DNA of 64,000 nucleotides, from positions 701 through 64,700 of the forward strand of contig CAZBGZ010000001.1 of assembly GCA_964491925.1 (NCBI GenBank), written 5' to 3'. Below the pieces are notes generated by a model. It saw nothing but the letters and a program-made list of their open reading frames with translations. It had not been told where the DNA came from and searched no databases. The stretch comes from an uncultured Candidatus Saccharibacteria bacterium. Lineage in GTDB: Bacteria; Patescibacteriota; Saccharimonadia; Saccharimonadales; JAGQNJ01. Shown one piece after another: positions 1 to 64,000 of the stretch. The translations under genes and the position numbers were made by a program. Positions within the stretch are counted from its first letter, which is position 1, and each line of letters starts with the position of its first letter.

Positions 1-470
1 TTTTTAACCCAAGTTTGGAAGTGATACGTTATGTTATTTTCGGTTATTGGTGGGCTCTCGGATTTTAAGGTAAATTTATCTTCAAAATTTGGGAAAAATT
101 TCGTGCAACCGAAGTCTTTGTCGATTCTTGTTAGATAAAGTTCATCGGCCAAATCGAGTGTGCTTGCAAATAAACCCGCGCCACCTCCAACCCAAATATC
201 ATCTTTAGTCTCCCCTAAAAACTTGCGTGCATCAGTTATCTTCTCAAAACCATCGCGTAGCTCTTCTGTTGTGTTTGTCGCTACTAGGTTTCGTCTGTTT
301 GGCAGTGGTTTTATTTGTTCTTTGTACCAGCCGGCCCCCATCATGACTGCCCCACCGATTGTTTTGTCACGAAACTGCGCTACATCTCCAGGTATTTTAC
401 CCTGCCAAGGGATACCGTTATTATCTGCTAAACCTTTTTTACTATCCAACGCTGCTATAAACCTAATCAT
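1..470 (-). CDS. folA: dihydrofolate reductase (3' end runs off the window start)
   Basis: Absent from the ORF track because it has no stop in the window. Hand reverse-translation from the ATG at 470-468 gives MIRFIAALDSKKGLADNNGIPWQGKIPGDVAQFRDKT...PLPNRRNLV...IWVGGGAGLF...LYLTRID, which matches the DHFR pattern. The start overlaps the folC stop by 8 nt. Confidence 0.75.
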   Translation of the reverse strand, partial: MIRFIAALDSKKGLADNNGIPWQGKIPGDVAQFRDKTIGGAVMMGAGWYKEQIKPLPNRRNLVATNTTEELRDGFEKITDARKFLGETKDDIWVGGGAGLFASTLDLADELYLTRIDKDFGCTKFFPNFEDKFTLKSESPPITENNITYHFQTWVK

Positions 471-1734
471 TATTATCCTCTTTCTTAAGTGACTTCCTGA
501 CTTCACTCAGTAAATATAGCGATCCAGTTATTACCAGTGTATCCTTATCTAGCTGAAAAGCTTTTTTGAATGCAGTTTCTAAATTTTTTACCGTTTTTAT
601 GTTCTCTATTCCCGCGTCTTTGAACGCATTTTCAATTATTTCTGGATCTAGGGACGTGTGCGGCATTTCTTGCAAAGGCTGTACGGACGTGCAGATGATT
701 TCTGCGGCAAATGGACTTATCGATTCTACGACTTGGTTTAGGTGCATCTCTTTGGATTGGACCATGCCCAGCAAAAAAACAGCTTTTTTTGTTCCTAGCG
801 TAACATCCAATGACTTCGACAACGCTTCGAACTTAGCCCCGTTATGGGCTCCATCCAAAATCACAGTCTTATTATTAATCCTCCTAACTTCCATGCGGCC
901 GGGTATTACAATGTGGGCACTTTTATCAATACTTTTTTCGTCAAGGTTCGCTAGTTGGTCACGACGTGCAACATAATCAAAGACACTTTTTGCCAAAGAC
1001 CAATTTCGCTGTTGATAAAGTGGCAAATATTCTGGGATATCGTCTGTATGGCCAACAATAGCCAGGTCTGCTTTCACGGACTTTGCATAATCAGAGATCG
1101 TTTTTTGAACAGATTTTCCCTGGTTCGCCATGAATACATGGTTACCGGCGTGAATAATACCGGCTTTTTGATATGCAATATCTGGGAGATTATTGCCAAG
1201 TATTCTGGTATGGTCTAGTGCAATATCTGTAATGACACAAACCTTGTCATGTCTATTTATAACATTGGTGCCATCGACTAATCCCCCCAAGCCCACTTCA
1301 ATAACCCCATAATCAACTTTTTCTTTTACAAAAACCCAATAAGCAAACGCGACTAATAATTCGAAGTATGTGGGCTTCAGCTTTAGAAGTCCGTCAATTC
1401 TCATGAACTCTTCAAAGTATTCACAATATTTTGCCTCAGGTAATGGAATATTTCCTATCTGTAAGCGTTCGTTAACCTCATCCATATGGGGTGAAATAGT
1501 TAATCCAACTTTTTCTCCAGATAATTGCAACATTTTTGCAATATAGTAACTAGTGGAAGTCTTGCCAGCAGTCCCGGCAATATGGACTGTTTTGTACTTA
1601 TCTTGTGGATTACCGAGCAAATTCATTACTTTGATCATTCGAGACAGTGTATAGGCTGTCTCTACACTATCCGGAATATATCGTGCCAAAATCTCATTAA
1701 CATCCTGAAAACACTCGATCTTCATAATCACCAA
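463..1734 (-). CDS. folC: folylpolyglutamate synthase / dihydrofolate synthase (Mur ligase family)
   Basis: Track ORF of 423 aa. P-loop HIAGTAGKTSTS, EVGLGGLVDGTN, and DHTRILGNNLPDIAYQKAGII match the FolC/Mur-ligase pattern. Confidence 0.8.
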   Translation of the reverse strand: MVIMKIECFQDVNEILARYIPDSVETAYTLSRMIKVMNLLGNPQDKYKTVHIAGTAGKTSTSYYIAKMLQLSGEKVGLTISPHMDEVNERLQIGNIPLPEAKYCEYFEEFMRIDGLLKLKPTYFELLVAFAYWVFVKEKVDYGVIEVGLGGLVDGTNVINRHDKVCVITDIALDHTRILGNNLPDIAYQKAGIIHAGNHVFMANQGKSVQKTISDYAKSVKADLAIVGHTDDIPEYLPLYQQRNWSLAKSVFDYVARRDQLANLDEKSIDKSAHIVIPGRMEVRRINNKTVILDGAHNGAKFEALSKSLDVTLGTKKAVFLLGMVQSKEMHLNQVVESISPFAAEIICTSVQPLQEMPHTSLDPEIIENAFKDAGIENIKTVKNLETAFKKAFQLDKDTLVITGSLYLLSEVRKSLKKEDNND

Positions 1735-1788
1735 TTGTAAGAGAACGCATTACGAAACGAAAGAGCTACCGCTAACTTATTTTATTCA

Positions 1789-2259
1789 CTAAATATCAAT
1801 TTCGATTATTTCACAAAGTTTCGGGATCAGATTTTTTGGGTCTACTGTCCCCAATTCGTATAGTATCCCTGCTATGACGAGGCCATGAGTTATCCAAACT
1901 CTCTGTTTCGGTAGGTTAGCCAGTATTGCCTTGGCAGCAACCTTGGCCTCTTCTGGCAATTTTCCTTGGCTTACTAATGCTAAAGTATGTTTTGGATCGA
2001 CCGTATTAACCTCATTCAATAGTGGATTGACTGTAACATTTTTGAATCCTGCCAGCTCAGCCGTCTGCTTTGTTCGTAGCAGCTCAGACACCACGACTGG
2101 TTCAGTATCTAGATCAACGCCAAGATCTAATAATTCTTTGTGCAGTGCATTAACCTGCTCAATACCTTCATCGTTTATAGGGGCGCCCTCTTTGCCGAAC
2201 AACGCCCGAGTTAGTCTATTTGCTTCTGTTTTGGCATGCCTAATCAGTAAATATTTCAC
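1789..2259 (-). CDS. histidine phosphatase superfamily protein (phosphoglycerate-mutase-like)
   Basis: N-terminal LLIRHAKTEAN (RHG-type motif), SELLRTKQTA, and a late ITHG. Its start overlaps the upstream HIT gene by 4 nt. Confidence 0.6.
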   Translation of the reverse strand: MKYLLIRHAKTEANRLTRALFGKEGAPINDEGIEQVNALHKELLDLGVDLDTEPVVVSELLRTKQTAELAGFKNVTVNPLLNEVNTVDPKHTLALVSQGKLPEEAKVAAKAILANLPKQRVWITHGLVIAGILYELGTVDPKNLIPKLCEIIEIDI

Positions 2260-2690
2260 TCTTCAAGAAACCAATTTTTAAGCTCGTTCAAGTAATTTTT
2301 GTCGGTGGTTGATAGCTCCGGAACAACCGTTGAATGTCGAGACTGCAGTGGGTTTCCTAAATCTGATTTTGTACGTAAAAATAAATGCATGTGGCAGTGC
2401 ATAACTTGCTGGCTTACAGCAGGACCGCCGTTATTAGATAACAGATTGTACCCAATAAAATCTGGTATATTTTTCTTTGCGCCAGCCACAAGACCTTGTA
2501 ATAAATCATGGCTTTCCAGTATTTCTTGTTTGGACAATAAATCCAAACTGGCTACATGTCGCTTTGGGATAATCAAAACGTGATACTTACATGCAGCTGA
2601 CTTTGGATATATAGCTCGAACTTTTTCTAAGCCTAAAATATATCTATATGATTGCTTTTCATCACAAAACGGGCAGGGTGTTGTTTTCAT
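2256..2690 (-). CDS. HIT family nucleotide hydrolase/transferase
   Basis: Histidine triad HCHMHLF near the C-terminus and an N-terminal CPFC. Has 4-nt overlaps with both neighbouring genes. Confidence 0.75.
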   Translation of the reverse strand: MKTTPCPFCDEKQSYRYILGLEKVRAIYPKSAACKYHVLIIPKRHVASLDLLSKQEILESHDLLQGLVAGAKKNIPDFIGYNLLSNNGGPAVSQQVMHCHMHLFLRTKSDLGNPLQSRHSTVVPELSTTDKNYLNELKNWFLEE

Positions 2691-4744
2691 ACTAACTTAT
2701 ATATTCCTTTCGTTGTTTGCATTTTAGCAAGAAAGTCCACCGTTTCCTCTGGTTTGTAGCCCATGGCTGTCATTATTCCCCCGAATACACTTCCGGCAAC
2801 GAGTTCATCGAGTTTTTCTGGTTTTTCTATTCCTAATCTAATTAATATTTTAATGGCCTCTTTTGGGTTCCCAACTCTGATAGTTTGGATAGTTTTTCTA
2901 TCACTATCACTAATCATATTTTTTGGTATGACCTGCCCATCTAGCTGTTCTCCAGTTTCAACAGCAGATAATATTTTCTGTGAAAAATATTTTGCAAGAA
3001 TAGGCAGCCTATCTAGCATAGTTCTTACTTCACTTACAGTTGGCTTGCCCTCTACGATAGAGTTGGTCGTAGGCATGAAAAGATCTTTAATTGCTTCACG
3101 CAATATATCCTTAAACTGCATTGGCTGAAACAGTAATTCTGTTGGATTTTCAAGCACAGCTACTTTCTCCAAAGCCACCATGAAGCTTTCGATTAATGCC
3201 TCGTTTGTTGAGAAGTTAAGGCTTACGCTTGTGCCCTCACTGGGGAGAAAATAGCCTTCATTCATCATTAGACGTATGGCTGGAAGCAGCATTTCTAAAG
3301 GTTTTTGCTGAAGGTTAACAATATCTATCAGTTGCTCAATACCAACAATGTTCCCCTTGGTCCCAGAGGCTACATCACCATCAATCATTATCCCAGTACC
3401 TACACCTTGTTCTATTTCAAGTCCAGCGTCACAAAAAACCGCTCTGTCAGACCTTGATAGTGGAGGGGGGCTGTCCACTAGGGTAATTTGATAACTGTCA
3501 CCTAGTGCCGCCAATATACCGGCTACCGTCAGCCCGCCTTTCTTTTGAAGCATAACCCCATTTCCCTCACTACTTTGCAGTAAGGTCATTCCTAGGCCGC
3601 TAAACAGTTCCTTTACTAAATCGTTTTGTCCAACTAACTCTTGAAACGATAAACCTAAATCGCTATCAGCAATTACCGCTGCATCAATTGTGTTAGGCAA
3701 AATATCCTTTAGCAATCTTCGGTAGTACGAGTTCGGCCCAGCAAGGCTAAATGCTAGCTTAGTGTCGGGTATGGTGGCTTCGCCTCTGTTTTGGTACCCA
3801 GCCTGAATATCTTCCACCCCAAGAACTCCAAGACTGGCCTGACTAGCAATTTCTTCAAGTGTCACGCCCAGCCTAGTGGCCAGTGCGGCGAGCGCCTGTT
3901 CAACCCTGGGGCCTTGATCATTTAGCAATATGATTAAACCGTCTCCTTCGTTATTATCGGCAACGGCTTTTGCCAAAAGTAAAGCATGTCCAACGTGCGG
4001 CTTTTTTGCGGTGGTAATTCCAACAAAAGCTTTTTTGGGCTTATTAGACATATTGGTGTTATTTGTCTTAGTAAGTATTTCTGTGTTCTTTTTCGTATTA
4101 AGTGGAGTAGTGGAAATACCCGATCTGACAACTAGCTCGGTTGGTACAACAGTTCCTAGAATTTTGGGAGCGCCGTCCAGACCACGAGTATTCCCATACA
4201 TTCGAATAAAAACTTCCGGAAAATCATTCCTAAGCTTTAAAAGTTGTTCAGTCGTAACTGCCCTAACTAAAGGCATGCTTGCACTATACTGATCCGTAAC
4301 TAGCGCCGTATCAATCATGTGCAACGCCTTTATCAAAGCCATCTCCACCGTTACCGGCTCATCATCGCATGTCAACAGAAAAGCTGTGCTGGAATCAACT
4401 TCTGATAGAGTCAGTAGTTCTTTTAAGCTTCTTTCGGCGACTGTTTGCACTTCCACGGAGTTTGCTGGGCTTCTGTCTGATAAACTATCCATTCGAAAAC
4501 TTGTCGAGGCATCATCAAGAGCAACTCGAATATTCAAGGCCCCGAATGTTTTCGCATACTTCATTGCTAGCTGTTCATCTTCGGCTATAGCCTGAAAAAT
4601 AGCATCATAGCCCTCGTCCAAAGAGACGGGGATCGTTGTGGCAGCATCTTGAGAAAGTACAAACCTTCCAACTAATTCGGGTGGTTGCGTACTGTACAGG
4701 CTTGCTGCTCTTTCAAAATCTTGGTGTAAAACTAAATCTGACAT
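2687..4744 (-). CDS. divergent class I aminoacyl-tRNA-synthetase-like protein (ArgRS-like core) with a long N-terminal extension
   Basis: 685 aa. KKPHVGHALLL (HIGH-type motif) is followed by LNDQGPRVEQ (ArgRS-like NDxGxQ) and later by SGTKGNIVGIEQLID (ArgRS-like MSTRKGN.V.L..L). The HIGH motif sits about 250 aa in, which is unusually late. Confidence 0.4.
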   Translation of the reverse strand: MSDLVLHQDFERAASLYSTQPPELVGRFVLSQDAATTIPVSLDEGYDAIFQAIAEDEQLAMKYAKTFGALNIRVALDDASTSFRMDSLSDRSPANSVEVQTVAERSLKELLTLSEVDSSTAFLLTCDDEPVTVEMALIKALHMIDTALVTDQYSASMPLVRAVTTEQLLKLRNDFPEVFIRMYGNTRGLDGAPKILGTVVPTELVVRSGISTTPLNTKKNTEILTKTNNTNMSNKPKKAFVGITTAKKPHVGHALLLAKAVADNNEGDGLIILLNDQGPRVEQALAALATRLGVTLEEIASQASLGVLGVEDIQAGYQNRGEATIPDTKLAFSLAGPNSYYRRLLKDILPNTIDAAVIADSDLGLSFQELVGQNDLVKELFSGLGMTLLQSSEGNGVMLQKKGGLTVAGILAALGDSYQITLVDSPPPLSRSDRAVFCDAGLEIEQGVGTGIMIDGDVASGTKGNIVGIEQLIDIVNLQQKPLEMLLPAIRLMMNEGYFLPSEGTSVSLNFSTNEALIESFMVALEKVAVLENPTELLFQPMQFKDILREAIKDLFMPTTNSIVEGKPTVSEVRTMLDRLPILAKYFSQKILSAVETGEQLDGQVIPKNMISDSDRKTIQTIRVGNPKEAIKILIRLGIEKPEKLDELVAGSVFGGIMTAMGYKPEETVDFLAKMQTTKGIYKLV

Positions 4745-4761
4745 GTAATATTCCTTTTTTG

Positions 4762-4796
4762 TAAAATAAAAAAACCTCCGCGCTAACGAAGGTTTT
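4762..4796 (-). terminator. Rho-independent terminator downstream of the P-loop kinase gene
   Basis: On the minus strand AACCUUCG/CGGAGGUU forms an 8-bp stem (one G.U pair) with a 6-nt loop, followed by a T-run (TTTTTATTTT). Confidence 0.55.
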
Positions 4797-4923
4797 AGTT
4801 GATTAATAATTTCTTATTTAATGGGTACTAAAAATACGCCAGCGAAAAACATGAGCATGACGGCGATGCCAACTGGTGACGTACGTTTGATTATTCGTTA
4901 ATGAGTAATTCATAACTTATATA

Positions 4924-5463
4924 CTATAACATATATTTTTTATGCAGCAAGTTTTTTATTGATGCAGTTGTTTCAGCAATTTCTTGGCTTGACGTATCTA
5001 AAATAGTTACCTCTGTATTTTTCCAGGCTTGCATTTGTGTGTGATTCTTTATTATCTTCTTGCGTTTTAACCTGCCGTAATCTCGTTCAGCATTACGCTT
5101 CAAATTCACTTTTTGATTCGGCATTAATACTACTAGTTTGTATGGCGTGTCACCCAAATACTCTTTCCAAGTTTTAAACGTTTCTGGCGTTGCAAAGAAA
5201 TCAACAATGCAGTTTATGTTGTTTTCGTAATATCTTTTTACCAAATCAGCACAAATTGGAACCGAAACTTTTATTTGTTGTCTGGTCTCCTCTGTATAAT
5301 TTTCTTCGTAGTCATCAGCAGACGCATAACCAGCTATAATGAGTTGTCTGATTTCATCCTGATTTATATAGGCCCAAGTCCCTTTAGCTTTTTTAAGAAA
5401 AGCTTTGGATATTGTTGTCTTACCCGCCCCGGATGGACCATTCACAAGCAGTATCTTTGACAT
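4924..5463 (-). CDS. P-loop NTPase / small-molecule kinase-like protein
   Basis: Walker A LVNGPSGAGKTT at the N-terminus. Size (179 aa) and layout resemble AAA_33 / chloramphenicol-phosphotransferase-like kinases. Confidence 0.5.
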   Translation of the reverse strand: MSKILLVNGPSGAGKTTISKAFLKKAKGTWAYINQDEIRQLIIAGYASADDYEENYTEETRQQIKVSVPICADLVKRYYENNINCIVDFFATPETFKTWKEYLGDTPYKLVVLMPNQKVNLKRNAERDYGRLKRKKIIKNHTQMQAWKNTEVTILDTSSQEIAETTASIKNLLHKKYML

Positions 5464-5543
5464 ATCTCAATCATATCAAACAGTTAAGTAATTCGAACGA
5501 ACTAAAAAGAACATCAAAAAAGGCCATACCTGGCCTTGTTGTT

Positions 5544-5620
5544 TGGTGCACCGAGAGGGATTCGAACCCCCGACCTTCGCGTCCGAAGCGCGACGCTCTA
5601 TCCAGCTGAGCTATCGGTGC
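5544..5620 (-). tRNA. tRNA-Arg (anticodon UCG), CCA encoded
   Basis: Hand-folded cloverleaf: acceptor GCACCGA/TCGGTGC, D arm GCTC-AGCTGGATA-GAGC, anticodon arm TCGCG-CTTCGGA-CGCGA, T arm GGGGG-TTCGAAT-CCCTC, then ACCA. Confidence 0.92.
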
Positions 5621-5629
5621 GTGGACTGA

Positions 5630-6016
5630 TTATATCTTATTTTTATCGATTCTTCTGTTATGAGTCCTAATCCTATGACAATTTGAGCACACTAACTCGC
5701 ATTTTGCTATCTCTTCCTTAACTTGCCTTATACTTCCAGAATTTATCATTTTGCTAACAGTGTTTATTTTAATTCCGTTATTTTCTATGTGGTCAAAATC
5801 AGTCACATAGTATGGGTACTGAATTTTACAATCAGTACAAGCAGTTGTATTTTTCAAATCATATACCCACCGCCGTAAAACATCTCGTTTTTTATAAGCC
5901 TTATCGATGTAGTACTGTTTGTTAGCATAGTAATGACGACGTATGGCTTCACGTTGTTTTTCTTTGTCTTTCCAGGGCATATGGGGATTATAACTTATAT
6001 CCAGCTTCGAAGCCAT
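5630..6016 (-). CDS. HNH endonuclease
   Basis: DFDHIENNG ... CSNCHRIRTHNRR (HNH core flanked by Cys). Lies 10 nt from tRNA-Arg. Confidence 0.75.
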   Translation of the reverse strand: MASKLDISYNPHMPWKDKEKQREAIRRHYYANKQYYIDKAYKKRDVLRRWVYDLKNTTACTDCKIQYPYYVTDFDHIENNGIKINTVSKMINSGSIRQVKEEIAKCELVCSNCHRIRTHNRRIDKNKI

Positions 6017-6056
6017 AATCTTTATTGTTGGTGTAATGTGAGATATTTAATCGAGG

Positions 6057-6641
6057 TTAAACTTCGTTTTGCTTGTCTGTAGTTTCTTTTGGTGCTTCGA
6101 GTAGGTTTTGTGGTTTTGGCCGGCCAGCATTTTTTAGAATATCACCTAGAAGCGAATGCATTTTCTTAGCATGCTCTACACTCATGCCAACCCGCGCAAC
6201 AGAGCTAGACTGCGGATTACCTGTATTTTGCATAAAATTCATTACTACACCGTTATCGTTTGCGGATATATTTACGAGATCCGAGTATAGAATACGATTA
6301 TCGAACGGAATTATCATCAGCATTTGCTTGATCAGTTGCTCGTCAACAGACGGCGCCGCCTGGTCGTTGTTTTGCTTACTGTAACCGGCTTGCTCGAATA
6401 TTACTCTAGCTTCTTTTTCGTGGATATCTAGGTGGCTGATTAGCAGTAGCAGTATGTCTTCACTAGGTAAAACAGCACCATTTTCAATTTTGCGCAGTTG
6501 TTCGGCATCGATTTCTACGGCACCAGAAACCTCGGCGACGCTCTCGTGCACCTGTTGGCGCCATTTTTTTAGGCGCTCGCCAATGTTTTTATACGGATAT
6601 TCACCTCTTTGCATCTGTTTATATGGTAATGTCCAGGCCAC
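6057..6641 (-). CDS. XRE-type HTH protein with a DUF3467-like C-terminal domain
   Basis: N-terminal GERLKKWRQQVHESVAEVSGAVEIDAEQLRKIENG (HTH_3-like). The C-terminal NISANDNGVVMNFMQ...ARVGMSVEHAKKM resembles DUF3467. Confidence 0.5.
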   Translation of the reverse strand: MAWTLPYKQMQRGEYPYKNIGERLKKWRQQVHESVAEVSGAVEIDAEQLRKIENGAVLPSEDILLLLISHLDIHEKEARVIFEQAGYSKQNNDQAAPSVDEQLIKQMLMIIPFDNRILYSDLVNISANDNGVVMNFMQNTGNPQSSSVARVGMSVEHAKKMHSLLGDILKNAGRPKPQNLLEAPKETTDKQNEV

Positions 6642-6700
6642 TTGAATGCAAGTATAAGAACGATGAATAATGTCGTAAAAAACACGTATAATGTATCTAT

Positions 6701-7726
6701 ATGAAATTCAAAGAAAATGTTTCCCTAGCAGATTATTCTACGATGCGGCTTGGTGGCACGGCTAGGTATTTATCAAAAGCTAAAAGCAAAGAAGAAATCG
6801 CCGAGCAGTATTTGTGGGCTCACGAGCACTATTTACCAGTGATTGTTATTGGTGGCGGCAGCAACATAATCTGGAGAGATGAAGGTTTTGATGGGTTGGT
6901 TATAGTCAACAAAATACCCGGATTCATCGTAGAAAAACTGGACGACAAAACTGCAATATTCACAATCGGCGCTGGCGAAGATTGGGACAAGACAGTAGAA
7001 AAAACAGTCAACAAAGGATACAGTGGTATCGAGCAATTATCCTACATACCTGGAACGGTCGGTGGCACACCCGTACAGAATGTCGGGGCATATGGGCGAG
7101 AGATAAAAGACGTCCTGGTTTCCGTTCAGGCGTTCGATACGACTACTCACAAACATGTAACGATTGGTAATAAGGATTGCGATTTTAGTTACCGCGACAG
7201 TAGGTTCAAGACCACTGAAAAAAATAGGTTTCTGATAACTTCTATTTCTCTAAAATTATCCAAAACCAACCCCCTGCCACCATTTTATGAATCCGTTCAA
7301 AAATATCTGGACCAGCGCAAAATAACCGATTATTCACCATCTACCATCAGAGAAGCAGTTATTTCGGTACGTACGCAAAAACTGCCTGATCCTGATGTGG
7401 TAGCTAACAACGGGTCGTTCTTTGGCAACCCAATCATTACACACAAGCAATTCTCTGGGTTACAGAAACAATTTCCTGATATTGTCTCTTGGCCTGCCAG
7501 TGGCGACCAAGTAAAAATATCAGCAGCTTGGCTAATAGACCATGCGGGATTCAAGGACTACCACGACAGTGCGACCGGTATGGCAACCTGGAATAAACAA
7601 CCCCTGGTACTGATAAATGAGCACGCTAAATCAACCCAGGATTTACTAGATTTTAGGGACAAAATCGTAAACGCAGTAGAAGAAAAATTCGGAATTAGAC
7701 TAATTCAAGAACCAGAACTGTTGTAG
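6701..7726 (+). CDS. murB: UDP-N-acetylenolpyruvoylglucosamine reductase
   Basis: 341 aa. N-terminal LADYSTMRLGGTARYL, VIVIGGGSNII and GTVGGTPVQNVGAYG are typical of MurB. Confidence 0.9.
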   Translation: MKFKENVSLADYSTMRLGGTARYLSKAKSKEEIAEQYLWAHEHYLPVIVIGGGSNIIWRDEGFDGLVIVNKIPGFIVEKLDDKTAIFTIGAGEDWDKTVEKTVNKGYSGIEQLSYIPGTVGGTPVQNVGAYGREIKDVLVSVQAFDTTTHKHVTIGNKDCDFSYRDSRFKTTEKNRFLITSISLKLSKTNPLPPFYESVQKYLDQRKITDYSPSTIREAVISVRTQKLPDPDVVANNGSFFGNPIITHKQFSGLQKQFPDIVSWPASGDQVKISAAWLIDHAGFKDYHDSATGMATWNKQPLVLINEHAKSTQDLLDFRDKIVNAVEEKFGIRLIQEPELL

Positions 7727-7729
7727 AAA

Positions 7730-8989
7730 CTAGCTTGGAAGCGGGAAGGCTTTTGAAAAGTCTTTAATTTCGTTGTGGATTTTAGCCAAAAGCTTTTCGT
7801 CTGTGTGATTCGTTACTGCTTGATTTATCCAATCTGCAACCTGGGCCATTTCGGCCTCTTTCATGCCGCGAGTTGTCAGCGCTGGAGTACCTAGGCGAAT
7901 TCCACTGGGACTAAATGGTGGTCGTGGATCAAATGGCACAGTATTTTTATTGACTGTTATCCCAGCAAGCCCCAACGCTTTTTCGGCTTCTGCACCTAGG
8001 ACGTTTTTATTGGTTAAATCGATTAACATCAGATGGTTGTCTGTACCACCAGTTACTAGATCAAAGCCGTAATTTGTAAGCTCGGAGGCCAGTTTTTTGG
8101 CATTTTTGACAATCTGATGACCATAAGTCTTGAACTCTGGAGTTGCAGCTTCACGAAGAGCCACTGCTATGGCGGCAGTCTGGTGATTGTGCGGGCCACC
8201 CTGAAGCCCAGGAATAATAGCCCTATCGATTAGGGTTGGCAGATTTTCTTTTGCTCGAGGAACACTTTTCAATGGATTAGACGGATTTCCGTTGCATAAC
8301 AACAAAGCACCGCGTGGACCACGTAATGTCTTGTGAGTTGTCGTCATAGTAATATCGGCATAATCAACTGGCGAAGGATGTGCGCCAGCAACGACTAGCC
8401 CTGCGATATGAGAAATATCAGCTAGTAGCCATGCACCACACGAATCAGCAATAGCTCGCAGTTTCTTCCAATCAAAAATCCTTGGGTATACAGTGGCTCC
8501 AACTACTATCATTTTTGGTTTTTCTTTGTCGGCCATTGCTTGCATAGCCTCGTAATCCAGATACCCGTCCTTGCCTGTTTGGTACTGAACAGAATTAAAC
8601 CATTTGCCAGAAAAGTTCACCTTTAACCCATGCGTCATGTGCCCACCAAAATACAGCGCCATACCCATAACGGTGTCACCGGGATCTAGCAGTGCGAAAT
8701 AGGCAGCCAGATTAGCCGGCGAGCCAGAATAAGGCTGCACATTAGCATGTGATACTCCAAATAGCTTTTTAGCACGGTCCCTAGCAATATTTTCGACTGC
8801 GTCTACATTTTCACAGCCGCCATAGTAACGTTTGCCCGGATAGCCTTCAGAGTATTTATCGGTTAGCCTGGACCCTAACGCCTCTAGCACATCGCCCGAC
8901 GTATGGTTTTCGCTAGGGATCATTTCTAGGCCGTCAGCCTGCCTTTTTACCTCTTTTTGAATCAATTTCTTTATTTCTAAGTCTTTCAT
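7730..8989 (-). CDS. glyA: serine hydroxymethyltransferase
   Basis: IPSENHTS, GYPGKRYYGGCE and TTTHKTLRGPRG (PLP lysine). I prefer the ATG at 8989, which is preceded by GAGGGAG, over the track's TTG at 9004. Confidence 0.95.
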   Translation of the reverse strand: MKDLEIKKLIQKEVKRQADGLEMIPSENHTSGDVLEALGSRLTDKYSEGYPGKRYYGGCENVDAVENIARDRAKKLFGVSHANVQPYSGSPANLAAYFALLDPGDTVMGMALYFGGHMTHGLKVNFSGKWFNSVQYQTGKDGYLDYEAMQAMADKEKPKMIVVGATVYPRIFDWKKLRAIADSCGAWLLADISHIAGLVVAGAHPSPVDYADITMTTTHKTLRGPRGALLLCNGNPSNPLKSVPRAKENLPTLIDRAIIPGLQGGPHNHQTAAIAVALREAATPEFKTYGHQIVKNAKKLASELTNYGFDLVTGGTDNHLMLIDLTNKNVLGAEAEKALGLAGITVNKNTVPFDPRPPFSPSGIRLGTPALTTRGMKEAEMAQVADWINQAVTNHTDEKLLAKIHNEIKDFSKAFPLPS

Positions 8990-9112
8990 GACTGTCTCCC
9001 TCAACTTGAATTATATTTCTTCCACATATATTTGGTCAAAATTAATTCAGATCATAAGACTATTGTACTGCATTATTAACATAAAAAGTGTTGTTCTTTT
9101 TTATACTGCTGG

Positions 9113-9121
9113 TGGTATAAT
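9113..9121 (+). promoter_or_regulatory. extended -10 promoter element (TGgTATAAT) directly upstream of HTH-murA
   Basis: TGGTATAAT at 9113-9121. The ATG at 9131 is only about 10 nt downstream, which implies a leaderless or near-leaderless mRNA. Confidence 0.45.
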
Positions 9122-9130
9122 CCTTTGCAT

Positions 9131-10654
9131 ATGAGCACAACTAACGAGAAAATCGGCAACCTTATTTACCAGATACGACAAGAGAGGGGCATGACCCAAT
9201 CCGACTTTGCTAAAAAACTAAACACCAGCCAGTCAGCAGTAAACCGAATCGAACACGGCAAACAAAACATGAGCCTAGACATGCTCGGGCGCATTAGCGA
9301 CGTACTTCACAAACCATTGATCAGTATTTCAGAAGGTGCGGTCAACTTGCGTATCGAAGGCGGTCATGAACTGAGCGGTCAAGTCACGGTTAAAACCAGC
9401 AAAAATGCTGTTGTTGCGCTGCTATGCGCCAGTCTACTGAACCAAGGCACCACCCGGCTAAAGAATGTATCTAGAATCGAAGAAGTTAACCGCTTAATCG
9501 AAGTCCTAAAAAGCATGGACGTCTCGGTAAAATGGTTGCCAGGAAACGATCTAGAAATAAAGCCCCCTGCAAAAATAAATGTCGCCAATATCGACAAAGA
9601 TGCCGCGTGTAGGACCCGAAGTGTACTGATGTTCATAGGACCTCTTTTGCATAAAAGTGGTCAATTCAATATTCCTTATGCCGGCGGATGCGAGCTAGGA
9701 CGACGTAGCGTTCTGCCTCATTTATACGGGCTAGAGGAGTTCGGCGCAGACATTTTTACAAAAGCCGGACACTACCACGTAACTTCTACCCCAAAATTGC
9801 CAAAAAGATCAGTGGTCTTGTACGAATCTGGCGATACCACAACAGAAAATATCTTGATGGCGGCCGCTGGTTTTGAAGGCGAAACAGTCATAAAAATGGC
9901 CAGCGCTAACTACATGGTTCAGGATTTATGTTTTTATCTAAGAAAATTAGGAGTAAAAGTCGAAGGCGTCGGAACAAGCACCCTACGCGTAACTGGCGTG
10001 AAGAATATCAAGAAAAACGTTACTTACGCCCCCGCAGAAGACCCTGTAGAGGCCATGACGTTTATTTCGGCTGCTGTAACTACAAACAGCAGTATCACAA
10101 TAAACCGCGCTCCCCTGGACTTCCTCGAGCTAGAGCTGTTAAAACTAGAGAAGATGGGGTTAAGGTTTACGACAACAAAACCCTACAAAGCCGAAAATGG
10201 CCATACTGACCTAGTAGATATAACTATTCAAAAACATAACGCAGGCCTAGTCGCACCAGTAGAGAAAATTTACAGTCGTCCGTTCCCCGGGCTGAATATC
10301 GACCACCTCCCCTATTTTGTTCCAATCGCGGCAGTAGCTAAAGGCAGGACATTAATCCATGATTGGGTTTACGAAGAGCGCGCGTTGATGTATACAGAAA
10401 TGAAGAAAATTGGGGTCAATGTCGAGCTGGCTGATCCACATCGCGCCTTTATAACCGGACCTACAAAATGGCGTGCTGCCGACGTAGTTTGCCCCAGTGG
10501 AATTCGCCCTGCAGTAATGTTGTTGATAGGAATGTTGGCAGCACCCGGCACATCAATACTACGCAATGTCTACACGATTAACCGCGGCTACGAAGACCTA
10601 GCCGAACGGCTAAATAAACTTGGCGCAAAAATCACCGTCCTGCACGAACTATAA
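9131..10654 (+). CDS. murA: UDP-N-acetylglucosamine 1-carboxyvinyltransferase fused to an N-terminal XRE-type HTH domain
   Basis: The first ~70 aa (IYQIRQERGMTQSDFAKKLNTSQSAVNRIEHGKQN) form an HTH_3-like domain. A full MurA follows (LRIEGGHELSGQVTVKTSKNAVVALLCASLL; active-site region YAGGCELGRRSVLPH with the Cys retained). The track starts at TTG 9125. Confidence 0.85.
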   Translation: MSTTNEKIGNLIYQIRQERGMTQSDFAKKLNTSQSAVNRIEHGKQNMSLDMLGRISDVLHKPLISISEGAVNLRIEGGHELSGQVTVKTSKNAVVALLCASLLNQGTTRLKNVSRIEEVNRLIEVLKSMDVSVKWLPGNDLEIKPPAKINVANIDKDAACRTRSVLMFIGPLLHKSGQFNIPYAGGCELGRRSVLPHLYGLEEFGADIFTKAGHYHVTSTPKLPKRSVVLYESGDTTTENILMAAAGFEGETVIKMASANYMVQDLCFYLRKLGVKVEGVGTSTLRVTGVKNIKKNVTYAPAEDPVEAMTFISAAVTTNSSITINRAPLDFLELELLKLEKMGLRFTTTKPYKAENGHTDLVDITIQKHNAGLVAPVEKIYSRPFPGLNIDHLPYFVPIAAVAKGRTLIHDWVYEERALMYTEMKKIGVNVELADPHRAFITGPTKWRAADVVCPSGIRPAVMLLIGMLAAPGTSILRNVYTINRGYEDLAERLNKLGAKITVLHEL

Positions 10655-10979
10655 GCAATCATTGCTCTATGGGTATAAATGGATTAACATAATCATATAA
10701 ATCTAAAATGAAAGGGAAAAATGGCAGGCACCGCAACACCCGAATCTATAAGAATAAACAAAAAAAAAGAAGGCACTCGCCCTAGCCAGACTAAATAAAA
10801 AGAAGAAGTGGTCGGTTATGCTAAGGTCAATAAGACCTAGGTTTTAATTTATTTTGGGTGTTATACCCTAAAAATGTCAAAATACTAGGTTGACCGGTTT
10901 ATTTAAACCTTTGCTTGTTGTTTTTTAAATATAAGTGGAATACAATAATTGCCAACACTATATAACAAAAAAAGGATAA

Positions 10980-11192
10980 TATACGGCTGGCAGTGGATCG
11001 TCAGGAAACAAAAATAACGGCGGTAGCCACTATATCCGGAGAGACGGCTACACAATACGTGAAACACCTTCAACAAGCTTTTGGGGTAGGCTTTTCGGAC
11101 GGAGTACACTGACTGTAGTTAATGCCCCCGGTGGTGCCTTAAGCCGCGCACTTGCAAGAAACGGTAACAAAACTCGTAGACAACGCCCATAA
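10980..11192 (+). pseudogene. start-less paralog of the Arg-rich small ORF family (copy U1)
   Basis: Open frame ending ...NAPGGALSRALARNGNKTRRQRP*. It is homologous at codon level to 11280..11393 but has TTA where the paralog has its internal ATG, and no canonical start in frame. Its stop is immediately followed by the SD of the next ORF. Confidence 0.25.
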
Positions 11193-11202
11193 AGGAGATC
11201 CT

Positions 11203-11283
11203 ATGGCCGGACACAACATGACCCAAAATCAAATACCCTATGCTAAAAAGCATGATAGAAAAGACGCTTATACGGTGGCATGA
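11203..11283 (+). CDS. small ORF, 26 aa (MAGHNMTQNQIPYAKKHDRKDAYTVA)
   Basis: Hand-found, below the track cutoff. AAAGGAG lies 5 nt upstream of the ATG. The stop overlaps the next ORF's start as ATGA. Confidence 0.3.
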   Translation: MAGHNMTQNQIPYAKKHDRKDAYTVA

Positions 11284-11393
11284 TTCCAAATTTGCTACCC
11301 TGGAGGAGTCCACGCAATCCGGCTCCGGGCGCCGCCATGGGTAGTGCACTCGCAAGACGGGTCAGAAACAGCCGAACTGGTCGTCGTCCATAA
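11280..11393 (+). CDS. small Arg-rich ORF, 37 aa (MIPNLLPWRSPRNPAPGAAMGSALARRVRNSRTGRRP), family copy U2
   Basis: ATGA-coupled to the upstream 26-aa ORF. The C-terminal half aligns codon-for-codon with the 42-aa ORF at 16970 and with the U1 remnant. Confidence 0.35.
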   Translation: MIPNLLPWRSPRNPAPGAAMGSALARRVRNSRTGRRP

Positions 11394-11767
11394 AGCAACA
11401 TCAAAAGACGATTAATAATGGGTAGTCGAAGAACTGTACATCTCTCTATGTTGATAAATACAACCAAGAATACTGGTTAGCCGGATAAAAATAAATCAAT
11501 GGGTTATTGACTTGCTAAAAAAATACGGTTATGCTTAATACGATTTCATAAAATAAAAACAAATAAAATGTATACCACCCCTAGCAGCATAGATAAATAC
11601 CCAAAACCAGTTGTTGCCAGACCATTTTTCGTCGCACAAGAACTTATCAATGTGCCCCATAATCGTGCTAGGACCCTGTCCTTGTGGCTAAGAGGAACGC
11701 AGCGCTAGCAGTTGCCAAAAAGCATTGCCCGAGTTCCATAAATTACTACCGTTAAACGGACCAAAAA

Positions 11768-13528
11768 TTAGCGTTCGTGGATTTTAAGATACCGTTCATA
11801 AGCATCGAGGCCACCGTACTCTTTGACATTTTTTACTTTACCAGCCTCAACTACATAAATTGTGTCCATAGCCGAAAGTAGCGAATGTTTGTGCGTGACC
11901 ATCAACACCGTCTTGCCTTTCATTAGTGAATTTATACCTTCAAGCACCTTGTTCTCGGATGCAGCGTCCTGTGCAGAGGTTGGCTCGTCTAGTATCAAAA
12001 TTGGCGCCCTTTTAAACATCGCCCTAGCTACCGCAATGCGCTGTTTTTGGCCACCGCTCAGAGAATCACCACTGTTGTCAACCATTGTGTCATATTTTTC
12101 AGGTAACTTGTCTATAAATTCTGACGCATTAGCAGCCGATGCGGCACCCATTACTTCAGGCAGTGGATATTGCTCATCGGGTCTGGCGAATCCAATATTT
12201 TCACCGATGGATATGGAGAATAACTTTGGCTCTTGGCTAACAATAGCAATCTGCTCTCGCAAACTCTTCAAGTTAATGGTGCTAGTATCTTTGCCGTCTA
12301 AATACACAAATCCTTTCTCTTGAATACCAAAACGTGGGACAAGGCTAACAAGCGTGCTCTTGCCTGCGCCACTAGGGCCGATGAATCCAACTTTCTCACC
12401 GGGCTTAATATCTAGATTGACTCCATCCAATACGGTCTTATCTCCGTATCTAAAAGTAACGTTCCTAAAGTTTAACTGCCCGCGTGCTTTATCTAAAACT
12501 TCTCCTGTATTCGTATTCTCGATGTCAGAATGGTCATTGATTACCTCGAAAAACTTTTTGGCGCGGGCATGGTCATCCCTGCGTTGAGCAATAGCGGATG
12601 TTAGCTGTTGCAAAGGTTCGTAAAGTTGCGTTACGTATGATATAAACACTAACAAAATACCAAAGCTCAGCTGACCATTAAACACCTTTTGACCACCAAC
12701 AATAAAAACTGTTAGTGTCGACCCGACTACAACCAGATTGCCGCTAAATCCAAAAGCGTTTGATAGTACGACTCCCTTTAGATTGAGCTTTTTCATTTGC
12801 AGCAAAAGCCGAGTGAATTTATTTAGTTGTCTTTCTTGGCTATTGAAAGATTGCACAACATCACTCTGCTCAATCGACTCTAAAGTATGGTTGTATATAG
12901 TACTATTCAATGTCTCGACGGCTTGTGACTGTGCTTCTATTCTTTTCCCAAAATAAATTATTGAAAAGTAGAGAAAAGGCACTACGACCAGACTAATCAG
13001 GGTCATCTGAACATTAACAGAAATAAGAATTATTAAAACAAAAACTATACTAACGATTGACGAGATAATTTCAACCGGGCTGCCGACTACAAGACTCCCG
13101 ATCGCGCTCCCCTGCGAGTTCAAACGATACACATAATCACTATTCTCTAACCTGGTGCTGGAACGAAGGGGCAAACTGAGCACGTGTTTCAAAAAAGTTT
13201 GTTCTACCCGTCTTTCAAAATTTTCTGCCAGTATGGTACTGAAATAGTCTGTTATAAAATTAAAAAGTGCTTCGAATAGACCAATAACTACAACAGCTGC
13301 CATCACAACAAGGAGTAGTTGAGGTTGCGTATAATTTTGAAAAAGAGCTGGTGGCGGAATCGTTCCAAAAACACTATCGGCCAAAAACTTCATCGGCCAG
13401 GGGCTGGCCAGCGTAAAACCGATAGCTATCAGCGAGAATACCAGCAGAATGACAATTGTTGGCCATGCTTTTTTGTAATGACTTCTTAGCCACCTCTTAT
13501 ACTGTAAATCATCACTATTCTTTATCAT
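11768..13528 (-). CDS. ABC exporter, fused permease + ATPase (ABCB / bacteriocin-multidrug exporter type, no peptidase domain)
   Basis: 586 aa. An N-terminal six-TM region is followed by Walker A GPSGAGKSTL, signature LSGGQKQR, and Walker B ILILDEPTSA. Confidence 0.85.
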   Translation of the reverse strand: MIKNSDDLQYKRWLRSHYKKAWPTIVILLVFSLIAIGFTLASPWPMKFLADSVFGTIPPPALFQNYTQPQLLLVVMAAVVVIGLFEALFNFITDYFSTILAENFERRVEQTFLKHVLSLPLRSSTRLENSDYVYRLNSQGSAIGSLVVGSPVEIISSIVSIVFVLIILISVNVQMTLISLVVVPFLYFSIIYFGKRIEAQSQAVETLNSTIYNHTLESIEQSDVVQSFNSQERQLNKFTRLLLQMKKLNLKGVVLSNAFGFSGNLVVVGSTLTVFIVGGQKVFNGQLSFGILLVFISYVTQLYEPLQQLTSAIAQRRDDHARAKKFFEVINDHSDIENTNTGEVLDKARGQLNFRNVTFRYGDKTVLDGVNLDIKPGEKVGFIGPSGAGKSTLVSLVPRFGIQEKGFVYLDGKDTSTINLKSLREQIAIVSQEPKLFSISIGENIGFARPDEQYPLPEVMGAASAANASEFIDKLPEKYDTMVDNSGDSLSGGQKQRIAVARAMFKRAPILILDEPTSAQDAASENKVLEGINSLMKGKTVLMVTHKHSLLSAMDTIYVVEAGKVKNVKEYGGLDAYERYLKIHER

Positions 13529-13554
13529 TTACATACATTATGCCATAAGCGGTA

Positions 13555-14166
13555 TCAACCACCGAAAAGACTTTTTTGTAATATAATCCTGCCTTTATTG
13601 AAATATTCAGTTTTAAGTGCCTTAATTAACTTTGACCTATCAACCTCGAAAAGGTCATACCCATTTTTAGCAAAGTTTTTCACCGCCGCTTTATCCGCAT
13701 AAAAATGAATAGCGACACCATTTTCCTCTAAGCTCTTGTGGCTATTTATCAGTAATCTCAGTTGGTCATCATAATCCATAAAGTTGAGCAAAATGTGTGA
13801 ATAAACAAAATCAAACTTTTTTGGAAGTTTTTTGCGACAATCAAACAATACTACTTCTTTTTGATTTTTAAGATGAGTAATATTTATGTCGTAGATAGTT
13901 ATATCTGGCTGTATTCCCGCGATACATCCGATTAGTGGATAGTACAGTGGTATATACCGTTTATCTCCTGCTCCTAAAATCGCCCATTGGTTATGGTCCA
14001 AGGTAGTCTTTATTTGATACTTTTCAAAAACCATTTGCAGCTCGTCGGTTTTATCTTCCATTTCTTTCAGGATAATTCTGTATGGATCAGAAGCCAGTCT
14101 AGCGTGATAATCAGAGTATCCTCTGTTTTTATATAGTCTATATTTGTAGTTTGTTAATAAACTCAT
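13555..14166 (-). CDS. class I SAM-methyltransferase-like protein
   Basis: 203 aa. WAILGAGDKR (motif I-like), ITIYDIN (acidic motif II), FDFVYSHILLNFM, and LEENGVAIHF. Sits between TM paralog A and the ABC exporter on the same strand. Confidence 0.45.
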   Translation of the reverse strand: MSLLTNYKYRLYKNRGYSDYHARLASDPYRIILKEMEDKTDELQMVFEKYQIKTTLDHNQWAILGAGDKRYIPLYYPLIGCIAGIQPDITIYDINITHLKNQKEVVLFDCRKKLPKKFDFVYSHILLNFMDYDDQLRLLINSHKSLEENGVAIHFYADKAAVKNFAKNGYDLFEVDRSKLIKALKTEYFNKGRIILQKSLFGG

Positions 14167-14178
14167 AAATAATCTGCT

Positions 14179-14517
14179 TTATTTAGTTATCAGCATTCCT
14201 GCGACCAATAGATATGTTTCTGTTAGTTTTGTTATGTAAAAAACATGGTGACCAGTGAGCCGAAAATTAAAGACTCGTGCACTAATAGCCGTGTAATATT
14301 CTAGCAATCTTGGCAAAACACCAATTCTTTGCTGGGTTTTGGTAAATATACACCCCTTAAAAAATATCCGATGCATTTCGTAAAGCAAGACAAACAATAT
14401 TACATAATTCAAAGACGCGACAAAAGTCAGGATTAACACGGGTAACCAGATAACAATATGAAGCCAAAATAATGCCTCGAACATGAAAGCTTTAATAAAT
14501 TCAGTCATTACTCTCAT
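14179..14517 (-). CDS. small multi-TM protein, paralog A (G-C-x-F-T-[KR]-x-Q-Q-[KR]-x-G motif family)
   Basis: 112 aa. About 40% identical to 18235..18612 (hand count, 40 of ~97 positions, essentially gapless). Shared motifs are FW.H.V.WLPV and FxGC.FT..QQ..G.LP. Confidence 0.6.
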   Translation of the reverse strand: MRVMTEFIKAFMFEALFWLHIVIWLPVLILTFVASLNYVILFVLLYEMHRIFFKGCIFTKTQQRIGVLPRLLEYYTAISARVFNFRLTGHHVFYITKLTETYLLVAGMLITK

Positions 14518-14606
14518 TATAGTCAGGCAGCCCCTTGTAACAAACTGGTGTTACCGATATAGCTTTTTTGTAGGCGTATATTATATTGCTATACTGTTAG
14601 CTAAGC

Positions 14607-15683
14607 ATGAGCGTCATAGACATTAGAGATGTGCGTAAATCCTATGGAAGTGGGGACGCAAAAACAGAAATCCTAAAAGGGGTTAGCCTGTCTATTGAAC
14701 CTGGTGAATTTGTGGCAATAACTGGTCCTAGCGGGTCTGGTAAATCTACACTAATGAATATAATAGGATTACTGGATACCCCGGATAGTGGCTATTACAA
14801 ACTCAGTGATCTAGAAGTGCATTCTAGCAAACAATCTTCCCTTGCAAAGTTACGACTGCGGTATATTGGTTTCATTTTTCAAAGTTTCAATCTTATAGCA
14901 GGACTAAACGCTATCGAAAACGTAGAACTTCCTATGATTTATGCCAAAGTTAAACACCGAGCAAGACGTCAGCGCGCCTTCGATTTACTAACCATGGTCG
15001 GTATTGCAGAGCGGGCAAAAAATAAACCGAATCAACTTTCGGGGGGTCAAATGCAGCGGGTTGCTATCGCCCGATCACTTGTGAATAGCCCACAGATTAT
15101 TCTGGCAGACGAACCGACAGGCAATCTAGACAGTCAAACTGGCTCGGCCGTGATGGAAATACTCAAACAATTAAATTCTCAAGGAACAACAATTGTCATG
15201 ATTACACATGACCCCACCATCGCTAGGCAGGCTAACCGAATAATAAATATCAGCGACGGGACAATAACCCAACCACAACAACAAGTTACTCAGCCCGTAT
15301 CAAAACCCTTACCCACGCCAAGGGCTGCAGTTGAAGCGAATTCCCCGTCAGCCCCCGCTCCGCCTGCACTTGTCGTAGCCACAACATTGCCGCAGACGGC
15401 ACCAATCCAACAACCTCCAATAGCTCCAACAAAGCAACAGCCCGCTCCACCACCTGCTGTGACTAGTCCTGCTGTTTTTCCTGCCCAGCGTCGTATTTAT
15501 GTCGCCCCACCAACTAAAAACCCGCCATCCGCGCCTCAACCAATGGCCGTACAGGTTAATATTCCAACACTACCAGCACCAGCACCACCTCCGCTACCTC
15601 CTCGTGATTCAGATATATTAATAGAAGATGACGGCGAGGTAGTAGTAGCAATTAATCACCAAAACCCGGAAGGGGCAAACTAG
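14607..15683 (+). CDS. ABC transporter ATP-binding protein (MacB/LolD/FtsE-type) with a ~130-aa Pro-rich C-terminal tail
   Basis: Walker A GPSGSGKSTL, Q-loop, LSGGQMQRVAIAR, and ILADEPTGNLD. The tail is PAPPALV...QQPPIAPTKQQPAPPPA...PAPAPPPLPP. Confidence 0.85.
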   Translation: MSVIDIRDVRKSYGSGDAKTEILKGVSLSIEPGEFVAITGPSGSGKSTLMNIIGLLDTPDSGYYKLSDLEVHSSKQSSLAKLRLRYIGFIFQSFNLIAGLNAIENVELPMIYAKVKHRARRQRAFDLLTMVGIAERAKNKPNQLSGGQMQRVAIARSLVNSPQIILADEPTGNLDSQTGSAVMEILKQLNSQGTTIVMITHDPTIARQANRIINISDGTITQPQQQVTQPVSKPLPTPRAAVEANSPSAPAPPALVVATTLPQTAPIQQPPIAPTKQQPAPPPAVTSPAVFPAQRRIYVAPPTKNPPSAPQPMAVQVNIPTLPAPAPPPLPPRDSDILIEDDGEVVVAINHQNPEGAN

Positions 15684-15687
15684 CGAT

Positions 15688-16896
15688 ATGTTATTGCAGA
15701 ATTTTCGACTGGCCCTAATTAGTATTAGCCGAAATAAACTACGTTCGCTATTAACAATGCTAGGGATGATTATTGGCATCGGGGCGGTAGTAACGGTAAT
15801 TAGTATTGGCGATGGGCTCAAAGCCCAGGTAAAAAAAGAAGTTGACGCACTTGGGGTCAACCTGATAACGATTTCCCCTCAACCAGAAGGAGAACCTCTA
15901 ACACAGGCAGATGTCGAGACAGTTAGATCTAATGAGTTTATCCAGCAGGTTGCACCGACTACTTATGTGGATGCTGTGCCATCGAATGGGCAGATAAAAG
16001 ATGATACAGCCATAATTAATGCTACCCAGCCCAGAATGAGCGACATTATAAGCCAAAAAGTTCAAAATGGGCGGTTTTTCAACGACGGCGAAAAAGATGT
16101 AGTGGTACTGGGAGCAAGTGTCGCTACAACCTTGTATGGCCAAGAAAATCCTGTTGGGAAAAAACTGTTGTTAAAACAAGAATTTACCGACATCAATACT
16201 TTGGAACCAAAGGTTATTAAACAAGAATTTACCGTTATAGGAAATTATGAAAAATTATCAGAAAAAACCAGCATTGGGCCTGGCGCACAATTGGACACAA
16301 CCCTGTATATACCCCTAGAAAACGCAAAAACTTTTAATGACAATAAAATATTTATCGACCAGATCAGTGCTCAGGCAAAATCATCAGACCAGCTAGGCCA
16401 GGCGAAAACAAGTTTGACTGCAGCCCTTAAAGCAAAGCACAAAGACAAAGAAGATTTCACAATTCAGTCGTCCGAAGATGTATCAAAAAGCTTTGATGAG
16501 ATTTTGAATGTCGTTACAAACTTTATCACTGCTATTGCAGCAATTTCCCTACTGGTTGGTGGCATTGGCATAATGAATATAATGCTAACATCTGTCACAG
16601 AGCGCACGCGCGAGATCGGTATTCGCAAATCAATAGGTGCATCACAGATAGCTATAATGACGCAGTTTTTAACAGAGGCCCTTGTACTAACTTGCATGGG
16701 GGGGATTCTTGGTATTTTCGCGGCTTATCTAATGAGCTTTATCGTAAAACGTTACGCAGACATAACACCAGTATTCACATTCAGAGCGTTTTTAATCGCC
16801 GTTGGGGTCTCGATTTTGATCGGTGTTATATTCGGTGCAGCCCCAGCTCTCAAGGCTGCCCGCAAAAAACCTATCGAAGCCCTCCGCCACGAATAA
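15688..16896 (+). CDS. ABC transporter permease, FtsX/MacB family
   Basis: 402 aa. N-terminal TM, a large extracytoplasmic domain, and a C-terminal FtsX-like 3-TM bundle (TERTREIGIRKSIGAS motif). Confidence 0.85.
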   Translation: MLLQNFRLALISISRNKLRSLLTMLGMIIGIGAVVTVISIGDGLKAQVKKEVDALGVNLITISPQPEGEPLTQADVETVRSNEFIQQVAPTTYVDAVPSNGQIKDDTAIINATQPRMSDIISQKVQNGRFFNDGEKDVVVLGASVATTLYGQENPVGKKLLLKQEFTDINTLEPKVIKQEFTVIGNYEKLSEKTSIGPGAQLDTTLYIPLENAKTFNDNKIFIDQISAQAKSSDQLGQAKTSLTAALKAKHKDKEDFTIQSSEDVSKSFDEILNVVTNFITAIAAISLLVGGIGIMNIMLTSVTERTREIGIRKSIGASQIAIMTQFLTEALVLTCMGGILGIFAAYLMSFIVKRYADITPVFTFRAFLIAVGVSILIGVIFGAAPALKAARKKPIEALRHE

Positions 16897-16969
16897 ACAA
16901 ATCCGTAAATTGCTTATTTAGGTTTATGTAAGATTAAATTGTTTCTAGTACTAAAGGAGGGAACAACAA

Positions 16970-17098
16970 ATGCCAGGAGACACACGTTTAGATCAACGGC
17001 CAGGAACTGTACGACGAAGACGCTTCGCGGTCCAAGGTAGGCGTAATCTAGCCCAGGCGCGGGTCAATAGTAGCACCGTGAACAGGTCAGGTGTATAG
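16970..17098 (+). CDS. small Arg-rich ORF, 42 aa (MPGDTRLDQRPGTVRRRRFAVQGRRNLAQARVNSSTVNRSGV), family copy U3
   Basis: Hand-found. A strong SD (AAAGGAGGG) ends 8 nt upstream of the ATG, and the ORF lies 73 nt downstream of the FtsX permease on the same strand. Homologous in frame to 11280..11393. Confidence 0.45.
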   Translation: MPGDTRLDQRPGTVRRRRFAVQGRRNLAQARVNSSTVNRSGV

Positions 17099-17290
17099 CG
17101 ATCAGATTTTCGTAGAGCAAACATTCAGGGATGGTAACCGATGCAGTGGTGCGAGTGGTACAAAAGAAAATATTAGATATTAGTCATTAAACGACTGCCT
17201 CACCGTATGTATTTCGTACCTATATCCTTTGCAAAAACTGAATAGTGCCCTCTGACTATTCAAATCGATGCTAATTTAGTAATTTCAAGC

Positions 17291-17623
17291 TTATGTCTCG
17301 CGAATAATAGCAACGAGCATCGGAAATGCTGTGATAACATAAAAAATAACAGATGACCAGTAGTAATTCGGTCTTACTTTTGTGATTTTCTCAATAACAT
17401 AAGGTATAAATTCTGTTTCTTTCGGAACAAATCCGAGTTTTTGCTGTAACCTAGTAATTGCACACCCCCCGAAAAGGAGTAAATGTAACTGAATTGCAAG
17501 CATAGCAATAACAACCGACTCTAAACTATAGAAAAAACCACTAACAAAATACCACGTCATCAGTCCTAAGTGAATCCAAAAAACAATGTAATTTACAATC
17601 CTGTACAAGTGTCTCTTGTTCAT
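17291..17623 (-). CDS. small multi-TM protein, paralog B (divergent member of the GC..T..QQ..G family)
   Basis: 110 aa. FGGCAITRLQQKLGFVP aligns with FKGCIFTKTQQRIGVLP (paralog A) and FEGCVFTRIQQKMGILP (paralog C). Confidence 0.55.
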   Translation of the reverse strand: MNKRHLYRIVNYIVFWIHLGLMTWYFVSGFFYSLESVVIAMLAIQLHLLLFGGCAITRLQQKLGFVPKETEFIPYVIEKITKVRPNYYWSSVIFYVITAFPMLVAIIRET

Positions 17624-17635
17624 TATGCCCCTTTA

Positions 17636-17664
17636 TTGACTCGCCATACCGCTTCAGCTATAGT
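17636..17664 (+). promoter_or_regulatory. sigma70-like promoter TTGACT-N17-TATAGT for the 76-aa basic ORF
   Basis: -35 element at 17636-17641, a 17-nt spacer, and -10 element at 17659-17664. AAAGGA SD precedes the ATG at 17704. Confidence 0.5.
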
Positions 17665-17703
17665 AGTAGTCAGAACAATACTATAACAAAGGATACTTGA
17701 ATT

Positions 17704-17934
17704 ATGTCATTCGCACAATGGTACTCATTTTACAGAAATAAAGGGTATAACAATAACCAAGCAAATGGGAAAGCAAGGGCAGCCGGTGTCCGCCTACGCA
17801 ATACGAGATACAGGGGCGGTGCAAGTATGAATGTTGACAATATCGGGAGAACCGAGCGTACACAAGCTGGCTACAGGTGGAGATTCCCAAGCGGCAGGGT
17901 AATGACCTACAAGACAAAGATTACACGACCTTAA
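17704..17934 (+). CDS. small basic protein, 76 aa, Asn/Arg/Gly-rich with a G-YRW motif
   Basis: Track ORF with a good promoter and SD. Shares the TRY..(S)(M/S)N ... G.YRW...R pattern with the 43-aa ORF at 18715. Divergent from TM paralog B. Confidence 0.5.
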   Translation: MSFAQWYSFYRNKGYNNNQANGKARAAGVRLRNTRYRGGASMNVDNIGRTERTQAGYRWRFPSGRVMTYKTKITRP

Positions 17935-17945
17935 AACAACAATTT

Positions 17946-18221
17946 TTAAAATAAACTCTCTTTAAAAACCGTTATTTTTGACCTACTCAGGTTATTGTTA
18001 GTGTATTGTAAGTTTTTGTAATCCATTTCAAAGATTGAATATCCTTGTGATTGGTATTTCTCAACGCTTTCCTGATTAGCAAATATATGCACTGCGACAC
18101 CGCCTTGATTGTGGCTTTCTAGTGAAGACCTCGCCAACTGCGTAGTGGTTAGATGTACAGGCAAATTCAAAGATTTGCATATATGCACGATCTATAGTGA
18201 TGACTTTTGAGATTTACGACC
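17946..18221 (-). pseudogene. decayed, 5'-truncated copy of the methyltransferase-like gene
   Basis: The 80-aa track ORF aligns with the C-terminal third of 13555..14166 (GVAVHIFANQESVEKYQSQGYSIFEMD versus GVAIHFYADKAAVKNFAKNGYDLFEVD). Homology continues upstream through an in-frame TAG (GRKSQKSSL*IVHICKSL versus CRKKLPKKFDFVYSHILL) and then stops. Confidence 0.6.
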
Positions 18222-18234
18222 CTAGTGTAAGGTA

Positions 18235-18612
18235 TTGCCAAATGCTAGAATCAAAACAATGAGTAAAGAAAAAGAAATAATTTTCGAAAGCCCAATAAAA
18301 AGCCGGCTTCTATACGAAATTGGTTTTTGGTGGCATTTAGTAGTATGGCTGCCCGTTTATTTACTTCCGTTTATATTACCCCTGAAAACTGGGATAATCG
18401 TATTCGTGTTATATAAGATTCATGTTTTAGTGTTTGAAGGGTGTGTTTTTACTCGCATACAACAAAAGATGGGCATATTGCCATCTGGATTGGATTATTA
18501 TTCTGCTGTGTTCGCTAGAATATTTAAATACCCGTTAAGTCATAGGCAATCCTACTACATTAGCGAACTTACAGATATGTACTTTTTAACAGTTCTTATA
18601 ATCAGCAAATAA
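18235..18612 (+). CDS. small multi-TM protein, paralog C
   Basis: 125 aa from TTG, or 117 aa from the ATG at 18259. About 40% identical to paralog A. Confidence 0.6.
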   Translation: MPNARIKTMSKEKEIIFESPIKSRLLYEIGFWWHLVVWLPVYLLPFILPLKTGIIVFVLYKIHVLVFEGCVFTRIQQKMGILPSGLDYYSAVFARIFKYPLSHRQSYYISELTDMYFLTVLIISK

Positions 18613-18643
18613 GCCCTGTCCGTACTTTAACCAAAAAGCAGGA

Positions 18644-18672
18644 TTGGTATTTTATATAACCACAAGTAATAT
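18644..18672 (+). promoter_or_regulatory. sigma70-like promoter TTGGTA-N17-TAATAT upstream of the 43-aa ORF
   Basis: Hexamers at 18644-18649 and 18667-18672 with a 17-nt spacer. Confidence 0.4.
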
Positions 18673-18714
18673 GTTATTATTACTATGTTTAAAATTAAAA
18701 AGAAAGGAAATAAC

Positions 18715-18846
18715 ATGCCTTACACAGTTAGATACGCTAGAGCAAAACCATCAAATTCCACTGCCTTTGGTTGGGCCTGGGTTAAAGTTGGTACTGGCGC
18801 CAATGGGCTTTACAGGTGGCAAATACGTAGACGCAATGTTAGATAG
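18715..18846 (+). CDS. small cationic Trp-containing ORF, 43 aa (MPYTVRYARAKPSNSTAFGWAWVKVGTGANGLYRWQIRRRNVR)
   Basis: Hand-found, in a different frame from track ORF 18644..18859. SD AAAGGAAA lies upstream of the ATG. Shares the 9-mer TACAGGTGG (YRW) with the 76-aa ORF. Confidence 0.45.
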   Translation: MPYTVRYARAKPSNSTAFGWAWVKVGTGANGLYRWQIRRRNVR

Positions 18847-18981
18847 AAATACGCTATGAACCTAAGCTGAACGTATTCAGGAATGTATGTTCTATTATAT
18901 AAGTAGCTAGTTGTTATTTGAATAACTGCCTCGGGTTGCTCTCTTGCTCGAACATTTGTAGTTTCAAATTTAAAGAAGCAA

Positions 18982-19020
18982 CTATTAAAATATCCTGATT
19001 TGTTCAGGATATTTTAATAG
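18982..19020 (-). terminator. 17-bp perfect hairpin abutting the displaced tRNA-His 3' fragment (probable original tRNA-His terminator)
   Basis: CTATTAAAATATCCTGA / TCAGGATATTTTAATAG arms with a 5-nt loop, ending exactly at the 21-nt repeat. Confidence 0.5.
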
Positions 19021-19041
19021 TGGGGTGGCTGATGGGAATTG
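19021..19041 (-). repeat. exact 21-nt duplicate of the tRNA-His 3' end (att-like direct repeat)
   Basis: TGGGGTGGCTGATGGGAATTG at 19021-19041 is identical to 19209-19229. Confidence 0.9.
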
Positions 19042-19170
19042 GTCACTTCTAGCGACCCCTAAACTTCATCTTTGAAAACAAGTTTTCAAGAGAAGATTTC
19101 CTTGCGACATGCCATTCTGGGCATGTCTCACCCACGACCAGGCCGTGTGTTTATATTCCTATCACTATCT
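19042..19170. repeat. conserved non-coding element, copy C1 (most divergent)
   Basis: Shares with C2 and C3, in the same order: CATCT, the GAAAA-CAAG-TTTTC hairpin (19074-19087), and CACCCACGACC. Confidence 0.5.
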
Positions 19171-19208
19171 ATATTTATAAACCCTGAACAAGACAGGGTT
19201 TATAAATA
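19171..19208 (-). terminator. 15-16 bp perfect hairpin immediately 3' of tRNA-His
   Basis: ATATTTATAAACCCTG / CAGGGTTTATAAATAT arms with a 7-nt loop. Confidence 0.5.
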
Positions 19209-19286
19209 TGGGGTGGCTGATGGGAATTGAACCCACGACCTTCGGTACCACAAACCGACGCTCTAACCAACTGAGCTACAGCCACC
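19209..19286 (-). tRNA. tRNA-His (anticodon GUG) with encoded G-1 and CCA
   Basis: Hand-folded: G-1 plus acceptor GTGGCTG/CAGCCAC, discriminator C, anticodon arm TCGGT-TTGTGGT-ACCGA, T arm GTGGG-TTCAATT-CCCAT. Confidence 0.92.
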
Positions 19287-19348
19287 ATGAACAGAGGTGA
19301 TTATAACTCAGATTAACCTCTGTTACAACTTAAATAATGACTTACTGA

Positions 19349-19475
19349 TTCGGGCAGGGTAATCGCACGACTGCATCTGTGCTCGAAACAAGTTTCTGCG
19401 CGTAGACTGGTCGACCGTACCAGCGACTACGGTATTTTCAAAAGAAAATCCCTGTCTCAGAACCTGATGTGCCAG
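19349..19475. repeat. conserved non-coding element, copy C2
   Basis: 19382-19427 matches 29481-29526 at 36 of 46 positions without gaps (hand count). Hairpin GAAA-CAAG-TTTC at 19385-19396. A 3' block AGAACCTGATG is shared. Confidence 0.6.
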
Positions 19476-19479
19476 AAGA

Positions 19480-19519
19480 CCATATAAAAAACCAACATCA
19501 AAGTATGTTTTTTATATGG
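19480..19519 (-). terminator. 13-bp perfect hairpin downstream of the 83-aa gene
   Basis: CCATATAAAAAAC / GTTTTTTATATGG with a 14-nt loop. Confidence 0.5.
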
Positions 19520-19557
19520 TGCAGCGTGATTGCTGAGATCAGAACTATACTGTTAAA

Positions 19558-19809
19558 TTAATCCTCGTTTTGTAGTTTCTTCAATGAGTCTTCAATGACT
19601 CGGATATAATGTTCTGCTACATTCTTTTGGTCGCCATAGTTTATAAGTTCGGATAGCTCAAAATAGCCATAGGAATCAAAGTTCAATTCGTGCTCTAAAG
19701 CCCAGCCTATGGCCGAAACCTTCTCGAGAACGGCTTCGCTATCTTTGTTCTCGTTGTACAGATTATACAATGCTTTGAGAATAGTGTAGTGTGGATTTGT
19801 TTTACTCAT
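19558..19809 (-). CDS. hypothetical small acidic protein (83 aa)
   Basis: Track ORF with no recognisable motif. Lies between tRNA-Arg(UCU) and element C2. Confidence 0.45.
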   Translation of the reverse strand: MSKTNPHYTILKALYNLYNENKDSEAVLEKVSAIGWALEHELNFDSYGYFELSELINYGDQKNVAEHYIRVIEDSLKKLQNED

Positions 19810-19868
19810 TCTTGCATTTTATCAAACTAAAAAGCACCCACAAACAGATGCTTTAAACATAAGCGAAT

Positions 19869-19945
19869 TGGTGCCCCGGGCAGGATTCGAACCTGCGACC
19901 TTGAGCTTAGAAGTCTCCTGCTCTATCCAGCTGAGCTACCAGGGC
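19869..19945 (-). tRNA. tRNA-Arg (anticodon UCU), CCA encoded, with an atypically weak anticodon stem
   Basis: Acceptor GCCCTGG/CCGGGGC, a normal D arm and T arm (GCAGG-TTCGAAT-CCTGC), and loop CTTCTAA. The anticodon stem GGAGA/GCTCA has only 3 Watson-Crick pairs (27:43 is G/A, 31:39 is A/G). Confidence 0.7.
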
Positions 19946-20028
19946 GTACAACAGAGGTATTTTATCATAGTTAAAGGAAATGAGAAGAATGTATGGTCAA
20001 TGATTGCTTGATTATGTATCCTTAGGGC

Positions 20029-20544
20029 ATGACTATTGCTGAAACACGAGGTGAGGCAAGATTTATCAAGATAGGGCAAGACGATACTCCGGATACTGCC
20101 GGGGCGGTTTTGAGCGAGCGTACAACGACTCCCAGTGATGAACTACTCGCTAAATTCGAATTGTTGCTCAAAGAGCACAAACGTCAGATGCCGTGGGGCC
20201 GAATACTAAAAATTATCGCCATTAGTAGTGTTTCGCTTGGCCTTACTACCGCAGGTGTAGGCATGTTTCTTATCAATAAGGCCGATAGTAAGATTACAGC
20301 ACAAAAAGAAGATTTATCTGCACAAGTTGCAGACCTACAGGTAACAGCTGATGCTGTTCAGGGATCCCTCGAAGAGATAGATATTCAGAGTTTAAACCGA
20401 CTAGGTCCTACCGGCGAACGGTTAGCAGACTCGTTGGGGGTACTAGGTGACCAACTAGGTTTTCTAGACAGTGATCCATGTAGCCAACCAGTAGAAGGCA
20501 CTCCTACTATGATTGATGGTTGGTGCCCCCCAGAAAATGAGTGA
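20029..20544 (+). CDS. hypothetical single-pass membrane protein (171 aa)
   Basis: Track ORF. One TM helix (ILKIIAISSVSLGLTTAGVGMFLI), then a coiled-coil-like region and a C-terminal Cys pair. Confidence 0.45.
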   Translation: MTIAETRGEARFIKIGQDDTPDTAGAVLSERTTTPSDELLAKFELLLKEHKRQMPWGRILKIIAISSVSLGLTTAGVGMFLINKADSKITAQKEDLSAQVADLQVTADAVQGSLEEIDIQSLNRLGPTGERLADSLGVLGDQLGFLDSDPCSQPVEGTPTMIDGWCPPENE

Positions 20545-20550
20545 AACACT

Positions 20551-20823
20551 CTATTCCCATTCTCCAGAAATAAGTTTTTCTTTCTTTTCTCTTGTCCAGC
20601 TTTTAAGCTGAAGCTCCCTTTTACGAGCCGTAGACTTATCAGGAAAAGATTTTGATACATAAACGAGCGTAAATTTTCCTTGGTCTTTTGCCATTTTTGA
20701 GCCTTCGCCTGAATTATGTTTTACTGTTCTTTTTTCAGGATCGGGCGAAATACCGACATAGTAATGCCCGGCGTTACTGTTGCAAATGTACACATACCAT
20801 TCTTGTGCTTTTTCGTTAATCAT
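20551..20823 (-). CDS. GIY-YIG nuclease superfamily protein (UPF0213-like)
   Basis: WYVYICNSNAGHYYVGISPDPEKRTVKHNSG ... ARKRELQLKSW. Confidence 0.75.
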   Translation of the reverse strand: MINEKAQEWYVYICNSNAGHYYVGISPDPEKRTVKHNSGEGSKMAKDQGKFTLVYVSKSFPDKSTARKRELQLKSWTREKKEKLISGEWE

Positions 20824-20976
20824 CTTAAAGGGGCCCTTCGACTATGCTCCCTTCGATAAACTCAGGGTAAACAGGGGCAATCGACTCACTTTTCATGTTA
20901 AACTAACCTAACTTTATATTTTGAGATTAATATTACAATTAGAATGGTTTACCATGAGCGAACGAAGTGAGTCGAA

Positions 20977-21051
20977 TGGTGCGGGATACCAGAGTCGAAC
21001 TGGTCTCCTCAGTTTGGAAAACTGATATATTAGCCGATATACGAATCCCGC
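20977..21051 (-). tRNA. tRNA-Gly (anticodon UCC), CCA encoded
   Basis: Acceptor GCGGGAT/ATCCCGC, anticodon arm TCAGT-TTTCCAA-ACTGA, 4-nt variable loop, T arm ACCAG-TTCGACT-CTGGT. Confidence 0.9.
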
Positions 21052-21096
21052 AGAACTCATTGATTATAACAGAGGCGATTGAACAAATACAGCCTT

Positions 21097-23517
21097 TTAC
21101 TTGCGCAGAGACAAGGCTTCTTTCAATTCTTGTACACCAAGCTGGATGGTCTGGCCGGGTTGCGCAGCACCCGACAATAACCGTTGCGCCACGATATTTT
21201 CTACTGCGCGCTGAACAACCCTTCGAAGTGGCCTTGCACCAAGGCGAGGGTCATAACCGGTTTCTACCAGTAGTTGTTTTGCATCGTCAGTCAGTGCCAC
21301 ATTTACCTTTCGTCCAGCCAACGTTTTGTTAATTGTTATTAACAACAAATCCACAACTTGCAGTAACTCTGGTTGTGTTAGTGGTCTGAATAATACTGTT
21401 TCATCAAAACGGTTCAAAAATTCTGGTCTAAAAATGTTAGACGATATTAATTCTTGGATAAAGTTCTCTTCGAAATCTTCTAGTTGTTCGCCTTTATCGA
21501 TGTGTGCGCGGATTTTATCGGCGCCCGCATTGCTAGTAGCGATAATGATTGAGTCTTTGAAGCTAATTGGTTTATTATCACTGTCCCGCAGGACGCCCTC
21601 ATCCAACATCTGCAATAACAAGTTCAGAACGTTCGGGTGAGCCTTTTCTATTTCGTCCAGCAGTACCACACTAAAAGGCTGTTTGGCTATTTGTGCACAC
21701 AGACTATAAGGATCAGTCGCCCCGACAGCCAAAAGCCGACTAGTGTCAGACGGACGTGAATATTCGTTCAGGTCAACACGAACCATTCGATTCTCGCCAC
21801 CAAAATATACCGAAGCCAGAGCTTTTGACAGCTCTGTCTTACCAACACCCGTTGGACCTAAAAATAGGAATGTACCGATTGGCTTGTTTTCATTTCGTAC
21901 CCCTGCCCTTGCTCGGCGCAAAGAATCACTAACTAGTTTCACTGCTCTGGTCTGGTTGATCATGCGCTCGTGTATTTTGTCTTCTAGGTTTAATAAGGTG
22001 TTCTTTTCTTCGACTGTGTTTGCGGTCTGTACCTTAACATCAAATGATTTCTCCACTGCCTGCTGTACTGATTGAGCTGTTATGAATATGTTTTGTTCTG
22101 GGAAACCAGCGGCTGCTTCCAGTAGCTTTATGGCCTTGCCAGGGAAAACCTGCTCATGTATGTATCTGTCACTCAGTCGATATGCTTCTTTCAGAGCCTG
22201 GTGCATATATACAACACGGTTTCGAGACTCTAGCAGCAAAACCTGATCTTCCATAACCTGAAATACATCGTGCTCTGGCAACGGCTTTACAGCGATGCGG
22301 TTCATTAACTGGGCCAATCCAGGATTTGTTTGTGATAGCCGTAGCCATTCCTGCTCTGTCAACGACAAAATTATCCGTAACCCACCACCCTCTATAACCG
22401 GCAATAACAAGCTAGACAAATCTACTGTTCCAGTACCGTCTTTCAAAAATAGTTGCGCCTCGTCCAAGAAAATAATGACGTTTTTGGCAGCCATAACCTC
22501 GTTGAAAACCCTGATTAACAATTCCTCCAGCTGACCACGGCCTTTGGCGTTAGCTATGAGGTTTGCAGCATCAAGCGTAACAACTTGATGATACTGCAAG
22601 GTTTTAGGAATAGTATTTTTCTCTTCTATCAATTTCTGTGCAAAAGCATACGCTAGGGTTGATTTCCCCACACCAACATCGCCAACTAGAACAGCATTCC
22701 GTCGTCCGGGTTGACTCATCAAATGCATCATTTGATTGATGTCGTCTATATGGCCATCAGTGACGCGCTGCAACAATCCGCCATTTTGTATACTTTCTGA
22801 CAAATTATAGCCAACCCTGTTTAGTAGCGGAGCCCAACCAAAACTAAGATCGCGACCAATCCCGCCAAAATTCCTTTTTTGTCGATGATAATCAATGACT
22901 TTGTCTATATGCGAATACCACTGCACGCCTTCGGCAATATCTTGGCCACCTACACGCAGTTCGGCCAACATCATGTCATGTGCAGGAATAGCCAAAATTA
23001 ATCCGGCAACAACGGCCGCCTGACTAATGATTGGTTGATCGGCCTGAATGCTGAGTTGTAGAGCTGTCTGCCATACCAGGCTAGATGTTATCGGGTCTGG
23101 GCTGGATTGTTTTAGCATCCCCTTGCCTGCGCCGTATCGCGAGCCATAGAAGAACCCACCTGGTAATCTTGACATTATTTCTGCGATAATGAGAGGCGAT
23201 ACTTCTTGAGGTAACTTGCCTAGCACCCTTCTATCCAAAACAGATGAAATCTCACTAGTAGACTTTATTAAATCACTAGGCTCTAACTGTGCAAGCTCTC
23301 CCGAATACCAGAACAGTAGGGTTCCAATAACACCCGGAGCGATTAGCAGCAGGTTGCCTGTTGCATCATGATAAATAAACATCGACCAGCCCCAACCTAC
23401 TAAAGCTGCGGAAGCGACGGCCCAGAGACCTTTGCGAAGAATGGCATTATCAAATAATAACGAGAACCTGGCCTTTTTTGCCCGTTGACTGTTGTAGTCA
23501 TAAGATAGACTATTCAT
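21097..23517 (-). CDS. membrane-anchored Clp/Hsp100-family double-AAA+ ATPase (ClpA/ClpC-like)
   Basis: 806 aa. Two N-terminal TM helices, a Clp_N-like repeat region, D1 Walker A GDVGVGKSTLA with IIFLDEA, and D2 GPTGVGKTELSKALA with VVLLDEIEKAHP. I could not find an IGF/LGF ClpP-docking tripeptide. Confidence 0.8.
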   Translation of the reverse strand: MNSLSYDYNSQRAKKARFSLLFDNAILRKGLWAVASAALVGWGWSMFIYHDATGNLLLIAPGVIGTLLFWYSGELAQLEPSDLIKSTSEISSVLDRRVLGKLPQEVSPLIIAEIMSRLPGGFFYGSRYGAGKGMLKQSSPDPITSSLVWQTALQLSIQADQPIISQAAVVAGLILAIPAHDMMLAELRVGGQDIAEGVQWYSHIDKVIDYHRQKRNFGGIGRDLSFGWAPLLNRVGYNLSESIQNGGLLQRVTDGHIDDINQMMHLMSQPGRRNAVLVGDVGVGKSTLAYAFAQKLIEEKNTIPKTLQYHQVVTLDAANLIANAKGRGQLEELLIRVFNEVMAAKNVIIFLDEAQLFLKDGTGTVDLSSLLLPVIEGGGLRIILSLTEQEWLRLSQTNPGLAQLMNRIAVKPLPEHDVFQVMEDQVLLLESRNRVVYMHQALKEAYRLSDRYIHEQVFPGKAIKLLEAAAGFPEQNIFITAQSVQQAVEKSFDVKVQTANTVEEKNTLLNLEDKIHERMINQTRAVKLVSDSLRRARAGVRNENKPIGTFLFLGPTGVGKTELSKALASVYFGGENRMVRVDLNEYSRPSDTSRLLAVGATDPYSLCAQIAKQPFSVVLLDEIEKAHPNVLNLLLQMLDEGVLRDSDNKPISFKDSIIIATSNAGADKIRAHIDKGEQLEDFEENFIQELISSNIFRPEFLNRFDETVLFRPLTQPELLQVVDLLLITINKTLAGRKVNVALTDDAKQLLVETGYDPRLGARPLRRVVQRAVENIVAQRLLSGAAQPGQTIQLGVQELKEALSLRK

Positions 23518-23897
23518 AAACTAACCCCTGCTACAAACAACACAATCCCAAGCCCAGGCAAAATCGGTATTAGCGGCCAAAAAACCATAAATAACAAACC
23601 ACTCACAAAAACAAGCGCAGAGCAGAGTAGTCCAGTAAAAATAATAAGGCTGCGTACAATAAAACCGATCACCCTAGATATAAACTTGTCAATGAACGCT
23701 CTTATATGTGCACCGATAGACCCACCTGCCTTGTCGACAAAAGTCTGCTTGAATGGCGCAAACCATGTACGAACTAGTTCAGAAATAGAAAAAGTATCCA
23801 TGCACCATTCTAGCCGCTGCACCACTGCCCGTTGCCATGCCCACCGCCAGCCTGTGCTGTACCACCAACGCAGACACAACCATATAATCATGAGCAT
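23514..23897 (-). CDS. small membrane protein translationally coupled to the Clp-like ATPase
   Basis: 127 aa, Trp-rich N-terminus, two C-terminal TM helices. Has a 4-nt overlap with the downstream ATPase start. Confidence 0.5.
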   Translation of the reverse strand: MLMIIWLCLRWWYSTGWRWAWQRAVVQRLEWCMDTFSISELVRTWFAPFKQTFVDKAGGSIGAHIRAFIDKFISRVIGFIVRSLIIFTGLLCSALVFVSGLLFMVFWPLIPILPGLGIVLFVAGVSL

Positions 23898-23962
23898 TAT
23901 TATATAGGACTTGGGCTTTTTTCGCTCAAAATGTAAAAACTTCTAACTTTTTTGTTTTTGTA

Positions 23963-24502
23963 CTAGGTTATTAGGCGTTCTAAGACATCACCAAGACCAT
24001 ACGCCAAACCGGCTGCTAGTGCACCGAGAATGACAGTCTCTATTATCGCCCTACTAACCTTGGTATGTGCCACCTTACTCTTTAGCAGACCAATCAAGAC
24101 AAAGGCCAATCCTGTTAGTGCGACCGAGACTCTGAACAAGTTTTCCGAATCCAAACCAAAGATTATGTCAAAAGTATAAGATAGTAGCGGGACCAAACCC
24201 ACTAGGATAAATGCGGTGTAAGTCATCAGGCCGTTGATAATCGGTGAAGCTTCGCCCGAAGTATCTTTTCCCTTTTTTTCCATCAGTTCTATAGATGATT
24301 TTGATGATAGATATGCGCCTACGCTCATAGAAAACCCGTCAGCAATCAGATTAGAAAACCCTAGCACCATCAAGACTTTTGTATTAAAACCTGCGCCTGT
24401 GGCCCCGGCAACCACTGCAAATGTAGTGACTGCCCCATCAATACCGCCATAAACGAACTCACTCAAATAATCTTCAAAGTGTTGTTTTATTTTGTCTCTC
24501 AT
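23963..24502 (-). CDS. VIT1/CCC1-family iron/manganese transporter-like protein
   Basis: VYGGIDGAVTTFAVVAGATGAG followed by multiple TM helices. Confidence 0.65.
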   Translation of the reverse strand: MRDKIKQHFEDYLSEFVYGGIDGAVTTFAVVAGATGAGFNTKVLMVLGFSNLIADGFSMSVGAYLSSKSSIELMEKKGKDTSGEASPIINGLMTYTAFILVGLVPLLSYTFDIIFGLDSENLFRVSVALTGLAFVLIGLLKSKVAHTKVSRAIIETVILGALAAGLAYGLGDVLERLIT

Positions 24503-24545
24503 TATTTATTAACTATACCTGCATTTGTTCGATATAGTAATATTT

Positions 24546-25205
24546 TTATCCTAAAAACTGCAGAGAGTTTAGCATCAATGCTAGAGTAACTGGCACAATA
24601 ATGTTATCTGTACCACGAACCGCGACACTCTCTAGTGTGGTAGCCAATAGCGGAATCATCCACAAGGCACTAATACCTAGCTGCGCGAAACCGGCTGGAG
24701 TGACATAGACCAGCCAAATAGTTATTAGCAGTGATATTGCAAAAAAAGCAGCATTTCCAGCGAGCGTTTTTTTGTAACCCAGAATTTTATAAGAGTTTTT
24801 CTTGCCGAACTTTTCACCAACTAGTGCCGCAAACCCATCGGCTAGACTAAGGTGCAGTATGCAGGCAGCAAAAATCCAAGCATCCCGTGCTATTAACAAT
24901 GTAAGGGCAATACCTACGGGAAATAAAATATCGCCCCATGTTTTGCGCGGGACCTTATGAACGGACGGCAAAAAACCGCCAATCCTAGTAATTAGAATAA
25001 CTATGATAAAAGCGACACATATCGAATAAATTACCCAGTGTGGAATAAAAAATGGCCATATAGCAACAAAACTACCAACGGTAATATGAATAAATTTGCG
25101 CGTAACCTCTGCGTTAAGTCTTTCTATTTTTTGAATTCGCTCAGAAATAACCAGTAATAGAAAAACTATAAGTACAGCAAAAAAGCCAGCAATCATAAGC
25201 ACCAT
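24546..25205 (-). CDS. polyprenol (dolichol/phytol) kinase / CTP-transferase-1 family membrane protein
   Basis: 219 aa, polytopic, with an RKFIHITVGSF motif. Confidence 0.45.
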   Translation of the reverse strand: MVLMIAGFFAVLIVFLLLVISERIQKIERLNAEVTRKFIHITVGSFVAIWPFFIPHWVIYSICVAFIIVILITRIGGFLPSVHKVPRKTWGDILFPVGIALTLLIARDAWIFAACILHLSLADGFAALVGEKFGKKNSYKILGYKKTLAGNAAFFAISLLITIWLVYVTPAGFAQLGISALWMIPLLATTLESVAVRGTDNIIVPVTLALMLNSLQFLG

Positions 25206-25237
25206 TGTACCACCAGAAAAATATAAATTTTTATTGA

Positions 25238-25486
25238 CTATTTGTAGCGGTGCTTCATTGAGACTATAGATATTGCCAACATAACAGCAACTGCGTTAGT
25301 CAAAACCAGCACCATATCGCCTCGAATTAGGCCGTGAACTAGCCAAAAACTATTGCATATCGCAATAAAAATAAAAGTATGTTTAGACAAATCCCTAGTC
25401 TTTTTTGTTTTATAACTTTTCATGGCCTGTGGTATCAGGCTAGAAATACCGAATATTCCACCGATTATTCCAAAAATATTTTCCAT
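25238..25486 (-). CDS. SemiSWEET / PQ-loop family transporter
   Basis: 82 aa, three TM helices, SSLIPQAMKSYKTKKT PQ motif. Confidence 0.6.
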   Translation of the reverse strand: MENIFGIIGGIFGISSLIPQAMKSYKTKKTRDLSKHTFIFIAICNSFWLVHGLIRGDMVLVLTNAVAVMLAISIVSMKHRYK

Positions 25487-25525
25487 AATCTCAAATCGCC
25501 ACTAGGTTTACCTACCCTAGCCAAC

Positions 25526-26038
25526 TCATCTATTTCCACAAGTTATAGAGTCTATTTTCAATCCGTTATCGTCAATAACTTTTACTGTCATGGTTGGAGA
25601 TTTTTCATTCCCAAACATCATATTTACAGATAGAACGACAGTCTCACCTTCAGGCTCCAGAGAACCAACGCTAAAGTGACTAGGAACCATTTGTGCGCAA
25701 ATTATAGGGCTATAGCCAGAGTATATTTTTGATTCATAGTAAGCCAATAGATTTTTTGTACCGTATTCTTTTACTAGTTCGGTTTCTGATTTCGCGGAGT
25801 GGGTCGGTTCATTAATGTATTTTTTATAAAACTTTTCAACAAAAGCAATCTGTTTACCGTTCTCTTTATTCTCATTACTGAGATCAGGAATCTGTACGCT
25901 ACCTTGCACTGCAGAAGTATCGTCATTTTTCCGAGATTGTTTATACACGTAAAAGCCAGTTGCCGATACTAATACTACAAGAACTGCAATGAGCGTTATT
26001 TCTAAGGCTGCGATTCCTTTTTGATCAAGTTTTTTCAT
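25526..26038 (-). CDS. hypothetical secreted protein with a prepilin-type (class III) signal
   Basis: N-terminal KKLDQKG|IAALEITLIAVLVVLV, with G at -1, E at +5 and a hydrophobic helix. Confidence 0.5.
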   Translation of the reverse strand: MKKLDQKGIAALEITLIAVLVVLVSATGFYVYKQSRKNDDTSAVQGSVQIPDLSNENKENGKQIAFVEKFYKKYINEPTHSAKSETELVKEYGTKNLLAYYESKIYSGYSPIICAQMVPSHFSVGSLEPEGETVVLSVNMMFGNEKSPTMTVKVIDDNGLKIDSITCGNR

Positions 26039-26168
26039 TGATTACCTTTTTTATCTAGTTAAATAGTATGCTAATGCTTATCAAATAACAACATACCGTC
26101 TAACGCCTATCCACCGCGAGGTCACTTGACCGGTTAGTGTGAAAGTGAGACGATTATGTTGATAATTA

Positions 26169-26432
26169 ATGTTATTTGAAAGAGGTTTTGATATGTTTGC
26201 TACTACACTACTAGGTTATACTTTTAGCGTTATTTGGGCTGTGATAGTTCTGGTGTTTTGGATCGCGATTGCTTTTTGGCCAGCACGCGTAGCTGGGCGT
26301 AAAGGCCACAGCTTTCTAGGCTATTTTATCTTTAGCCTTTTCTTTTTTCCACTAGCACTCCTTGTTGCTTACCTATCCAAAGACAGGACAAAGCAAGCAA
26401 CAGCCACCCCTTCTGAACCATCAGAAGAGTAA
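26169..26432 (+). CDS. small membrane protein (87 aa)
   Basis: Two TM helices. No family recognised. Confidence 0.4.
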   Translation: MLFERGFDMFATTLLGYTFSVIWAVIVLVFWIAIAFWPARVAGRKGHSFLGYFIFSLFFFPLALLVAYLSKDRTKQATATPSEPSEE

Positions 26433-26437
26433 AAATA

Positions 26438-26668
26438 TCAATTAGGTCTTTTTTGAACTGCTAGAATTACCCAGACTAAGACTATTACTGAGCTAGTGAT
26501 AACAGAAAACCACAAGTGAAGTGTAGCCATTGTCGTGGCTATAATGGCCACAATAACAGCATTCATTACACTGGTGGAAAAAGCTGGTTTATCCTTGCCA
26601 AAAACTGTTGGAAGCATTGATGGTAAAAAAGCAAGTTGGCACAAAGCGATTATTGTATCTTGCCACAT
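26438..26668 (-). CDS. small membrane protein (76 aa)
   Basis: Three hydrophobic segments. No family recognised. Confidence 0.4.
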   Translation of the reverse strand: MWQDTIIALCQLAFLPSMLPTVFGKDKPAFSTSVMNAVIVAIIATTMATLHLWFSVITSSVIVLVWVILAVQKRPN

Positions 26669-26695
26669 AGTTCAACTATACCAAAACCCCCGCAA

Positions 26696-27586
26696 CTACG
26701 TGTGGTGACGTATGTACTTACCCAAATGCTCGATAGATTTTTTGGCTTCTGGGATATAGCGAGCATAAAGATGATGAACATGCCATAAACCTTCTGTTTC
26801 ATAGAACTCGACATCCACCCCTACCTTTTTTGCTTTTTCAACTACACGCGCAGAATCGTCATACATAATCTCGTCTTTGTCTGCTTCTATCAGTAGTGGC
26901 GGAAACCCTTCAAAAGAACCATGTAGCGGCGAAGCTATCGGATGGTCTCTGGGCGTCTGTGCAAAGTAAGCATCAATGAAGTAACTGATAGATGCTTTCT
27001 TTATAAAGATGTCTCTAGTTCTATTTCTTTCAATGCTTGCACTCTTTAGTGTGGCGTCAGTAGCCGGAGACAATACTACACCGCAGGCTGGGTATGGCAA
27101 TTTTTCTTCTCTAATTTGGTGGAGCAGCGACAGCACCAATGCACCGCCCGCTGAATCTCCCGCAATGGCAATGTCTTTAGATTTGAATGTTCTCAGCAAC
27201 CATTTATAGGCCGCTACGGCTTCATGAAGTGCCTTGGGATATGGATTCTCAGGAGCCAAACTGTAATCCAGCGACAAGACTTTAGCCCCCGACTTTTCGC
27301 CTAACCTGGATATATAATCTCTGTAAAATTTGGGATAGAAAACAAACCCACCTCCATGTATGTACAAAATAACTTTATCGGCTCTTGAACTAGGGACTGT
27401 GATCCATTCAGCTCTAAAACCTTCTTCTTTAACTGCCCGGATTTTAACTTTTTTTCTGACAGGAAAATATCTCTCTAGTCTATCGAGCGATTTTCTTGTC
27501 TGGACTAGATTTGAGTCATTAATTGGTCCACGCTTTGAACGAACGATCAGCGCAGTCCTAAAAATCTTTGCGCGTACGGTTTGCAT
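26696..27586 (-). CDS. alpha/beta hydrolase (esterase/lipase, hormone-sensitive-lipase-like fold-3)
   Basis: LYIHGGGFVF oxyanion motif and IAGDSAGG nucleophile elbow. Confidence 0.8.
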   Translation of the reverse strand: MQTVRAKIFRTALIVRSKRGPINDSNLVQTRKSLDRLERYFPVRKKVKIRAVKEEGFRAEWITVPSSRADKVILYIHGGGFVFYPKFYRDYISRLGEKSGAKVLSLDYSLAPENPYPKALHEAVAAYKWLLRTFKSKDIAIAGDSAGGALVLSLLHQIREEKLPYPACGVVLSPATDATLKSASIERNRTRDIFIKKASISYFIDAYFAQTPRDHPIASPLHGSFEGFPPLLIEADKDEIMYDDSARVVEKAKKVGVDVEFYETEGLWHVHHLYARYIPEAKKSIEHLGKYIRHHT

Positions 27587-27717
27587 TAATGTATCATAGC
27601 AAAAAAATTCCTAAGCACGATTTTGGTTATGGTCAATTCGCATTAATAATGCACTCACTATTTGAATGTGCCCTTGACAGCCTTGGAGGGTATACATAAT
27701 TCAGATAAAGTAAAGCT

Positions 27718-28227
27718 ATGTCAGTATTTCACAATCGAAGAAGAGGATATTTTTTTGGATACGGTGCCGATCAGGAAGAGGATATGATCTTTGCGATATC
27801 TGGCGAACGACCCAAAATTATCGGCAGGGCCATTTTACCAGGCTATGAACTGCGGATTCAAAATCTTAATGAAATAACAACAACACATGGTAATCCGCAA
27901 GAATTACTTCGAGGAGTTTGGGGTGATGATTTTAAAAGTTACGTAATTATTCCAAAACACGGTGCACAGGTTGAAGGTATGCTATTTCAGATTAATTTGC
28001 GTTCCAGGAATCAGATTGATTCGTGGGAGCTTACTAAAATGGGATGGTACAAACGTATACTTGTAAAAGTACGACTGCCCGGTAGTAACAGACTAATCAA
28101 GGCCGAGACGCAGGTTTTGGCTTCCGGGCAATCAGCGGTAACTAAAGTAAATACAGAGTACAAGTCATGGCTAATGCCCAAAAAGATGTTTTTAAAATTT
28201 GCTCGTAGGGGTAGGGAAGAAGAATAG
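27718..28227 (+). CDS. gamma-glutamylcyclotransferase / AIG2-like protein
   Basis: YFFGYGADQ...RAILPGYELRI resembles the GGCT N-terminal YGS..L / GY.L pattern. Confidence 0.5.
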   Translation: MSVFHNRRRGYFFGYGADQEEDMIFAISGERPKIIGRAILPGYELRIQNLNEITTTHGNPQELLRGVWGDDFKSYVIIPKHGAQVEGMLFQINLRSRNQIDSWELTKMGWYKRILVKVRLPGSNRLIKAETQVLASGQSAVTKVNTEYKSWLMPKKMFLKFARRGREEE

Positions 28228-28346
28228 CTTTAAACACTATGCTAATGTTGCCTGTTGCTGGGCTCGGTTCAAGTTGATGGAATAAACAATCAAAACTGAT
28301 TATGTAACTAGACATGGTTACAGGTATATGTTAAAATTGTATTATT

Positions 28347-28958
28347 ATGACAGGTTCAGGGCAAAATTTAACCACCGCAAGGCATCTTGAAGCTCCCGTT
28401 TTTCAACAACCCAAACCGGGCGAATTTCGCTATACCAGACGTGTTGCTTCACAGGCTCGGTCTTCTCTTGGGTTTACTGCCTTCATGCCAGTACTCGCTG
28501 AGAGCAAAGGCGGATCACTTGGTAGTAATGCTCATCGGACCGGCGTAGACATTGTTGCGTTTACTGAAGGTGGTGCTATACAAGCCCAATATCCCGATTT
28601 GTCGTTTGGCAAACATCTAGATCGCTTCAAAGCTTTTCGAAACAGACACTCATCATTAGGTGACTTTATAAGCCTAGACCTTGGCAAAATAGTGGCACGT
28701 GAAGTAAGTGACGAACTTGGGATAATTGGTGCTGTCGTTAAAGACCCTTCTCACTTAGTTAAGGATCGCGAGCTTATCTTTCGAGGCATGCAAACAGAAC
28801 TAGGGATACGACCACAAGTTGATCAACCTGAGGGTTACTACGTTGACCTTGCATCCTTTCATCCTGACAATACACATGGTGTTTCGGAAGCAGTACAATT
28901 TGCTCAAAGAAGCATGCCTACGAAACTGGATGTATTCGATGTCCAGCTTTATAACTAA
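28347..28958 (+). CDS. hypothetical protein (203 aa)
   Basis: Track ORF with no motif recognised. Confidence 0.4.
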   Translation: MTGSGQNLTTARHLEAPVFQQPKPGEFRYTRRVASQARSSLGFTAFMPVLAESKGGSLGSNAHRTGVDIVAFTEGGAIQAQYPDLSFGKHLDRFKAFRNRHSSLGDFISLDLGKIVAREVSDELGIIGAVVKDPSHLVKDRELIFRGMQTELGIRPQVDQPEGYYVDLASFHPDNTHGVSEAVQFAQRSMPTKLDVFDVQLYN

Positions 28959-29048
28959 AAACAGAGTCAGATTGGGTTGATGGGGTAATGTACGACTGTT
29001 TACGGGGTCGCGCTGAACGTACGAATTTCGAACTAATTAGTTGGGTTC

Positions 29049-29390
29049 TTATTCTCGGATAATCTCTGATTTAAACCACTTTTCTTGGAAGTGCGTCGCA
29101 TTTCGTATCTCTTCATTGCTAAATTGTTTACCATCTTCGCAGACAATCAGTTTGTCGTCGTCATCATCGGTTCTGTGCAGGATAGCAATACAGCGACCAG
29201 AAAAGATTTCAAGTGCAGTTTCTTCACCAAGTACATATACATCTATTTCTGCACCGTCGGGAGCTTTAGTATTAGGAACAAAACCGTAGTTAATAGGATA
29301 CTCATTATCGAACTTTGGGTGGTTACAGCCAAGTGGCCTGTCAACTGTAACTTGAACTATCTTACCAAGGAAGGGTTTTGAATAATCCAT
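29049..29390 (-). CDS. short inorganic-pyrophosphatase-like protein (113 aa)
   Basis: YPINYGFVPNTKAPDGAEIDVYVLGE matches the family I PPase core (NYGFIP.T...DGDP.DVLV), but the protein is about two-thirds of the usual length. Confidence 0.55.
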   Translation of the reverse strand: MDYSKPFLGKIVQVTVDRPLGCNHPKFDNEYPINYGFVPNTKAPDGAEIDVYVLGEETALEIFSGRCIAILHRTDDDDDKLIVCEDGKQFSNEEIRNATHFQEKWFKSEIIRE

Positions 29391-29442
29391 GGCTTTATAT
29401 TAACAAAAGACCGCCTTTCAGTTGTCTTTCATGTTTCGATTG

Positions 29443-29458
29443 TGGTTGGGGTGATAGG
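29443..29458 (-). repeat. displaced tRNA-Pro 3'-end fragment (att-like repeat marking the far edge of the island)
   Basis: TGGTTGGGGTGATAGG matches 40292-40307 (TGGTCGGGGTGATAGG) at 15 of 16 positions. It is followed on the minus strand by an AAGAC/GTCTT + T-run terminator at about 29405-29430. Confidence 0.7.
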
Positions 29459-29585
29459 GCAATGCACATCTGCGTCCATGCTCGAAGCAAGCTTCTGCGA
29501 GTGGTCTGGATGACCGCACCGACGACCTTCAATCTTTTTTGCAAACAAAAAATATTGGGTCGTAGAACCCGGTGCAATGACTCCA
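29459..29585. repeat. conserved non-coding element, copy C3
   Basis: Homologous to C2 (see 19349..19475). Hairpin GAAG-CAAG-CTTC at 29484-29495. Internal stems GCACCG/CGGTGC and ACGACC/GGTCGT flank a TTTTTTG-CAAA-CAAAAAA hairpin. Confidence 0.6.
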
Positions 29586-29592
29586 AAGAATT

Positions 29593-29622
29593 AAAAAAGA
29601 CTACCTGATGGTAGTCATTTTT
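29593..29622. terminator. bidirectional Rho-independent terminator
   Basis: AAAAAA-GACTACC-TGAT-GGTAGTC-ATTTTT. Confidence 0.6.
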
Positions 29623-29767
29623 AATTGGTCGGGAGTAGCAGATTTTACTCAAACCTTAAATATGATAATCCGCCAACGCCATAACCTCAGTATTATGGTA
29701 GAACGTCTGTCTGCTGTTAGCAAATATGACGACAAGAAATTATCGCTAGTCAGTCTATAATGTTAGT

Positions 29768-29974
29768 ATGGGTAACCTGTACGAATATACTGAGACAATG
29801 AAGTACGTCAGAGATATGGTTTTTCTGGAAGTTTTAGATGATACTGAGAAATCAAAGACCTGGGTTAAGGGACTAGACAAGTTCCCAAAAAATAAAAGTT
29901 TCATAGACGATAAGGCGTGGGGCGATTTTGGCGACGATAAGCCCTTGCTAAAGAAGAAAAGTACGAAGAAATAA
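29768..29974 (+). CDS. hypothetical protein (68 aa)
   Basis: Track ORF with a Lys-rich C-terminus. Confidence 0.35.
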   Translation: MGNLYEYTETMKYVRDMVFLEVLDDTEKSKTWVKGLDKFPKNKSFIDDKAWGDFGDDKPLLKKKSTKK

Positions 29975-30093
29975 CATAGCGTGTGTTAGCTCAAACCTGG
30001 TACTTGTAATAATACTTATGGTTAGTGCTTATGTTTGGTGCTAATATGTAGTGTGTGTTGGTAATTCAAGCTCCGCTTTGAATTACGCTATTT

Positions 30094-30131
30094 GCCCGTT
30101 ACTGACTTGCGTCAGTGCGGGCTATTTCTTT
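30094..30131 (+). terminator. hairpin terminator (GCCCG-ACTGAC / GTCAGT-CGGGC) followed by a T-rich tract
   Basis: Seen at 30094-30122, followed by TATTTCTTTG. Preceded by a second 9-bp hairpin at 30061-30086. Confidence 0.5.
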
Positions 30132-30361
30132 GTACGGTTGTAAGGCGACTGGTTGGTCGGCTTCAGGCTGATACCTAGCTCAGATGCTTTACTTTGCACA
30201 GCACCAGGTGAACGACCCAGCTTTAAGCCAGCGACACGTGTTGGCGTATTGCCTCGTGCCAGTTGGCGAAGTTGAGCTTCTTGCCCTGAAGTCCAGGCTT
30301 TGCCAGAATTGGCTGGTTTTCCCATTGGAACTCCGTAACTTGAGCCTCTGTATGTCGGCAC
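30122..30361 (-). CDS. hypothetical small protein with a possible Myb/SANT-like HTH (79 aa)
   Basis: WTSGQEAQLRQLARGNTPTRVAGLKLGRSPGAVQSKASELGISL. Confidence 0.35.
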   Translation of the reverse strand: MPTYRGSSYGVPMGKPANSGKAWTSGQEAQLRQLARGNTPTRVAGLKLGRSPGAVQSKASELGISLKPTNQSPYNRTKK

Positions 30362-30625
30362 GGTGGCTCATTGTTCCCACCACCTTCTTATGCGGAGCAA
30401 TAAAAAAGCAGCAGTACGTTTATCCCGTACCCTGCTCATTGGAAATTGTTGCTGTTCTAATGAAAAGGGTGCAGGCTAAGTGTCGCTTGTTTGCAATCCA
30501 CCCCCTTGCACCTCTGTTGTCTCTCTGAGACACCTCTATATTAGCACAAGCTCGTTATCTTATATGTAGTAGTTTTTACTCCGAATTGTACGCTAGATGT
30601 AGCGTTATGCTTATGCTTAACACCT

Positions 30626-31189
30626 TTAAGTGTAAAACTTGTTGTGAAAATCAAAAAACAGTGCAGCGATTAGCACTATGTAAGTGAAAAAACATAGGGC
30701 AATACAGGCAACTTGCACTTTTATTGCAGGTCGTGGGGGGTGTATGTCTAAATTGCTCTGTGCCACATCAATCTTCTTGATTAGCTCGTCCTCGGTTTTG
30801 TAATCTCTATTGTCTATGACTAATGTTACATCGTGATATGCATCAGCCCACTTTTTATATGAGCTTTCCATTTTAAAATAGTGAACAATCCCCGCAAAGA
30901 CAGCAATTACTTCAAGAATAAACGCAAAAAGGATAAGAAACTTTTGCCCCGAAGTAAGAGAATTAAGCAATCCTCCGCTACCAAGAGCGATAACATTCAC
31001 AGAAATTAGCACTGTAGTCAGGAGTATTAACTGACCAGAAAGTGAACGCTCTGTGGTGTTAGCTTCGCTAGCCGATTTGTCTCGTTGGATTTCAAACTTG
31101 TGTTTTTGTGCAGTGAGAAACTCTACAGTGGTTGGGTCGTTGAAATCGTATTTAACGGTGTTTTGGGTTTTTATTTTTTTAGCCGCCAT
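30626..31189 (-). CDS. hypothetical membrane protein (187 aa, ~3 TM)
   Basis: Soluble N-terminus, two central TM helices, and one C-terminal TM helix. No family recognised. Confidence 0.45.
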   Translation of the reverse strand: MAAKKIKTQNTVKYDFNDPTTVEFLTAQKHKFEIQRDKSASEANTTERSLSGQLILLTTVLISVNVIALGSGGLLNSLTSGQKFLILFAFILEVIAVFAGIVHYFKMESSYKKWADAYHDVTLVIDNRDYKTEDELIKKIDVAQSNLDIHPPRPAIKVQVACIALCFFTYIVLIAALFFDFHNKFYT

Positions 31190-31192
31190 AGT

Positions 31193-31399
31193 CTATTTGG
31201 TAGATTTTGGGGTAGATTTTGGAGGGTTTGAGGTTGGCTTGATACTGGAAACAGGGGGTTTGCCGTCAATACTAACTGGATAGCCTAAAGCTCTACCTTT
31301 AACTGGTCCACTTGTAGGCGGCTTTCGGTCTAGGCTCACAGGATAACCAGTGCCTTTTCTGATAGGCTGTGGTCTGTTGCTATTCGCACGCTCACTCAT
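31193..31399 (-). CDS. hypothetical Pro-rich protein with an internal repeat (68 aa)
   Basis: GYPVSLDRKPPTS and GYPVSIDGKPPVS are tandem-like repeats. There is a 3-nt gap to the downstream membrane protein gene. Confidence 0.35.
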   Translation of the reverse strand: MSERANSNRPQPIRKGTGYPVSLDRKPPTSGPVKGRALGYPVSIDGKPPVSSIKPTSNPPKSTPKSTK

Positions 31400-31419
31400 A
31401 TTATGATTTTATCACGAAA

Positions 31420-31611
31420 CTATAGGTCTTTTTTGTCTACGGCGTTCCCTGAGTTCCTTTTTTTGAACTCGCTTATAGCCATACCTGCCATAAAATCAAG
31501 GTCTGTGATAATTTTTATGACCTGTTCATCAGTGTACTTTTCAGCTTCCTTACCCATAAGCTTACGAGCCTCTTTGACGGATATAATCAGACCTTCGTCT
31601 TTATAAGTCAT
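31420..31611 (-). CDS. hypothetical protein (63 aa)
   Basis: Track ORF. First gene of the minus-strand cargo cassette. Confidence 0.35.
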   Translation of the reverse strand: MTYKDEGLIISVKEARKLMGKEAEKYTDEQVIKIITDLDFMAGMAISEFKKRNSGNAVDKKDL

Positions 31612-31669
31612 TTCTGTTCTCCTTCTCTTAATTGTTACACTATTATAGCTTTCTACCCCTGTTAATACG

Positions 31670-31678
31670 TGCTACAAT
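31670..31678 (+). promoter_or_regulatory. extended -10 promoter (TGcTACAAT)
   Basis: 31670-31678. The predicted start site falls at the foot of the 13-bp stem that begins at 31685. Confidence 0.45.
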
Positions 31679-31684
31679 ATAAGG

Positions 31685-31786
31685 GTCTAAACTCACATCA
31701 GAGAAACGCCTTTTCGGCGTAGTTGAACCATACAATGGGCAGCTACGTAAAAAAGCAATAGGTTCAACCCTGTTGTGAGTTTAGAC
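31685..31786 (+). promoter_or_regulatory. 102-nt structured leader / nested inverted-repeat element upstream of the glycine-zipper gene
   Basis: Perfect 13-bp stem GTCTAAACTCACA (31685-97) / TGTGAGTTTAGAC (31774-86). It encloses the hairpin ACGCC-TTTTC-GGCGT (31706-20) and the 8-bp stem GTTGAACC (31722-29) / GGTTCAAC (31761-68). Confidence 0.5.
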
Positions 31787-31842
31787 ACTAGCGTGGCTGT
31801 CCTTTTTATTTGGGAACGCCACAAATAAACAAGGAGGTTACT

Positions 31843-32247
31843 ATGCTAATTGGAGGTACGTTCTACGTTTTCTACAGTGGTGGACTAGATTTAATGCCAA
31901 GACCTGGCAAATACCAATTACGATTATCTAAAAGGCATATCAGTGTTGTACCTACATTCAGAGCACCTGATGCAAAGAAGTTTGAAATACCTGTGTCAAA
32001 TCTAAAAGGCGTTTCGCTTGATTATGAAATTACGGACAGACAATTATCTGCTGGAAAAGCTATTGTCGGTGGTGTTATCGCTGGTGGCGTTGGTGCAATA
32101 GCAGGTGCTTCTATGGGTGGCAAGAAAGCAACGCCATCTTTGGTTATTAGCTTTATTGACGAAACAGGTAGCGAAAAACTGTTGCCTTTGGAGGGAAATA
32201 AGTTAGATTCTGCTCATAATATGATGGTCAAGAAGTACGGGCTATAG
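31843..32247 (+). CDS. hypothetical protein with a PH/GRAM-like N-terminus and a glycine-zipper segment (134 aa)
   Basis: ATG at 31843 with AAGGAGG 5 nt upstream (the track starts at TTG 31810). Glycine-zipper segment: GKAIVGGVIAGGVGAIAGASMGG. Confidence 0.5.
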   Translation: MLIGGTFYVFYSGGLDLMPRPGKYQLRLSKRHISVVPTFRAPDAKKFEIPVSNLKGVSLDYEITDRQLSAGKAIVGGVIAGGVGAIAGASMGGKKATPSLVISFIDETGSEKLLPLEGNKLDSAHNMMVKKYGL

Positions 32248-32493
32248 TTCCTTCTGCTTCTTGTCTTTGTATATATCGTATATAAGATTAGCCAGTGCCT
32301 CGGCGTCCTCTTTCATAGCATCACGTCTTGCCAGTTCCTCTACTTGTTCCTTAGTTATCGGCTGATATACGGTTTTCATCTGCAACACCAGCATAGTGAG
32401 TTTGTGCCGAGCTGTCTGACTATCCAGCTCTTTGCCAAACTTTGACTTATAAAGTTTTTGGAAGTCTTTTACATCTTCGTCGGTAATGTCCAC
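32242..32493 (-). CDS. hypothetical helical protein (83 aa) immediately downstream of res
   Basis: Starts 1 nt after the res stop. No motif recognised. Confidence 0.4.
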   Translation of the reverse strand: MDITDEDVKDFQKLYKSKFGKELDSQTARHKLTMLVLQMKTVYQPITKEQVEELARRDAMKEDAEALANLIYDIYKDKKQKEL

Positions 32494-32494
32494 G

Positions 32495-34993
32495 CTATTT
32501 CGCCATTAGGTTGTTTAGTTGGTCTTTCCAGCTTTTTTGGTTAAGCATTTCAAAGTGGAAGTCCATATCAGCACTACCTAGGTCAAGTTCTTGCCAGCTT
32601 TTTTCTATTGCCTGCTCGTTACAAAGGTCAAAAACGCTTTTCTTGTATTCCGAGTCCTCGTTGCCAACTAATTGGTCGCCTTTAGACTCCAGTACATATA
32701 CTTTGTCGTAATCATCTCCCGACTTGTGGCTAGCTAAAAAGTCAGGGTATATTCTGCCTGGCTTCCAGCCCTGTATACGATAATCCTTTTTAGCTTCGTT
32801 TCTGTACCACCATAGGAGCTGGCTCTGGTCGTCCAAATACAAAGCGACAGCCTCCTCAAGCTCGTTTATGTCCTCGCTTGGCACGTAATTGAACAGACTT
32901 CGCTCCAGGTCGTCATCGTGATAGTTTCGTAATCTCTGCCTGCTCCTGACGGTTGCTTTGCTTCTAAGTGGCTTGTCGCTGAGTAGGTAAAACTTCATCT
33001 CGCCACTTTTTAGCATTTTCTTGAATACTGCCTCCGCCAATCTGTCCCGTTCGGCGAACAGAGTCTTTCTGAGGCTCTCTATGACAAATACGAGGTTACT
33101 CGCAACTACTTCTATACCATTAGCCTTAATAAGCGAGGTTATAGCCGCATTTGCAGTCTCGTAAGCAATCCAGGGGTTTGGCACGATGTCTACTATTTGT
33201 CTGGCTACATATTCGGTATCAACTTCCGATTCGTAGCTGAGTTCTTTTTCTTTTCTGGACAGTGGTTTGCCGTCTGCATCAAGCCCTACAGCTATCGTAA
33301 TATCATCTACGGTTCGGTTTTCCAGACTTAATTCGGATATAGCTGAGAGGTCGGCTTTGTCCCAGTCTATCTGGCTCAATATATCGGTACTGTAGCGTAC
33401 TTCTCGCCAATCCCGCCCGTCATTTACGGCAAAGAAGGGTAGGTACACTTTGCCTGCAAACTTTTTGAACTTGTCTTGGTACTCTATCGGCTTTTCGTCC
33501 AGGTAATCAGGGTTGGTTTCCTCGTTTGTATCTACGGCTATACGTCCTGCCAAGTCGCCAAGCCCCTCGCCCTCAAGGTTTTGTTTAATGCCTTTAACCA
33601 GTTTGGTCGTATCGTGCTGGAAACTGTACACGTAGCACTCGTCCAGCTCAGTTACACCTGTCTTTTTGGCGTATGGCTGCCTAAGTACACGTCCGATAAG
33701 CTGTGTCATTGCCGTTTCGGATTGTGATTTGGTCAAACTACATAGCACATAGGCGAATGGGCAGTCCCAACCTTCCTGTAACGCCTGTTTGGTTATGATA
33801 AACCGTATCGGACAACCTTGCTCAAGCAAGTCTATACCCTCAATGTCGTCTTTCTCGGTAGATTTTATGGCGATTTGTTCCTCTGGTACGCCCGCCTGTT
33901 TCATCAGGTATTCTTTAACGTCCTCTGCGTGGATATACACTCCGTCCCGTTGGTCTTTGCCTGTACGTTCCACCTGCACGAGCATTATCGGGCGTATGTA
34001 ATTATTGGTGTTCTGTTCGTATTCTTTGGCGATTTCCTGCAATTTGCCTAAATAGTTAGTAGCGTCGGCGACGGTTTCTTTCCAGCCTACGGTCGTTTTG
34101 TTGACCAGGTGCAGGTCTAGTTTAATCATCTGTTCGTCGTTCAGCTCTTTGCCTGTTATCTCTACCAGTTTATTGGCTGATTCTGGGGGAGTTGCGGACA
34201 GCTCCAGCAAGAATGACGGGTTAAAGCCTGCGATAGTGTCTCTTGCAGTTGGGCTGTACGCCTTATGACCTTCGTCAATGATGGTTATTGGTTTGAGTAA
34301 CCGAAGTACGTTACCAAGTGAAGTTTTAGGTAAGTTGCCCCACATATAGCCCTCCGCTCCAAAGGTATCAAGATTCGGTACTTGCTCCAGCAGGCGGGTT
34401 TGGAGCTTATAGGCGTCCTCGGCTGGGAAAAACTCGGTATAACCAGTGTTGTCTTTGAATACTTTTAGTGTTTCCTTGCTTTGTCTGGAAGCAGAAGGGA
34501 GCATCAGAAGCATCACGCATAGATTTTCGGCTACGTCATCAGGTGTAAAGCGGTCTAGTTTTTCAAGGATTAAGGTTTTACCACCACTGCTTACGTCTAG
34601 CACTTGTCTGTAAGGGTGTTGTCGGTCTCGCAGGTTATTGAGTGTCTGACGGTATATCTGGGTGGTTGGCACAATCCAAAGCACCATACCGTTCTGCTTA
34701 TTCAGATATACCTTGTTTATTAGGTCAATGCTGTGGCAAGCAAGCAGGGTTTTACCACCGCCTGTCGGTACTTTCAGGTACATATTTGGTACAGGTTCGC
34801 CGATACCGTTAAACGTCTTTTTGTAACTGTCTAGCCCTATTTCTTTCCAGGCTTTAGCAGGAAAATGTATGTCATTAGCAAGTTCAGCGTCTGCCTCTTT
34901 GACCCGTTCGTAGCGTTCTCGTTGTTCTACCAGGGCGGTAAGATAGCCCGATAGTGCTTGAGTTACCTTTTTTTGGTATTCTCTAAGCTCCAT
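32495..34993 (-). CDS. res: Type III restriction enzyme, Res subunit (SF2 helicase + PD-(D/E)xK nuclease)
   Basis: Motif I VPTGGGKTLLA, motif II IIDEGHKAY, and a C-terminal YPDFLA...VYVLESKGD nuclease motif. There is a 2-nt gap after mod. Confidence 0.85.
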   Translation of the reverse strand: MELREYQKKVTQALSGYLTALVEQRERYERVKEADAELANDIHFPAKAWKEIGLDSYKKTFNGIGEPVPNMYLKVPTGGGKTLLACHSIDLINKVYLNKQNGMVLWIVPTTQIYRQTLNNLRDRQHPYRQVLDVSSGGKTLILEKLDRFTPDDVAENLCVMLLMLPSASRQSKETLKVFKDNTGYTEFFPAEDAYKLQTRLLEQVPNLDTFGAEGYMWGNLPKTSLGNVLRLLKPITIIDEGHKAYSPTARDTIAGFNPSFLLELSATPPESANKLVEITGKELNDEQMIKLDLHLVNKTTVGWKETVADATNYLGKLQEIAKEYEQNTNNYIRPIMLVQVERTGKDQRDGVYIHAEDVKEYLMKQAGVPEEQIAIKSTEKDDIEGIDLLEQGCPIRFIITKQALQEGWDCPFAYVLCSLTKSQSETAMTQLIGRVLRQPYAKKTGVTELDECYVYSFQHDTTKLVKGIKQNLEGEGLGDLAGRIAVDTNEETNPDYLDEKPIEYQDKFKKFAGKVYLPFFAVNDGRDWREVRYSTDILSQIDWDKADLSAISELSLENRTVDDITIAVGLDADGKPLSRKEKELSYESEVDTEYVARQIVDIVPNPWIAYETANAAITSLIKANGIEVVASNLVFVIESLRKTLFAERDRLAEAVFKKMLKSGEMKFYLLSDKPLRSKATVRSRQRLRNYHDDDLERSLFNYVPSEDINELEEAVALYLDDQSQLLWWYRNEAKKDYRIQGWKPGRIYPDFLASHKSGDDYDKVYVLESKGDQLVGNEDSEYKKSVFDLCNEQAIEKSWQELDLGSADMDFHFEMLNQKSWKDQLNNLMAK

Positions 34994-34995
34994 CG

Positions 34996-36627
34996 TTACT
35001 TAACCTTATATATTTCAAAAGGTAGTTGGCAAAAATCTATTTTAAGCTCGTCCAGCTCGCCAGTCTCAACGTATTTGGTCGGTGCGAATACCAGTAGCGG
35101 GCGACTGCCAGCGTGTTCACGCAGTTCACGAGCCATATTCAGTGTTAAGGCTGTTTGTTTCAGGTATTCCAAATCTGGCTTGTAGAGCATATATACGTCA
35201 TAGTGGCTTGAACTCCCAACGAATTGCTTGGCTTCGTCCATTTTAGCCTCGTCAAACTCCTCGCCTGTTGCTGTGTAGTAAACATACCGTGCCAGCTCTA
35301 GGTAACTTGGGAGTTTTTTGCCTGTCAGTATTCCTTCGGTTTCTATGGGGTCGCCTAGGTCAAAGTAGCTGAATGAACCGCCAAGCCCCGCTTTAACAAG
35401 TTCGTTTTTCGCCGTTGGTACACCTTTTATTACACGGCGTACTCGTTCGGCAGTTATTGAATCTGCGTGGTCTTCAAGCTCTACTAGCACAAACTTTCGT
35501 GTCCCACCATCTTCCTTGTTAAGCTCCAATAACGCCTGTGCTGTCGTGCCCGTACCTGCGAACGAGTCAAGAACTATTGCTTCTTTATCATCGTGGGTAG
35601 CATAATCTAGCAGGTATTTGAGTAGTTTGGAGGGCTTTGGGTTCTCAAAAATCCGTTCACCAAAAATAGCCTCCAACTCTTTATTGCCATCTTGAGTAAA
35701 ACCAACGACTTCTTGTTTTAAAACACTGCGAGCTTTTACCCGCCTACCGTCTCCGTTTTCGTTCACAAGGTAGGTTTTTGTATATATCTGCCATTCACCA
35801 CTAGGGTCTTTCTTGAACTCTATTTCGTTGTTTGATTTTCTTCTTTCAAACTCCTTTGGCGAAAGTCTCCAAGGTGTTGGCGATGCACTTTTCATTGTAC
35901 CGTCAGGGCATTTTATTTCGTAAATAAGGTTTGGTCGGTCAGTGGCTATACCTTTTTTATCAAGCCTGTCTAGGTAGTAACGACCACGCTCGTCTTCGTA
36001 GCGGAACATTTTCTCATAATCAGGTGGCGGGGTCACGAATAATTCAGGGAGTACTGACAAGTCCTTTGCATAGACCAAAATATGCTCGTGCTCCTTTACA
36101 AGGTGTGGGCTATCACCGCCTCCGCCGTGCTTGTTCTTCCAGATGAACTCTCCAACACTGTTTGTTTCACCGAAAATATCATCAAGGAGAATCCTTAGAC
36201 GGTGAGATTCGTTCTCGTCAATACTAACCAGAAATAACCCATCGCTTGTTAGTAATTCCTTTAAGAGCTTTAGACGAGGCATAAGCATACAAAGCCACTT
36301 ATCGTGACGTGTAAGGTCTTCGCCTTCTTTTCCAACAACTTCTCCCAACCATTCTTTTATTAGCGGGCTATTGACCTTGTCGTTATAACGCCAGCCCTCG
36401 TTTCCTGTGTTGTAAGGTGGGTCAATGTAAATACACTTGATTTTGCCTGCATAAGTGGGCAGCAAGGCTTTTAGGGCTAATAGATTGTCGCCGTGAATAA
36501 TAAGGTTGTCGTGCAGACTGACTTTATCTGCTAGGCTTTTGTCTTTTTGCGGCACGAGTTGGTGGTATGGTACTGCAAGGTGATGGTTCTGGACGAAGGA
36601 TTTTCCTTTGAATTGTAAAAATGGCAT
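34996..36627 (-). CDS. mod: Type III restriction-modification methyltransferase, Mod subunit (beta-class N6A/N4C)
   Basis: IYIDPPYNTGN (motif IV) precedes DSFAGTGTTAQA (motif I). Confidence 0.85.
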   Translation of the reverse strand: MPFLQFKGKSFVQNHHLAVPYHQLVPQKDKSLADKVSLHDNLIIHGDNLLALKALLPTYAGKIKCIYIDPPYNTGNEGWRYNDKVNSPLIKEWLGEVVGKEGEDLTRHDKWLCMLMPRLKLLKELLTSDGLFLVSIDENESHRLRILLDDIFGETNSVGEFIWKNKHGGGGDSPHLVKEHEHILVYAKDLSVLPELFVTPPPDYEKMFRYEDERGRYYLDRLDKKGIATDRPNLIYEIKCPDGTMKSASPTPWRLSPKEFERRKSNNEIEFKKDPSGEWQIYTKTYLVNENGDGRRVKARSVLKQEVVGFTQDGNKELEAIFGERIFENPKPSKLLKYLLDYATHDDKEAIVLDSFAGTGTTAQALLELNKEDGGTRKFVLVELEDHADSITAERVRRVIKGVPTAKNELVKAGLGGSFSYFDLGDPIETEGILTGKKLPSYLELARYVYYTATGEEFDEAKMDEAKQFVGSSSHYDVYMLYKPDLEYLKQTALTLNMARELREHAGSRPLLVFAPTKYVETGELDELKIDFCQLPFEIYKVK

Positions 36628-36734
36628 AGCACTATTTTGTCACACTTTGACAGAGTTTGTTAGGGGTAATTACATAAAATGACAGATTGGGAGCGAATGG
36701 GTATTGACTGGTAGCTAATTTTATTGCACTTTAT

Positions 36735-36763
36735 TTGATTTAACAGAGGTCATTTGCTATAAT
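36735..36763 (+). promoter_or_regulatory. strong sigma70-like promoter TTGATT-N17-TATAAT
   Basis: -35 element at 36735-40 and -10 element at 36758-63. Drives the RarA_C-like / integrase pair. Confidence 0.55.
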
Positions 36764-36800
36764 TATACATACAAACCTTAACAATTTGGGGGCAAAAATT

Positions 36801-37427
36801 ATGGCAAAAGATGCTAAATCTGGCAATGCAAAATCATCGTATCGTGGAGGGTACGAGCTAAGGCTGATTGGAGACTACAGCTTTGACGAGGCAACCTCCG
36901 CAATGCAGAAGATGATTCGCCGTAATAAGGAGTACGAGGCTTGCTGGTGGGCTTACATACTCCACGACAGTGGCTACTACAAATATGTCTGGCGTAGGTT
37001 GATGATAATCGCTTCGGAAGATGTAGGTAACGGTAATCATATGGCAGCCGTTATAGTTAATGCCCTCAGACAGAATTACGAAGCCACTATAGATAGTAAA
37101 ACCCGTCTTGGTGGCAACGGTTCCTTGTTTATCTTTCAAGCAGTTATGTACCTGTGTTCGTCCGAAAAGCTACGAGAAGTAGACACCCTTGCTAACCTGA
37201 TAATCAAGGAGTTCAAGGACGGTAAACGCCTAGAAGTACCAGAAGTCGCCATTGACCCCCATACAGCCCAGGGCAAGAAAATACACGGTCGTTGGGAGCA
37301 AGGCACGGATGAGGAGAAAACGGAGAGATACAAGAAATGGTATGAGGTATGGTCTTATGTAACTCCTGCCTCAAAACAACCAGATAAGTACCTAGATAAG
37401 TGGAAAAGGTTGGAGGGTAAGACGTGA
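36801..37427 (+). CDS. RarA/MgsA C-terminal-domain-only protein (no AAA+ module)
   Basis: SFDEATSAMQKMIRRN..ACWWAYIL....YVWRRLMIIASEDVGNGN aligns with the E. coli RarA region HYDVISAFHKSVRGS..ALYWYARII...YVARRCLAIASEDVGNADP (recalled from memory). No Walker motifs are present. ATG at 36801 is preferred over TTG 36786. Confidence 0.6.
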   Translation: MAKDAKSGNAKSSYRGGYELRLIGDYSFDEATSAMQKMIRRNKEYEACWWAYILHDSGYYKYVWRRLMIIASEDVGNGNHMAAVIVNALRQNYEATIDSKTRLGGNGSLFIFQAVMYLCSSEKLREVDTLANLIIKEFKDGKRLEVPEVAIDPHTAQGKKIHGRWEQGTDEEKTERYKKWYEVWSYVTPASKQPDKYLDKWKRLEGKT

Positions 37428-38317
37428 GAAGTCTTGAGGCACATATAGTTTTCAAGGACTATGGAGCAGTCTTTGATAATTTAGATGTAGCTGAAAGCAC
37501 CAGAGCAGATTATTGCTACCGTTTGCCATTATTCGTAGATTTCGTGAACACCCACGCCTTTACGTCAAATACGTACTTGGACTATAAAAAGTATCTACGA
37601 ACAATGCCGTGGTCTGTTTCTACCAAAAACAAGCACCTTATAGTAGCAAGGGTTTTTCTGAAAGAACTGCACCGCCAGGGTTTACTGCCAACTGACATCA
37701 CACATAACGTCAAGGCTTTTAAGCAAAGCAAGAAACACAAGAAACGTGGCTTGAATGACATTGAGGTTAAGAAGCTTACTGCTTGGCTCTCCAATCTGCC
37801 AGACGAGCCTGAAAACGACAGATTAAAAGCACTTTTCAGTCTGCTGTTATTGCAAGGTTTGCGTTTAGTGGAGATATACAGACTAGATGTTGAGGACTTT
37901 GACCCTTATAACGATAGGATGTTCGTATGGGGTAAAGGCAGAGACGATAAAGAATCAGTACCATTATTGCCTCAGTCTGTTGCCTGCCTACGACAGTATC
38001 TACGGAGCAATAACATAAGAGAGGGTGCGTTATTCAGGAGCAACAGCAACAGTCAAATGGGCAAAAGATTATCTACTCGTGGGCTTCGTGAGATTATTTC
38101 AGTAATATTCCATATGCTACACATCAACAAGACTGCTCACGGTACACGCCATTTTTATACCAGCCAGCTACTAAAGCAGATGCCAGGAGAACTACTAGAC
38201 GTGGCACAATTCACACGACATCGCAGTATAGAGATGCTTCGTGAATACGATAACCGAAATAAGCAGGACTTCGCATTAGAAAAAGTAATATCTGCATTTG
38301 CGGGTATAAGTTTTTAA
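37424..38317 (+). CDS. tyrosine recombinase / phage-type integrase
   Basis: LQGLRLVEI (Arg), AHGTRHFYTS (HxxR) and RHRSIEMLREY (His...Tyr). The GTG start overlaps the upstream stop by 4 nt. Confidence 0.8.
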   Translation: MRSLEAHIVFKDYGAVFDNLDVAESTRADYCYRLPLFVDFVNTHAFTSNTYLDYKKYLRTMPWSVSTKNKHLIVARVFLKELHRQGLLPTDITHNVKAFKQSKKHKKRGLNDIEVKKLTAWLSNLPDEPENDRLKALFSLLLLQGLRLVEIYRLDVEDFDPYNDRMFVWGKGRDDKESVPLLPQSVACLRQYLRSNNIREGALFRSNSNSQMGKRLSTRGLREIISVIFHMLHINKTAHGTRHFYTSQLLKQMPGELLDVAQFTRHRSIEMLREYDNRNKQDFALEKVISAFAGISF

Positions 38318-38321
38318 GTAA

Positions 38322-38527
38322 TAAGCTAACTTGCCCCAACAATTACCTAACATTCGGGCTAAATAAGTTTGGAAGTGGTCTAAATTACGACACAAAATGT
38401 TAGGCAAATAACAGGCAATTCATAGGATTTAAGCTAACGTAACACCCCTCAAAGCCAAATAGTCTAGGGAATTGGCAGGAAATTGCTAGGAAACGAGCTA
38501 AATAAAACACCCCTTTACTGCCAATAA
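38322..38527. repeat. cluster of short direct repeats in the ORF-free spacer between the two recombinase genes
   Basis: TAAGCTAAC x2 (38322, 38430); GCTAAATAA x2 (38358, 38497); AACACCCCT..(A)..GCCAA.TA x2 (38441, 38506). Confidence 0.5.
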
Positions 38528-38617
38528 CACTAATTACAAGCACTAACTTTACACCTTAAAAATGTATCTACTATTTGAACCCTAGCAAACTATAATAAAC
38601 ATATGGAGACATTTTAG

Positions 38618-40303
38618 TTGGACAACAACCCTCTTGACCTATTTAAGCTGGTACAAAACCAGTTAGAGCCTAGCATACCTAAACCTGTAGTACCGTCTGA
38701 ACTTAGATACGCAATCTATGCACGTAAATCAACCGAGAGCGAGGAGCGGCAGGTACGCTCCATACCAGACCAAATTAGTGATTGTATGGAGCTTGTTGTT
38801 GAACCAAACAATATAGTTATTAACCAAAAAACTGATATTTACAAAGAGGAAAAATCCGCCAAGGAAGCGGGTACAAGACCTGTATTCCGTGAGCTAATGA
38901 AAAAAATAATTGACGGTAAGTATGATGGCATAATTTCGTGGCACTACGACCGCCTGGCTCGCAATATGAAAGAGGCTGGCGAGATAATTGAGCTTATAGA
39001 TAACGGTCAAATTAAAGACTTAAAGTTGGCTAAAGCCACGTTTGAAAACACACCAAACGGGAAGATGATACTTGGCATTAGTTTTGTGCTGTCAAAACAC
39101 TACTCAGACCATCTCAGCGAGTCTGTAACACGAGGCAACAAGAGCAGTACCGAGAAAGGCAGAGTTCTCAGTAAGTTTGTCCACGGCTATATTATTGCCG
39201 ACGATAAGCGTCTGATAGCTGATGACCGAAACTACCTAATTATTGAGCACGCTTTTCGTATGCGGTTAGACGGTAAATCACAGAAAGAAATAGCAGAGTA
39301 TATAAACAAGAGTGGCTATCAGGTGCACCGCTCTACTGTTGGTCATAGGATACGTACTTTTGACGAAGATATGGTATCTAAGCTCTTAAAAGAGCCTATA
39401 TACGCTGGCATATGGGTCTATGGTAAGACTGCTGTGAAGATGGCTGACGTTGACCCGAACTTTACACCTATGCTTACGGAGGAGGAGTTCTTTGCAATCA
39501 ACGGTAGAAAGTTCCAGCTATCTTATATCAAGAGTGCTGCTGCCCGTGTTGCGTCCAATGACAGGTCTAATTTCCTACGTCAGTTTGTAATCTGCGGGCA
39601 CTGTAAACGCAATCTTGGGACTAGTGTTACGTCAAAGTTTATAAAGTTATCTGGTAGATCTGGTAAGTCGGTACAGTACTACTTCCGCTTTAAGTGTAAT
39701 AACAAGGTCTGTGTAGCCTTTGGTAGTGGACCTAAGGGTTCGCTTATCAAGGATTACGTAACCGATTTCTTACAAAACCACTTATTTACAACCAAGAGCA
39801 ATTACAAACGCTACTTGGAGGACGCAGAGACGTTTTTGCAGGAGAGAAAGGCAGAGCTTACGTCTGCCAATAAAAGCTTTACCGTTCTGCTTAGCAAGAA
39901 ACGCCGTGAATACGATGACGCTAAAGCCATAGCAGCCGACACCGAAAATCCACTAGCTGTGCACTACACGCCAAAACACCTAGATAAGCTGAAAAAGGAA
40001 GTTGACGATTATAACAAGCAGGTGTTGGAGATTCGGCAAGAACTGGAAGACCAAAACACTGCTTTGGTGTCATATGACGAGTTTCTCAAACTTTACGAAA
40101 ATGCCGCCGAATTACTTCGGTCAACTTACGGAATGGCAATGGCTGACGAACTGATACGGATTTTCTTCTCAAACCTTACTGTTGTAAGTAAGCCGTATGG
40201 CAAAAAAATGACACAAAAACAGTGGTCAATAGTAGACCACTGCCTTAACGAGCCATTTGACGATTTCGTCAAAAACGGCGATTTTCTTACTTGGTCGGGG
40301 TGA
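38618..40303 (+). CDS. large serine recombinase (resolvase domain + recombinase domain + zinc ribbon + coiled coil)
   Basis: YAIYARKSTESEERQVRSIPDQ (catalytic Ser region), DRLARN, and CGHCKRNLG...CNNKVC. The last 12 nt overlap the tRNA-Pro 3' end. Confidence 0.85.
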   Translation: MDNNPLDLFKLVQNQLEPSIPKPVVPSELRYAIYARKSTESEERQVRSIPDQISDCMELVVEPNNIVINQKTDIYKEEKSAKEAGTRPVFRELMKKIIDGKYDGIISWHYDRLARNMKEAGEIIELIDNGQIKDLKLAKATFENTPNGKMILGISFVLSKHYSDHLSESVTRGNKSSTEKGRVLSKFVHGYIIADDKRLIADDRNYLIIEHAFRMRLDGKSQKEIAEYINKSGYQVHRSTVGHRIRTFDEDMVSKLLKEPIYAGIWVYGKTAVKMADVDPNFTPMLTEEEFFAINGRKFQLSYIKSAAARVASNDRSNFLRQFVICGHCKRNLGTSVTSKFIKLSGRSGKSVQYYFRFKCNNKVCVAFGSGPKGSLIKDYVTDFLQNHLFTTKSNYKRYLEDAETFLQERKAELTSANKSFTVLLSKKRREYDDAKAIAADTENPLAVHYTPKHLDKLKKEVDDYNKQVLEIRQELEDQNTALVSYDEFLKLYENAAELLRSTYGMAMADELIRIFFSNLTVVSKPYGKKMTQKQWSIVDHCLNEPFDDFVKNGDFLTWSG

Positions 40304-40368
40304 TAGGACTCGAACCTACGACCTCCGCGTCCCAAACGCGGCGCGCTAGCCAACTGCGCCACACCCCG
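40292..40368 (-). tRNA. tRNA-Pro (anticodon UGG), CCA encoded
   Basis: Acceptor CGGGGTG/CACCCCG, D arm GCGC-AGTTGGCTA-GCGC, anticodon arm CCGCG-TTTGGGA-CGCGG, T arm GTAGG-TTCGAGT-CCTAT. Confidence 0.92.
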
Positions 40369-40456
40369 ACGTCGCAGTGCGACGTCAACCTCCGTCATAC
40401 CAAAATAAATAAAACATTTCTTTTGCTAGACTGCAGTTTGTGTCGACTGCTCCTTA

Positions 40457-40494
40457 CAAAACTTCAAACAGATAAATCTTGGTTTGAAGTTTTG
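40457..40494 (-). terminator. 13-bp perfect hairpin downstream of the histidine phosphatase gene
   Basis: CAAAACTTCAAAC / GTTTGAAGTTTTG with a 12-nt loop. Confidence 0.5.
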
Positions 40495-40554
40495 GTTCAA
40501 ATGCTGAATACACGCAAGAACAGAGGGGATTATAGCGTAGCTAGGGCAAAATTA

Positions 40555-41094
40555 CTAGGGCAGTTCGAACTTATAAATTTCAGTATTTTCAAATCGTTGG
40601 TGGCTCATGAAATCGTGATGTGGAATATTTTCAGCGACAGCACGAATCATCCTACCAGTGGCACCATGGCTGACCAGTAAAATACGATCTGCTGGTAGTT
40701 TTTTTATGCGTTCAAAACCAGCCTTGACGCGCTCCAAGACTTTATCAGGATGCTCGATATCTTCTACTAACTTGCCCTCTTTGAGATGCTGATCTCGAAC
40801 CGCATAGGGCTTGCCAGAATAATACTTATTAAATACCTCTATGAACGCTCCATCTATACGTATGTTCTCAGGATCATAGCCAATTTCTTTGGCTATTATT
40901 TTAGCCGTGTCACGTGTGCGCTCCATAGGCGAACTAACTATGATCTCGATGTTCTTATCTTTTAGTTTTTGACCGGCTTTTTTAGCTTGGTTTTTTCCTT
41001 TTTCTGTTAATTGTGATTCAAATTCACCACCTGCAATCAGCCCTTCAACGTTGGCTTGTGTTTCACCGTGTCGTACAAAATAAATAGTTTTCAT
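40555..41094 (-). CDS. histidine phosphatase family protein (phosphoglycerate-mutase-like)
   Basis: IYFVRHGETQAN, SSPMERTRDTA and LVSHGAT. Confidence 0.75.
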   Translation of the reverse strand: MKTIYFVRHGETQANVEGLIAGGEFESQLTEKGKNQAKKAGQKLKDKNIEIIVSSPMERTRDTAKIIAKEIGYDPENIRIDGAFIEVFNKYYSGKPYAVRDQHLKEGKLVEDIEHPDKVLERVKAGFERIKKLPADRILLVSHGATGRMIRAVAENIPHHDFMSHQRFENTEIYKFELP

Positions 41095-41166
41095 TGTTTT
41101 TTAATTCCTTCTTCTCTGGGTAACTGTACCATTTTATAAAGTTTATGGTACAGTTACCAGTTAGAA

Positions 41167-42063
41167 ATGGTCAAAAAAACTAAAAACAAAAAAACTAAAC
41201 AAAATCCTAAGTTTCTAAAGGCGTTATTACTGGCTGGGATTATTATTTTAATTGGGACAATCCTTTCTCTCATGCTATCTGTAAAAAAGAAAAGCAGCGA
41301 AGCTGAGTCTAGAAAGACATACTCGGTTCACATTGTCGCAGGGCAATCAAATGCCGTTGGTTTGGGCAGCAATCCTGCCAGTTTCCCGTCAGATTCGACA
41401 AATAAAAAAATCAAATTTTATTATGCTCATGACACTAATTCGGGTGGGAAAATTGTAAATCTCAAAAACCAACGAATGCCAATCAGTAAAAGCAAATCAG
41501 GTTTTGGACCAGAAGTGGGCCTATCAAGAGAATTATTTAAAAATGGTTATAAAAATATTTTAATAATAAAAATTGCTAAAAGCGGTACATCTATGCAAAA
41601 AAGTTGGAACCCAAAAACAGGCACCCTGTATAATCAATACATTAAAAAAGAGACTGCAAAAGCTTTAGCCAAACTAGAAAAACAAGGTTATAAATATTCT
41701 GTCGATGGTTTCTACTGGATGCAAGGCGAATCTGATATGACTGCCGCAGCTGCACCGTCATATAAAAACAATCTGAAACTATTTATAGCGGCTGTTCGAA
41801 AAAACACCAAAAACCCAAGACTTAAGTTTGTAATCGGGAGACCAAATAACCCTAAATCGCCGGCAAAATACAGAGCAATGGTCAGGAGCGCTCAGCTGAG
41901 TGTATCGCATTCCGTCCCCAATGTTTCACTTGTCAATACTGACGACCTAAAACTAGCTGACTTTGTACACTACAATAGTGAAAGCCAAATCAAACTAGGA
42001 AAAAGATTCTTCCAAAAGATAAAACCATACATGGCCAAGAAATATCCTAACGGCCTAAAATAG
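41167..42063 (+). CDS. SASA/DUF303-type carbohydrate O-acetylesterase-like protein, membrane anchored (paralog 1)
   Basis: HIVAGQSNAVGLGS and YWMQGESD. N-terminal Lys-rich region plus a TM anchor. Confidence 0.6.
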   Translation: MVKKTKNKKTKQNPKFLKALLLAGIIILIGTILSLMLSVKKKSSEAESRKTYSVHIVAGQSNAVGLGSNPASFPSDSTNKKIKFYYAHDTNSGGKIVNLKNQRMPISKSKSGFGPEVGLSRELFKNGYKNILIIKIAKSGTSMQKSWNPKTGTLYNQYIKKETAKALAKLEKQGYKYSVDGFYWMQGESDMTAAAAPSYKNNLKLFIAAVRKNTKNPRLKFVIGRPNNPKSPAKYRAMVRSAQLSVSHSVPNVSLVNTDDLKLADFVHYNSESQIKLGKRFFQKIKPYMAKKYPNGLK

Positions 42064-42175
42064 ACCCGTCCGTCGAACTTTACAGCACACAATTGTTAAA
42101 ACAATATGTTTGATTGTATCTATTGCAACGGTTTATATCAAATGGTAATATATCACCAAAGTAAAAAATAAAAAT

Positions 42176-43069
42176 ATGTCACAAAATAAACAACTGAATA
42201 AAAATGGTTTCGCAATAATTGAACTTTTTGTAATTTGTTTGATTATTTTTACAATCATCGGTTTTGGAATATTTATTATAAAAAGGTCAGGCAATAATAA
42301 CTCTGTCAGCGAAGCCGAATCCAAACCTGATGTTTACAGTGTTCATATTATTGCAGGTCAATCTAATGCGGTAGGCGGCGGTACCTCCGAAAGAGACCTC
42401 CAGGAATCGAGCGTGGACCAAAAAGTCAAATTTTATTATCAGCATCAATCTAGCTCTGATGGTAAAATCGTTAACTTAAAAGCACAAAAAATAACTAGTA
42501 AGCAAACGGGGTTCGGCCCCGAAATTGGCCTAGCTCGAGATCTTTACGCCAATGGTTACAAGAAAATTCTTATAATTAAAGTGGCCTATGGGGCAACCGA
42601 CCTACACAATCAGTGGAAGGCACCAAATGGACCACTGTATACAAAATATATTCGTGGAACCGTCCCCAGAGCACTTCGCGAACTCAAAAAGCAAGGTCAC
42701 GATTACTCAATCGACGGATTTTACTGGGTTCAAGGTGAAGCAGACATGTATTGGGGGAACGGTAGATACTATAAAAACGATATGATCAACTTTATATCGC
42801 AGGTCAGAAAAGACCTTAACAAGCCAAATCTAAAAATTATTATTGCCCGCACAAATATGCCTGAAGCAAAACCTAGTGAGCGTAAACTAGTCAGGGATGC
42901 TCAGGTTAAAGTAGCCAATACTACCCCTAATGTAAGGTGGGTTAACACAGATGATCTACCGCTCTCAGATAACTTGCACTACAGCTCCAGGGGGCAAGTT
43001 ATACTCGGCCAACGCTTCTTTGAAAAGATAAAAACTCACATGAACAAACACTACCCGCAGGGGCTGTAG
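42176..43069 (+). CDS. SASA/DUF303-type O-acetylesterase-like protein with a prepilin-type signal (paralog 2)
   Basis: HIIAGQSNAVGGGT and YWVQGEADM. N-terminal NKNG|FAIIELFVICLII, with G at -1 and E at +5. Confidence 0.6.
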   Translation: MSQNKQLNKNGFAIIELFVICLIIFTIIGFGIFIIKRSGNNNSVSEAESKPDVYSVHIIAGQSNAVGGGTSERDLQESSVDQKVKFYYQHQSSSDGKIVNLKAQKITSKQTGFGPEIGLARDLYANGYKKILIIKVAYGATDLHNQWKAPNGPLYTKYIRGTVPRALRELKKQGHDYSIDGFYWVQGEADMYWGNGRYYKNDMINFISQVRKDLNKPNLKIIIARTNMPEAKPSERKLVRDAQVKVANTTPNVRWVNTDDLPLSDNLHYSSRGQVILGQRFFEKIKTHMNKHYPQGL

Positions 43070-43070
43070 T

Positions 43071-43412
43071 CTAGTTTACTTCTTGGTATTGTTCCTGTTC
43101 CCAGTTTGGTTTTGTTACCGTAATTATCTTCAAACTACTCGCTATTAAATAGCTGCTTTTATTTTTCGGTATGTAGACCAGATCACCCGGCTCTATAGAT
43201 TCCCTGATGCCATCAACCACAGACTCGCCAGTACCTGCTACCACAAAATACCATTCATCACATTCAGTATTTCTACCCTCACCAGACTCAGGAACACGCC
43301 CATTTAGCTCTTGGTAGCTAAATCCAACATCATTGCTTGGCAACCGATAATCGAATATCTTAACATTTTCCGTGTTGACTTCTAAGACTGACTGTTTCTT
43401 CCTTATTACCAC
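43071..43412 (-). CDS. cupin domain protein
   Basis: 113 aa. WYFVVAGTGESVVDG....IEPGDLVYIPKN. Confidence 0.5.
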   Translation of the reverse strand: MVIRKKQSVLEVNTENVKIFDYRLPSNDVGFSYQELNGRVPESGEGRNTECDEWYFVVAGTGESVVDGIRESIEPGDLVYIPKNKSSYLIASSLKIITVTKPNWEQEQYQEVN

Positions 43413-43421
43413 TAGGGTTAC

Positions 43422-44936
43422 CTACTTCGCGAACTCGACTGCGCGTGTTTCACGAATGACGTTGACCTTGATTGTGCCTGGATACTGCATTGTCGATTCG
43501 ACTTTGTTAGCGATGTCACGAGCCAATTTTATAGCAGACAAGTCATCGATATCTTTTGGCCTAACAAAAACTCGAACTTCACGCCCGGCACTAATTGCAT
43601 AAGCTTTCTCTATACCAGAGAATCCTGTAGCTATATTTTCTAGATCTTTCATTCGCTCGATAAAGTTCTCGGCACTGATATTTCGAGCGCCTGGGCGTGA
43701 TGCGCTGATAGCATCCACGACTCGAACAATCAAAGCCTCTACGGTTGTAGCCTCCACATCATCGTGATGAGCTTCTGCTGCGTGGGCCACTGGTTCAGGG
43801 ACACCGTATTTGCGAGCCATCTCGCCACTAATGTGGTGATGTTTACCTTCAATTTTATGAGTCAATGCCTTGCCCATATCATGAATCAGTGCGGCATACT
43901 TGGCAGTTTTTACGTCTGCCCCAAGTTCTTCAGCAATAATACCGGCAATGTGGGCCATTTCAGTGCTGTGTTTCAATACATTTTGGCCATAAGATGTACG
44001 GTATTTTAGCTCGCCCAGAAGTTGCAGAACTTCTGGTGGGATCCCCACAATTCCAACTTCCCTAGCAGCATCCTCACCAGCGCGGGTTACTTCTTTTTGT
44101 ACATTTTTCTGAGCTTTTTCTACGACTTCTTCGATGCGTCCCGGATGTACACGACCATCTTTTAATAGCATAGTTAATGCTTCACGGGCGACCTCGCGCC
44201 TAACGGGGTCAAAGCTTGATAAAACTACGTATCCAGGGGTGTCGTCGACCATGATATCTACGCCAGTTGCGCGCTGCAAAGCCTGAATATTACGGCCTTC
44301 TTTGCCGATAATTCGGCCTTTCATTTCTTCATCTTCCAACTTAACGCTTGTCACAGTGCGCTCTGCAGTAACCTCGCTAGCCATTCGCTCCATGGCCTGG
44401 GCAATAATTAACGAAGCTTTTTCCTCGGCGTTTTCTTTAGTCTCGTTCTGGATTTTGGAAACTAATCCGATTAGATCGCCACGAATATCTCTTTCTGTCA
44501 TTTGCATTAATTTGTCTGCTGCATCTGTTTTAGTTAATTTCGCGACTTTTTCTAACTTTTCTTGTTGTTTTGTTCGAATCACCCTTATTTCATTTTTTAG
44601 ACTTTCTACTTCGTCTTCAGACTTTCGCAGTTTTTCTGCACGTTTGTCGATTTCATCCAATTTTTTGTCTAGTGTTTCTTCGCGATCTAACAATCGTTTT
44701 TCAATGTCTTTAAACTCTCGGCGACGTGACTGCTCGTCGCGGCGAGCATTATCTACCAGCTCGTTTGCTTCTTCCTTAGCCTTAGCAACTACTTTTTCAG
44801 CTTCTTTTTGAGCTTTGTCGATTTCTTTTTTTAGTTTTTCTTCACTGGCCCCCTGTTTTTGTTTGGCAATAACTGTATTAGCACCAAACCCAACAGCGAT
44901 ACCAACCACTGCCAGCACGATGGTAATTGGATCCAT
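43422..44936 (-). CDS. rny: ribonuclease Y
   Basis: N-terminal TM helix, Lys/Glu-rich coiled coil, KH domain (IIGKEGRNIQALQ), and HD domain (ALIHDMGKA). Confidence 0.9.
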   Translation of the reverse strand: MDPITIVLAVVGIAVGFGANTVIAKQKQGASEEKLKKEIDKAQKEAEKVVAKAKEEANELVDNARRDEQSRRREFKDIEKRLLDREETLDKKLDEIDKRAEKLRKSEDEVESLKNEIRVIRTKQQEKLEKVAKLTKTDAADKLMQMTERDIRGDLIGLVSKIQNETKENAEEKASLIIAQAMERMASEVTAERTVTSVKLEDEEMKGRIIGKEGRNIQALQRATGVDIMVDDTPGYVVLSSFDPVRREVAREALTMLLKDGRVHPGRIEEVVEKAQKNVQKEVTRAGEDAAREVGIVGIPPEVLQLLGELKYRTSYGQNVLKHSTEMAHIAGIIAEELGADVKTAKYAALIHDMGKALTHKIEGKHHHISGEMARKYGVPEPVAHAAEAHHDDVEATTVEALIVRVVDAISASRPGARNISAENFIERMKDLENIATGFSGIEKAYAISAGREVRVFVRPKDIDDLSAIKLARDIANKVESTMQYPGTIKVNVIRETRAVEFAK

Positions 44937-45135
44937 ATCGTTCCCTTTCTATTTTGTCTGCTTCTCTGTTATTTAGGGCGTCACTCTCACTTCATTAGCC
45001 GCTAATAGAAAAACAGATAATATGATTAATCAATTGTTTATAACGCAGGTATATACTCACACCAAAAAGTCTCTGTATATTCCATAATCAATAATAATCA
45101 ATGCCGAGCAAAACGACAATCACATTTATTATTTA

Positions 45136-45528
45136 TTATTTCTTTGGGATAGTGATATGTGGGTCGCGGCCGTAGTCTGGCACAACTAGTTTTCCTGTTT
45201 TACCCTGGCCCAAACTTGTTATACCAGTCTGAATCCAGCCCTCTCCATTTGTCCCAACAATGGGTATGTCCAACTCATTAGCCAGCGTATTTGCCACCGT
45301 TGCACCAATTCTTAGTCCTGTAAAGCTACCCGGGCCCTTGAAAAAAACCACCGCCTCCAAATTATTCCAATCTTTTTCGAGAGGAGCCAACATCTCATCT
45401 ATTTTTGTATGAATTGTTTCTGAAAGCTGACGATGAGCCTGCCACTTTTCATAAGCCAACTCAGTCTTTCCCACAAAAAGGCCAATTTCGGCCTCTGGCT
45501 TATCCGTTCGAATAGTCAAAACTATCAT
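45136..45528 (-). CDS. tsaB: tRNA t6A37 biosynthesis protein TsaB (short form)
   Basis: FKGPGSFTGLRIGATVANTLA. At 130 aa it is shorter than typical TsaB. Has a 4-nt overlap with tsaE. Confidence 0.7.
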   Translation of the reverse strand: MIVLTIRTDKPEAEIGLFVGKTELAYEKWQAHRQLSETIHTKIDEMLAPLEKDWNNLEAVVFFKGPGSFTGLRIGATVANTLANELDIPIVGTNGEGWIQTGITSLGQGKTGKLVVPDYGRDPHITIPKK

Positions 45529-45977
45529 ATATCTCCTAAAATATACTCTAATGATTCTGGAAAATCACAGATCAGTTCCCTGCTAGATTCGCTAGTTGCG
45601 TTGATTTGGACCTTCAGTCTATTGGATGGCAAAACATGCTTGGCAAGATCAGACCACTCGACAATAACAACATTAGATTTATCATCAAGTACATCGGCAA
45701 GCTCGTGCTCAATCAATCCTACCTCACCCAATCTGTAAAAGTCGAAGTGATATATGGAAAAATCCTTAGTGTTATAAACATTAGAAATTGTAAAGGTGGG
45801 ACTAGAAACGTGATCTTTACTGCCAGTACCTGCCACAATGTAGCGCGTTAAAGTCGTCTTTCCGCCACCCAGGTCACTTATGAATTCGATAACTTCCCCA
45901 CCCCTGAGCGATTTACCGATTCTGCGTCCAATATCCTCGGCTTGGCTAATATCTTCTATCTTAATAATTTTGTGCAT
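45525..45977 (-). CDS. tsaE: tRNA t6A37 biosynthesis ATPase TsaE
   Basis: ISDLGGGKTTLTRYI, SPTFTI and HFDFYRL. Confidence 0.8.
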   Translation of the reverse strand: MHKIIKIEDISQAEDIGRRIGKSLRGGEVIEFISDLGGGKTTLTRYIVAGTGSKDHVSSPTFTISNVYNTKDFSIYHFDFYRLGEVGLIEHELADVLDDKSNVVIVEWSDLAKHVLPSNRLKVQINATSESSRELICDFPESLEYILGDI

Positions 45978-46036
45978 TACAAAATATATACTACCTCAAT
46001 TGGAGTTTTTTTGGTGATGTATAATATTGTTAGCTT

Positions 46037-46576
46037 ATGCTTTCACTGGGACTACAATTTATTAACAAGCCTATTCTTAGTTTGCGTACAGGTACGCAAC
46101 TTGGCAAGATCAGAGAGGTTATCGTAAACCCTGACAACTTAAAAATCGAGGGTTGGTATGTCGATGACGACTTTCATCACGAGACGCGTATATTATTGAG
46201 CCAAGACGTCCGTGACATTATTCCCCAGGGATTCGTGGTTAATGACCAAGATTCACTGACCAGCCCCAACGAATTAGTCCGCCTAAAACAGCTTTTAGAC
46301 ATGGGGTTCGAGGTTATAGGCAAGCCAGTAAAAACCGTTGCTAAAAAGCGGCTTGGCAAAGTAGCAGATTACGCTTTCGAGAAAGAGGCGTTTTTTATTC
46401 AAAAACTATATGTCGGACAATCGATTATTACTAGCTTTAGTGGGGGTAGTGCTATTGTTGATCGTTCGCAAATAGTCGAGATAACAGACCGGGAGATATT
46501 GGTCAACGATGCTACAGTGCCCGGTAAAGTCATGGCCATGCCAGTCGCTGATTCTGAACCAGCTCCAGCAAGCTGA
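46037..46576 (+). CDS. PRC-barrel domain protein (two repeats)
   Basis: ILSLRTGTQLGKIREVIVNPDNLKIEGWYVDD, plus a second similar module. Confidence 0.45.
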   Translation: MLSLGLQFINKPILSLRTGTQLGKIREVIVNPDNLKIEGWYVDDDFHHETRILLSQDVRDIIPQGFVVNDQDSLTSPNELVRLKQLLDMGFEVIGKPVKTVAKKRLGKVADYAFEKEAFFIQKLYVGQSIITSFSGGSAIVDRSQIVEITDREILVNDATVPGKVMAMPVADSEPAPAS

Positions 46577-46578
46577 TG

Positions 46579-47184
46579 TTAGTCGTCCACACTCATCGTG
46601 TTTTTTATATCTTCATAGCGAAAACCTTGCCCCGCTAGGTACGCAATTAGCTTCTTGTCGTCTTGGTATCTAGTTTGGCTTCGTTTTTTCTCTATCAATG
46701 CTTTTAGAATTTCTTGCTCGTCAGTTTCGTCCGCACCAAGTACCTCGTTGATTATTTCATCTGCTATGTGTTTCTGCTTTAACTCTTGCCATAGTTTGCG
46801 CTTGCTGATGTTTTTTAATAAGTGCCTGTTTTCAACCCAAGACGATGCAAATTTATGATCATCAATGTACCCAGCCTCATTCAATCTAACAATTATTTTA
46901 TCTATGATGTTCTGTTCGTATTCTTTGCGCTTTAAATAATCTTGCATTTCCCACTCTGATCTTGCCCGCCTAGATAATAAATCTAATGAGCGCATATAGG
47001 CTTTGTCCAAAATCGCGGTTTGCTGTAACTCTTCCAGCTCTGTCTCAGAATATTCTCGTCCAACCCTTATACCACTCTTCATTAACTCGTTTTCACTCAA
47101 TGAAAAACTATATTTTTCATCAATAAAAATAGAGTAACGCCCCTGTCGTTTTATATGTTGTTTTATGTCAGTGATTTTACTCAT
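46579..47184 (-). CDS. recX: RecX-like regulatory protein
   Basis: 201 aa. Repeated three-helix modules (RSEWEMQDYLKRKEY..., ...WVENRHLL) consistent with RecX. recA lies 3 kb away. Confidence 0.6.
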   Translation of the reverse strand: MSKITDIKQHIKRQGRYSIFIDEKYSFSLSENELMKSGIRVGREYSETELEELQQTAILDKAYMRSLDLLSRRARSEWEMQDYLKRKEYEQNIIDKIIVRLNEAGYIDDHKFASSWVENRHLLKNISKRKLWQELKQKHIADEIINEVLGADETDEQEILKALIEKKRSQTRYQDDKKLIAYLAGQGFRYEDIKNTMSVDD

Positions 47185-47292
47185 GTATTAATGATATCAA
47201 CAACTGATGCAAAAAGTGGTTAACGAAAGCTTGACATTGATATAAGTATAGGTGTAAATTCTTAACATAAGCATAAAAAAATAAAGGTACAA

Positions 47293-48570
47293 ATGAAACA
47301 AAATAACAAAGGGTTCTCTCACATAGAAACATTCTTGGTTTTAATAGTACTAATTGCCGTAGTGGCCGTTGGTTTTAGCGTATATAATCGTTCCTCGAGT
47401 AATAAATTAGCAGAGGCCGAAGGTTGCCCGATTGCTACTCGGACCGTAGCGGTCAGAGGAGAACATTGGCGAAAGAACAGGCAAGTCTGGGTTAAGGATC
47501 AAGGGGCAAATTATGTGTGGGTTCTAAAAATTGGCGGCTACTCCGAAAGACCTAAAGATATAAATAATTCTGAAAATAGGTTACTGAAAAATCATGACTT
47601 GAGACTATTACAAAGAAACGAGATGGCAAGTATGTTTGGTTTTGGGGGTACAGCCGGTGGTGCAACATGGGATGAAATATGCAAAAGCGAACAGAAATGT
47701 GGCGACCCACAGACAGCAAACTGGGGTGATGATGCCCGAATACGAAGTTGCCGTACGGCTGAACTCAACAAGTCACTGGCTACTAAGTATATGAAAGGCA
47801 TGAAAACAATATATACTGACAATAAAGGGGTGAACCTAAAAGCCTGCAGAGATTCCAACGACCCAGCTAAACCAGTAAGGTTTGCGGTTTACGATACTTA
47901 CACAAAGGCTCGTCAATTAGCTCAAAGCAGAGCAGGTGGCACGCCGACAGATAGTCAGATTGCTAGCGCACAAGGGGAACTATACAATTACTCGAGTCCT
48001 GACGGCAATCGACCCAGCGAAGCAAATGAGAATTTTGTTGGCAATCTATCTCTAAACCCTGGCAGGAGTCGTCTGGTTTGGAGCGGACGGAGCAAGATAG
48101 CGTCTATTCAAAGAATAAGATCGAACAGCAATATTAGCTGGTACACAGGACAGAGGCAACCGAAAGGCCAGAAAGAAACTTTGCTCTTTTACAACAAGAT
48201 CGAAGGCTATGCTAAATCATCAAATGGCGGAGAAACAAACCCTATAGTTAATTTTAGGATCAAGTATAGAAGTAGTGGCCAGCTTGTAACAAAAAGTGTC
48301 ACAGTTAGGTTTAAAAAATTGTCTACCTGTGGTAAGAAAATGTTCCCTGCCACATATTTTGAAGAGGCCGTCCAACAAGGCTGGGAAAAGGCAGAAAGTC
48401 CAATCAAGACAGGTCCGTACGGGAAAACACCTGACCCATATCTTAACAATACGTCATCACAGGAATCATCAAGTTCAACCAATTCTAGCTCCGGCTCAAC
48501 TAATGGCACTTCGGGCAGTTCATTTGGTGGCAGCACTACAGGCGGCAGCAGAGGGTCATCTGGTCGATAA
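47293..48570 (+). CDS. hypothetical secreted protein with a prepilin-type signal and a Ser/Gly-rich tail
   Basis: MKQNNKG|FSHIETFLVLIVLIAVV (E at +5). C-terminal SSSSTNSSSGSTNGTSGSSFGGSTTGGSRGSSG. Confidence 0.5.
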   Translation: MKQNNKGFSHIETFLVLIVLIAVVAVGFSVYNRSSSNKLAEAEGCPIATRTVAVRGEHWRKNRQVWVKDQGANYVWVLKIGGYSERPKDINNSENRLLKNHDLRLLQRNEMASMFGFGGTAGGATWDEICKSEQKCGDPQTANWGDDARIRSCRTAELNKSLATKYMKGMKTIYTDNKGVNLKACRDSNDPAKPVRFAVYDTYTKARQLAQSRAGGTPTDSQIASAQGELYNYSSPDGNRPSEANENFVGNLSLNPGRSRLVWSGRSKIASIQRIRSNSNISWYTGQRQPKGQKETLLFYNKIEGYAKSSNGGETNPIVNFRIKYRSSGQLVTKSVTVRFKKLSTCGKKMFPATYFEEAVQQGWEKAESPIKTGPYGKTPDPYLNNTSSQESSSSTNSSSGSTNGTSGSSFGGSTTGGSRGSSGR

Positions 48571-48634
48571 TTAGTACTTTAAGAAAATAAATAACTCATA
48601 AGCGATTTTACCGACGCTTAACGCTACTAACCTG

Positions 48635-49231
48635 TTATTCTGTTACAACAATAAATTCGCCTTCAGGAAGAGCGTGCACAGGCAAGGATTTGTTGCCATA
48701 GTTTTCTAAGTCAACTTTAGCCTTGCCCCAATCAATCGCACCACGCGGATCATCACTACCAAAATCAGAATCATAGTGCGGTATAAATTTTATCGGCAAA
48801 ACGGCAAAACCGTCTTGGCACTCTCTCCAATCGCAAGTGTAATAACTATCGGCGAGCATGCACGAGCTGGCTGAATTTGTCGCAACCACCTTATCTTTGA
48901 AAATAGATAGGTAGTCAAATTTTCGCATCCAATAAAATAGCAGGTCGCAATCTCCACCGTGGAAGTAAATCACATCGGTGTCTTTGCACTGCTCTACAAA
49001 TTTATCCGGAGAAGCCAATTCAAAAGTCGGTGTTACGTCAGTCGCCATGTCTTCTGTAATTGAGTTTGAATAACCTGCAAATTTAGGCTCCCAATACTCG
49101 CGTCCCTGGGCAAAATTACACAACAGAAACTTGGGATTATTGCCTAGCCCCTTAACAATCTCCCGATGGAATTTTTGTTTTAAATTAGGTTGATTTTTTA
49201 TTCCGCCCGAGTTCAAAACATATTTCGTCAT
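48635..49231 (-). CDS. peptidase S51 / type-1 glutamine-amidotransferase-like protein
   Basis: Weak by-eye resemblance (IYFHGGDCDLLFYWMRKF). Has a 4-nt overlap with the upstream gene. Confidence 0.35.
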   Translation of the reverse strand: MTKYVLNSGGIKNQPNLKQKFHREIVKGLGNNPKFLLCNFAQGREYWEPKFAGYSNSITEDMATDVTPTFELASPDKFVEQCKDTDVIYFHGGDCDLLFYWMRKFDYLSIFKDKVVATNSASSCMLADSYYTCDWRECQDGFAVLPIKFIPHYDSDFGSDDPRGAIDWGKAKVDLENYGNKSLPVHALPEGEFIVVTE

Positions 49232-49791
49232 AGTAAATTTCTTTTTTCGAGAATTTGTACCAATTCGGGCAATTCTTTAAACTTTGAGCCTAGATGATGC
49301 CCATTTGGGATAGTAACGATCTCGCTGTTAGTCTGCTCTGCTAGCCACTTCGCTTGTTCGATTGGACAATACGGATCATTATCACCATGCACAAAAATAA
49401 GTTTTTTGGACTTTGACTGGATTTTCTCAAAATCAAAACCGTCTTTTGGGAATAGATCTTTGAATTGTTCTGGCGGAGTCCATGGCTTTGCGCAAGTATG
49501 CCAAGAGCCTACCACAACACCGGTTTTGATAGCGGGAAAACGATTGTCCATCAAAAGATTCAACACGGAAACTGCGCCCGATGAGTGGCCAATGACTAAA
49601 TTATCAGTAAAATCCCATCCTGACCCAACAAGGAAGTCATTATAGACTTTTGCATTAGGCGTGTGATTGCCTGGTAAAAACGGCACCCAAACCTTATATC
49701 CTTTTCCTTCCAGCGTCTTTTTCATCCAAGGAAACCAATTAGCTTCTGGCGATGCATCTGTTCCGTGTAAAATAACCGCGCGCTTCATCAC
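49228..49791 (-). CDS. alpha/beta hydrolase, YdeN/RBBP9-like serine hydrolase
   Basis: AVILHGTDASPEANWFPWMKK and the GHSSGA nucleophile elbow. Confidence 0.6.
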   Translation of the reverse strand: MMKRAVILHGTDASPEANWFPWMKKTLEGKGYKVWVPFLPGNHTPNAKVYNDFLVGSGWDFTDNLVIGHSSGAVSVLNLLMDNRFPAIKTGVVVGSWHTCAKPWTPPEQFKDLFPKDGFDFEKIQSKSKKLIFVHGDNDPYCPIEQAKWLAEQTNSEIVTIPNGHHLGSKFKELPELVQILEKRNLL

Positions 49792-50301
49792 TTAATAATA
49801 CCTCGAAATTACATATTCTATACCATCCGTGACTTTATCAGGATGATCTTTTATATATCTTTTTATTTCGTCCAAAGTGAACCATTTAGTCTCTTCGACT
49901 TCACTTTCTTGCAATTTTGTTTTTTCGATATCGCTAACAAGTTTATAGACCCTGTTAAAACGTTTTATTATTTGCCCGCCAGACTCTTTCTTGCTGTAAT
50001 AAGTATATATTTCTTCCAAAGATTCTGCCCTGATACCGATCTCCTCAAAAAGCTCACGTTTGGCTGCCGACAAGTAGTCCTCGCCGCTATCAACATGCCC
50101 CGCAGCGGAGTGATCCCAGCAACCTGGGTAAGATTCCATATTATTCGAACGTTTTTGTAACAAAATTCTATTCCTAGAATCTTCCACCATTATTCTTACG
50201 ATTCTGTGTATCAATCCCTTCTGCCTAGCTTTAGATATGGTGGCACTACCTATAGGCTCATCGTTTTCATTAACGATGGTTATTAAGTTATCTTTTGACA
50301 A
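49792..50301 (-). CDS. NUDIX hydrolase
   Basis: Nudix box GHVDSGEDYLSAAKRELFEEIGI. Confidence 0.8.
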   Translation of the reverse strand: MSKDNLITIVNENDEPIGSATISKARQKGLIHRIVRIMVEDSRNRILLQKRSNNMESYPGCWDHSAAGHVDSGEDYLSAAKRELFEEIGIRAESLEEIYTYYSKKESGGQIIKRFNRVYKLVSDIEKTKLQESEVEETKWFTLDEIKRYIKDHPDKVTDGIEYVISRYY

Positions 50302-50303
50302 AA

Positions 50304-51341
50304 CTACACCTCTTTTGTGACGGCTTCGCGGATTTTTTTGGCTAGTTCTTCCATGACTTTGGGGTTTTCTTCTAGGTATTTCTTAGTAGCTTCCCGACCC
50401 TGGCCAATTTTCTCGTCTTTGTAGGCAAACCATGCCCCGGACTTCTCGACTACTTCCTTATCGACTGCGAGGTCTAGGATATCACCGGATCTACTAATTC
50501 CTTTGTTATACATAATGTCGAATTCTGCAATGCGGAATGGTGGTGCAATCTTGTTTTTTACAACTTTTACTTTCGTTCGGTTTCCGATTATTTCTTCGCC
50601 CTGTTTTATTTGACTAATCCTACGAATATCCATGCGCACACTGGCGTAGAACTTTAGAGCGTTACCTCCAGTAGTAGTTTCGGGGTTGCCAAACATGACG
50701 CCAATCTTCATGCGAATCTGGTTAATGAAGATTATTGTGGTGTTGGAGCGATTGATAATCCCTGTTAGTTTCCGTAGAGCCTGACTCATTAGACGGGCCT
50801 GGAGTCCCATGTGACTATCGCCCATGTCGCCTTCAATTTCCGCCCTCGGCACAAGCGCGGCAACAGAATCCACAACGATAATATCAACAGCGTTAGATCG
50901 CACTAGTGTTTCAGTAATCTCAAGGGCCTGTTCGCCATTATCGGGCTGAGAAACCAATAGGTTTTCTACTTTAACGCCTAGTTTTTTCGCATAAGCTGGG
51001 TCCAAAGCATGCTCGGCATCAACAAAGGCGGCTGTACCACCGGTTTTCTGGACCTCGGCGATAGCATGAAGCGCCAGCGTAGTCTTACCAGAAGATTCTG
51101 GACCGTAAATCTCTATAATTCGTCCTTTTGGCAGCCCACCACCAAGGGCAAGATCTAGCGAAATACTACCACTAGGGATACATTCAACATCGGCATTCGT
51201 GCCTTCGCCTAATTTCATAATAGAGCCCTTGCCGAATTGTTTCTCAATCTGATCCAGTGCCAACCCCAATGCCTTACTCTTGCCTGTTGCCTCTGCTGGT
51301 TCTGCTAGTTTTTTTTCTGTTGTTTTCTTATCTTTAGCCAT
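50304..51341 (-). CDS. recA: recombinase RecA
   Basis: [23 protein letters not shown] and [33 protein letters not shown]. Confidence 0.97.
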
Positions 51342-51427
51342 AGCGTAACTTAGTCCTGCCCCTCTGATATATTATATGTAATTCTAGTATAACAAAGACT
51401 ACCGTCACGTAACACTTTAGAGTACAC

Positions 51428-52081
51428 TTGATATTAATGAAGCTGCTTATGCTAAAACCGGAACGATTTACCCCGTTAGAAGTAAGGAATACATACAATA
51501 AAACGAGTTTACATCAATCTCTAAAGGGATTTACATTAATCGAAATCCTTATTGTTGTAATAGTCCTAGGCACACTCGCCGCAATAGGTTATGGTACTCT
51601 GGCCCAAAAATGGAAAAATAAGGCCTATTACACACGTGGAATAGCAGAGCTCAACGCAATGGGTAACGCTGCAAATCTGTACGTTGCAAAATACAACGAC
51701 TACCCTGCTGACGTTTCTAGAAATATTCCCTCAGACCTAAAAGAGTTTGTTCAGGGTCAAGAAAATATAGATGCATGGCCTGCTGCACCATGGCCAGGTA
51801 GCGTATATGATTATGACAACTGGCCACCAGATGCTAATGGTCCAAATCAGACTTATCAAATTAGTGTCAGAATGTGCAACCCCGGTGACACAGCCACTTG
51901 TAATAAAAATGCAAAAAAATATTTGTCCGAATACGTATCAACAGCCACCCTCAATGCTTGGGACTCTAATAGTGCCGTGTATTACTGCATCAAGGGGTCC
52001 TGTCGATCACATCAGTCCATGCCAATGAACCACCCAGGATATTGCATCAATTGTGGTACGAGTAAAACCAAAGTGTTTTAG
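51428..52081 (+). CDS. type IV pilin-like protein
   Basis: LKG|FTLIEILIVVIVLGTLAAIGY prepilin motif. The true start may be the ATG at 51449. Confidence 0.7.
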   Translation: MILMKLLMLKPERFTPLEVRNTYNKTSLHQSLKGFTLIEILIVVIVLGTLAAIGYGTLAQKWKNKAYYTRGIAELNAMGNAANLYVAKYNDYPADVSRNIPSDLKEFVQGQENIDAWPAAPWPGSVYDYDNWPPDANGPNQTYQISVRMCNPGDTATCNKNAKKYLSEYVSTATLNAWDSNSAVYYCIKGSCRSHQSMPMNHPGYCINCGTSKTKVF

Positions 52082-52136
52082 AAATTTATAAACTAGCTCT
52101 CTGTAACGGTTATGTCTATAATGGAGTTCGTACATT

Positions 52137-53954
52137 ATGCGTATATCTGATGCACTAGTCGAGAAATTGCTTCTTGACGCTAAAAAAACAACCAAAGAAC
52201 AACTAAACAAACTCCGTGAAGAAGCAGCGGTTGATAAAAGCACGCTTCAAAGTGTGGTTATTAAAAATAACCTAATTACTGAAAAAGACCTTACGAGATT
52301 GTATTCCAAAGAGGCTGATGTTCCATTTATTGACCTAAATCCAAAAGAAATTAAACGGGAAATATTGCACCTTATTCCCGAACGCATCGCTAGACAGTAC
52401 GGAGCAGTAGTTTATGACGTAGATGAGGATGGCAATAAGTTGCTCGCGATGGAAGATCCAGATGACATCCAAGCTTTTAATTTTTTGCAAAAGCAGCTAG
52501 GAACCAACGTAAAGGTAGCGGTGGCTAGTAGCTCAAGTATTCAGGCATCGATAGATCAATACAAAGGCAATATCGATAGTGAGTTGACGAAAGTTATTTC
52601 AACAGAGGAAAAAGAAGAAACTGACTCAGAAGATGATATTAGCGAAGAGGACGTTGCCGAAGATTCACCGATTGCTCAAACTGTTAATCTATTAATTGAG
52701 TATGCAGTCAAAGCTGGGGCAAGTGACATACACATAGAGCCAAGAGAAAACAATGTCATTGTCCGCTACCGAATTGATGGAATTTTAAGAGAGGCCAACA
52801 AATTACCTAAAAAAGTAATTGGCGCACTGATATCGAGGATAAAAATATTGGCAAACCTAAAAATTGACGAGCATCGTGCTCCGCAAGATGGCCGTTTCAA
52901 AATAGCGGTTAGTGGCCAGGTGTTTGCTCTGCGTGTATCCACGCTACCTATCATGGATGGAGAAAAGGTTGTTATGCGTATTCTGAACGAGTCTAGCAAG
53001 GCACTCACATTAGAAGAACTAGGTTATTGGGGCCATTCCTTGCAAGCTGTCAATCGTGCTATTGTCCAGCCCTATGGGATGATTCTTGTTACGGGTCCAA
53101 CTGGGTCAGGAAAATCCACTAGCCTTTTCAGTATTCTAAATAGCCTCAGTAGCCCCAAAGTTAACATCTCTACTGTTGAAGATCCCGTAGAGTACAGAAT
53201 TGGAGGGGCAAACCAAACCCAGGTAAATCCCGTCGCTGGAATGACATTTGTGAATGGATTGCGCGCACTCCTACGCCAAGACCCGAACATTATCATGGTA
53301 GGAGAGGTACGCGATGGCGAAACAGCCAACCTGGCAGTACAAGCTGCCCTTACTGGCCACTTAGTGTTTTCTACCCTTCACACTAATAACGCCGCGACTA
53401 CCCTGCCAAGATTGTTAGACATGAATGTCGAACCGTTCTTGATTGCAAGCACCGTTAGGGCGGTTATAGGACAAAGACTGGTTAGACGCCTTTGTGTGGA
53501 CTGTCGACAAGTATACCAGCCGGACGAAGCCACACTCAAACAAATCGCAACTATTTTTCATACTGATAATCCTGAAGTAATGGCCAGAATAAATGAATTG
53601 GAAAAAGTCGCTCTGGAAGCCGGAATAGGAAAAACAAATTCTAGTAATGCCAATCAAGAAGACAGTAGTATTTTAGGGTCTACTAACACCAACATTACAA
53701 AACTATGGAAAGCCCGCGATGGTGGCTGTGATAGCTGCAACCAAAGCGGATACAAGGGACGAATGGGCATTTACGAGGTGCTAGAAAGCACTAGCGAACT
53801 GCAAAAACTCGTCGTCGGCAATGGTACTAGTGATGTAATCCAGAGCCAAGCCATAAAAGACGGTATGGTCACAATGCAAATAGATGGATTCATAAAAGCC
53901 CTAAGGGGACAAACTTCTGTCGAAGAGATATTGCGAGTAACTACGGAATCATAA
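52137..53954 (+). CDS. pilB: type IV pilus assembly ATPase (GspE/PilB family)
   Basis: N-terminal T2SSE_N-like domain, Walker A GPTGSGKSTS, a His box, and a CxxC...CDSC zinc motif. Confidence 0.9.
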   Translation: MRISDALVEKLLLDAKKTTKEQLNKLREEAAVDKSTLQSVVIKNNLITEKDLTRLYSKEADVPFIDLNPKEIKREILHLIPERIARQYGAVVYDVDEDGNKLLAMEDPDDIQAFNFLQKQLGTNVKVAVASSSSIQASIDQYKGNIDSELTKVISTEEKEETDSEDDISEEDVAEDSPIAQTVNLLIEYAVKAGASDIHIEPRENNVIVRYRIDGILREANKLPKKVIGALISRIKILANLKIDEHRAPQDGRFKIAVSGQVFALRVSTLPIMDGEKVVMRILNESSKALTLEELGYWGHSLQAVNRAIVQPYGMILVTGPTGSGKSTSLFSILNSLSSPKVNISTVEDPVEYRIGGANQTQVNPVAGMTFVNGLRALLRQDPNIIMVGEVRDGETANLAVQAALTGHLVFSTLHTNNAATTLPRLLDMNVEPFLIASTVRAVIGQRLVRRLCVDCRQVYQPDEATLKQIATIFHTDNPEVMARINELEKVALEAGIGKTNSSNANQEDSSILGSTNTNITKLWKARDGGCDSCNQSGYKGRMGIYEVLESTSELQKLVVGNGTSDVIQSQAIKDGMVTMQIDGFIKALRGQTSVEEILRVTTES

Positions 53955-53957
53955 ATT

Positions 53958-55184
53958 ATGGCACGATTTACATACACAGCGACAAAGGATGAGAAAACAA
54001 TACACGGCGCCGTCGAAGGAGCAGATAAGAATTCTGTTATTGCTAGTCTGCGCAAACAAAACATTGTTCCATTGGTAGTAAAACAAGATGCCACTGGAAA
54101 GAGTTTTTTGAAGGGCTTTGGAAGATCAAAGAAAGTCAAAGTAAAGGACCTGGCCGTATTTACCAGACAGCTATCGACTATGGTATCTGCGGGAGTTCCA
54201 CTGAATCGGTCTTTGAATACACTGCAAGAACAAACAAAAAGTAAATTTTTTCAAAAAGCCATTGGTAGCATATCCAAAGACGTTGAAGGCGGAGCGCCAC
54301 TAGCAGACGCTTTTGGAAAATTTCCCACAATCTTTTCCGATGTTTACGTTAATATGGTTCGTGCTGGTGAAGCCGGAGGAATACTAGACGATATCCTGAA
54401 ACGCTTGGCACTACAAATAGAGCGCGACTCTAGTATGCGAAAGCGTGTAAAAAGCGCAATGGCCTACCCTGTCGTTATTTTAACGGTTACTGTTATAGGA
54501 TTTTTCGGAATTATGATCTTTATTATTCCAAAATTGGGCAAAATCATTAAAGACATTGGTGGTGAAAATGCCAGACTTCCAATTTACACAGAAGTTATGC
54601 TGTCGTTAAGTAATTTCATGCAAGACAACGCCGTTATTATAGTGGTGGTATCTGTAGCCACGACCATACTAGTTCGACGCTACATTAAAACCCCAAAGGG
54701 AAAATACAAATTTCACGAGTTACTGCTTAAAATACCCGTCATCAACACAATAATCACAAAGGTTGCTATAGCTAGGTTTGCAAGAACTTTTTCATCACTA
54801 ATGTCATCTGGTGTAGGGGTTTTGGATGCGTTGGAAGTAACTGGTGGGTCAATCGGCAATAAAGTGATCGAACAGGAACTAAAAGATGCCGCAAAGGAAG
54901 TCAAAAATGGTAAACAATTATCGGAACCCTTGAGTAAAAGCAAACATTTCCCAACTATCGTTTCTCAAATGTTGGCAGTTGGAGAAGAAAGTGGCCAAAT
55001 AGACACTATCCTAATAAAAGTTGCCGATTTTTACGAAGAAGAAGTAGAGACAGCAATTGATGGCATGAGTTCAATAATTGAGCCCGTCATGATTATTATT
55101 TTGGGCGCTGTCGTAGGCGTTATTGCAGCCAGTGTGATGGGACCAATTGCAAACCTCAGTAAGACAGCTGGTGGTGGAAATTAA
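53958..55184 (+). CDS. pilC: type IV pilus platform protein (GspF/PilC family)
   Basis: 408 aa. Two T2SSF repeats with three TM segments. Confidence 0.9.
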   Translation: MARFTYTATKDEKTIHGAVEGADKNSVIASLRKQNIVPLVVKQDATGKSFLKGFGRSKKVKVKDLAVFTRQLSTMVSAGVPLNRSLNTLQEQTKSKFFQKAIGSISKDVEGGAPLADAFGKFPTIFSDVYVNMVRAGEAGGILDDILKRLALQIERDSSMRKRVKSAMAYPVVILTVTVIGFFGIMIFIIPKLGKIIKDIGGENARLPIYTEVMLSLSNFMQDNAVIIVVVSVATTILVRRYIKTPKGKYKFHELLLKIPVINTIITKVAIARFARTFSSLMSSGVGVLDALEVTGGSIGNKVIEQELKDAAKEVKNGKQLSEPLSKSKHFPTIVSQMLAVGEESGQIDTILIKVADFYEEEVETAIDGMSSIIEPVMIIILGAVVGVIAASVMGPIANLSKTAGGGN

Positions 55185-55201
55185 GCAATATAAATTAATG
55201 C

Positions 55202-55229
55202 TTGACCACTTGACGCTTATGGTTATAAT
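55202..55229 (+). promoter_or_regulatory. strong sigma70-like promoter TTGACC-N16-TATAAT upstream of the major pilin gene
   Basis: Hexamers at 55202-07 and 55224-29. A GAAGGAGGGTGGG SD precedes the ATG at 55314. Confidence 0.55.
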
Positions 55230-55313
55230 AATGATTAGCTAGGTTTGCCTCTAAAGCGACCAAATGCGTAAGTATATAAAATAACAAAACAATATGAAGG
55301 AGGGTGGGTCCCA

Positions 55314-55760
55314 ATGATCTCACTAAAACGTAAAGAAAGCGGTTTCACAATTATAGAACTTTTGATTGTGATTATCGTTATAGGTATTCTTGCTACTCTT
55401 GTAATAACTACATTTAGTGGAATACAAAGAAATGCAAGAGACAGAACTCGTGAGGCAGATATCAACGCTTTGCACAGCCAAATTGAGTACTACTACGGCC
55501 AAAACGGCACGTACCCAACGCTTGCAAACCTAAATGACGCTACATGGCGTTCAACAAACCTAAAAGGTTTGGACTCTGAGGCTCTAAAAGATCCTAAGGG
55601 AGCTAGCGCAACATTAGTTGCAACACCTGCATCAAGTGCATACTCGTATGCAGTGACACCTGCAAACTGTGACAATGGTAGTGCTGGCGACTGTACAGCT
55701 TATGTTCTTACAGCAACCTACGAAGGTGGCGGAACATTCGTAAAGAATAGCTTGAACTAA
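55314..55760 (+). CDS. pilA: major type IV pilin candidate
   Basis: Short leader MISLKRKESG|FTIIELLIVIIVIGILATL. Has its own strong promoter, SD and terminator. Confidence 0.8.
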   Translation: MISLKRKESGFTIIELLIVIIVIGILATLVITTFSGIQRNARDRTREADINALHSQIEYYYGQNGTYPTLANLNDATWRSTNLKGLDSEALKDPKGASATLVATPASSAYSYAVTPANCDNGSAGDCTAYVLTATYEGGGTFVKNSLN

Positions 55761-55783
55761 AACAGATAAAGCTACAAAATAAC

Positions 55784-55815
55784 AAAAGGCGGCTCAAAAT
55801 AGGCCGTCTTTTGTT
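55784..55815 (+). terminator. Rho-independent terminator after the major pilin gene
   Basis: 10-bp stem AAAAGGCGGC/GCCGTCTTTT (one G.U pair) with a 9-nt loop and a U-rich 3' side. Confidence 0.55.
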
Positions 55816-55874
55816 ATGCAAAAGTACTATGCAGTACCATTTACCACGGGCAAGAGATATAATACGAACTAAGC

Positions 55875-56297
55875 ATGAGCATAAATAATTATTCCGATAA
55901 GGGATTTGCCATAGTTGAGCTACTAGTAACGATTGTTACGATCGGCATTATTTTTAGCGCGTTTATGACAACTTTTACGACTATCCAAAATATTAACAAA
56001 AAAGCTAGTGATGTTCAGAAAGCCAATTCGCTGGCGTTTGAAAAAACCCAAACTTATGAAAATAAATCTTTTTCATCCATTCCTGTATTCACCCCTTACG
56101 GTACGCTAAATGAAGTAGAAGATTTTAGTAGTCAGATCCCCAGTACCGTACATCCACCAAGATCGGGGAAAGTCTATGTTAGCACCATTTCGCCAACTCT
56201 GAAACAAGTTATCGTTTGGTTAGAATATGGACAGGGTAATGCTAAACAGACAATACAGTACTCAAACCTAATCCAACGAAACGGAGTTGGGCGATGA
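55875..56297 (+). CDS. minor pilin / pseudopilin
   Basis: SDKG|FAIVELLVTIVTIGIIF. Confidence 0.65.
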   Translation: MSINNYSDKGFAIVELLVTIVTIGIIFSAFMTTFTTIQNINKKASDVQKANSLAFEKTQTYENKSFSSIPVFTPYGTLNEVEDFSSQIPSTVHPPRSGKVYVSTISPTLKQVIVWLEYGQGNAKQTIQYSNLIQRNGVGR

Positions 56298-57022
56298 AAA
56301 AGTTAAGTAAGCTCAACCAAATAGGCTTCACTCTAATAGAGCTATTGGTGGTCGCTCCCGTAATGATTCTAACTATTATCATAATGATGAGTTTCTTATT
56401 TAATCAGTACGGCCAATTGACTCAAGAAGGCGCTAGACTAAAGTTGGTAACAAATGCTCAGATAATTACTCTAAACATCGAGGATGATGTATATCTGGCG
56501 TCCTCTTTTGCTAGTCTGATGAATAATAATCTTCAAGATAGTTACGCACCTTCTGGGGGCTGGAAATATAATACAACACCCCAAACTTTTATCATTTCAG
56601 CTGTGGCACTAACAACCAACAGCCGCAACCCAGCCCGAAAACCAGTCTATATTAACAGCGCTGGCTGTGACCCATCTGTACTAGAGAATAATTCCGAACT
56701 CCAGAATAACATCATTTATTTTGTTCAGGGTACCAAATTGTACAAGAGAATATTGACAGCGCCGCCTAGCCTACAGACTTGCGGCACCAGCTACGAAAAA
56801 CAAACATGTCCTAGTGCAAACGTAACTGCGACTTGCCCAACCGACAAAATGATGACAGATAAATTAAATAGTTTTAGTATTACGTACTACGATACTTCAG
56901 GCGCGGTTACCACGGTGCCTGAGCAGGCCCAAAAAGTAAAAATATCGGTCCAATTAAAAGATAAAGCTTTTGCCGAAGACGTTTATGGCGAGGCGAATAT
57001 AACCGTGAAGAAGTTAAACTAA
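56294..57022 (+). CDS. minor pilin (PilW-like)
   Basis: NQIG|FTLIELLVVAPVMIL. Has a 4-nt overlap with the upstream gene. Confidence 0.65.
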   Translation: MKKLSKLNQIGFTLIELLVVAPVMILTIIIMMSFLFNQYGQLTQEGARLKLVTNAQIITLNIEDDVYLASSFASLMNNNLQDSYAPSGGWKYNTTPQTFIISAVALTTNSRNPARKPVYINSAGCDPSVLENNSELQNNIIYFVQGTKLYKRILTAPPSLQTCGTSYEKQTCPSANVTATCPTDKMMTDKLNSFSITYYDTSGAVTTVPEQAQKVKISVQLKDKAFAEDVYGEANITVKKLN

Positions 57023-57023
57023 T

Positions 57024-58940
57024 ATGTTTCGAAATCGATCAACTAACAAATCATCGCAACAAAGGGGTTTCGTACTACCGACTGTGATAATTTTAACGCT
57101 AGTAATGTCTTTTGTAGCATACGCAGCTCTATTACAATCAAACAATAATCTGAATATTTCATACAAACAATCGTACATTCAGATTGCGCGTGTAGCATCT
57201 AAATCGGCAATAGATTATGCGCAAGAGCAATTCGATAATGCTCCTTGTGGCAACTACAGCGGCTCCGCCGAACAAACCCTTATGTCGAATAGCAGATATC
57301 GAGTAACCGTGAAATCAGAAGTTATTGATACATCTTCTGACGGTTATGAAAAGACAATAAAAGGAACGGGAGCAGTATACCTTCCGCACACGTCCACTAC
57401 TGCCAAGTATGTTTTTGATATTAAGTCTCAAATTGTTCGTACATATGCTCTATGTAAAACTCCGGGCGATTTTAACCCGACATTATGGCTAGACGCAAGT
57501 GACTCCCCGACACTGTTGAAGGGTGGAACGGCGACAACAAATACGATCACCTATACCACCAACTATGGCTCTATATTTGATAGCAGCCGAGACACTCTTA
57601 AAGAAAGAGCAGATGATGGCTCCCAGCCCCTTTTGGCGTGGCAGAGTCGCGCATTAGATATGCATACATGCAACACTTCGGAGTTTATTAGCGCGTTAAT
57701 ATGTGTGCTTAGCGGAACCAAATATTTATATGATGGGGCAGTGTTTCAGAATGTCAATCTGCCCAAAAACAGCACTATTACATCGGCAAATTTGCAATTT
57801 ACGGGATGCAATGCTTCTGGTGGTTGTAGTAGTGGTAATGTCGGCGGGAGTGTAACGCATCGAACCTACGGTCTTTACAATACTGCATCCAACCCCAACC
57901 TTGGTATGTTTACTTCGTCTGGTGTAAACCAGCTTAGGAGTCGTTTATCAGATCCTAACCTCCATACCAATGCATACAGCGATACAACTACAACAAACTT
58001 CCCTCCTGGTAATACTACTAACTTTAACGTAACAAATGTGGTCCAAGAGATGGTCAACAATCCAAATTGGGCCCCCGGGAATATGGGATTCGGTATAAAA
58101 CGACAAAGCGGGTCCGGGTCTAGGCGAGCAGATAAAAATGGGATAAAACTTGTTATAACCTATACCACCGTCGGTGCCACCACCCAGGCAAATAACGGAG
58201 ACTCCGTATCTGAGTGGCATGATAAATCTGGTAATGGTAATCACGCAATAACTACCCACGGAACTGCCCCAATCCGAATAGACAACCAGATCAATGGCAA
58301 GCCTATTGTACGTTTTGCTGGGGGAGATATGCTTAGTAGCCTAACAAACGCTCTCTCTGGCAAACGCGACATGTCTGCCGCTGTCGTTATTAAACCTAAT
58401 TTTAGTTCATCGTCGGCTGATGCTCGATTGATATCCGGCATGGACAGTAACTACACGAACGATACAGCTGGGACACACAGCATCATACCCCTGCTCAGGT
58501 ATGGTTCAGGTAGTGGGTTCAGCAGTGTTTATGCAAGCCTTACCGCCGGTAACCGCTTGGATTACACATGTGGTGCTAGCTGCGCCAATCAGCCATATCT
58601 CATCGGTGCGGGCTTTACGTCACAAAACACATCCAATACACTCAGCACCCTGAAAGGTAACGGTGCTATGCTTACAAACAAAATAGTCAGCCCGACTACT
58701 GCTTCACCCCCTTACACCTATTCTATTGACCAACTTTACATTGGAGGAAATAGGAGCGGGGCCATGCCAGGGACAGGCACTAACTACATGTATGGTGATT
58801 TTGCAGAGATAATAGTTTATGATCACGTTATCACATGTCGAGAGGGCGAAGCCATAGAAGAGTACCTTCGGGCAAAATGGAATATTTATAGCGCGCCAGC
58901 CTCTACTTCATGCCCTGAAGATACCGTACCAACACTTTAG
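57024..58940 (+). CDS. large pilus-associated protein with a PilX-like N-terminus and a LamG/ConA-like domain (tip adhesin candidate)
   Basis: QQRGFVLPTVIILTLVMSF (no E at +5). HDKSGNGNHAITTHG...GKPIVRFAG is typical of LamG_3-type lectin folds. Confidence 0.5.
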   Translation: MFRNRSTNKSSQQRGFVLPTVIILTLVMSFVAYAALLQSNNNLNISYKQSYIQIARVASKSAIDYAQEQFDNAPCGNYSGSAEQTLMSNSRYRVTVKSEVIDTSSDGYEKTIKGTGAVYLPHTSTTAKYVFDIKSQIVRTYALCKTPGDFNPTLWLDASDSPTLLKGGTATTNTITYTTNYGSIFDSSRDTLKERADDGSQPLLAWQSRALDMHTCNTSEFISALICVLSGTKYLYDGAVFQNVNLPKNSTITSANLQFTGCNASGGCSSGNVGGSVTHRTYGLYNTASNPNLGMFTSSGVNQLRSRLSDPNLHTNAYSDTTTTNFPPGNTTNFNVTNVVQEMVNNPNWAPGNMGFGIKRQSGSGSRRADKNGIKLVITYTTVGATTQANNGDSVSEWHDKSGNGNHAITTHGTAPIRIDNQINGKPIVRFAGGDMLSSLTNALSGKRDMSAAVVIKPNFSSSSADARLISGMDSNYTNDTAGTHSIIPLLRYGSGSGFSSVYASLTAGNRLDYTCGASCANQPYLIGAGFTSQNTSNTLSTLKGNGAMLTNKIVSPTTASPPYTYSIDQLYIGGNRSGAMPGTGTNYMYGDFAEIIVYDHVITCREGEAIEEYLRAKWNIYSAPASTSCPEDTVPTL

Positions 58941-59007
58941 AACCTTATATATATCAGACTCTTATTTTGATATACTAAAAACATAGAAACGCTAAAGCTT
59001 AAAAACG

Positions 59008-60087
59008 TTGGCGATTAAATACATGAATAATACCTATTTTTACAATGACAAGCCACTTTTTGGCCTAGACATAGGATTCAAGACAGCCAAAGTCATGCAG
59101 CTAAATCCTGCTAGCGACAACAAATACACAGTCAGTGGTTATGGGGTAGCTAATTTTGATGAATCTGCTGTTAGAAACGGCATGATTGTTGACTATGAAA
59201 AAATAGCCAGAAGTATACAACAAATGTTTGAAACAGACCTGGTCGGTGAAATAAACACTAGACGGGTTGCATTCTCTGTGCCAGCCTCCCGGACATTTAG
59301 CCGCATTCTCACCCTACCCTTACTGGCCAAGAAAGATTTAACAGAAGCCGTAAAACTCGAAGCAGAACAGTACATACCCGTACCTATCGATGATTTGTAC
59401 ATAGACCATACCATTATCAAGAAAGATAACAAGAACACAGACGTACTAGCAGTTGCGGTTCCGAAAAAAATTGTAGATTCTTATCTATTACTAGCGAAAT
59501 TATTAGGCCTAGATGCGGTTGTCATGGAAACAACTACTGGAGCTACTGACAGGTTATTCAGATACACTGATCAGCATAATGTGCCTTCTGTTTTAATTGA
59601 TTTTGGTTCTGTTTCGGCAGATATTTCTGTATATGACCAACATTTAGCTGTGACTGGGACCGTACCCGGTGGTGGCGATGATATAACTGGACTAATTGCT
59701 GAAAAGTTAAATGTCACCAAAGACGAAGCTCACTTAATAAAAATAAAATATGGTCTTAGCGTTAGCAAAAAACAAGCACAGGTCCAAGAAGCTTTGGCAC
59801 CATTGTTACAAAAAACGATCAAAGAAATTAAACGGATGATCCGCTATCACGAGGAAAGATCAGAAAAACATGGGAAAATCGAGCAAATCGTAACGTTTGG
59901 TGGTGGCGCAAATGTGCCTGGTTTAAGTGAATACCTCATTGACAACCTCCGTGTCCCTGTTAGGGCCTGCGACCCCTGGAACAATATAGCTTTCAAGAAT
60001 CTAGAGCCTCCAAGCCCAGTCGAAAGATCAATGTACATTACTGCTGCTAGCTTGGCATTAATCAAGCCACAGGAAATTTTTGTATGA
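59008..60087 (+). CDS. pilM: type IV pilus assembly protein PilM (actin-like ATPase)
   Basis: GLDIGFKTAKVMQL, LIDFGSVSADISVY and FGGGANVPGL. Confidence 0.8.
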   Translation: MAIKYMNNTYFYNDKPLFGLDIGFKTAKVMQLNPASDNKYTVSGYGVANFDESAVRNGMIVDYEKIARSIQQMFETDLVGEINTRRVAFSVPASRTFSRILTLPLLAKKDLTEAVKLEAEQYIPVPIDDLYIDHTIIKKDNKNTDVLAVAVPKKIVDSYLLLAKLLGLDAVVMETTTGATDRLFRYTDQHNVPSVLIDFGSVSADISVYDQHLAVTGTVPGGGDDITGLIAEKLNVTKDEAHLIKIKYGLSVSKKQAQVQEALAPLLQKTIKEIKRMIRYHEERSEKHGKIEQIVTFGGGANVPGLSEYLIDNLRVPVRACDPWNNIAFKNLEPPSPVERSMYITAASLALIKPQEIFV

Positions 60088-60689
60088 TAAATCTCATTCC
60101 GAATAATCTCAAAGAAGATATTATATTTGCTCGGCGCAATACTTTTCTGCTTCGCGCTTCTGTCGGAATAATAGGGGTGATCATAGGGGGGTTGCTAATC
60201 ATTGGGGCTGGAAATTTGTATTTGGCTAACGAGACAAAAAGCTTCAATAAAGCAGCAGAGCAAACAGCAGTAGCACTTGAGGCCCAGGATTTAACAGCTA
60301 CAAAAACCCGGATCAAAGAACTATCTAATGGACTAAAATTAATACTTCAAGTATTGTCAAAAGAAATTCTTTTCTCCAAGCTTTTAAAACAGGCTGGGGC
60401 AGTTATGCCAGAAGGGTCTGTGCTTTCTACAATTGAAATAAGTGAAGTCGAAGGAGGTATAGATATTAATGCGTTTGCTAAAGATTATCAGACAGCAACG
60501 CAAGTACAACTGAACCTCGCCGATCCGCAGAATAAGTTGTTTGAAAAAGTAGATATCGTTCAGGTAACTTGCTACAAACACGCACAAGAGGGCAGCCCTT
60601 ATCCTTGCAGCGTGGGGCTCAGGGCACTTTTTGCAGACAATAACCCATATTTGTTCATAAATAACAAAACAAAAGAGGCAATAAAATGA
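60084..60689 (+). CDS. PilN-like bitopic pilus alignment protein
   Basis: MINLIPNNLKE.. followed by a single TM helix. Position after pilM, with a 4-nt overlap. Confidence 0.55.
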   Translation: MINLIPNNLKEDIIFARRNTFLLRASVGIIGVIIGGLLIIGAGNLYLANETKSFNKAAEQTAVALEAQDLTATKTRIKELSNGLKLILQVLSKEILFSKLLKQAGAVMPEGSVLSTIEISEVEGGIDINAFAKDYQTATQVQLNLADPQNKLFEKVDIVQVTCYKHAQEGSPYPCSVGLRALFADNNPYLFINNKTKEAIK

Positions 60690-61348
60690 ACAGCAAAAAA
60701 GTATTCTTTGCTATGATTGGCCTCGTCAGTATACTTGCCGTTGTCGCTTTTTTAGTAATAATAGTTGGGAATTCTAGTCTTAAAAACCAATCAAAGAAAT
60801 TAATGGATGCGAAGTTAAAACAAAAAACATTGGTCGAACAACAAACAATGTTAGTAAAAGCCAAAAAGGATTTGGAGCAATACAAGGACTTAGAAAAACT
60901 ATCAAAAACCGTGGTTCCACAAGATAAAGATCAAGCCCGAGCAGTGCGAGAAATTGTAAAAATCGCCAGGCAGAGTGGAATATCAATCGAGGCCATAGGT
61001 TTCCCCGCCTCGTCGCTAGGCAGCAAAGCTCCAACTGCTGCACCACAATCCGGTAGTTCTAGTAGCCCTTCATCAGCCGAGCAATCTACACCTCAAAAAC
61101 CAAAAACATCGCCATTAACACAAGCTACTCCAGTAGTAGGGATTGACGGTGTCTATAGCATAGAGATGATAATAACCCCTGAAGCAAAAGCCGTGAACTA
61201 CTATACTTTCCTAGATTTTCTCAGCCGCCTAGAAAATAACAGACGCACTGCACATGTTAAAAAGATTACAATAAGTCCAGAGTCTACAAAAAAAACGTCA
61301 CCTAATGTTGAATTTGGACTAACATTAAATGTTTTCGTAAAGCCATGA
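60686..61348 (+). CDS. PilO-like pilus alignment protein
   Basis: N-terminal TM helix plus coiled coil. Called on position; has 4-nt overlaps on both sides. Confidence 0.45.
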   Translation: MNSKKVFFAMIGLVSILAVVAFLVIIVGNSSLKNQSKKLMDAKLKQKTLVEQQTMLVKAKKDLEQYKDLEKLSKTVVPQDKDQARAVREIVKIARQSGISIEAIGFPASSLGSKAPTAAPQSGSSSSPSSAEQSTPQKPKTSPLTQATPVVGIDGVYSIEMIITPEAKAVNYYTFLDFLSRLENNRRTAHVKKITISPESTKKTSPNVEFGLTLNVFVKP

Positions 61349-61662
61349 ATATGAAAGTAAATATGAACCTAGATATAAAAAACATAGCACCAAAACTATT
61401 GAGTGCTCTAGACAAGCTGAAAGAATACGCTGTTTTTATTGTTATACTCGTTGTCCTAGGTGCATATGGGTTCCTGGTACTAAGAATCAGATACTTTGCA
61501 TCACAGGAACCAGCAGATGCTGTGCTGACAGAGAAGGTCAACGAACTAAATGCACCCAGAATCGACAAAGATATAATTACAAAAATAGAAAAATTAGAAA
61601 GCTCAAATATAGAAGTTAAGACACTTTTTGACAAGGCAAGAGATAATCCATTCCAGGAATAG
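61345..61662 (+). CDS. hypothetical bitopic protein, last gene of the pilus operon
   Basis: 105 aa, one TM helix, 4-nt overlap with the upstream gene. Confidence 0.4.
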   Translation: MNMKVNMNLDIKNIAPKLLSALDKLKEYAVFIVILVVLGAYGFLVLRIRYFASQEPADAVLTEKVNELNAPRIDKDIITKIEKLESSNIEVKTLFDKARDNPFQE

Positions 61663-61695
61663 ATTGATTGCAAACACTTAAGTTTGATCTAGAAA

Positions 61696-62418
61696 CTAAT
61701 TGCCGTAAGATTTAATGCTGTTTTCATGAGCATTAATTATGACTTTTGAAGTCTCGTAGGGATTCGGCACAAAGGTAAAGGTATAGTTTTGCTGCTCACC
61801 AGCAGTCTCTACCACAAGAGTCCCATAGCCAATTAAATTCGGTAAAAAACCATTCTGCGAAACCGTAACATCCTGTACATCGCCAATACTAAGCTGAGAA
61901 ATTTTTCGATTAAATAAAGTAATGAATAGCATTTGCGCTAATTTTTCGTTTGTTACATATACTACGTTATTACGGTAAAGTTGAGCATTAATTGCTGTTA
62001 CCAGCAAAATCAAAACCGATAATATAAAGCCGATAAACGCCACTATCGCATTCACGCCAGCGAAACCCAATGTGTCCAAAAAACTACTTGCGGCCAATGT
62101 AATAGTTACCGCGAAAAGTGCTAGAGATATAAAAAATCCAGTTACCAAAATGATAAAAAGGCCAAATGGGTGTTTTCTGATTTCTAGCAGTAATTCTTCT
62201 TGATCATCAAATTCTATTAAACCAAAGTATTTCTTTCCGACTTGGGACAAATGGCTGCGACCTTGGTCTGGTGTTCTGGGGATATTGGATTGCGCCTGTG
62301 TCTGTCCATTGGGCATTAATGGGTTGTTCTGCTGAGAAGGATTTGGCATTTGTGGCTGGCCGAAAGATGCATTTGTCTGTGGCAACTCAGGACTTTCCAT
62401 TGGTTGTTGTGGTTCCAT
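61696..62418 (-). CDS. membrane protein with a bacterial PH (bPH_2/YdbT-like) domain and a Pro/Gln-rich N-terminus
   Basis: LLEIRKHPFGLFIILV.. forms a two-TM hairpin, followed by a beta-rich C-terminal domain. Confidence 0.5.
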   Translation of the reverse strand: MEPQQPMESPELPQTNASFGQPQMPNPSQQNNPLMPNGQTQAQSNIPRTPDQGRSHLSQVGKKYFGLIEFDDQEELLLEIRKHPFGLFIILVTGFFISLALFAVTITLAASSFLDTLGFAGVNAIVAFIGFILSVLILLVTAINAQLYRNNVVYVTNEKLAQMLFITLFNRKISQLSIGDVQDVTVSQNGFLPNLIGYGTLVVETAGEQQNYTFTFVPNPYETSKVIINAHENSIKSYGN

Positions 62419-62429
62419 ATTATCGCTTA

Positions 62430-63464
62430 TTATACCAGTGTTTGTTGATCATCGGTTGGTTTTACTGTTCGTTTTAGGTGGCTGTGCGCTTTCGGTGTAG
62501 TTTTTCGCCCTCTGGGCGTTCTTTCCAGCATCCCTATTTGCAGCAAATATGGCTCATGAAAGTCTTCAATGGTTGTTCTCTCTTCACTTGTTAGTGCTGC
62601 TAATGTCTCAAGCCCCACGGGTCCGCCATTATAGTTATCGATGATTGCAAATAATAATCGCCTGTCTGATGGGTCCAGGCCCAACTCGTCGATTTCCAAA
62701 AGTTTCAGAGCCTTTAGGCTAATTGGGTTATCTATGATTCCGTCGCCATTGACATCAGCGTAGTCGCGTACGCGTTTCAGTAGGCGGTTAGCAATTCTTG
62801 GTGTTAAACGAGCCCTTTTTGCTAGTTCTACTGCAGCAGACTCATCAATTTTTACACCCAATATCCCGGCAGAACGCTTAATTATTTTGGCAATCTCCTC
62901 AGATGTATAAAATTCTAATCTATGAATCATGCCGAACCTATCGCGCAGTGGAGCAGCCAACGCCCCTGTCCGCGTAGTGGCACCGATTATCGTAAACTTC
63001 GGCAGATCTAATCTTAGACTTTTAGCACTTGGCCCCTTGCCTAGCATTATGTCTAGCTTAAAATCTTCCATTGCACTATAAAGAACTTCTTCGACAGACC
63101 TATGCAATCTATGGATTTCATCAATAAATAATATGTCTCCGTCTTGTAAGTTCGTTAGTAGGCTAGCCAAATCCCCTGCCCGCTCAATAGCCGGCCCACT
63201 TGTTATCCGAATTTGCGCCCCCATCTCATTAGCTATTACACTAGCAAGAGTAGTCTTTCCAAGACCTGGAGGCCCGTAGAGCAACACATGATCGACTGGC
63301 TCACCGCGTTTTTTTGCAGCATCAATCGATAATTGCAAATTTTTCTTTATTCTTTCCTGCCCAATATAATTAGCAAAATCTTTAGGCCGCAGCGTTACCT
63401 CGAGCTCTTGCTCATCCTTATTCTCGGGTTCGTCTGGTTGTGTAATCCTCTCAATCGCCATCAT
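62430..63464 (-). CDS. ruvB: Holliday junction branch migration helicase RuvB
   Basis: [36 protein letters not shown] and [14 protein letters not shown]. Confidence 0.95.
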
Positions 63465-64000
63465 TTACCTGTAGTTTACGTGAAGTTCATTTACCCAGAG
63501 TTTAGTTGGGGAGTTGATTGCATTCACTATTTGACTAGCCAAGTCTGAGGCTTCGGTAAATTTTTCGACAGGAAAATCGTCTCCGGCTTTCTTGAACATC
63601 TGAGTATTTGTACCTGCCTGGAATACCGCCATAACGTGAACGTTACTATCCTTCAAATCTTCTCTCAAAACATCAGTAAATCCCCTGACACCATATTTTG
63701 AAGCCGTGTATACTGACTGACCTGCCTGAGCAATAACACCGGACCTAGAAACAATGTTAACCAATAGGGCCTCGGGTTGTTTCTTGAGTAATGACATGGT
63801 GTATTTAGTTAGAAATAAAACCCCTTTTAAATTAGTGTCTATTAGCTCATCAATCCTAGCATCTGCTACATCTTCTAGGCCTGAGAGTTTCTGCCAGATT
63901 CCTGCATTATTAATCACCGCATCTAATTGGCCATATTTCTCTTTGATATGATCGACAAGATTTTTTATATCACTGACTCTACTAACATCACAATTTACTT
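63465..64000 (-). CDS. short-chain dehydrogenase/reductase (SDR), 5' end beyond the window
   Basis: The frame stays open to position 64000 (hand translation: ...CDVSRVSDIKNLVDHIKEKYGQLDAVINNAG). Catalytic YTASKYG is present. The track shows only the internal GTG-initiated part. Confidence 0.75.
   Translation of the reverse strand, partial: VNCDVSRVSDIKNLVDHIKEKYGQLDAVINNAGIWQKLSGLEDVADARIDELIDTNLKGVLFLTKYTMSLLKKQPEALLVNIVSRSGVIAQAGQSVYTASKYGVRGFTDVLREDLKDSNVHVMAVFQAGTNTQMFKKAGDDFPVEKFTEASDLASQIVNAINSPTKLWVNELHVNYR

What the first reader, a model, noticed from the sequence alone, without database searches (positions are those of the whole stretch)
17636..18846. 'YRW' cationic mini-proteins, each paired with a TM paralog and each with its own promoter
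The 76-aa ORF (17704-17934) has TTGACT-N17-TATAGT and an AAAGGA SD, and is divergent from TM paralog B. The hand-found 43-aa ORF (18715-18846) has TTGGTA-N17-TAATAT and an AAAGGAAA SD, and lies downstream of TM paralog C.

The two share the pattern (T/V)RY.R....(S)N ... G.YRW.....R, including an identical 9-mer TACAGGTGG. Both are very basic and contain Trp/Tyr clusters (GWAWVKVG, YRWRFPSGR), a composition typical of membrane-active cationic peptides. The track ORF 18644-18859 overlapping the 43-aa ORF is in another frame and has no SD, so automated annotation would probably miss or mis-call this gene.
Basis: seen in the sequence. Interest (0 to 1): 0.55.

Follow-up and report, generated by a model that had tools for sequence, protein, structure and literature searches.

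The report
Unannotated small basic proteins beside membrane-protein genes
The 43-codon gene is a real, conserved and mostly unannotated small-protein gene that travels with a novel membrane protein and a methyltransferase-like gene in a few Saccharibacteria. The 76-codon ORF is an orphan and is not detectably related to it by any test run here, so the shared 'YRW' family is not supported.

Summary
The window comes from a Candidatus Saccharibacteria genome.

The two peptides are not detectably related:
- BLASTP finds no alignment.
- In the shuffle test z = -0.44.
- A profile of the 43-aa family gives the 76-aa ORF 2.1 bits.

The 43-aa ORF is a genuine gene. Uncalled 41- and 44-aa orthologues lie next to the orthologous membrane gene in two other lineages (z = 5 to 12). 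They share the ribosome-binding site, have promoter-like sites of their own, and vary most at third codon positions.

It belongs to a module of three genes: a 3-TM protein, the mini-protein and a methyltransferase-like protein. The module sits between MacB-type ABC transporter genes and tRNA-His.

More generally, small ORFs that start with MPG and have an SD-like site cluster beside genes of this membrane family: 8 of 14 such ORFs fall in 10.7% of the sequence.

The 76-aa ORF fills the mini-protein slot of a second, decayed module whose methyltransferase is a pseudogene. It has one weak positional analogue elsewhere.

Function is unknown. My best guess (about 35%) is a leaderless cationic peptide working with a membrane partner and ABC exporters. 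The peptides fail the structural tests for leaderless bacteriocins.

The parts
18715..18846 (+). p43, a 43-aa small basic protein (MPYTVRYARAKPSNSTAFGWAWVKVGTGANGLYRWQIRRRNVR). It belongs to a conserved 41-44 aa family.
   Evidence: Orthologues are L005:704-829 and L014:2713-2847(-). BLASTP gives E = 2e-6 and shuffle z = 7.8 and 5.0. The in-frame score is highest of all frame pairs, and third codon positions are the least conserved. The orthologues start directly at MPG after the SD, which supports ATG 18715 over ATG 18685.
18644..18709 (+). Promoter-like TTGGTA-N17-TAATAT (18644-18672) and the SD AAAGGAA (18703-18709) of p43.
   Evidence: Read from the sequence. Promoter-like pairs and an SD also precede the mini-ORFs read in L005, L016, L024 and L004. 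For L014 I read the promoter off the alignment row.
17704..17934 (+). p76, a 76-aa basic ORF. It sits in the mini-protein slot of a decayed second module. Whether it is a gene is unresolved.
   Evidence: Only self hits among 5.8 billion proteins. Codon-usage score is 0.081 per codon, better than 97% of spurious ORFs. Similarity to the 81-aa gene in L010 is weak: BLASTP E = 0.015, shuffle p about 0.05. It ranks second among non-methyltransferase segments against the methyltransferase N-terminal profile, at E = 0.58.
17636..17693 (+). Promoter-like TTGACT-N17-TATAGT (17636-17664) and the SD AAAGGA (17688-17693) of p76.
   Evidence: 10 of 12 hexamer matches.
16970..17098 (+). p42, a third mini-ORF (MPGDTRLDQRPGTVRRRRFAVQGRRNLAQARVNSSTVNRSGV). 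It has the SD AAAGGAGGG and is convergent with TM-B.
   Evidence: It was called as a gene in Logan and is listed from NCBI. No homologue was found in the fetched loci.
17291..17623 (-). TM-B, a 110-aa membrane protein of the B type (FGGCAIT motif).
   Evidence: Its nearest relative is P0007 in L010.
18259..18612 (+). TM-C, a 117-aa membrane protein of the C type.
   Evidence: 66% identical to P0006 and syntenic with L005. The AlphaFold2 model is all-helical, pLDDT 76.7.
17946..18273 (-). Pseudogene fragments of a methyltransferase-like paralogue.
   Evidence: BLASTP against the intact copy gives E = 1e-8. tblastn finds residues about 125-193 at 18173-17946 and residues 29-71 at 18273-18142, the latter with a stop codon.
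14179..14517 (-). TM-A, a 112-aa paralogue and the first gene of an apparent TM-A / methyltransferase-like / ABC exporter operon.
13555..14166 (-). MT-A, the intact 203-aa methyltransferase-like protein.
   Evidence: Sub-threshold but consistent class I methyltransferase hits.
11768..13528 (-). MsbA-like ABC exporter (586 aa) downstream of MT-A.
14607..16896 (+). MacB-type ABC transporter: ATPase (14607-15683) and FtsX/MacB permease (15688-16896).
18981..19041 (.). A perfect 18-bp hairpin (18981-19021) followed by a 20-nt copy of the tRNA-His 3' end (19022-19041).
19209..19285 (-). tRNA-His, the right-hand border of the variable region.

Best explanation
Shown:
- p43 is a genuine small-protein gene of a conserved 41-44 aa family. 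Conserved features are an MP(G/Y) start, a G(W/F)xW motif and a G..RW motif.
- It is one part of a three-gene module (3-TM membrane protein, mini-protein, class I methyltransferase-like protein). The module lies between MacB-type ABC transporter genes and tRNA-His in a narrow Saccharibacteria clade.
- It looks like a separate transcription unit, with promoter-like hexamers and a strong SD. In L005 a hairpin plus T-run lies between it and the convergent methyltransferase-like gene.
- The window holds three copies of the module in different states:
  - A: TM-A and MT-A followed by an ABC exporter, with no mini-ORF.
  - B: TM-B, p42, p76 and a methyltransferase pseudogene, on a 1.36-kb stretch absent from relatives.
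  - C: TM-C and p43, with the methyltransferase gene lost.
- p76 occupies the same slot as the mini-protein of L014: divergent from the TM gene and convergent with the methyltransferase-like gene. It is not detectably homologous to p43.

Inferred:
- The mini-proteins are made without a leader, are very basic and are not membrane-spanning.
- They probably act with the membrane protein. By the positive-inside rule, its conserved FxGCxxTxxQ loop faces the cytoplasm.
- The methyltransferase-like protein may modify them.

Most likely function (about 35%): leaderless cationic peptides that are handled or exported by the neighbouring ABC systems, with the TM protein as accessory or protective partner.

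Next most likely (about 30%): an intracellular small-protein partner of the TM and methyltransferase-like pair.
For: - Orthologues of p43 sit beside the orthologous TM gene: L005:704-829 and L014:2713-2847. BLASTP gives E = 2e-6 and shuffle z = 7.8, 5.0 and 12.4.
- In-frame scores of 63, 48 and 90 exceed every other frame pair (at most 51). Codon identity is 0.48-0.68 at positions 1 and 2 and 0.30-0.39 at position 3.
- The DNA outside the SD and start codon is poorly conserved.
- Module synteny holds across the window, L005, L010 and L014.
- ORFs of 12 aa or more that start with MPG: 8 of 14 lie within 500 bp of a TM gene, a zone that makes up 10.7% of the sequence. All 8 have an SD-like site. 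The stricter RBS pattern hits 7 sites, all next to TM genes.
- The TM family is real and wider: 138 clusters.
- TM genes sit in operon-like positions with MsbA-like exporters in the window (gaps of 12 and 26 bp) and in L019 (4-bp overlap).
- The methyltransferase-like assignment rests on 3 of 4 members hitting Methyltransf_11, one hitting CheR at 9e-4, and the best PDB matches being methyltransferases.
Against: - There is no evidence of expression or translation.
- The p43 family has only three clear members, because every database scan re-found the same loci.
- p43's own codon usage is uninformative: 0.003 per codon.
- The MacB genes are present in every relative whichever module type it carries, so they may be unrelated housekeeping neighbours.
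- The TM family is broad, and some members are fused to VKOR or GDSL-hydrolase domains. That fits an enzymatic or anchoring role better than dedicated immunity.
- The peptides are hydrophilic and rich in G/P/N/S/T, unlike known leaderless bacteriocins.
- All methyltransferase hits are below the curated thresholds.
Confidence: 0.55

Rival explanations
1. One reading: p76 and p43 are paralogous 'YRW' cationic, membrane-active peptides, each with a TM paralogue as its immunity partner.
For: - Both are very basic and aromatic-rich, with pI about 11.6-11.9.
- Each lies next to a TM paralogue.
- p76 occupies the same slot as the mini-protein of L014.
- The regex G.{1,2}RW.[ILVF].{2,3}R hits only these two ORFs in the window.
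- The p76 segment RTQAGYRWRFPSGR aligns with RTSNGLSRWRLTGGR of L014.
Against: - No BLASTP alignment.
- Shuffle z = -0.44.
- 2.1 bits against the family profile.
- The C-terminal profile does not find p76.
- YRW is not conserved among the p43 orthologues.
- p76 lacks both the MPG start and the GWxW motif.
- The regex was written after seeing both ORFs.
Confidence: 0.2
2. p76 is a by-product of rearrangement and not a functional gene. On this view its promoter, SD and first 20 or so codons come from the 5' end of the disrupted methyltransferase-like paralogue, and the rest is read-through into unrelated sequence.
For: - The methyltransferase-like gene of the B module survives only as fragments right next to p76.
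- p76 residues 7-20 (YSFYRNKGYNNNQA) resemble the methyltransferase N-terminus YSYFKRKGYSHYHA (tblastn E = 0.07).
- p76 ranks second of about 3,270 non-methyltransferase segments against the methyltransferase N-terminal profile.
- p76 is an orphan.
- The whole B module lies on a stretch absent from L003 and L005.
Against: - The profile hit is E = 0.58, which is not significant.
- No inverted repeats mark any breakpoints.
- Codon usage is gene-like.
- The ORF begins at the second codon of its open frame (frame 17701-17931, ATG at 17704), with a good promoter-like site and an SD.
- L010 has an 81-aa gene with a similar N-terminus next to a B-type TM gene while its own methyltransferase-like gene is intact.
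Confidence: 0.3
3. The MPG mini-ORFs are regulatory leader peptides or upstream ORFs. What is conserved is the RBS and start region, not a protein product.
For: - The RBS and start context AAGGAAA(T/C)AAAA-ATGCCNGG is the best-conserved part.
- Two tiny proline-rich ORFs lie about 80-105 nt upstream of, and on the same strand as, a Mur-ligase-like gene: L004:2765-2839 (MPGGKIIHTGPKGPPPPKTPRPRE) and L024:2095-2145 (MPGYKPPKKIPRPPRE).
Against: - p43 and its orthologues have no downstream gene on the same strand. Two of the three are convergent with the methyltransferase-like gene, with a hairpin plus T-run between them in L005.
- Their whole length is conserved at the amino-acid level, with a third-position signature.
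Confidence: 0.1
4. The mini-proteins are intracellular small basic proteins that bind nucleic acid or the ribosome, and their position next to the TM gene is incidental.
For: pI is 10.5-11.9, with no hydrophobic segment, strong SD sites, and tRNA genes close by.
Against: - Adjacency to the TM gene survives inversions and rearrangements in six loci.
- No match to any ribosomal or nucleic-acid-binding family in Pfam, NCBIfam or the PDB.
- Divergence between lineages is very fast, which is unusual for ribosome components.
Confidence: 0.1

Closest known systems
Leaderless bacteriocin loci (lacticin Q lnqQBCDEF, aureocin A53)
   Same: - A short (about 40-55 aa) cationic, Trp-containing peptide is made without a leader.
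- The gene is its own unit, next to small membrane proteins and an ABC transporter that serve secretion and immunity (PMC6131525, read).
   Different: - Known members form amphipathic helices around a hydrophobic core (saposin-like, or the single helix of LsbB). The multi-peptide members whose table rows I saw have positive GRAVY.
- The peptides here have GRAVY of -0.7 to -1.1, 33-55% G/P/N/S/T and only 20-37% hydrophobic residues.
- No sequence family match was found.
- Those loci have no methyltransferase-like partner.
Arg/Trp-rich and proline-rich antimicrobial peptides (lactoferricin, indolicidin, apidaecin or oncocin types; from my own knowledge, not tested here)
   Same: - Composition is similar: RW clusters in p43 and p76, and PRP motifs in the tiny ORFs of L004 and L024.
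- All are small and strongly positively charged.
   Different: - Those are eukaryotic host-defence peptides cut from precursors.
- The resemblance is compositional only. No homology was found and no activity was tested.
Bacterial small proteins that regulate membrane proteins (MgrB, AcrZ, MntS, SgrT; from my own knowledge)
   Same: They are under 50 aa, are often missed by annotation, are encoded next to or act on a membrane protein, and have their own promoter.
   Different: - Most of them are single-pass hydrophobic helices.
- There is no sequence relationship, and no interaction was shown here.
RiPP precursor plus tailoring methyltransferase
   Same: A small peptide gene lies next to a methyltransferase-like gene and ABC exporters.
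   Different: - There is no leader/core architecture: conservation spans the whole p43 peptide.
- No recognised RiPP enzyme or recognition element was found.
- The methyltransferase assignment is below threshold.

Membership tests
   No BLASTP alignment. Shuffle z = -0.44. 2.1 bits against the family profile. The C-terminal profile does not find p76.
   The orthologues have KRW (L005) and SRW (L014). Only R34 and W35 are invariant.
p43 small-protein family (defined here) | Syntenic orthologues with significant similarity along the whole length and matching start and stop | tested here: met
p43 small-protein family (defined here) | Signature of selection on the protein: the reading frame scores best and third codon positions are most variable | tested here: met
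p43 small-protein family (defined here) | Evidence that the ORF is translated | not testable with these tools
   No Ribo-seq or proteomics data were available.
Leaderless bacteriocins (aureocin A53 / lacticin Q type) | No leader peptide; cationic | tested here: met
   The ORF starts right after the SD, and the orthologues start at the same residue. pI is 10.5-11.9.
Leaderless bacteriocins (aureocin A53 / lacticin Q type) | Amphipathic helices with a hydrophobic core (saposin-like or LsbB-like); net hydrophobic composition | tested here: not met
   GRAVY is -0.69 to -1.14. This is a composition test only; no structure model was made.
Leaderless bacteriocins (aureocin A53 / lacticin Q type) | Sequence match to a described bacteriocin family | tested here: not met
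   Pfam, NCBIfam and PDB searches returned nothing relevant.
Leaderless bacteriocins (aureocin A53 / lacticin Q type) | A dedicated ABC transporter and membrane proteins for secretion and immunity | tested here: inconclusive
   MacB-type and MsbA-like ABC genes are adjacent, but the MacB pair is present whichever module type a genome carries.
Leaderless bacteriocins (aureocin A53 / lacticin Q type) | Antimicrobial activity | not testable with these tools
   This needs peptide assays.
Class I SAM-dependent methyltransferases (for the 203-aa partner) | Profile match above the curated threshold | tested here: inconclusive
   Methyltransf_11 at E = 0.02-0.045 in 3 of 4 members (14.8 bits for MT-A against a cut-off of 21.2). 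One member hits CheR at 9e-4. The best PDB match is phosphoethanolamine N-methyltransferase at E = 0.11. The AlphaFold2 single-sequence model failed, pLDDT 40.
Known anti-phage defence systems (PADLOC) | Any component matches a defence-system profile | tested here: not met
   No hits for any of the nine proteins scanned.
Type I toxin-antitoxin small toxins | A hydrophobic transmembrane peptide | tested here: not met
   The highest Kyte-Doolittle average over 15 residues is 0.5 or less for all mini-proteins.

The most novel reading that the evidence does not exclude
Saccharibacteria carry a fast-evolving set of leaderless 'MPG' cationic peptides. Each would be paired with a previously undescribed Cys/His-bearing 3-TM protein and a methyltransferase-like enzyme, beside ABC exporters in a variable region next to tRNA-His. 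Together these would form a new peptide effector-and-protection system that these epibiotic, reduced-genome bacteria use against hosts or competitors. On this reading p76 would be a divergent member.
Probability: 0.2. Interest if true: 0.75.

Novelty: new variant of a known kind. Interest (0 to 1): 0.45.

Why it matters
Saccharibacteria have tiny genomes and live attached to other bacteria, and how they interact with their hosts is poorly understood. This region shows three things that would give experiments a concrete target:
- a conserved small-protein gene that gene callers mostly miss;
- its repeated pairing with an uncharacterised membrane-protein family and a methyltransferase-like gene;
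- its fast divergence in a variable region next to ABC exporters.

It is also a practical caution: the orthologues in two of three lineages were not annotated. If the peptides turn out to be intracellular partners of the membrane protein, the result is more modest, namely a new small-protein family of unknown role.

Tried and rejected
- Protein searches with both mini-ORFs against 5.8 billion proteins returned only self hits.
- The genome and metagenome scans with the TM alignment added only two loci or re-found known ones.
- Viral contig scans with the TM and p43 alignments found nothing.
- Pfam, NCBIfam and PADLOC gave nothing for the mini-proteins or TM proteins.
- The PDB sequence search with the p43 profile gave only chance-level hits.
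- The AlphaFold2 single-sequence model of MT-A was unusable, pLDDT 40.
- Rfam found nothing in 16800-19300 apart from tRNA-His.
- A p43-profile hit at 34459-34545 (E = 0.003) was rejected. It has no Met and lies antisense inside an 832-aa gene.
- The 61-aa gene in L016 shares the RBS and the MPG start but has no sequence similarity to p43. I treat it as a positional analogue only.
- I considered an inversion scenario for the origin of p76, but no breakpoint repeats were found, so it remains a rival explanation.
- Two literature searches found no description of such peptides in Saccharibacteria.
Full report
**Source and layout**

The closest genome matches are MAGs titled Candidatus Saccharibacteria. 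The same sequence occurs in two Logan contigs.

The gene order around the finding is:

| Coordinates | Strand | Feature |
|---|---|---|
| 11768-13528 | - | MsbA-like ABC exporter |
| 13555-14166 | - | MT-A, 203-aa methyltransferase-like protein |
| 14179-14517 | - | TM-A |
| 14607-15683 | + | MacB-type ATPase |
| 15688-16896 | + | FtsX/MacB permease |
| 16970-17098 | + | p42, 42-aa ORF |
| 17291-17623 | - | TM-B |
| 17704-17934 | + | p76 |
| 17946-18188 | - | 80-aa ORF |
| 18259-18612 | + | TM-C |
| 18715-18846 | + | p43 |
| 18981-19041 | . | hairpin plus partial tRNA-His copy |
| 19209-19285 | - | tRNA-His |

**1. Checking the observation**

- The three TM proteins are true paralogues, 24-41% identical, with invariant FW.H and F.GC..T..QQ motifs.
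- Promoter-like hexamer pairs as a class are not enriched here: 8 found, 8.2 expected. The p76 pair is among the best, with 10 of 12 matches.

The claimed similarity between the two peptides fails every test:

- BLASTP finds no alignment at E <= 100.
- The local alignment score is 24, against 26.2 +/- 4.9 for shuffled sequences.
- A profile of the p43 family gives p76 2.1 bits, confined to YRWRFPSGRV.
- A profile of the C-terminal third does not place p76 in its top 25 hits.
- Only a regex I wrote afterwards, G.{1,2}RW.[ILVF].{2,3}R, singles out these two ORFs in the six-frame translation of the window.

**2. p43 is a real gene**

Both mini-ORFs return only themselves from 5.8 billion predicted proteins. 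That is misleading for p43, because its relatives were never called as genes.

- In the L005-L009 lineage, the TM gene is P0006, 66% identical to TM-C. It is followed by an uncalled 41-aa ORF, MPGAVKFSSVKPTGYKLLPGWYWRQSGGSEYGRKRWVLSKR. That ORF has a promoter-like TTGACA/TAATAT pair and an AAAGGAAA SD.
- In the L014/L015 lineage (TM gene P0008), an uncalled 44-aa ORF, MPGTTKTTMGGPPQGYNILPGFYWKYEGRTSNGLSRWRLTGGRS, lies between the methyltransferase-like gene and the TM gene.

Evidence that these three are homologous and coding:

- BLASTP of p43 against the 41-aa ORF gives E = 2e-6, end to end.
- Shuffle z-scores are 7.8, 5.0 and 12.4.
- The annotated frame scores 63, 48 and 90, while no other frame pair exceeds 51.
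- Codon positions 1 and 2 are 48-68% identical, and position 3 is 30-39% identical.
- The surrounding DNA aligns poorly except at the SD and start codon.
- Invariant residues are M1, P2, P12, G19, W22, G26, G31, R34 and W35.
- The orthologues begin MPG directly after the SD. The 43-aa start at 18715 is therefore right, and the 53-aa call from ATG 18685 is too long.

**3. The module**

All informative relatives share the order FtsX, then {TM gene, mini-ORF, methyltransferase-like gene}, then tRNA-His. Orientations differ:

| Locus | TM gene | Mini-ORF | Methyltransferase-like gene |
|---|---|---|---|
| L005 | + | + | - |
| L014 (flipped) | - | + | - |
| L010 | + (B type) | 81-aa gene, +, upstream of the TM gene | - |

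- The 80-aa ORF 17946-18188 is the C-terminal remnant of a methyltransferase-like paralogue (E = 1e-8). A further fragment with a stop codon lies at 18142-18273.
- DNA comparison shows that window 16897-18257 has no counterpart in L003 or L005, where the C-type TM gene follows FtsX after about 45 bp.
- So the window carries three module copies in different states:
  - A: intact TM gene and methyltransferase-like gene, no mini-ORF.
  - B: TM-B, p42, p76 and a methyltransferase pseudogene.
  - C: TM-C and p43, with the methyltransferase-like gene lost.
- p76 sits where the L014 mini-ORF sits: divergent from the TM gene and convergent with the methyltransferase-like gene.

**4. A wider rule: MPG mini-ORFs**

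- The pattern A[AG]GGA-N3-10-ATGCCN(GG|TA) occurs only 7 times in 111 kb, counting both strands, of the window plus 11 distinct TM-family loci. Every hit is a small ORF beside a TM gene.
- Those hits include p42 in the window, two sites not used to define the pattern (L004:3391 onwards and L024:2803-2853), and a 61-aa gene in L016.
- Counting every ORF of 12 aa or more that starts with MPG, 8 of 14 lie within 500 bp of a TM gene. That zone is 10.7% of the sequence. All 8 have an SD-like site.
- Beyond the first residues the peptides differ completely between lineages. They include 16-24 aa proline-rich versions ending in PRPRE.
- More distant TM loci (L017, L018, L019) have neither an MPG mini-ORF nor a methyltransferase-like gene. 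L025 has no MPG mini-ORF.

**5. p76**

- It is an orphan.
- Its codon usage is gene-like: 0.081 per codon, above 97% of spurious ORFs and near the 5% quantile of real genes.
- It starts at the second codon of its open frame.
- The only analogue is the 81-aa gene upstream of the B-type TM gene in L010. BLASTP gives E = 0.015 over the first 27 residues, and shuffle p is 0.05-0.10.
- Its N-terminus also resembles the N-terminus of the methyltransferase-like proteins: tblastn E = 0.07, and rank 2 of about 3,270 segments at E = 0.58.
- Given the methyltransferase pseudogene next door, it could be a rearrangement chimera.
- I cannot decide between a lineage-specific gene and a by-product.

**6. The partners**

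- The TM family has 138 clusters at E <= 1e-3 among 1.84 billion representatives. It has no Pfam, NCBIfam or PADLOC match.
- Its model is all-helical, with three long helices (pLDDT 76.7). It has no fold match in the PDB.
- Some members are fused to VKOR or to GDSL hydrolases.
- By the positive-inside rule, which is my inference, the conserved Cys-containing loop faces the cytoplasm.
- TM genes are operon-like with MsbA-type exporters in the window and in L019.
- The 203-aa partner gives consistent but sub-threshold class I methyltransferase hits.

**7. Mechanism**

Shown: p43 is conserved and coding, the module is syntenic, and MPG mini-ORFs are associated with TM genes.

Inferred: the mini-proteins are leaderless, hydrophilic and very basic, so they are made in the cytoplasm. 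Four features fit a peptide effector with a membrane partner, which I put at about 35%:
- fast divergence between lineages;
- several copies with decayed partners;
- a position in a variable region next to a tRNA gene, with a duplicated tRNA-His 3' end;
- neighbouring ABC exporters.

An intracellular partner or substrate of the TM and methyltransferase-like pair is nearly as likely, at about 30%.

The peptides fail the compositional and structural criteria of leaderless bacteriocins described in PMC6131525.

**8. Verdict**

- The valuable core is an unannotated small-protein family and its three-gene module in a candidate-phylum bacterium.
- The 'YRW' link between the two ORFs is not supported.
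- Interest is moderate: 0.45.

Noticed in passing
window 16970-17098 (+): A third mini-ORF, p42 (MPGDTRLDQRPGTVRRRRFAVQGRRNLAQARVNSSTVNRSGV). It has a strong SD (AAAGGAGGG), is convergent with TM-B, and shares the MPG start and RBS context of the p43 family. No homologue was found in the fetched loci.
   Followed up: partly
window 19022-19041 and 19210-19229; hairpins at 18981-19021 and 19171-19209: A 20-nt exact direct repeat of the tRNA-His 3' end. Each copy is preceded by a perfect AT-rich hairpin. This looks like an att-type scar of integration or excision at tRNA-His, and it marks the edge of the variable region.
   Followed up: partly
window 17946-18273 (-): A decayed methyltransferase-like paralogue. 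The C-terminal 80 codons are intact as an ORF. A further fragment with a stop codon overlaps the start of TM-C.
   Followed up: yes
window 16897-18257: This 1.36-kb stretch (p42, TM-B, p76 and the methyltransferase pseudogene) has no counterpart in L003 or L005. In those loci the C-type TM gene follows FtsX after about 45 bp. No flanking repeats were found.
   Followed up: partly
P0029, P0042, P0050, P0054, P0063, P0070; P0027, P0052: Some TM-family members are fused C-terminally to a VKOR domain or N-terminally to a GDSL lipase/acylhydrolase domain. This hints that the TM module has a general enzymatic or anchoring role.
   Followed up: partly
L004:2765-2839(-), L024:2095-2145(-), L024:2803-2853(-): Tiny ORFs of 16-24 aa with an MPG start, proline- and lysine-rich, ending in PRPRE or RPPRE. 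Those read at sequence level have promoter-like and SD sites. Two lie about 80-105 nt upstream of a Mur-ligase-like gene on the same strand, so they could be leader peptides.
   Followed up: no
window 15280-15683 (+): The MacB-type ATPase carries a C-terminal extension of about 130 residues rich in Pro, Ala and Gln. The extension is conserved in L003. This is unusual for this kind of ATPase.
   Followed up: no
window 19558-19809 (-): An 83-aa ORF between tRNA-His and tRNA-Arg has the strongest codon-usage score of the small ORFs tested (0.238 per codon). It has no family match, and the L005 lineage has no counterpart to this stretch.
   Followed up: no
L016:262-447(-) and L016:3-248(-): A 61-aa gene with an MPG start and the same RBS lies divergent from the TM gene P0009. 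It is followed by a second small gene with a strong SD (MAGVVPGVGYGGPP...), which is cut off by the end of the contig.
   Followed up: partly

What the first reader, a model, noticed from the sequence alone, without database searches (positions are those of the whole stretch)
18982..19229. 188-bp miniature insertion in tRNA-His bounded by an exact 21-nt duplication of the tRNA 3' end
TGGGGTGGCTGATGGGAATTG occurs at 19209-19229 (the 3' end of the intact tRNA-His) and again at 19021-19041. Each copy is immediately followed, in tRNA orientation, by a different long perfect hairpin (16 bp at 19171-19208, 17 bp at 18982-19020).

This looks like the footprint of site-specific integration into a tRNA 3' end. 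The incoming DNA supplies a replacement 3' end plus its own terminator, and the original 3' end plus terminator is displaced. Here the 'element' is only 188 bp and has no ORF. It consists of a hairpin plus copy C1 of a conserved non-coding element. It is either a non-autonomous miniature integrative element or the residue left after deletion of a larger island.
Basis: seen in the sequence. Interest (0 to 1): 0.55.

Follow-up and report, generated by a model that had tools for sequence, protein, structure and literature searches.

The report
Structured mini-insertion family at tRNA genes
The 188-bp piece after tRNA-His is one copy of a widespread, apparently undescribed family of tiny gene-less insertions in ultra-small (CPR) bacteria, each built around a conserved ~89-nt folded core that sits inside a partial copy of the neighbouring tRNA gene.

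Summary
An exact 21-nt copy of tRNA-His C56–A76 lies 188 bp downstream of the intact gene, and each copy is followed by a perfect hairpin.

The interior is not anonymous:
- An 89-nt three-helix core (window 19042-19130, minus strand) takes the place of T54-T55 in a partial tRNA-His copy.
- An antisense copy of the same tRNA region precedes it.

The window is a Saccharibacteria (CPR) chromosome. A covariance model then found 134 copies in 100 of those loci. Covariation is very strong, and no Rfam 15 family, phage record or plasmid record matches.

Nearly every core lies 40-100 nt from an intact tRNA gene on the same strand, in one of two mirror-image layouts. The core replaces exactly two nucleotides (G|NN|C) in 56 of 57 scorable cases.

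Other features of the family:
- Units form ~180-nt tandem arrays.
- Cores nest inside one another.
- Units flank cargo genes.
- Sister units differ between close relatives.

Best reading: a gene-less, tRNA-targeting miniature insertion element that supplies a replacement tRNA end plus a terminator. How it moves is unknown. No empty tRNA-His site was found.

The parts
19209..19285 (-). Intact tRNA-His(GTG), with G-1 and CCA encoded. It is the partner (target) gene of the unit.
   Evidence: ARAGORN. Rfam tRNA, 71.1 bits.
19171..19208 (-). Hairpin 1: 16-bp perfect stem with a 7-nt loop, directly after the CCA of the intact tRNA. It is the proximal terminator-like hairpin ('term1').
   Evidence: the repeat finder I4. 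The same position holds a hairpin in about 50 other class-1 units.
19141..19165 (-). Antisense arm GTGATAGGAATATAAACACACGGCC, a degenerate reverse-complement copy of tRNA-His positions ~45-68.
   Evidence: Local alignment gives 20/25 identity to the reverse complement of the tRNA. The MFE fold pairs it with the sense flanks on both sides of the core.
19131..19139 (-). Sense arm GGTCGTGGG, matching the tRNA-His variable region plus the 5' strand of the T stem (positions 45-53).
   Evidence: 10/10 identity to tRNA 46-55 numbering. Sequence read.
19042..19130 (-). Conserved structured core (5'-TGAG...GTGAC-3', 89 nt) that takes the place of T54-T55.
- P1: 19106-19127
- Invariant GCAAGG: 19100-19105
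- P2, a long bulged hairpin with a CUUG loop: 19061-19099
- GGGGUCGC..GUGAC (P3): 19042-19059
   Evidence: - Pattern match.
- Covariance model R1: 87.5 bits, E = 3.9e-19, and the only hit in the window.
- Covariation on 116 homologues.
- Two-nucleotide replacement rule.
19021..19041 (-). Exact 21-nt copy of tRNA-His C56-A76: the 3' part of the T loop, the 3' strand of the T stem, the 3' strand of the acceptor stem, the discriminator base and CCA.
   Evidence: The 21-nt C56-A76 flank is a hallmark of the whole family.
18981..19020 (-). Hairpin 2: 18-bp perfect stem with a 5-nt loop, followed by a T-rich tail. It is the distal terminator-like hairpin ('term2').
   Evidence: the repeat finder I3. 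Terminator scan hit.
19330..19480 (-). It belongs to tRNA-Arg(TCT), not tRNA-His, and ends in a decayed copy of the tRNA-Arg 3' end (CCCTGCCCG...).
   Evidence: nhmmer/HMM hits. The L003 homologue lies directly after tRNA-Arg.
29440..29600 (-). It belongs to tRNA-Pro(TGG) and ends with CCCTATCACCCCAACCA, a copy of the tRNA-Pro 3' end.
   Evidence: The L003 homologue lies directly after tRNA-Pro and ends with CCCTATCACCCCGACCA.

Best explanation
The 188-bp interval is one complete unit of a large family of gene-less miniature insertion elements that live at the tRNA genes of CPR/Patescibacteria bacteria.

**What is shown**
- The unit has a fixed order: replacement tRNA 3' end (C56-A76), its own terminator hairpin, an antisense copy of the tRNA's 3' third, a short sense copy up to G53, an 89-nt three-helix core in place of T54-T55, then a second C56-A76 copy and a second terminator.
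- The core is conserved across more than 130 loci, with abundant compensatory base changes.
- A mirror-image version ('class 2') disrupts the tRNA from the 5' side and carries a promoter plus a new 5' part.

**What is inferred**
- The unit entered by site-specific recombination at G53|TT|C56 of tRNA-His. It kept the gene functional by supplying the missing end and a terminator, and displaced the original end.
- The antisense and sense arms fold back around the core into a hairpin. This hairpin imitates the double-stranded T-arm target, with the core sitting at the crossover dinucleotide.
- By analogy with integron attC sites and the folded attP(+) of CTX phage (both from my own knowledge), I propose that this folded single strand is the recombination site. 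A recombinase encoded elsewhere would recognise it.
- The same units act as boundaries and landing pads for small cargo cassettes.
For: **Family membership**
Only 3 hits look like chance.
- Model R1 found 134 hits in 100 loci, but only one in the window.

**Structure**
- 95.4% of cells are paired, against 74% in shuffles and about 40% when partners are slid.
- 687 cells have changes on both sides, against 169 in shuffles.
- P3 carries an invariant G·U pair, which marks the tRNA-sense strand as the one that folds.

**Link to tRNA genes**
- Almost every core is 40-100 nt from an intact same-strand tRNA, covering 16 or more isotypes.

**Layout**
- Class 1 and class 2 were read directly.
- The 3' flank is 21 nt, C56-A76, and is 21/21 identical in 27 of 52 units. 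The antisense arm covers tRNA ~43-66(-77) at 81% identity.
- The core replaces exactly 2 nt in 56 of 57 units, at G|NN|C. Sites include the T loop, D arm and anticodon loop.
- The window copy folds as predicted.

**Insertion-like behaviour**
- In the close relative L003, the native tRNA-Arg, still behind its native promoter, is interrupted at T54 by a core, a promoter and a fresh tRNA-Arg. The window has the uninterrupted gene.
- L003 also has a core upstream of tRNA-Pro that the window lacks.
- Tandem arrays have a ~180-nt period, and the outer copies are usually the more decayed.
- Cores are nested cleanly in the P3 of other cores at GGGGT^CGCG.
- Cargo genes are bracketed by units: APH plus a kinase in L087, a copper-resistance island in L125, and a cassette array in L133.
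- The distant Saccharibacterium L005 has the same layout after its tRNA-His, with decayed flanks.
Against: - No precise empty tRNA-His site was found. L003 simply has unrelated sequence for the 119 nt before its contig ends.
- No recombinase, reverse transcriptase or transposase lies inside any unit or any cargo stretch examined.
- Cores within one contig are barely more alike than cores from different contigs (median identity 0.72 against 0.66). There is therefore no sign of recent bursts of copying within a genome.
- More than half of each unit is specific to its tRNA. An element that moves between tRNAs would have to rebuild those parts each time, and no known recombinase does that.
- A core placed between the half-sites does not fit the geometry of any characterised tyrosine- or serine-recombinase att site.
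- The distal 21-mer is far better conserved (96%) than the antisense arm (81%). This could instead reflect function or gene conversion rather than recent insertion.
- The invariant columns of the core are partly fixed by the search pattern itself.
Confidence: 0.5

Rival explanations
1. RNA-level mobile element. The 89-nt core would be a small ribozyme or ribozyme-like module. The whole ~180-nt, almost fully base-paired unit would be a viroid-like or retrozyme-like RNA, copied back into DNA. The tRNA-derived sense and antisense arms would arise from tRNA-templated or snap-back synthesis.
For: - Covariation with G·U pairs on the tRNA-sense strand fits an RNA fold.
- Repeat boundaries coincide with mature tRNA ends: +1 in class 2, and the CCA end in class 1.
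- The antisense arm often starts with TGG (anti-CCA) and runs back to about position 43. This resembles a cDNA of the tRNA's 3' third.
- The sense-antisense-sense order with tight turn-rounds suggests fold-back synthesis.
- Tandem ~180-nt arrays could give multimeric transcripts.
- Clean core-in-core nesting looks intron-like.
Against: - No Rfam ribozyme or intron family matches, even at E ≤ 10.
- No reverse transcriptase was seen near any unit.
- In class 1 the core lies downstream of a terminator hairpin.
- Changes in the antisense arm that would keep wobble pairing are only mildly enriched: 58, against 32 other transitions and 66 transversions.
- At 89 nt the core is far smaller than any known self-splicing intron (my own knowledge).
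Confidence: 0.2
2. Host-serving RNA gene rather than a mobile element. Under this reading the unit encodes a tRNA-linked structured RNA, for example a decoy, an antisense regulator or a processing module for its partner tRNA. Its tRNA-like arms would stay matched to the neighbouring gene through selection or gene conversion. Presence or absence differences would reflect ordinary gain and loss.
For: - The same layout sits after tRNA-His in a distant Saccharibacterium whose ClpB is only 49% identical.
- Cores in one genome are old and divergent.
- The 21-nt sense flank is kept at 96% identity while the antisense arm drifts to 81%.
- The core is strongly constrained in structure.
Against: - Tandem arrays with decaying outer copies.
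- Nested cores.
- Insertion at several positions in tRNAs, always replacing 2 nt.
- Disruption of a native tRNA-Arg copy in L003.
- Units bracketing accessory cargo genes.
- Many decayed copies.
Confidence: 0.2
3. Scar of a larger genomic island. A normal integrase-bearing island integrated into tRNA-His and was later deleted almost completely, leaving attL and attR 188 bp apart.
For: - tRNA loci here do collect islands. An island of about 10.6 kb with a large serine recombinase sits at tRNA-Pro in this window and is missing from L003.
- Cargo-bearing versions of the units exist.
Against: - Random deletions would not give the same ~160-190-bp unit with the same internal order at about 50 independent loci and many isotypes.
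- The interior is a conserved structured module, not leftover island DNA.
Confidence: 0.05
4. Local duplication and decay. Replication slippage or template switching at the terminator hairpin would have triplicated the tRNA's 3' third (sense, antisense, sense) with no mobile element involved, and the core would be an unrelated later arrival.
For: - The order sense tRNA 3' part, hairpin, antisense arm, sense arm is what two template switches at hairpins would produce.
- In the window, hairpin 1 resembles an inverted copy of hairpin 2 (73% complementary over 37 nt, I1).
Against: - The core is always at the same dinucleotide of the distal copy.
- The layout is identical across many lineages and isotypes.
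- The two hairpins are unrelated in most other units.
- The class-2 mirror form carries a conserved promoter segment.
Confidence: 0.05

Closest known systems
tRNA-targeting integrative elements and their gene-less derivatives (genomic islands, tycheposons of Prochlorococcus, CIME-type cis-mobilisable elements)
   Same: - An intact tRNA is regenerated at one junction and a partial tRNA copy is left at the other.
- Repeated integrations at one tRNA push older copies outward and build arrays with cargo genes. The tycheposon preprint 10.1101/2020.12.28.424599 describes partial tRNAs flanking elements, about 40-nt attachment sites and successive integrations.
- Gene-less, att-flanked derivatives are known as CIMEs (my own knowledge).
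   Different: - There is no integrase in or next to the units.
- The unit is only ~180 bp and has a fixed internal order.
- An 89-nt structured core sits exactly in place of two nucleotides of the tRNA copy.
- An antisense arm is always present.
- A mirror-image class supplies a 5' part plus a promoter.
- Insertions also occur in the D arm and anticodon loop, and inside other cores.
Folded single-stranded recombination sites: integron attC and the CTX-phage attP(+) hairpin
   Same: - The structure is conserved rather than the sequence.
- One specific strand folds.
- Inverted target-like segments pair to imitate a double-stranded site.
- Cassette arrays of promoter-less accessory genes are separated by such sites.

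This is an analogy from my own knowledge. Cassette-like arrays were seen in L133 and L087.
   Different: - The fold is a three-helix junction inserted in a target-mimic helix, not a single bulged hairpin.
- No GTTRRRY-type boxes were recognised.
- No IntI or Xer gene was linked to the units.
- The target is a tRNA gene.
Introns in tRNA genes (bacterial group I introns in anticodon loops; archaeal introns at non-canonical positions, including D and T arms)
   Same: - A structured insert interrupts the tRNA sequence at the T loop, D arm or anticodon loop.
- Nesting occurs, as in twintrons.
[quoted passage not shown]
   Different: - The interrupted copy is not a complete tRNA, and an intact copy always sits beside it.
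- Removing the core leaves the sequence two nucleotides short.
- At 89 nt the core is far below group I size, and no Rfam intron hit was obtained.
Small ribozymes placed next to tRNAs (HDV-like 'theta' ribozymes of gut phages, PMC10879173)
   Same: A small structured RNA module tightly linked to tRNA genes (title and abstract seen).
   Different: - There is no match to the HDV-like or any other ribozyme model in Rfam.
- The fold is three consecutive hairpins rather than a nested double pseudoknot.
- The core is embedded in a partial tRNA copy behind a terminator, not directly after the tRNA.
IS110-family bridge-RNA / seekRNA recombination
   Same: A structured RNA module is flanked by segments that match the target on both sides while skipping a central dinucleotide. 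Both sense and antisense target-derived segments are present. This is an analogy from my own knowledge.
   Different: - No DEDD transposase gene accompanies the units.
- The arms are 10-34 nt, much longer than bridge-RNA guides.
- The units sit at their own target as partial gene copies.

Membership tests
tRNA-integrating element / att-flanked miniature derivative (CIME-like) | Direct repeat of a tRNA segment bounding the insert, with an intact tRNA at one junction | tested here: met
   Exact 21-nt C56-A76 repeat. Intact tRNA-His.
tRNA-integrating element / att-flanked miniature derivative (CIME-like) | A cognate integrase, either inside the element or identifiable elsewhere | tested here: not met
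   - The unit contains no ORF.
- Cargo stretches in L087, L125 and L106 encode no recombinase.
- A large serine recombinase exists at tRNA-Pro in the window, but no link to the unit was shown.
tRNA-integrating element / att-flanked miniature derivative (CIME-like) | Empty and occupied sites among relatives | tested here: inconclusive
   - tRNA-His: L003 has unrelated sequence downstream and its contig ends after 119 nt. L005 has an occupied, decayed site. L163 is the same strain, also occupied.
- Sister units at tRNA-Arg and tRNA-Pro do differ between L003 and the window.
tRNA-integrating element / att-flanked miniature derivative (CIME-like) | Excised circular form, or a demonstrated integration reaction | not testable with these tools
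   This needs reads, PCR or biochemistry.
Any curated RNA family of Rfam 15 (including tRNA-like RNAs, tmRNA, group I/II introns, small ribozymes) | Covariance-model match to the core | tested here: not met
   - No hit on the core at E ≤ 10 in the window.
- No hit at E ≤ 1 on five loci with consensus-like cores.
- Gathering-threshold scans found only tRNAs in the window and no family at all in nine other core-bearing loci.
Group I intron in a tRNA gene | Removal of the insert restores a complete tRNA; catalytic core of about 200 nt or more | tested here: not met
   - The host copy lacks the 5' two-thirds of the tRNA (window copy).
- The sequence is 2 nt short after the core is removed.
- The core is 89 nt.
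Integron attC / gene cassette | A single imperfect hairpin with paired R/L boxes, next to an intI-attI platform | tested here: not met
   The consensus fold is a three-helix junction. No integron integrase was seen in the cargo or neighbouring ORFs examined. A dedicated attC model was not run.
MITE (miniature inverted-repeat transposable element) | Terminal inverted repeats at the element ends and a short fixed-length target-site duplication | tested here: not met
   The inverted repeats are internal (the antisense and sense tRNA arms), not terminal. The flanking repeat is a 21-nt, or in class 2 a 17-54-nt, stretch of tRNA whose outer boundary is the end of the mature tRNA.

The most novel reading that the evidence does not exclude
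The 89-nt core would define a previously undescribed class of nucleic-acid element. It would be either a self-acting RNA (or folded single-stranded DNA) module, or the dedicated recognition fold of an unknown recombinase. It inserts at G|NN|C sites in tRNA genes and in its own P3 helix, and it comes packaged with a fold-back imitation of its target. It also carries a ready-made promoter or terminator, so that the essential tRNA survives. Under this reading, CPR bacteria possess a new tRNA-templated way to build and shuffle small gene-cassette arrays.
Probability: 0.35. Interest if true: 0.9.

Novelty: new variant of a known kind. Interest (0 to 1): 0.78.

Why it matters
CPR/Patescibacteria make up a large share of bacterial diversity, and little is known about how their small genomes exchange genes.

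- **A strongly conserved fold with no description found.** The fold is present in well over a hundred contigs from a scan that was cut off at its limit. It is wired to essential tRNA genes and matches no Rfam 15 family. None of my seven full-text searches found a description. It is therefore either a new recombination site, a new ribozyme-like module or a new class of tRNA-linked RNA.
- **A mechanistic clue.** The two-nucleotide replacement rule and the built-in imitation of the target are testable leads to a recombination chemistry that may be programmable by sequence.
- **A practical consequence.** These units create pseudo-tRNAs, palindromes and repeats that break assemblies and confuse tRNA annotation in CPR genomes. 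Three Logan contigs of this strain end at or next to units or tRNA genes in this region, one of them inside the core's P2 hairpin.

Tried and rejected
**Leads that gave nothing**
- I first took the window for a phage genome, because of its scattered tRNAs and small ORFs. Megablast against 50,697 phage records found only a tRNA fragment. PHROG and Pfam hits, together with ClpB-based loci, showed a Saccharibacteria chromosome.
- nhmmer and blastn with the interior against the window found no second copy.
- Rfam gave no family for the core or for the type-B element, at gathering threshold or at permissive E-values.
- The core pattern had 0 hits in viral contigs. The core consensus had no match in phage or plasmid records.
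- Exact-protein look-ups for strain variants: the 83-aa and 125-aa neighbouring ORFs are not on record. The ClpB-like and 110-aa proteins returned only contigs of the same strain, which break at tRNA-Gly and in unit hairpins. No empty site was obtained.
- Seven full-text literature searches found no description of the element.

**Tests with a negative or weak result**
- Recent within-genome copying: core identity within a locus is only slightly above that between loci. A recent burst is rejected.
- RNA-type pairing constraint on the antisense arm: only weak enrichment of wobble-compatible changes.

**Ideas considered and dropped**
- tmRNA or a two-piece tmRNA: the acceptor identity is wrong and ARAGORN reports none.
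- An HDV-like or 'theta' ribozyme: the topology is wrong.
- IS200/IS605-type hairpin ends: P1 varies freely in sequence, which is unlike a protein-recognised DNA hairpin.
- A casposon or other staggered-cut target-site duplication: this cannot explain the antisense arm.

**Not done**
- I did not run protein homology, structure prediction or fold searches, because the unit encodes no protein.
Full report
**1.

The 21-mer TGGGGTGGCTGATGGGAATTG occurs exactly twice in the window, at 19021-19041 and 19209-19229. Shuffled sequence gives no matches even with three mismatches allowed. ARAGORN and Rfam place an intact tRNA-His(GTG) at 19209-19285 on the minus strand. Read in the tRNA's orientation, the repeat is CAATTCCCATCAGCCACCCCA. 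This runs from C56 of the T loop, through the 3' strand of the T stem, the 3' strand of the acceptor stem and the discriminator base, to the encoded CCA.

The two copies are 188 bp apart, and each is followed by a perfect hairpin of 16 bp or 18 bp. The distal hairpin scores as an intrinsic terminator. The interval holds no convincing ORF. An independent Logan assembly of run SRR14932609 is 100% identical to window 19090-13291, so the distal half of the arrangement is not an artefact of this assembly.

**2. Where the window comes from**

I first suspected a phage, but no phage record is similar. The proteins near the locus are a ClpB/ClpC-type ATPase, ABC transporters and a MacB/FtsX permease. 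The ClpB-like protein is 95% identical to one in an uncultured Candidatus Saccharibacteria genome (L003). It is about 49% identical to those in other Saccharimonadales and 31-38% identical to those in other Patescibacteria. The window is therefore a Saccharibacteria (CPR) chromosome. L003 is about 84% identical in DNA and largely syntenic.

**3. The interior is a partial tRNA-His copy with a structured core in its T loop**

In tRNA orientation the interior reads as follows:

| Segment | Window coordinates |
|---|---|
| Hairpin 1 | 19171-19208 |
| Antisense arm GTGATAGGAATATAAACACACGGCC, 20/25 identical to the reverse complement of tRNA-His ~45-68 | 19141-19165 |
| Sense arm GGTCGTGGG (tRNA 45-53) | 19131-19139 |
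| 89-nt core, TGAG...GTGAC | 19042-19130 |
| The 21-mer | 19021-19041 |
| Hairpin 2 | 18981-19020 |

Compared with the real gene (…GGTCGTGGG-TT-CAATTCC…), the core stands exactly where T54 and T55 should be. The minimum-free-energy fold of 19021-19170 pairs the antisense arm with the sense flanks on both sides of the core. It also gives the core three hairpins.

**4. The core is a widespread, strongly constrained fold**

The same core lies next to tRNA-Pro and tRNA-Arg in L003. It also lies after tRNA-His and tRNA-Pro in the distant Saccharibacterium L005.

From these five copies I wrote the pattern GTGA-N17-26-GCAAGG-N28-50-GGGGTYGC-N5-GTGACY. It found nothing in viral contigs. My own rough estimate of chance hits is about a dozen, and only three hits (GC-rich coding sequence) look like chance.

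An alignment of 116 distinct copies gives a three-helix consensus. The pair counts are as follows:

| Measure | Observed | Control |
|---|---|---|
| Cells forming a standard pair | 95.4% | 74% shuffled; 29-43% with partners slid |
| Cells changed on both sides | 687 | 169 shuffled |
| Pairs showing a change on both sides | 24 of 33 | – |

- P1 varies freely in sequence but keeps its pairing.
- P3 carries a G·U pair in all 116 sequences, so the strand that folds is the tRNA-sense strand.
- Caveat: the invariant GUGA, GCAAGG, GGGGUYGC and GUGAC segments were fixed by the search pattern. Their invariance is therefore not independent evidence.

A covariance model built from this alignment (R1) gave:
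- one hit in the window;
- three hits each in L003 and L005, and none in the 38 other ClpB-linked loci;
- 134 hits in 100 of the metagenome loci.

No Rfam 15 family matches the core, either in the window at E ≤ 10 or in five consensus-like loci at E ≤ 1. Phage and plasmid records contain nothing similar.

**5. The core is tied to tRNA genes in two mirror-image layouts**

Almost every core lies 40-100 nt from an intact tRNA gene on the same strand, across at least 16 isotypes.

*Class 1* (the window's type) has this order:
- intact tRNA;
- terminator hairpin;
- antisense copy of the tRNA's 3' third, which usually starts with TGG, the complement of CCA;
- short sense copy up to G53;
- core;
- C56-A76;
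- second terminator.

In 52 scored units the 3' flank is the 21-nt C56-A76 segment, at 96% mean identity and 21/21 in 27 units. The sense arm covers about positions 43-55 at 93% identity. The antisense arm covers about 43-66, and often extends to 77, at 81% identity. The window's 'exact 21-nt duplication' is thus a hallmark of the whole family.

*Class 2* has this order:
- the native promoter and the tRNA from +1 up to the insertion point;
- core;
- about 8 nt of sense tRNA;
- a short antisense piece;
- a conserved promoter-like segment (…TTCGAACC…TTTACAAT…);
- a complete tRNA.

In both classes the antisense piece can pair with the sense flanks on both sides of the core. The core therefore emerges from a helix that imitates the double-stranded target.

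**6. A precise rule for the junction**

I defined the element as TGAG…GTGAC and mapped its flanks onto the neighbouring tRNA. The element replaces exactly two nucleotides in 56 of 57 scorable units, and three in the remaining one.
- The preceding base is G.
- The following base is C in all but two of the listed cases.
- The replaced pair is T54-T55 in most units.
- The replaced pair can also be in the D stem (CG or CA), the D loop, or the anticodon loop (AG, GC or GT).
- Cores also sit inside the P3 helix of other cores at GGGGT^CGCG, with no extra flanking material (compare).

**7. Behaviour that looks like insertion**

- In L003 the native tRNA-Arg(TCT) still sits behind the same upstream sequence as in the window. 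It is interrupted after T54 by a nested double core, the promoter segment and a fresh intact tRNA-Arg. The displaced 5' copy has begun to decay. The window has the uninterrupted gene.
- L003 also has a class-2 core upstream of tRNA-Pro that the window lacks.
- Partial tRNA copies recur at a period of about 180 nt on one side of the same tRNA, for example in L106, L072, L077, L162, L140 and L117. The outer copies are usually the more decayed.
- Units bracket accessory genes:
  - an aminoglycoside-phosphotransferase-like gene (annotated by eye) plus a kinase-like gene in L087;
  - a copper-ATPase / CsoR-like / PLD-like island in L125, and a methyltransferase in L106;
  - an array of small cassettes in L133, each ending in a 9-nt remnant of the tRNA-Lys 3' end.
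- None of the cargo examined encodes a recombinase.

**8. What argues for caution**

- No empty tRNA-His site was found. L003 has unrelated sequence for the 119 nt before its contig ends. L005 is occupied but decayed. The Logan contigs are the same strain.
- Cores within one contig are only slightly more alike than cores from different contigs (median 0.72 against 0.66), so there is no recent burst of copying.
- The antisense arm shows only a mild excess of changes that would preserve wobble pairing: 58, against 32 other transitions and 66 transversions.
- More than half of each unit is specific to its tRNA. No characterised recombinase explains this.

**9. Interpretation**

*Shown:*
- the anatomy of the unit;
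- its membership of a large family;
- the conserved fold;
- the tie to tRNA genes;
- the two-nucleotide rule;
- arrays, nesting, cargo and differences between relatives.

*Further inferred, more weakly:* the fold-back plus the core is the recombination site. It would be used in single-stranded folded form by an enzyme encoded elsewhere. The analogy is with integron attC and CTX-phage attP(+), both recalled from my own knowledge.

The rivals are:
- an RNA-level mobile element (a ribozyme-like core with tRNA-templated fold-back synthesis);
- a host-serving tRNA-linked RNA kept matched to its tRNA by selection or gene conversion;
- a deleted-island scar;
- pure template-switch duplication.

The last two fit the uniform unit size and fixed order poorly.

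**10. Comparison with known systems**

The closest known kind is the tRNA-integrating element and its gene-less derivatives. The tycheposon preprint describes partial tRNAs flanking elements and successive integrations that push older elements outward. The present family differs from that kind in several ways:
- it has no integrase;
- its units are ~180 bp with a fixed internal order;
- it carries a structured core at a dinucleotide;
- it always has an antisense arm;
- it has a mirror class with its own promoter;
- its cores nest inside one another.

It fails the tests I could apply for membership of Rfam families, group I introns, integron attC sites and MITEs (see the membership table). Seven full-text searches found no description of it. 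The library is incomplete, so prior description elsewhere cannot be excluded.

**11. Verdict**

I file it as a new variant of a known kind: a tRNA-targeting insertion element. There is a substantial chance that the core and its fold-back represent a new mechanism.

Noticed in passing
window ~29636-40291: An island of about 10.6 kb lies between tRNA-Pro(TGG) (40292-40368, minus) and the type-B unit. It carries a 561-aa large serine recombinase (38618-40303, plus) whose 3' end overlaps the tRNA 3' end, together with a helicase-like protein (832 aa) and a DNA methyltransferase (543 aa). It is bounded by a short repeat of the tRNA-Pro 3' end (…CCCGACCAA) and is absent from the close relative L003.
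   Followed up: partly
The two window copies belong to tRNA-Arg(TCT) and tRNA-Pro(TGG). There is no Rfam match.
   Followed up: partly
window 19517-19868 (83-aa ORF at 19558-19809, minus): A small ORF cassette with its own hairpin sits between tRNA-Arg(TCT) and a decayed copy of the tRNA-Arg 3' end (…GCACCA at 19517-19522). L003 lacks it, and tRNA-Arg there is followed directly by the hairpin and the type-B unit. The ORF has no Pfam hit and no exact match on record.
   Followed up: partly
L003 13285-13555: The native tRNA-Arg(TCT) copy is disrupted at T54 by two nested cores (R1 hits at 13339-13409 and 13410-13502). A promoter-like segment and a second, intact tRNA-Arg follow. The displaced 5' copy has mutations in the D loop and the variable region.
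   Followed up: yes
L133 11150-12700; L087 4612-6579; L125 (oriented coordinates 2117-6421): Gene cassettes are bracketed by class-1 units. L133 has a GNAT-like ORF and a 117-aa ORF. L087 has an APH-like gene plus a kinase-like gene. L125 has a copper-ATPase, CsoR-like and PLD-like island. In L133 each cassette ends with a 9-nt remnant (GGCCCTCCA) of the tRNA-Lys 3' end. Protein names were assigned by eye and were not checked with Pfam.
   Followed up: partly
L053 (after tRNA-Leu), L036 (after tRNA-Met), L070/L095 and L073 (before tRNA-Arg / tRNA-Gly): Shorter units (about 95-135 nt between repeats) have the same tRNA, hairpin, antisense, sense and flank layout but carry other, unrelated small cores. 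This suggests a superfamily of tRNA-linked units. L036 is labelled only 'Patescibacteria group', so the layout is not confined to Saccharibacteria.
   Followed up: partly
window ~40460-40490 (minus); L003 ~13880-13930; L005 ~5740-5790 (minus): A conserved leader-like motif (…CAAACCAAG…N…CTGTTTGAA…) lies upstream of tRNA-Pro or tRNA-His in three Saccharibacteria genomes. It may be a hairpin in the tRNA leader.
   Followed up: no
window 17291-17623 (minus) and 18235-18612 (plus): Two small paralogous predicted membrane proteins share the motif F-x-GC-x-x-TR-x-QQK-x-G. Neither has a Pfam hit. They lie just beyond the distal end of the tRNA-His unit.
   Followed up: no
L163, L001, L002 (Logan contigs of SRR14932609 and SRR14932608): Independent assemblies of the same strain break inside the core's P2 palindrome (window 19090), inside the type-B unit (29517) and at tRNA-Gly (20952). 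These units and tRNA genes appear to fragment short-read assemblies.
   Followed up: partly
window 52137-58940: Proteins in this stretch hit PHROG families, including a virion structural protein (57024-58940) and families of unknown function (52137-53954). A prophage or phage-derived region may lie at the far end of the window.
   Followed up: no
window 20551-20823 (minus): A 90-aa ORF between tRNA-Arg and tRNA-Gly looks by eye like a small GIY-YIG-type nuclease (…YYVGIS…). It was not checked against any library.
   Followed up: no

Follow-up and report, generated by a model that had tools for sequence, protein, structure and literature searches.

The elements C1, C2 and C3, found in the window (the whole stretch of 64,000 nucleotides of Saccharibacteria DNA that was analysed), are members of two large families of small, folded, non-coding modules in Saccharibacteria, which apparently have not been described before. 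Tentatively, and with slightly less than even confidence, I read them as units of a superfamily of non-coding, tRNA-targeting insertion modules that extends over Saccharibacteria and other CPR genomes and whose conserved part is a folded single strand, probably RNA.

Two families of modules beside tRNA genes

The extent of the observation is larger than what is visible from the window alone. The initial annotation had described three copies of one family; C2 and C3 do form one family (type A), while C1 belongs to a separate, related family (type B). The two types have a related architecture, and C1 has only the GAAA(A)CUUGUUU(U)C hairpin in common with C2 and C3. An 18-base pattern of type A gave 103 matches in stretches of species-representative genomes versus about 17 expected by my own estimate, and about 90% of the 103 matches lie in Saccharibacteria or other CPR genomes. 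A 23-base pattern of type B gave 90 matches in metagenome stretches. Because of these counts and the covariation described below, chance is excluded for both types. Two matches to the motif in viral contigs are continuous sequences without the features of the family and look like chance. In a phage collection no relatives were found, the sole match being a tRNA similarity.

The units are 124–196 bp in size and contain no ORF; the core is about 55–95 nt long in type A and about 90 nt in type B. At least 20 tRNA species carry cores beside them, and copies with the exact motif number about one to three per genome. In a census of the window by covariance models, only C2 and C3 (type A, E about 1e-12 to 1e-14) and C1 (type B, E about 1e-19) were found. 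A partial fourth copy had also been proposed; this C4 does match the 3′ end of C2 (about 16 of 20 residues identical, by eye), but it is a degenerate relic. When the window regions and 18 loci were compared with Rfam 15 at the gathering score and at E values up to 10, only tRNAs were returned, with sub-threshold noise over the elements, in agreement with the earlier statement that they fit no known RNA family. Two-piece tmRNA, Y-RNA-like RNA, the hammerhead and other small ribozymes were considered and rejected, there being neither a conserved signature nor support from Rfam. No description of such elements was found in the literature searched.

Table 1. Features of the C1 to C4 regions and of the associated tRNA genes (window coordinates)
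Feature	Coordinates	Strand	Basis or remark
Terminator hairpin after the C1 unit	18981..19021	-	
21-nt exact copy of the tRNA-His 3′ end (C56 to CCA)	19021..19041	-	identical to 19209-19229
C1 core, type B, inserted after T54 of the tRNA-His copy	19041..19129	-	model R2, 80 bits, E 9e-20; covariation in 78 homologues
Hairpins of the C1 core	H1 19106-19129; H2 19061-19099; H3 19041-19059	-	CUUG loop in H2
Sense copy of tRNA-His variable loop, T-stem 5′ strand and T54, GGTCGTGGGT	19130..19139	-	identical to 19231-19240
Short antisense stretch GTGATAGGAAT, the complement of a segment of the T loop, T stem and acceptor strand of tRNA-His	19155..19165	-	sequence reading
Terminator-like, unit-proximal hairpin directly after tRNA-His	19172..19208	-	TATTTATAAACCCTG-TCTTGT-TCAGGGTTTATAAATA
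Intact tRNA-His(gtg), source of the 3′ third copied in the C1 unit	19209..19285	-	ARAGORN; Rfam tRNA 71.1 bits
C2 degenerate tRNA 3′ fragment ATTACCCTGCCCGAATCA, CCA lost	19346..19363	-	
C2 core, type A, subtype A3: covarying stem, conserved internal loops, CUUG-capped hairpin	19364..19415	-	model R1, 45.8 bits
C2 apical hairpin (19431-19452) and sense copy of variable loop, T-stem 5′ strand and T-loop start (19416-19428)	19416..19452	-	
Fragment ..CGCTGCACCA (19517-19526) and terminator-like hairpin (19480-19519), ahead of the C2 unit	19480..19526	-	
Intact tRNA-Arg(tct), probable cognate of the C2 unit	19869..19945	-	flank resemblance
C4, remnant of the 3′ end of a type A3 unit (CAGTCGTACATTACCCC...), degenerate and lacking the central hairpin	28970..28998	-	no model match
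Copy of the tRNA-Pro 3′ end, CCTATCACCCCAACCA	29443..29458	-	15/16 to 40292-40307
C3 core, type A, subtype A3	29464..29519	-	model R1, 51.9 bits, E 5e-14
C3 antisense piece (29558-29570), apical hairpin (29528-29559) and sense copy GGTCGTCGGT (29518-29527)	29518..29570	-	
Terminator hairpin ahead of the C3 unit	29593..29616	-	
Intact tRNA-Pro(tgg), cognate of C3; 10.7-kb serine-recombinase island now in between	40292..40368	-	

Cores interrupt partial copies of the adjacent tRNA

All five tRNA genes of the window are on the minus strand, which is the informative one. On this tRNA-sense strand, an inactive, partial copy of the intact tRNA gene next door is split by the core (Table 1). The insertion point lies after T-loop position 58 in type A and after position 54 in type B, with no loss or gain of residues at 58/59 or 54/55. 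On the 3′ side of the core, the tRNA copy resumes as a duplicate, 16–21 nt in length, of the 3′ end of the adjacent tRNA. In all units examined, the conserved core splits the 5′ strand of the T stem plus TTCG(A) from the rest of the T arm. Rarer core sites are the anticodon loop and the D arm. No core was found in a complete tRNA gene, and no partial tRNA copy without a core was seen in the loci examined.

An intact tRNA on the same strand lies within 260 nt of 68 of the 98 type A cores and 64 of the 93 type B cores. Neighbouring tRNAs on the opposite strand number zero and one, respectively. The end of the unit equals the last 16 nt of the neighbouring tRNA at 14 or more of 16 positions in 43/65 type A units and 26/37 type B units. 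The exact repeat has a median of 17 nt, with clusters at 16–19 nt in type A and 20–21 nt in type B. These unit ends and adjacency counts bear out the proposed tie of the family to tRNA 3′ ends.

Two layouts were recognized. In the first, the interrupted copy is downstream of the intact gene, and its 3′ copy runs from about position 44 to the CCA and is followed by a terminator; a terminator-like hairpin also lies between the tRNA and the core. In the second, the interrupted copy is upstream: its 5′ copy starts at position 1 and enters the T stem, and next come a promoter-like TTTACA/TATAAT stretch and then the intact gene. Promoter scans of C1–C3 revealed no convincing promoter. The antisense arms outscore all 200 shuffles in 13 of 34 units. 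The 3′ fragments are subject to decay, and the CCA is lost in C2 and several other units.

In the window, each copy is indeed bounded by a terminator-like hairpin on one side and a tRNA 3′ fragment on the other, as had been noted (21 nt of tRNA-His for C1 and 15/16 nt of tRNA-Pro for C3). The flanks of C2, AGTCGCTGGT and CCTGCCCG, resemble GGTCGCAGGT and CCTGCCCG of tRNA-Arg(tct). The fragment and hairpin ahead of C2 mark the end of an intervening segment bearing an 83-aa ORF (19558–19809), for which a similarity search in the other loci gave no match. The sense copy GGTCGTCGGT of C3 is to be compared with GGTCGTAGGT in tRNA-Pro.

Fold and covariation

The type A fold consists of a stem, conserved internal loops, a CUUG-capped hairpin and a variable hairpin, and the type B fold consists of three hairpins. 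Both hairpins of the initial annotation were recovered. One, with a CAAG loop on the plus strand (CUUG on the minus strand), is present in all three copies, the stem being GAAG/CTTC in C3, GAAA/TTTC in C2 and GAAAA/TTTTC in C1; the other, variable one is found at 19431–19452 and 29528–29559. C2 and C3 share 36 of 46 residues without gaps (19382–19427 versus 29481–29526), again as first reported, and GCAGAAnCTTGnTTCGAGCA is present in both.

The earlier claim of covariation holds in both types, whose helices covary strongly. In type A, paired cells amount to 82.8% versus 70.0% in shuffles (0 of 500 shuffles reach the observed value), and the covariation is 0.339 versus at most 0.119 when slid. 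At the free pair 23-28, GC occurs in 72 cases and AU in 22, with 1 mismatch. In type B (78 homologues), paired cells amount to 98.1%, the covariation is 0.327 versus at most 0.094, and pairs outside the search pattern interchange: 6-35 is UA in 37, AU in 29 and CG in 11 cases, while 44-58 is GC in 42 and CG in 29 cases. Conserved G·U pairs occur in type B at 47-55 (67 of 78 sequences) and at 43-59 (27 G·U), and the fold was therefore assigned to the tRNA-sense strand. The test of G·U against A·C gave no strand call in type A and is decisive for type B only. As in structured RNAs generally, compensatory covariation is accompanied by strand-specific G·U pairs, both types showing the covariation and type B the G·U part. 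The covariation and the one-strand G·U pairs of type B point to a folded single strand rather than a double-stranded protein-binding arm.

Signs of mobility

A given core subtype is found next to more than one kind of tRNA, and a given tRNA next to more than one subtype. At locus L070, an additional unit with its own terminator lies between tRNA-Met and an older unit, and this older unit is the sole unit at the tRNA-Met locus of L014, a gain of one unit between related genomes. Tandem arrays were found at L071, L041, L059 and L097. A single pseudo-tRNA-Leu copy has two cores, and other cores are nested inside the H3 hairpin of cores. GGGT or GGT precedes type B cores, whether these are in the T loop, in the anticodon loop or nested.

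No target-site duplication was found at the T-loop or nested junctions. Clear terminal inverted repeats are absent, the core ends GGTGAGA... and ...GTGACC being inverted at best at 4/5 positions. Copies within a genome are divergent (C2 and C3 are 78% identical in the best block), indicating no recent burst. The many near-identical copies per genome of MITEs were not found, the window having two type A cores and one type B core, nor was their combination of terminal inverted repeats with a fixed target-site duplication. No linked enzyme, transposase or reverse transcriptase was found for the elements. The loci contain neither an autonomous long version nor long pairs of left and right ends enclosing an ORF, and no TnpA, TnpB or REP-associated transposase was found in them or among 40 ORFs of the window scanned with Pfam.

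Proposed mechanism

In the reading preferred here, the core would be the mobile part, moved in trans or by its own RNA chemistry. The acting form would be a folded single strand with the tRNA-sense sequence, most likely RNA, and it would attack the G-rich 5′ shoulders of exposed hairpin loops, immediately after GGGT. It would persist only where the struck tRNA copy is redundant; such a need for a redundant copy may be the reason why cores are always seen in partial duplicates. Many junctions have tRNA pieces in a sense–antisense–sense arrangement, which suggests that snap-back or template-switch repair may accompany the insertion.

Several points count against the insertion modules proposed here. 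No linked enzyme was found, the copies are divergent, and clear terminal repeats and target duplications are lacking. The flanks always match the local tRNA, and every partial copy seen has a core. A flanking repeat from the T loop to the CCA would also be expected of an integrase site of the T-loop class. Finally, the strand test is indecisive in type A, and a terminator-like hairpin comes after the tRNA and before the core when the copy is downstream.

A more specific version, which I consider quite unlikely, is that the cores are mobile elements at the RNA level: small self-inserting RNAs (by reverse splicing or by cleavage and ligation), or RNAs inserted by a host ligase, that would attack T, anticodon and D loops exposed on folded tRNAs. 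Their fixation in DNA by reverse transcription or template-switch repair is proposed as the cause of the partial sense–antisense–sense tRNA copies. A reverse-transcriptase stop at m1A58 was considered as the cause of the repeat boundary; it fits the 58/59 site of type A, but not the 54/55 site of type B or the D-arm and anticodon-loop sites.

Recombinase islands and other explanations

It was assessed whether the elements are the distal arms left by, or part of, gene-carrying islands that integrate at tRNA genes, as the initial annotation had proposed. In the window, a serine recombinase abuts tRNA-Pro, restriction-modification cargo follows, and C3 lies 10.7 kb away; the layout of L019 is alike. 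However, the two large-serine-recombinase islands (29625–40299 in the window, and that of L019) sit between the tRNA and an older unit, and each bears its own, different end. The 9-nt repeat CCCGACCAA (29625–29633 and 40291–40299) sets the end of the window island upstream of the terminator that precedes C3, and in L019 the island closes with a "type C" end, after which comes the older type A unit. Thus, C3 is not the arm of the island; the 9-nt repeat and the same order of tRNA, island and old unit in L019 rule this out. A similarity search with the window recombinases in the 103 type A loci gave only one weak match, at L019. About two-thirds of the units lie within 260 nt of a tRNA with no cargo in between, and other cores are nested, occupy the anticodon loop or D arm, or lie in 5′ gene copies ahead of tRNAs. 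With the core inside the T loop and no long version seen in any locus, the arm proposal is very unlikely; mobile-element biology, which it invoked, seems to be involved. A fairly unlikely alternative is a miniature integrative element with a bare attachment site: the unit of about 150–190 bp would be a non-autonomous circle, served by a tyrosine or serine recombinase encoded elsewhere, with the crossover in the stretch from the T loop to the CCA. The element would bring a replacement tRNA 3′ end and a terminator, or a promoter and a 5′ part, and the core would be recognized by the recombinase or an accessory factor, maybe in folded single-stranded form, like CTX phage or integron attC sites. 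T-loop-targeting integrases leave direct repeats from the T loop to the CCA, and exact repeats of this kind (16–21 nt) are present at both ends here. The L070 unit has its own proximal terminator while the old one remains after the 3′ copy, the newest unit in tandem arrays adjoins the tRNA, and genuine recombinase islands use the same tRNA 3′ ends. Yet the core lies between the T-arm halves, so that the attachment site at the distal junction is interrupted. Arms matching many tRNAs are found with one and the same core subtype, and a site-specific element would need to re-tool both arms each time. The appearance of nested cores, and of a pseudo-tRNA with two cores, is that of transposition into the site after GGGT. 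No integrase or recombinase gene was found inside the elements next to the tRNA or near the loci examined, the unrelated serine-recombinase islands apart, and the conserved G·U pairs favour RNA or one particular strand.

Another reading, which I regard as rather doubtful, is that the units are host small-RNA genes derived from tRNA genes and spread by duplication and gene conversion. The RNA would be either a tRNA 5′ body joined to the core, or a T arm whose loop is enlarged, followed by a tRNA 3′ tail with its CCA; it would mimic, titrate or sense the cognate tRNA or an enzyme that processes or modifies tRNA. A small RNA had been offered as the alternative in the initial annotation, and it is compatible with the strand and covariation evidence, namely the strong covariation and the G·U pairs on the tRNA-sense strand, but a host function is not demonstrated. 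The CUUG tetraloop, the conserved internal-loop nucleotides and the kept CCA end also argue for it, and the tRNA-Met units of L014 and L019 look orthologous, with a compensatory change (by eye). The place inside tRNA transcription units would allow expression, and the upstream layout keeps a promoter-like stretch before the pseudo-5′-copy. On the other hand, presence is patchy (two of the five window tRNAs have no unit, and genomes have about one to three exact-motif copies), the two layouts would yield very different RNAs (5′ body plus core versus core plus 3′ tail), and a terminator stands between the tRNA and the core in the downstream layout. Moreover, the decaying 3′ fragments speak against a host gene, and the nested or doubled cores and C4-like relics resemble selfish DNA. 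It is extremely improbable that the cores are genuine spliced T-loop introns of tRNA genes, or the product of chance or segmental duplication. The precise insertion would fit an intron, but removal of the core restored no complete tRNA in any of the cases examined (0/80 in type B and 0/106 in type A, 0/186 together, over the boundary combinations tested), which also rules out split and permuted tRNA genes for these copies, and Rfam gave no intron match. The size of the cores is far below that of group I or II introns. Chance is countered by the match counts and the covariation.

Comparison with known systems

In tycheposon islands, successive integrations lie next to tRNAs with the newest unit nearest the tRNA (preprint 10.1101/2020.12.28.424599). 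The present units resemble such integrative elements, which have T-loop-to-CCA identity blocks, in that an intact tRNA is followed by an insert ending in a partial tRNA 3′ copy, and in that arrays have partial tRNA copies between successive insertions and the newest unit nearest the tRNA. In contrast, the units here are about 150–190 bp and lack an integrase or any other gene, their conserved part interrupts the T loop, and their helices covary as a single-strand fold. Upstream 5′ copies and anticodon-loop, D-arm and nested insertions are further differences.

IS200/IS605-derived palindrome-associated elements and REP-derived elements are non-autonomous hairpin elements moved as single strands, and TnpB uses guide RNAs from the right end. 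Like these, the present elements are small and non-coding. Hairpins at both ends may be a further likeness, and insertion may likewise be strand-specific after a short GGGT, with no evident target duplication; in type B, the end hairpins are H1 and H3 and the core comes after GGGT or GGT, with an end spacing unlike that of IS608-type ends. They differ from the IS200/IS605 and REP types in the tRNA-loop targets, the embedding in a partial gene duplicate and the divergence of copies within a genome. The layout of a scaffold followed by about 16–22 nt of flanking sequence is similar to a TnpB guide RNA; a guide RNA of this type was rejected, as no TnpB was found in the window or the loci.

The rtT RNA (Rfam RF00391) comes from repeats after the tyrT gene of E. 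coli. There, too, units lie downstream of a tRNA gene and each ends with the 3′-terminal nucleotides of the tRNA. Unlike rtT, the core conserved here is shared by hundreds of genomes, occurs beside at least 20 tRNA species and interrupts the T loop, and it has no sequence or structure match in Rfam at E values up to 10.

Group I introns are present in tRNA genes of Patescibacteria, and CPR genomes are rich in introns (PMC13011429). These introns and the non-canonical T-loop introns of archaeal tRNAs resemble the cores in the precise interruption of a tRNA loop, at positions near 58/59 among others. In contrast, the cores are absent from complete tRNA genes, have no group I signature and are about 55–100 nt in length. 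Bacteria are not known to have the archaeal splicing endonuclease.

Significance

The genomes of Saccharibacteria and other CPR bacteria are tiny, and most of their tRNA genes are present once. Many of these tRNA genes are shadowed by a broken partial copy that bears a conserved, elaborately folded insert. The tRNA 3′ fragments in the units will be mistaken for island boundaries; C3 mimics the end of a recombinase island and is not one. If the preferred reading of insertion modules holds, they would be a widespread class of structured non-coding elements that is currently unannotated, and their mobility may follow a new route, one that depends on tRNA loops instead of integrase attachment sites. 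A core acting as RNA would be a candidate for a new ribozyme or a protein-recognition scaffold.

Two families of elements at tRNA genes

The window is cellular chromosome rather than phage, with ~42% G+C and genes for an ABC transporter, ClpB, RecA, Mur enzymes, RNase Y and type IV pili. Relatives of the elements described below assign it to Saccharibacteria. All five tRNA genes in the window lie on the minus strand, and the non-coding elements C1, C2 and C3 are interpretable only when read on this (sense) strand. On re-check, all that the initial annotation had stated about their sequences was correct: C2 and C3 agree at 36 of 46 positions, the CAAG loop (CUUG on the minus strand) is closed by the covarying stems it had listed, there are variable second hairpins, and terminator-like hairpins flank the copies. 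No Rfam family matches the elements. The proposal of one family holds for C2 and C3 (type A) but not for C1, which belongs to a second family (type B). A covariance-model search of the window returned C2, C3 and C1 only. In the partial copy C4, only a degenerate remnant of a type A 3′ end is left.

Elements, tRNA genes and neighbouring features in the window
Feature	Positions	Strand	Remark
tRNA-Arg(tcg)	5544-5620	minus	
ORF directly upstream of tRNA-Arg(tcg)	5640-6057		HNH-like motif (by eye); homing-endonuclease type
C1	19042-19170		type B
tRNA-His	19209-19285	minus	
C2	19349-19475		type A
Segment between C2 and tRNA-Arg(tct)	19480-19868		contains 83-aa ORF (19558-19809), no Pfam match
tRNA-Arg(tct)	19869-19945	minus	
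ORF near tRNA-Gly(tcc)	20551-20823		90 aa, GIY-YIG (Pfam label taken from locus L001); homing-endonuclease type
tRNA-Gly	20977-21051	minus	
C4	~28972-29035		relic
Inorganic pyrophosphatase ORF	29049-29390		113 aa, covers positions 32-112 of 153-position Pfam model, apparently truncated; C3 upstream, C4 downstream
C3	29459-29585		type A
Island at tRNA-Pro 3′ end	29625-40299		~10.7 kb
9-nt repeat CCCGACCAA	29625-29633 and 40291-40299		bounds island
Type III restriction-modification pair	32495-36627		restriction helicase and DNA methylase
MgsA C-terminal fragment	36786-37427		truncated
Xer-like tyrosine recombinase	37424-38317		
Large serine recombinase	38618-40303		561 aa; overlaps tRNA-Pro 3′ end
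tRNA-Pro	40292-40368	minus	
SASA-family carbohydrate esterase genes	41167-43069		tandem paralogs, 298 and 297 aa

It was found that the elements end in pieces of tRNA. The C1 terminus has 21 nt identical to the tRNA-His 3′ end (19021-19041 and 19209-19229), the C3 terminus matches the tRNA-Pro 3′ end at 15 of 16 nt (29443-29458), and in C2 only CCTGCCCG remains of the tRNA-Arg(tct) 3′ end. In addition, ~55-90 nt upstream from the 3′ fragment, each copy carries the variable loop and T-stem 5′ strand of its cognate tRNA: GGTCGTGGGT in C1, identical in tRNA-His; GGTCGTCGGT in C3 against GGTCGTAGGT in tRNA-Pro; and AGTCGCTGGT in C2 against GGTCGCAGGT in tRNA-Arg. In formal terms, each element is thus a duplicated tRNA 3′ third whose T loop holds a conserved insert (the core; core and surrounding partial tRNA copy form a unit).

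The segment between C2 and tRNA-Arg(tct), which has its own terminator, ends in a tRNA-like fragment (..CGCTGCACCA) and a hairpin, and looks like a further, cargo-bearing insertion at the 3′ end of this tRNA. Cargo segments of 0.7-1.9 kb between tRNA and unit were also seen in L052, L055, L058, L063 and L074.

Are these families found elsewhere? A species-representative genome collection has 103 stretches with the type A motif (GCAGAAnCTTGnTTCGAGCA), against a chance expectation that I estimate at ~17 from its 18 fixed bases. About 90% of the matches are in Saccharibacteria or other CPR genomes, and the handful in other phyla lack family features. The type B motif (CTCTnGAAAACTnGTTTTCnAAGATG) was found in 90 metagenome stretches, and both types co-occur in the window and in one type A locus (L071).

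L019 (~5090-5140) and L092 (~5555-5610) share a third type of conserved sequence, type C (CCAGCGyAGTATyTC..ACAGATAAGGTTCCA), which ends in a degenerate tRNA 3′ fragment and a terminator. L099 has a type A core in a non-tRNA context, a tandem repeat of 153-nt period (~7650-8000) whose repeat unit is the 3′ end of an apparent smpB-like ORF plus the core. In L005 and L082, a conserved unannotated sequence ending ...GTTCCGTGACCnnTATGGGGAGCCA precedes the type A unit, ~330 nt upstream of the motif; it has no Rfam match at the gathering score, and could be an overlooked tRNA-like or tmRNA-like gene acting as the target.

Organization of the units

Among 98 type A cores, 68 have an intact same-strand tRNA at most 260 nt away, the end of which typically precedes the motif by 85-125 nt; none has an opposite-strand tRNA neighbour. 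On the sense strand, the typical downstream unit runs from the intact tRNA through a long terminator hairpin with the tRNA's own NCCA inside its stem, frequently a diverged antisense fragment from the tRNA 3′ third, an apical hairpin (often AGATTTTGC-N-GCAAAAGAT), a sense copy of the variable loop, T-stem 5′ strand and TTCG(A), the core, the final two T-loop bases with the T-stem 3′ strand, acceptor 3′ strand and NCCA, to a second terminator. In 13 of 34 units, the antisense pieces outscore every one of 200 shuffles. Of 65 type A terminal copies, 43 agree with the upstream tRNA at 14 or more of 16 positions, and the median exact repeat in type A units is 17 nt. Units are 124-196 nt long and involve at least 20 tRNA species. 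Type B units have the same layout, but with the core placed after T54 and a repeat of 20-21 nt.

A different layout, with the unit upstream rather than downstream of the intact gene, is seen in 27 of 93 type B and five type A cases. There, a pseudo-copy of tRNA positions 1-54 leads into the core, after which come positions 55 to ~62-64, a short T-arm piece in antisense, a TTTACA/TATAAT stretch resembling a promoter, and the intact tRNA. Type B cores are also hosted by the anticodon loop of tRNA-Pro(ggg) 5′ copies, and one tRNA-Leu copy has a type B core in the D arm and a second core in the T loop. Some are nested in the H3 hairpin of other cores at GGGT|CGC, a sequence that mimics the T-arm site GGGT|TCGA. 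For type A, D-arm cores are present in tRNA-Ser(gga) 5′ copies (L016, L075, L080).

Folding of the cores

In a gapless alignment of 95 distinct type A cores (49 columns, of which the 18 fixed by the pattern are uninformative through ascertainment), 82.8% of cells in the named structure are paired, compared with 70.0% for shuffles, and none of 500 shuffles attains this value. Sliding the partners lowers covariation from 0.339 to 0.119 at most. Pair 13-37 is AU in 54 and GC in 35 cores, and pair 12-38 is CG in 68, AU in 11 and UA in 9. CUUG is a stable RNA tetraloop; its closing pair, free in the search pattern, is GC in 72 and AU in 22 with one mismatch. In 78 type B cores, 98.1% of cells are paired, covariation is 0.327 against at most 0.094, and pairs beyond the search pattern swap freely. 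A G·U pair is conserved at 47-55 in 67 of these cores, and 43-59 adds 27 further G·U pairs. Since these pairs would read as A·C mismatches on the opposite strand, the type B fold is selected on the tRNA-sense strand, which is the expectation for RNA or a single, particular strand of DNA.

Signs of insertion and later islands

Cores of one subtype, for example A2 (TTCATGACGA...GAGGAAATGG), lie next to tRNA-Met, two tRNA-Glu species and tRNA-Lys, and one tRNA has differing core subtypes in different species. The unit arms match the local tRNA in every case. In L014, tRNA-Met is followed by a terminator and an old unit. In L070, the identical tRNA-Met is followed by a different terminator, an A2 unit with a tRNA 3′ copy at its end, a terminator closely like that after the L014 tRNA-Met, and a second unit, which looks like the counterpart of the L014 unit. 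Thus, insertion at the tRNA 3′ end brought in a unit together with its own terminator. There are also tandem arrays and nested cores. Every unit is accompanied by a partial duplicate of the local tRNA; none of 186 tested cores lies inside a complete tRNA gene, and no core-less partial copy was found among 136 tRNAs. The sense-antisense-sense tRNA pieces common at junctions look like snap-back or template-switch products.

The initial annotation had suggested that C1-C3 could be distal arms of integrative elements. The serine recombinase overlapping tRNA-Pro and the cargo that follows do make C3 resemble the far end of an island. However, the far-end copy of CCCGACCAA closes this island just upstream of the terminator preceding C3, with a diverged tRNA-Pro T-arm copy (AAGGTTTGAGT...) just within, and in L019 a distantly related serine-recombinase island, with its own type C far end, has tRNA-Met on one side and an older type A unit on the other. 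These two arrangements speak against the island-arm reading, which I consider improbable, and indicate that these islands came after the units at the tRNA 3′ ends they share. The successive-integration model of tycheposon islands (10.1101/2020.12.28.424599) fits this order.

Interpretation

The results support a non-coding insertion module that targets tRNA loops and has a conserved core acting as a folded single strand. A mobile module, with the mechanism left open, is ranked first, as a tentative choice. When the 103 type A loci were searched by similarity, one recombinase only was obtained, that of L019, and no locus was seen to have a long autonomous version of the element. An integrative mini-element with a bare attachment site and a host small RNA of tRNA origin are both unlikely, to an equal degree; an RNA-level mobile element attacking exposed tRNA loops is a little less likely still. 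An intron or chance is scarcely credible.

Full-text literature searches gave no description of the elements; the closest publication is on group I introns located in the anticodon loop of tRNAs from Patescibacteria (PMC13011429). Conservatively, they are placed as non-autonomous mobile or structured elements at tRNA genes, and they may be categorically new.
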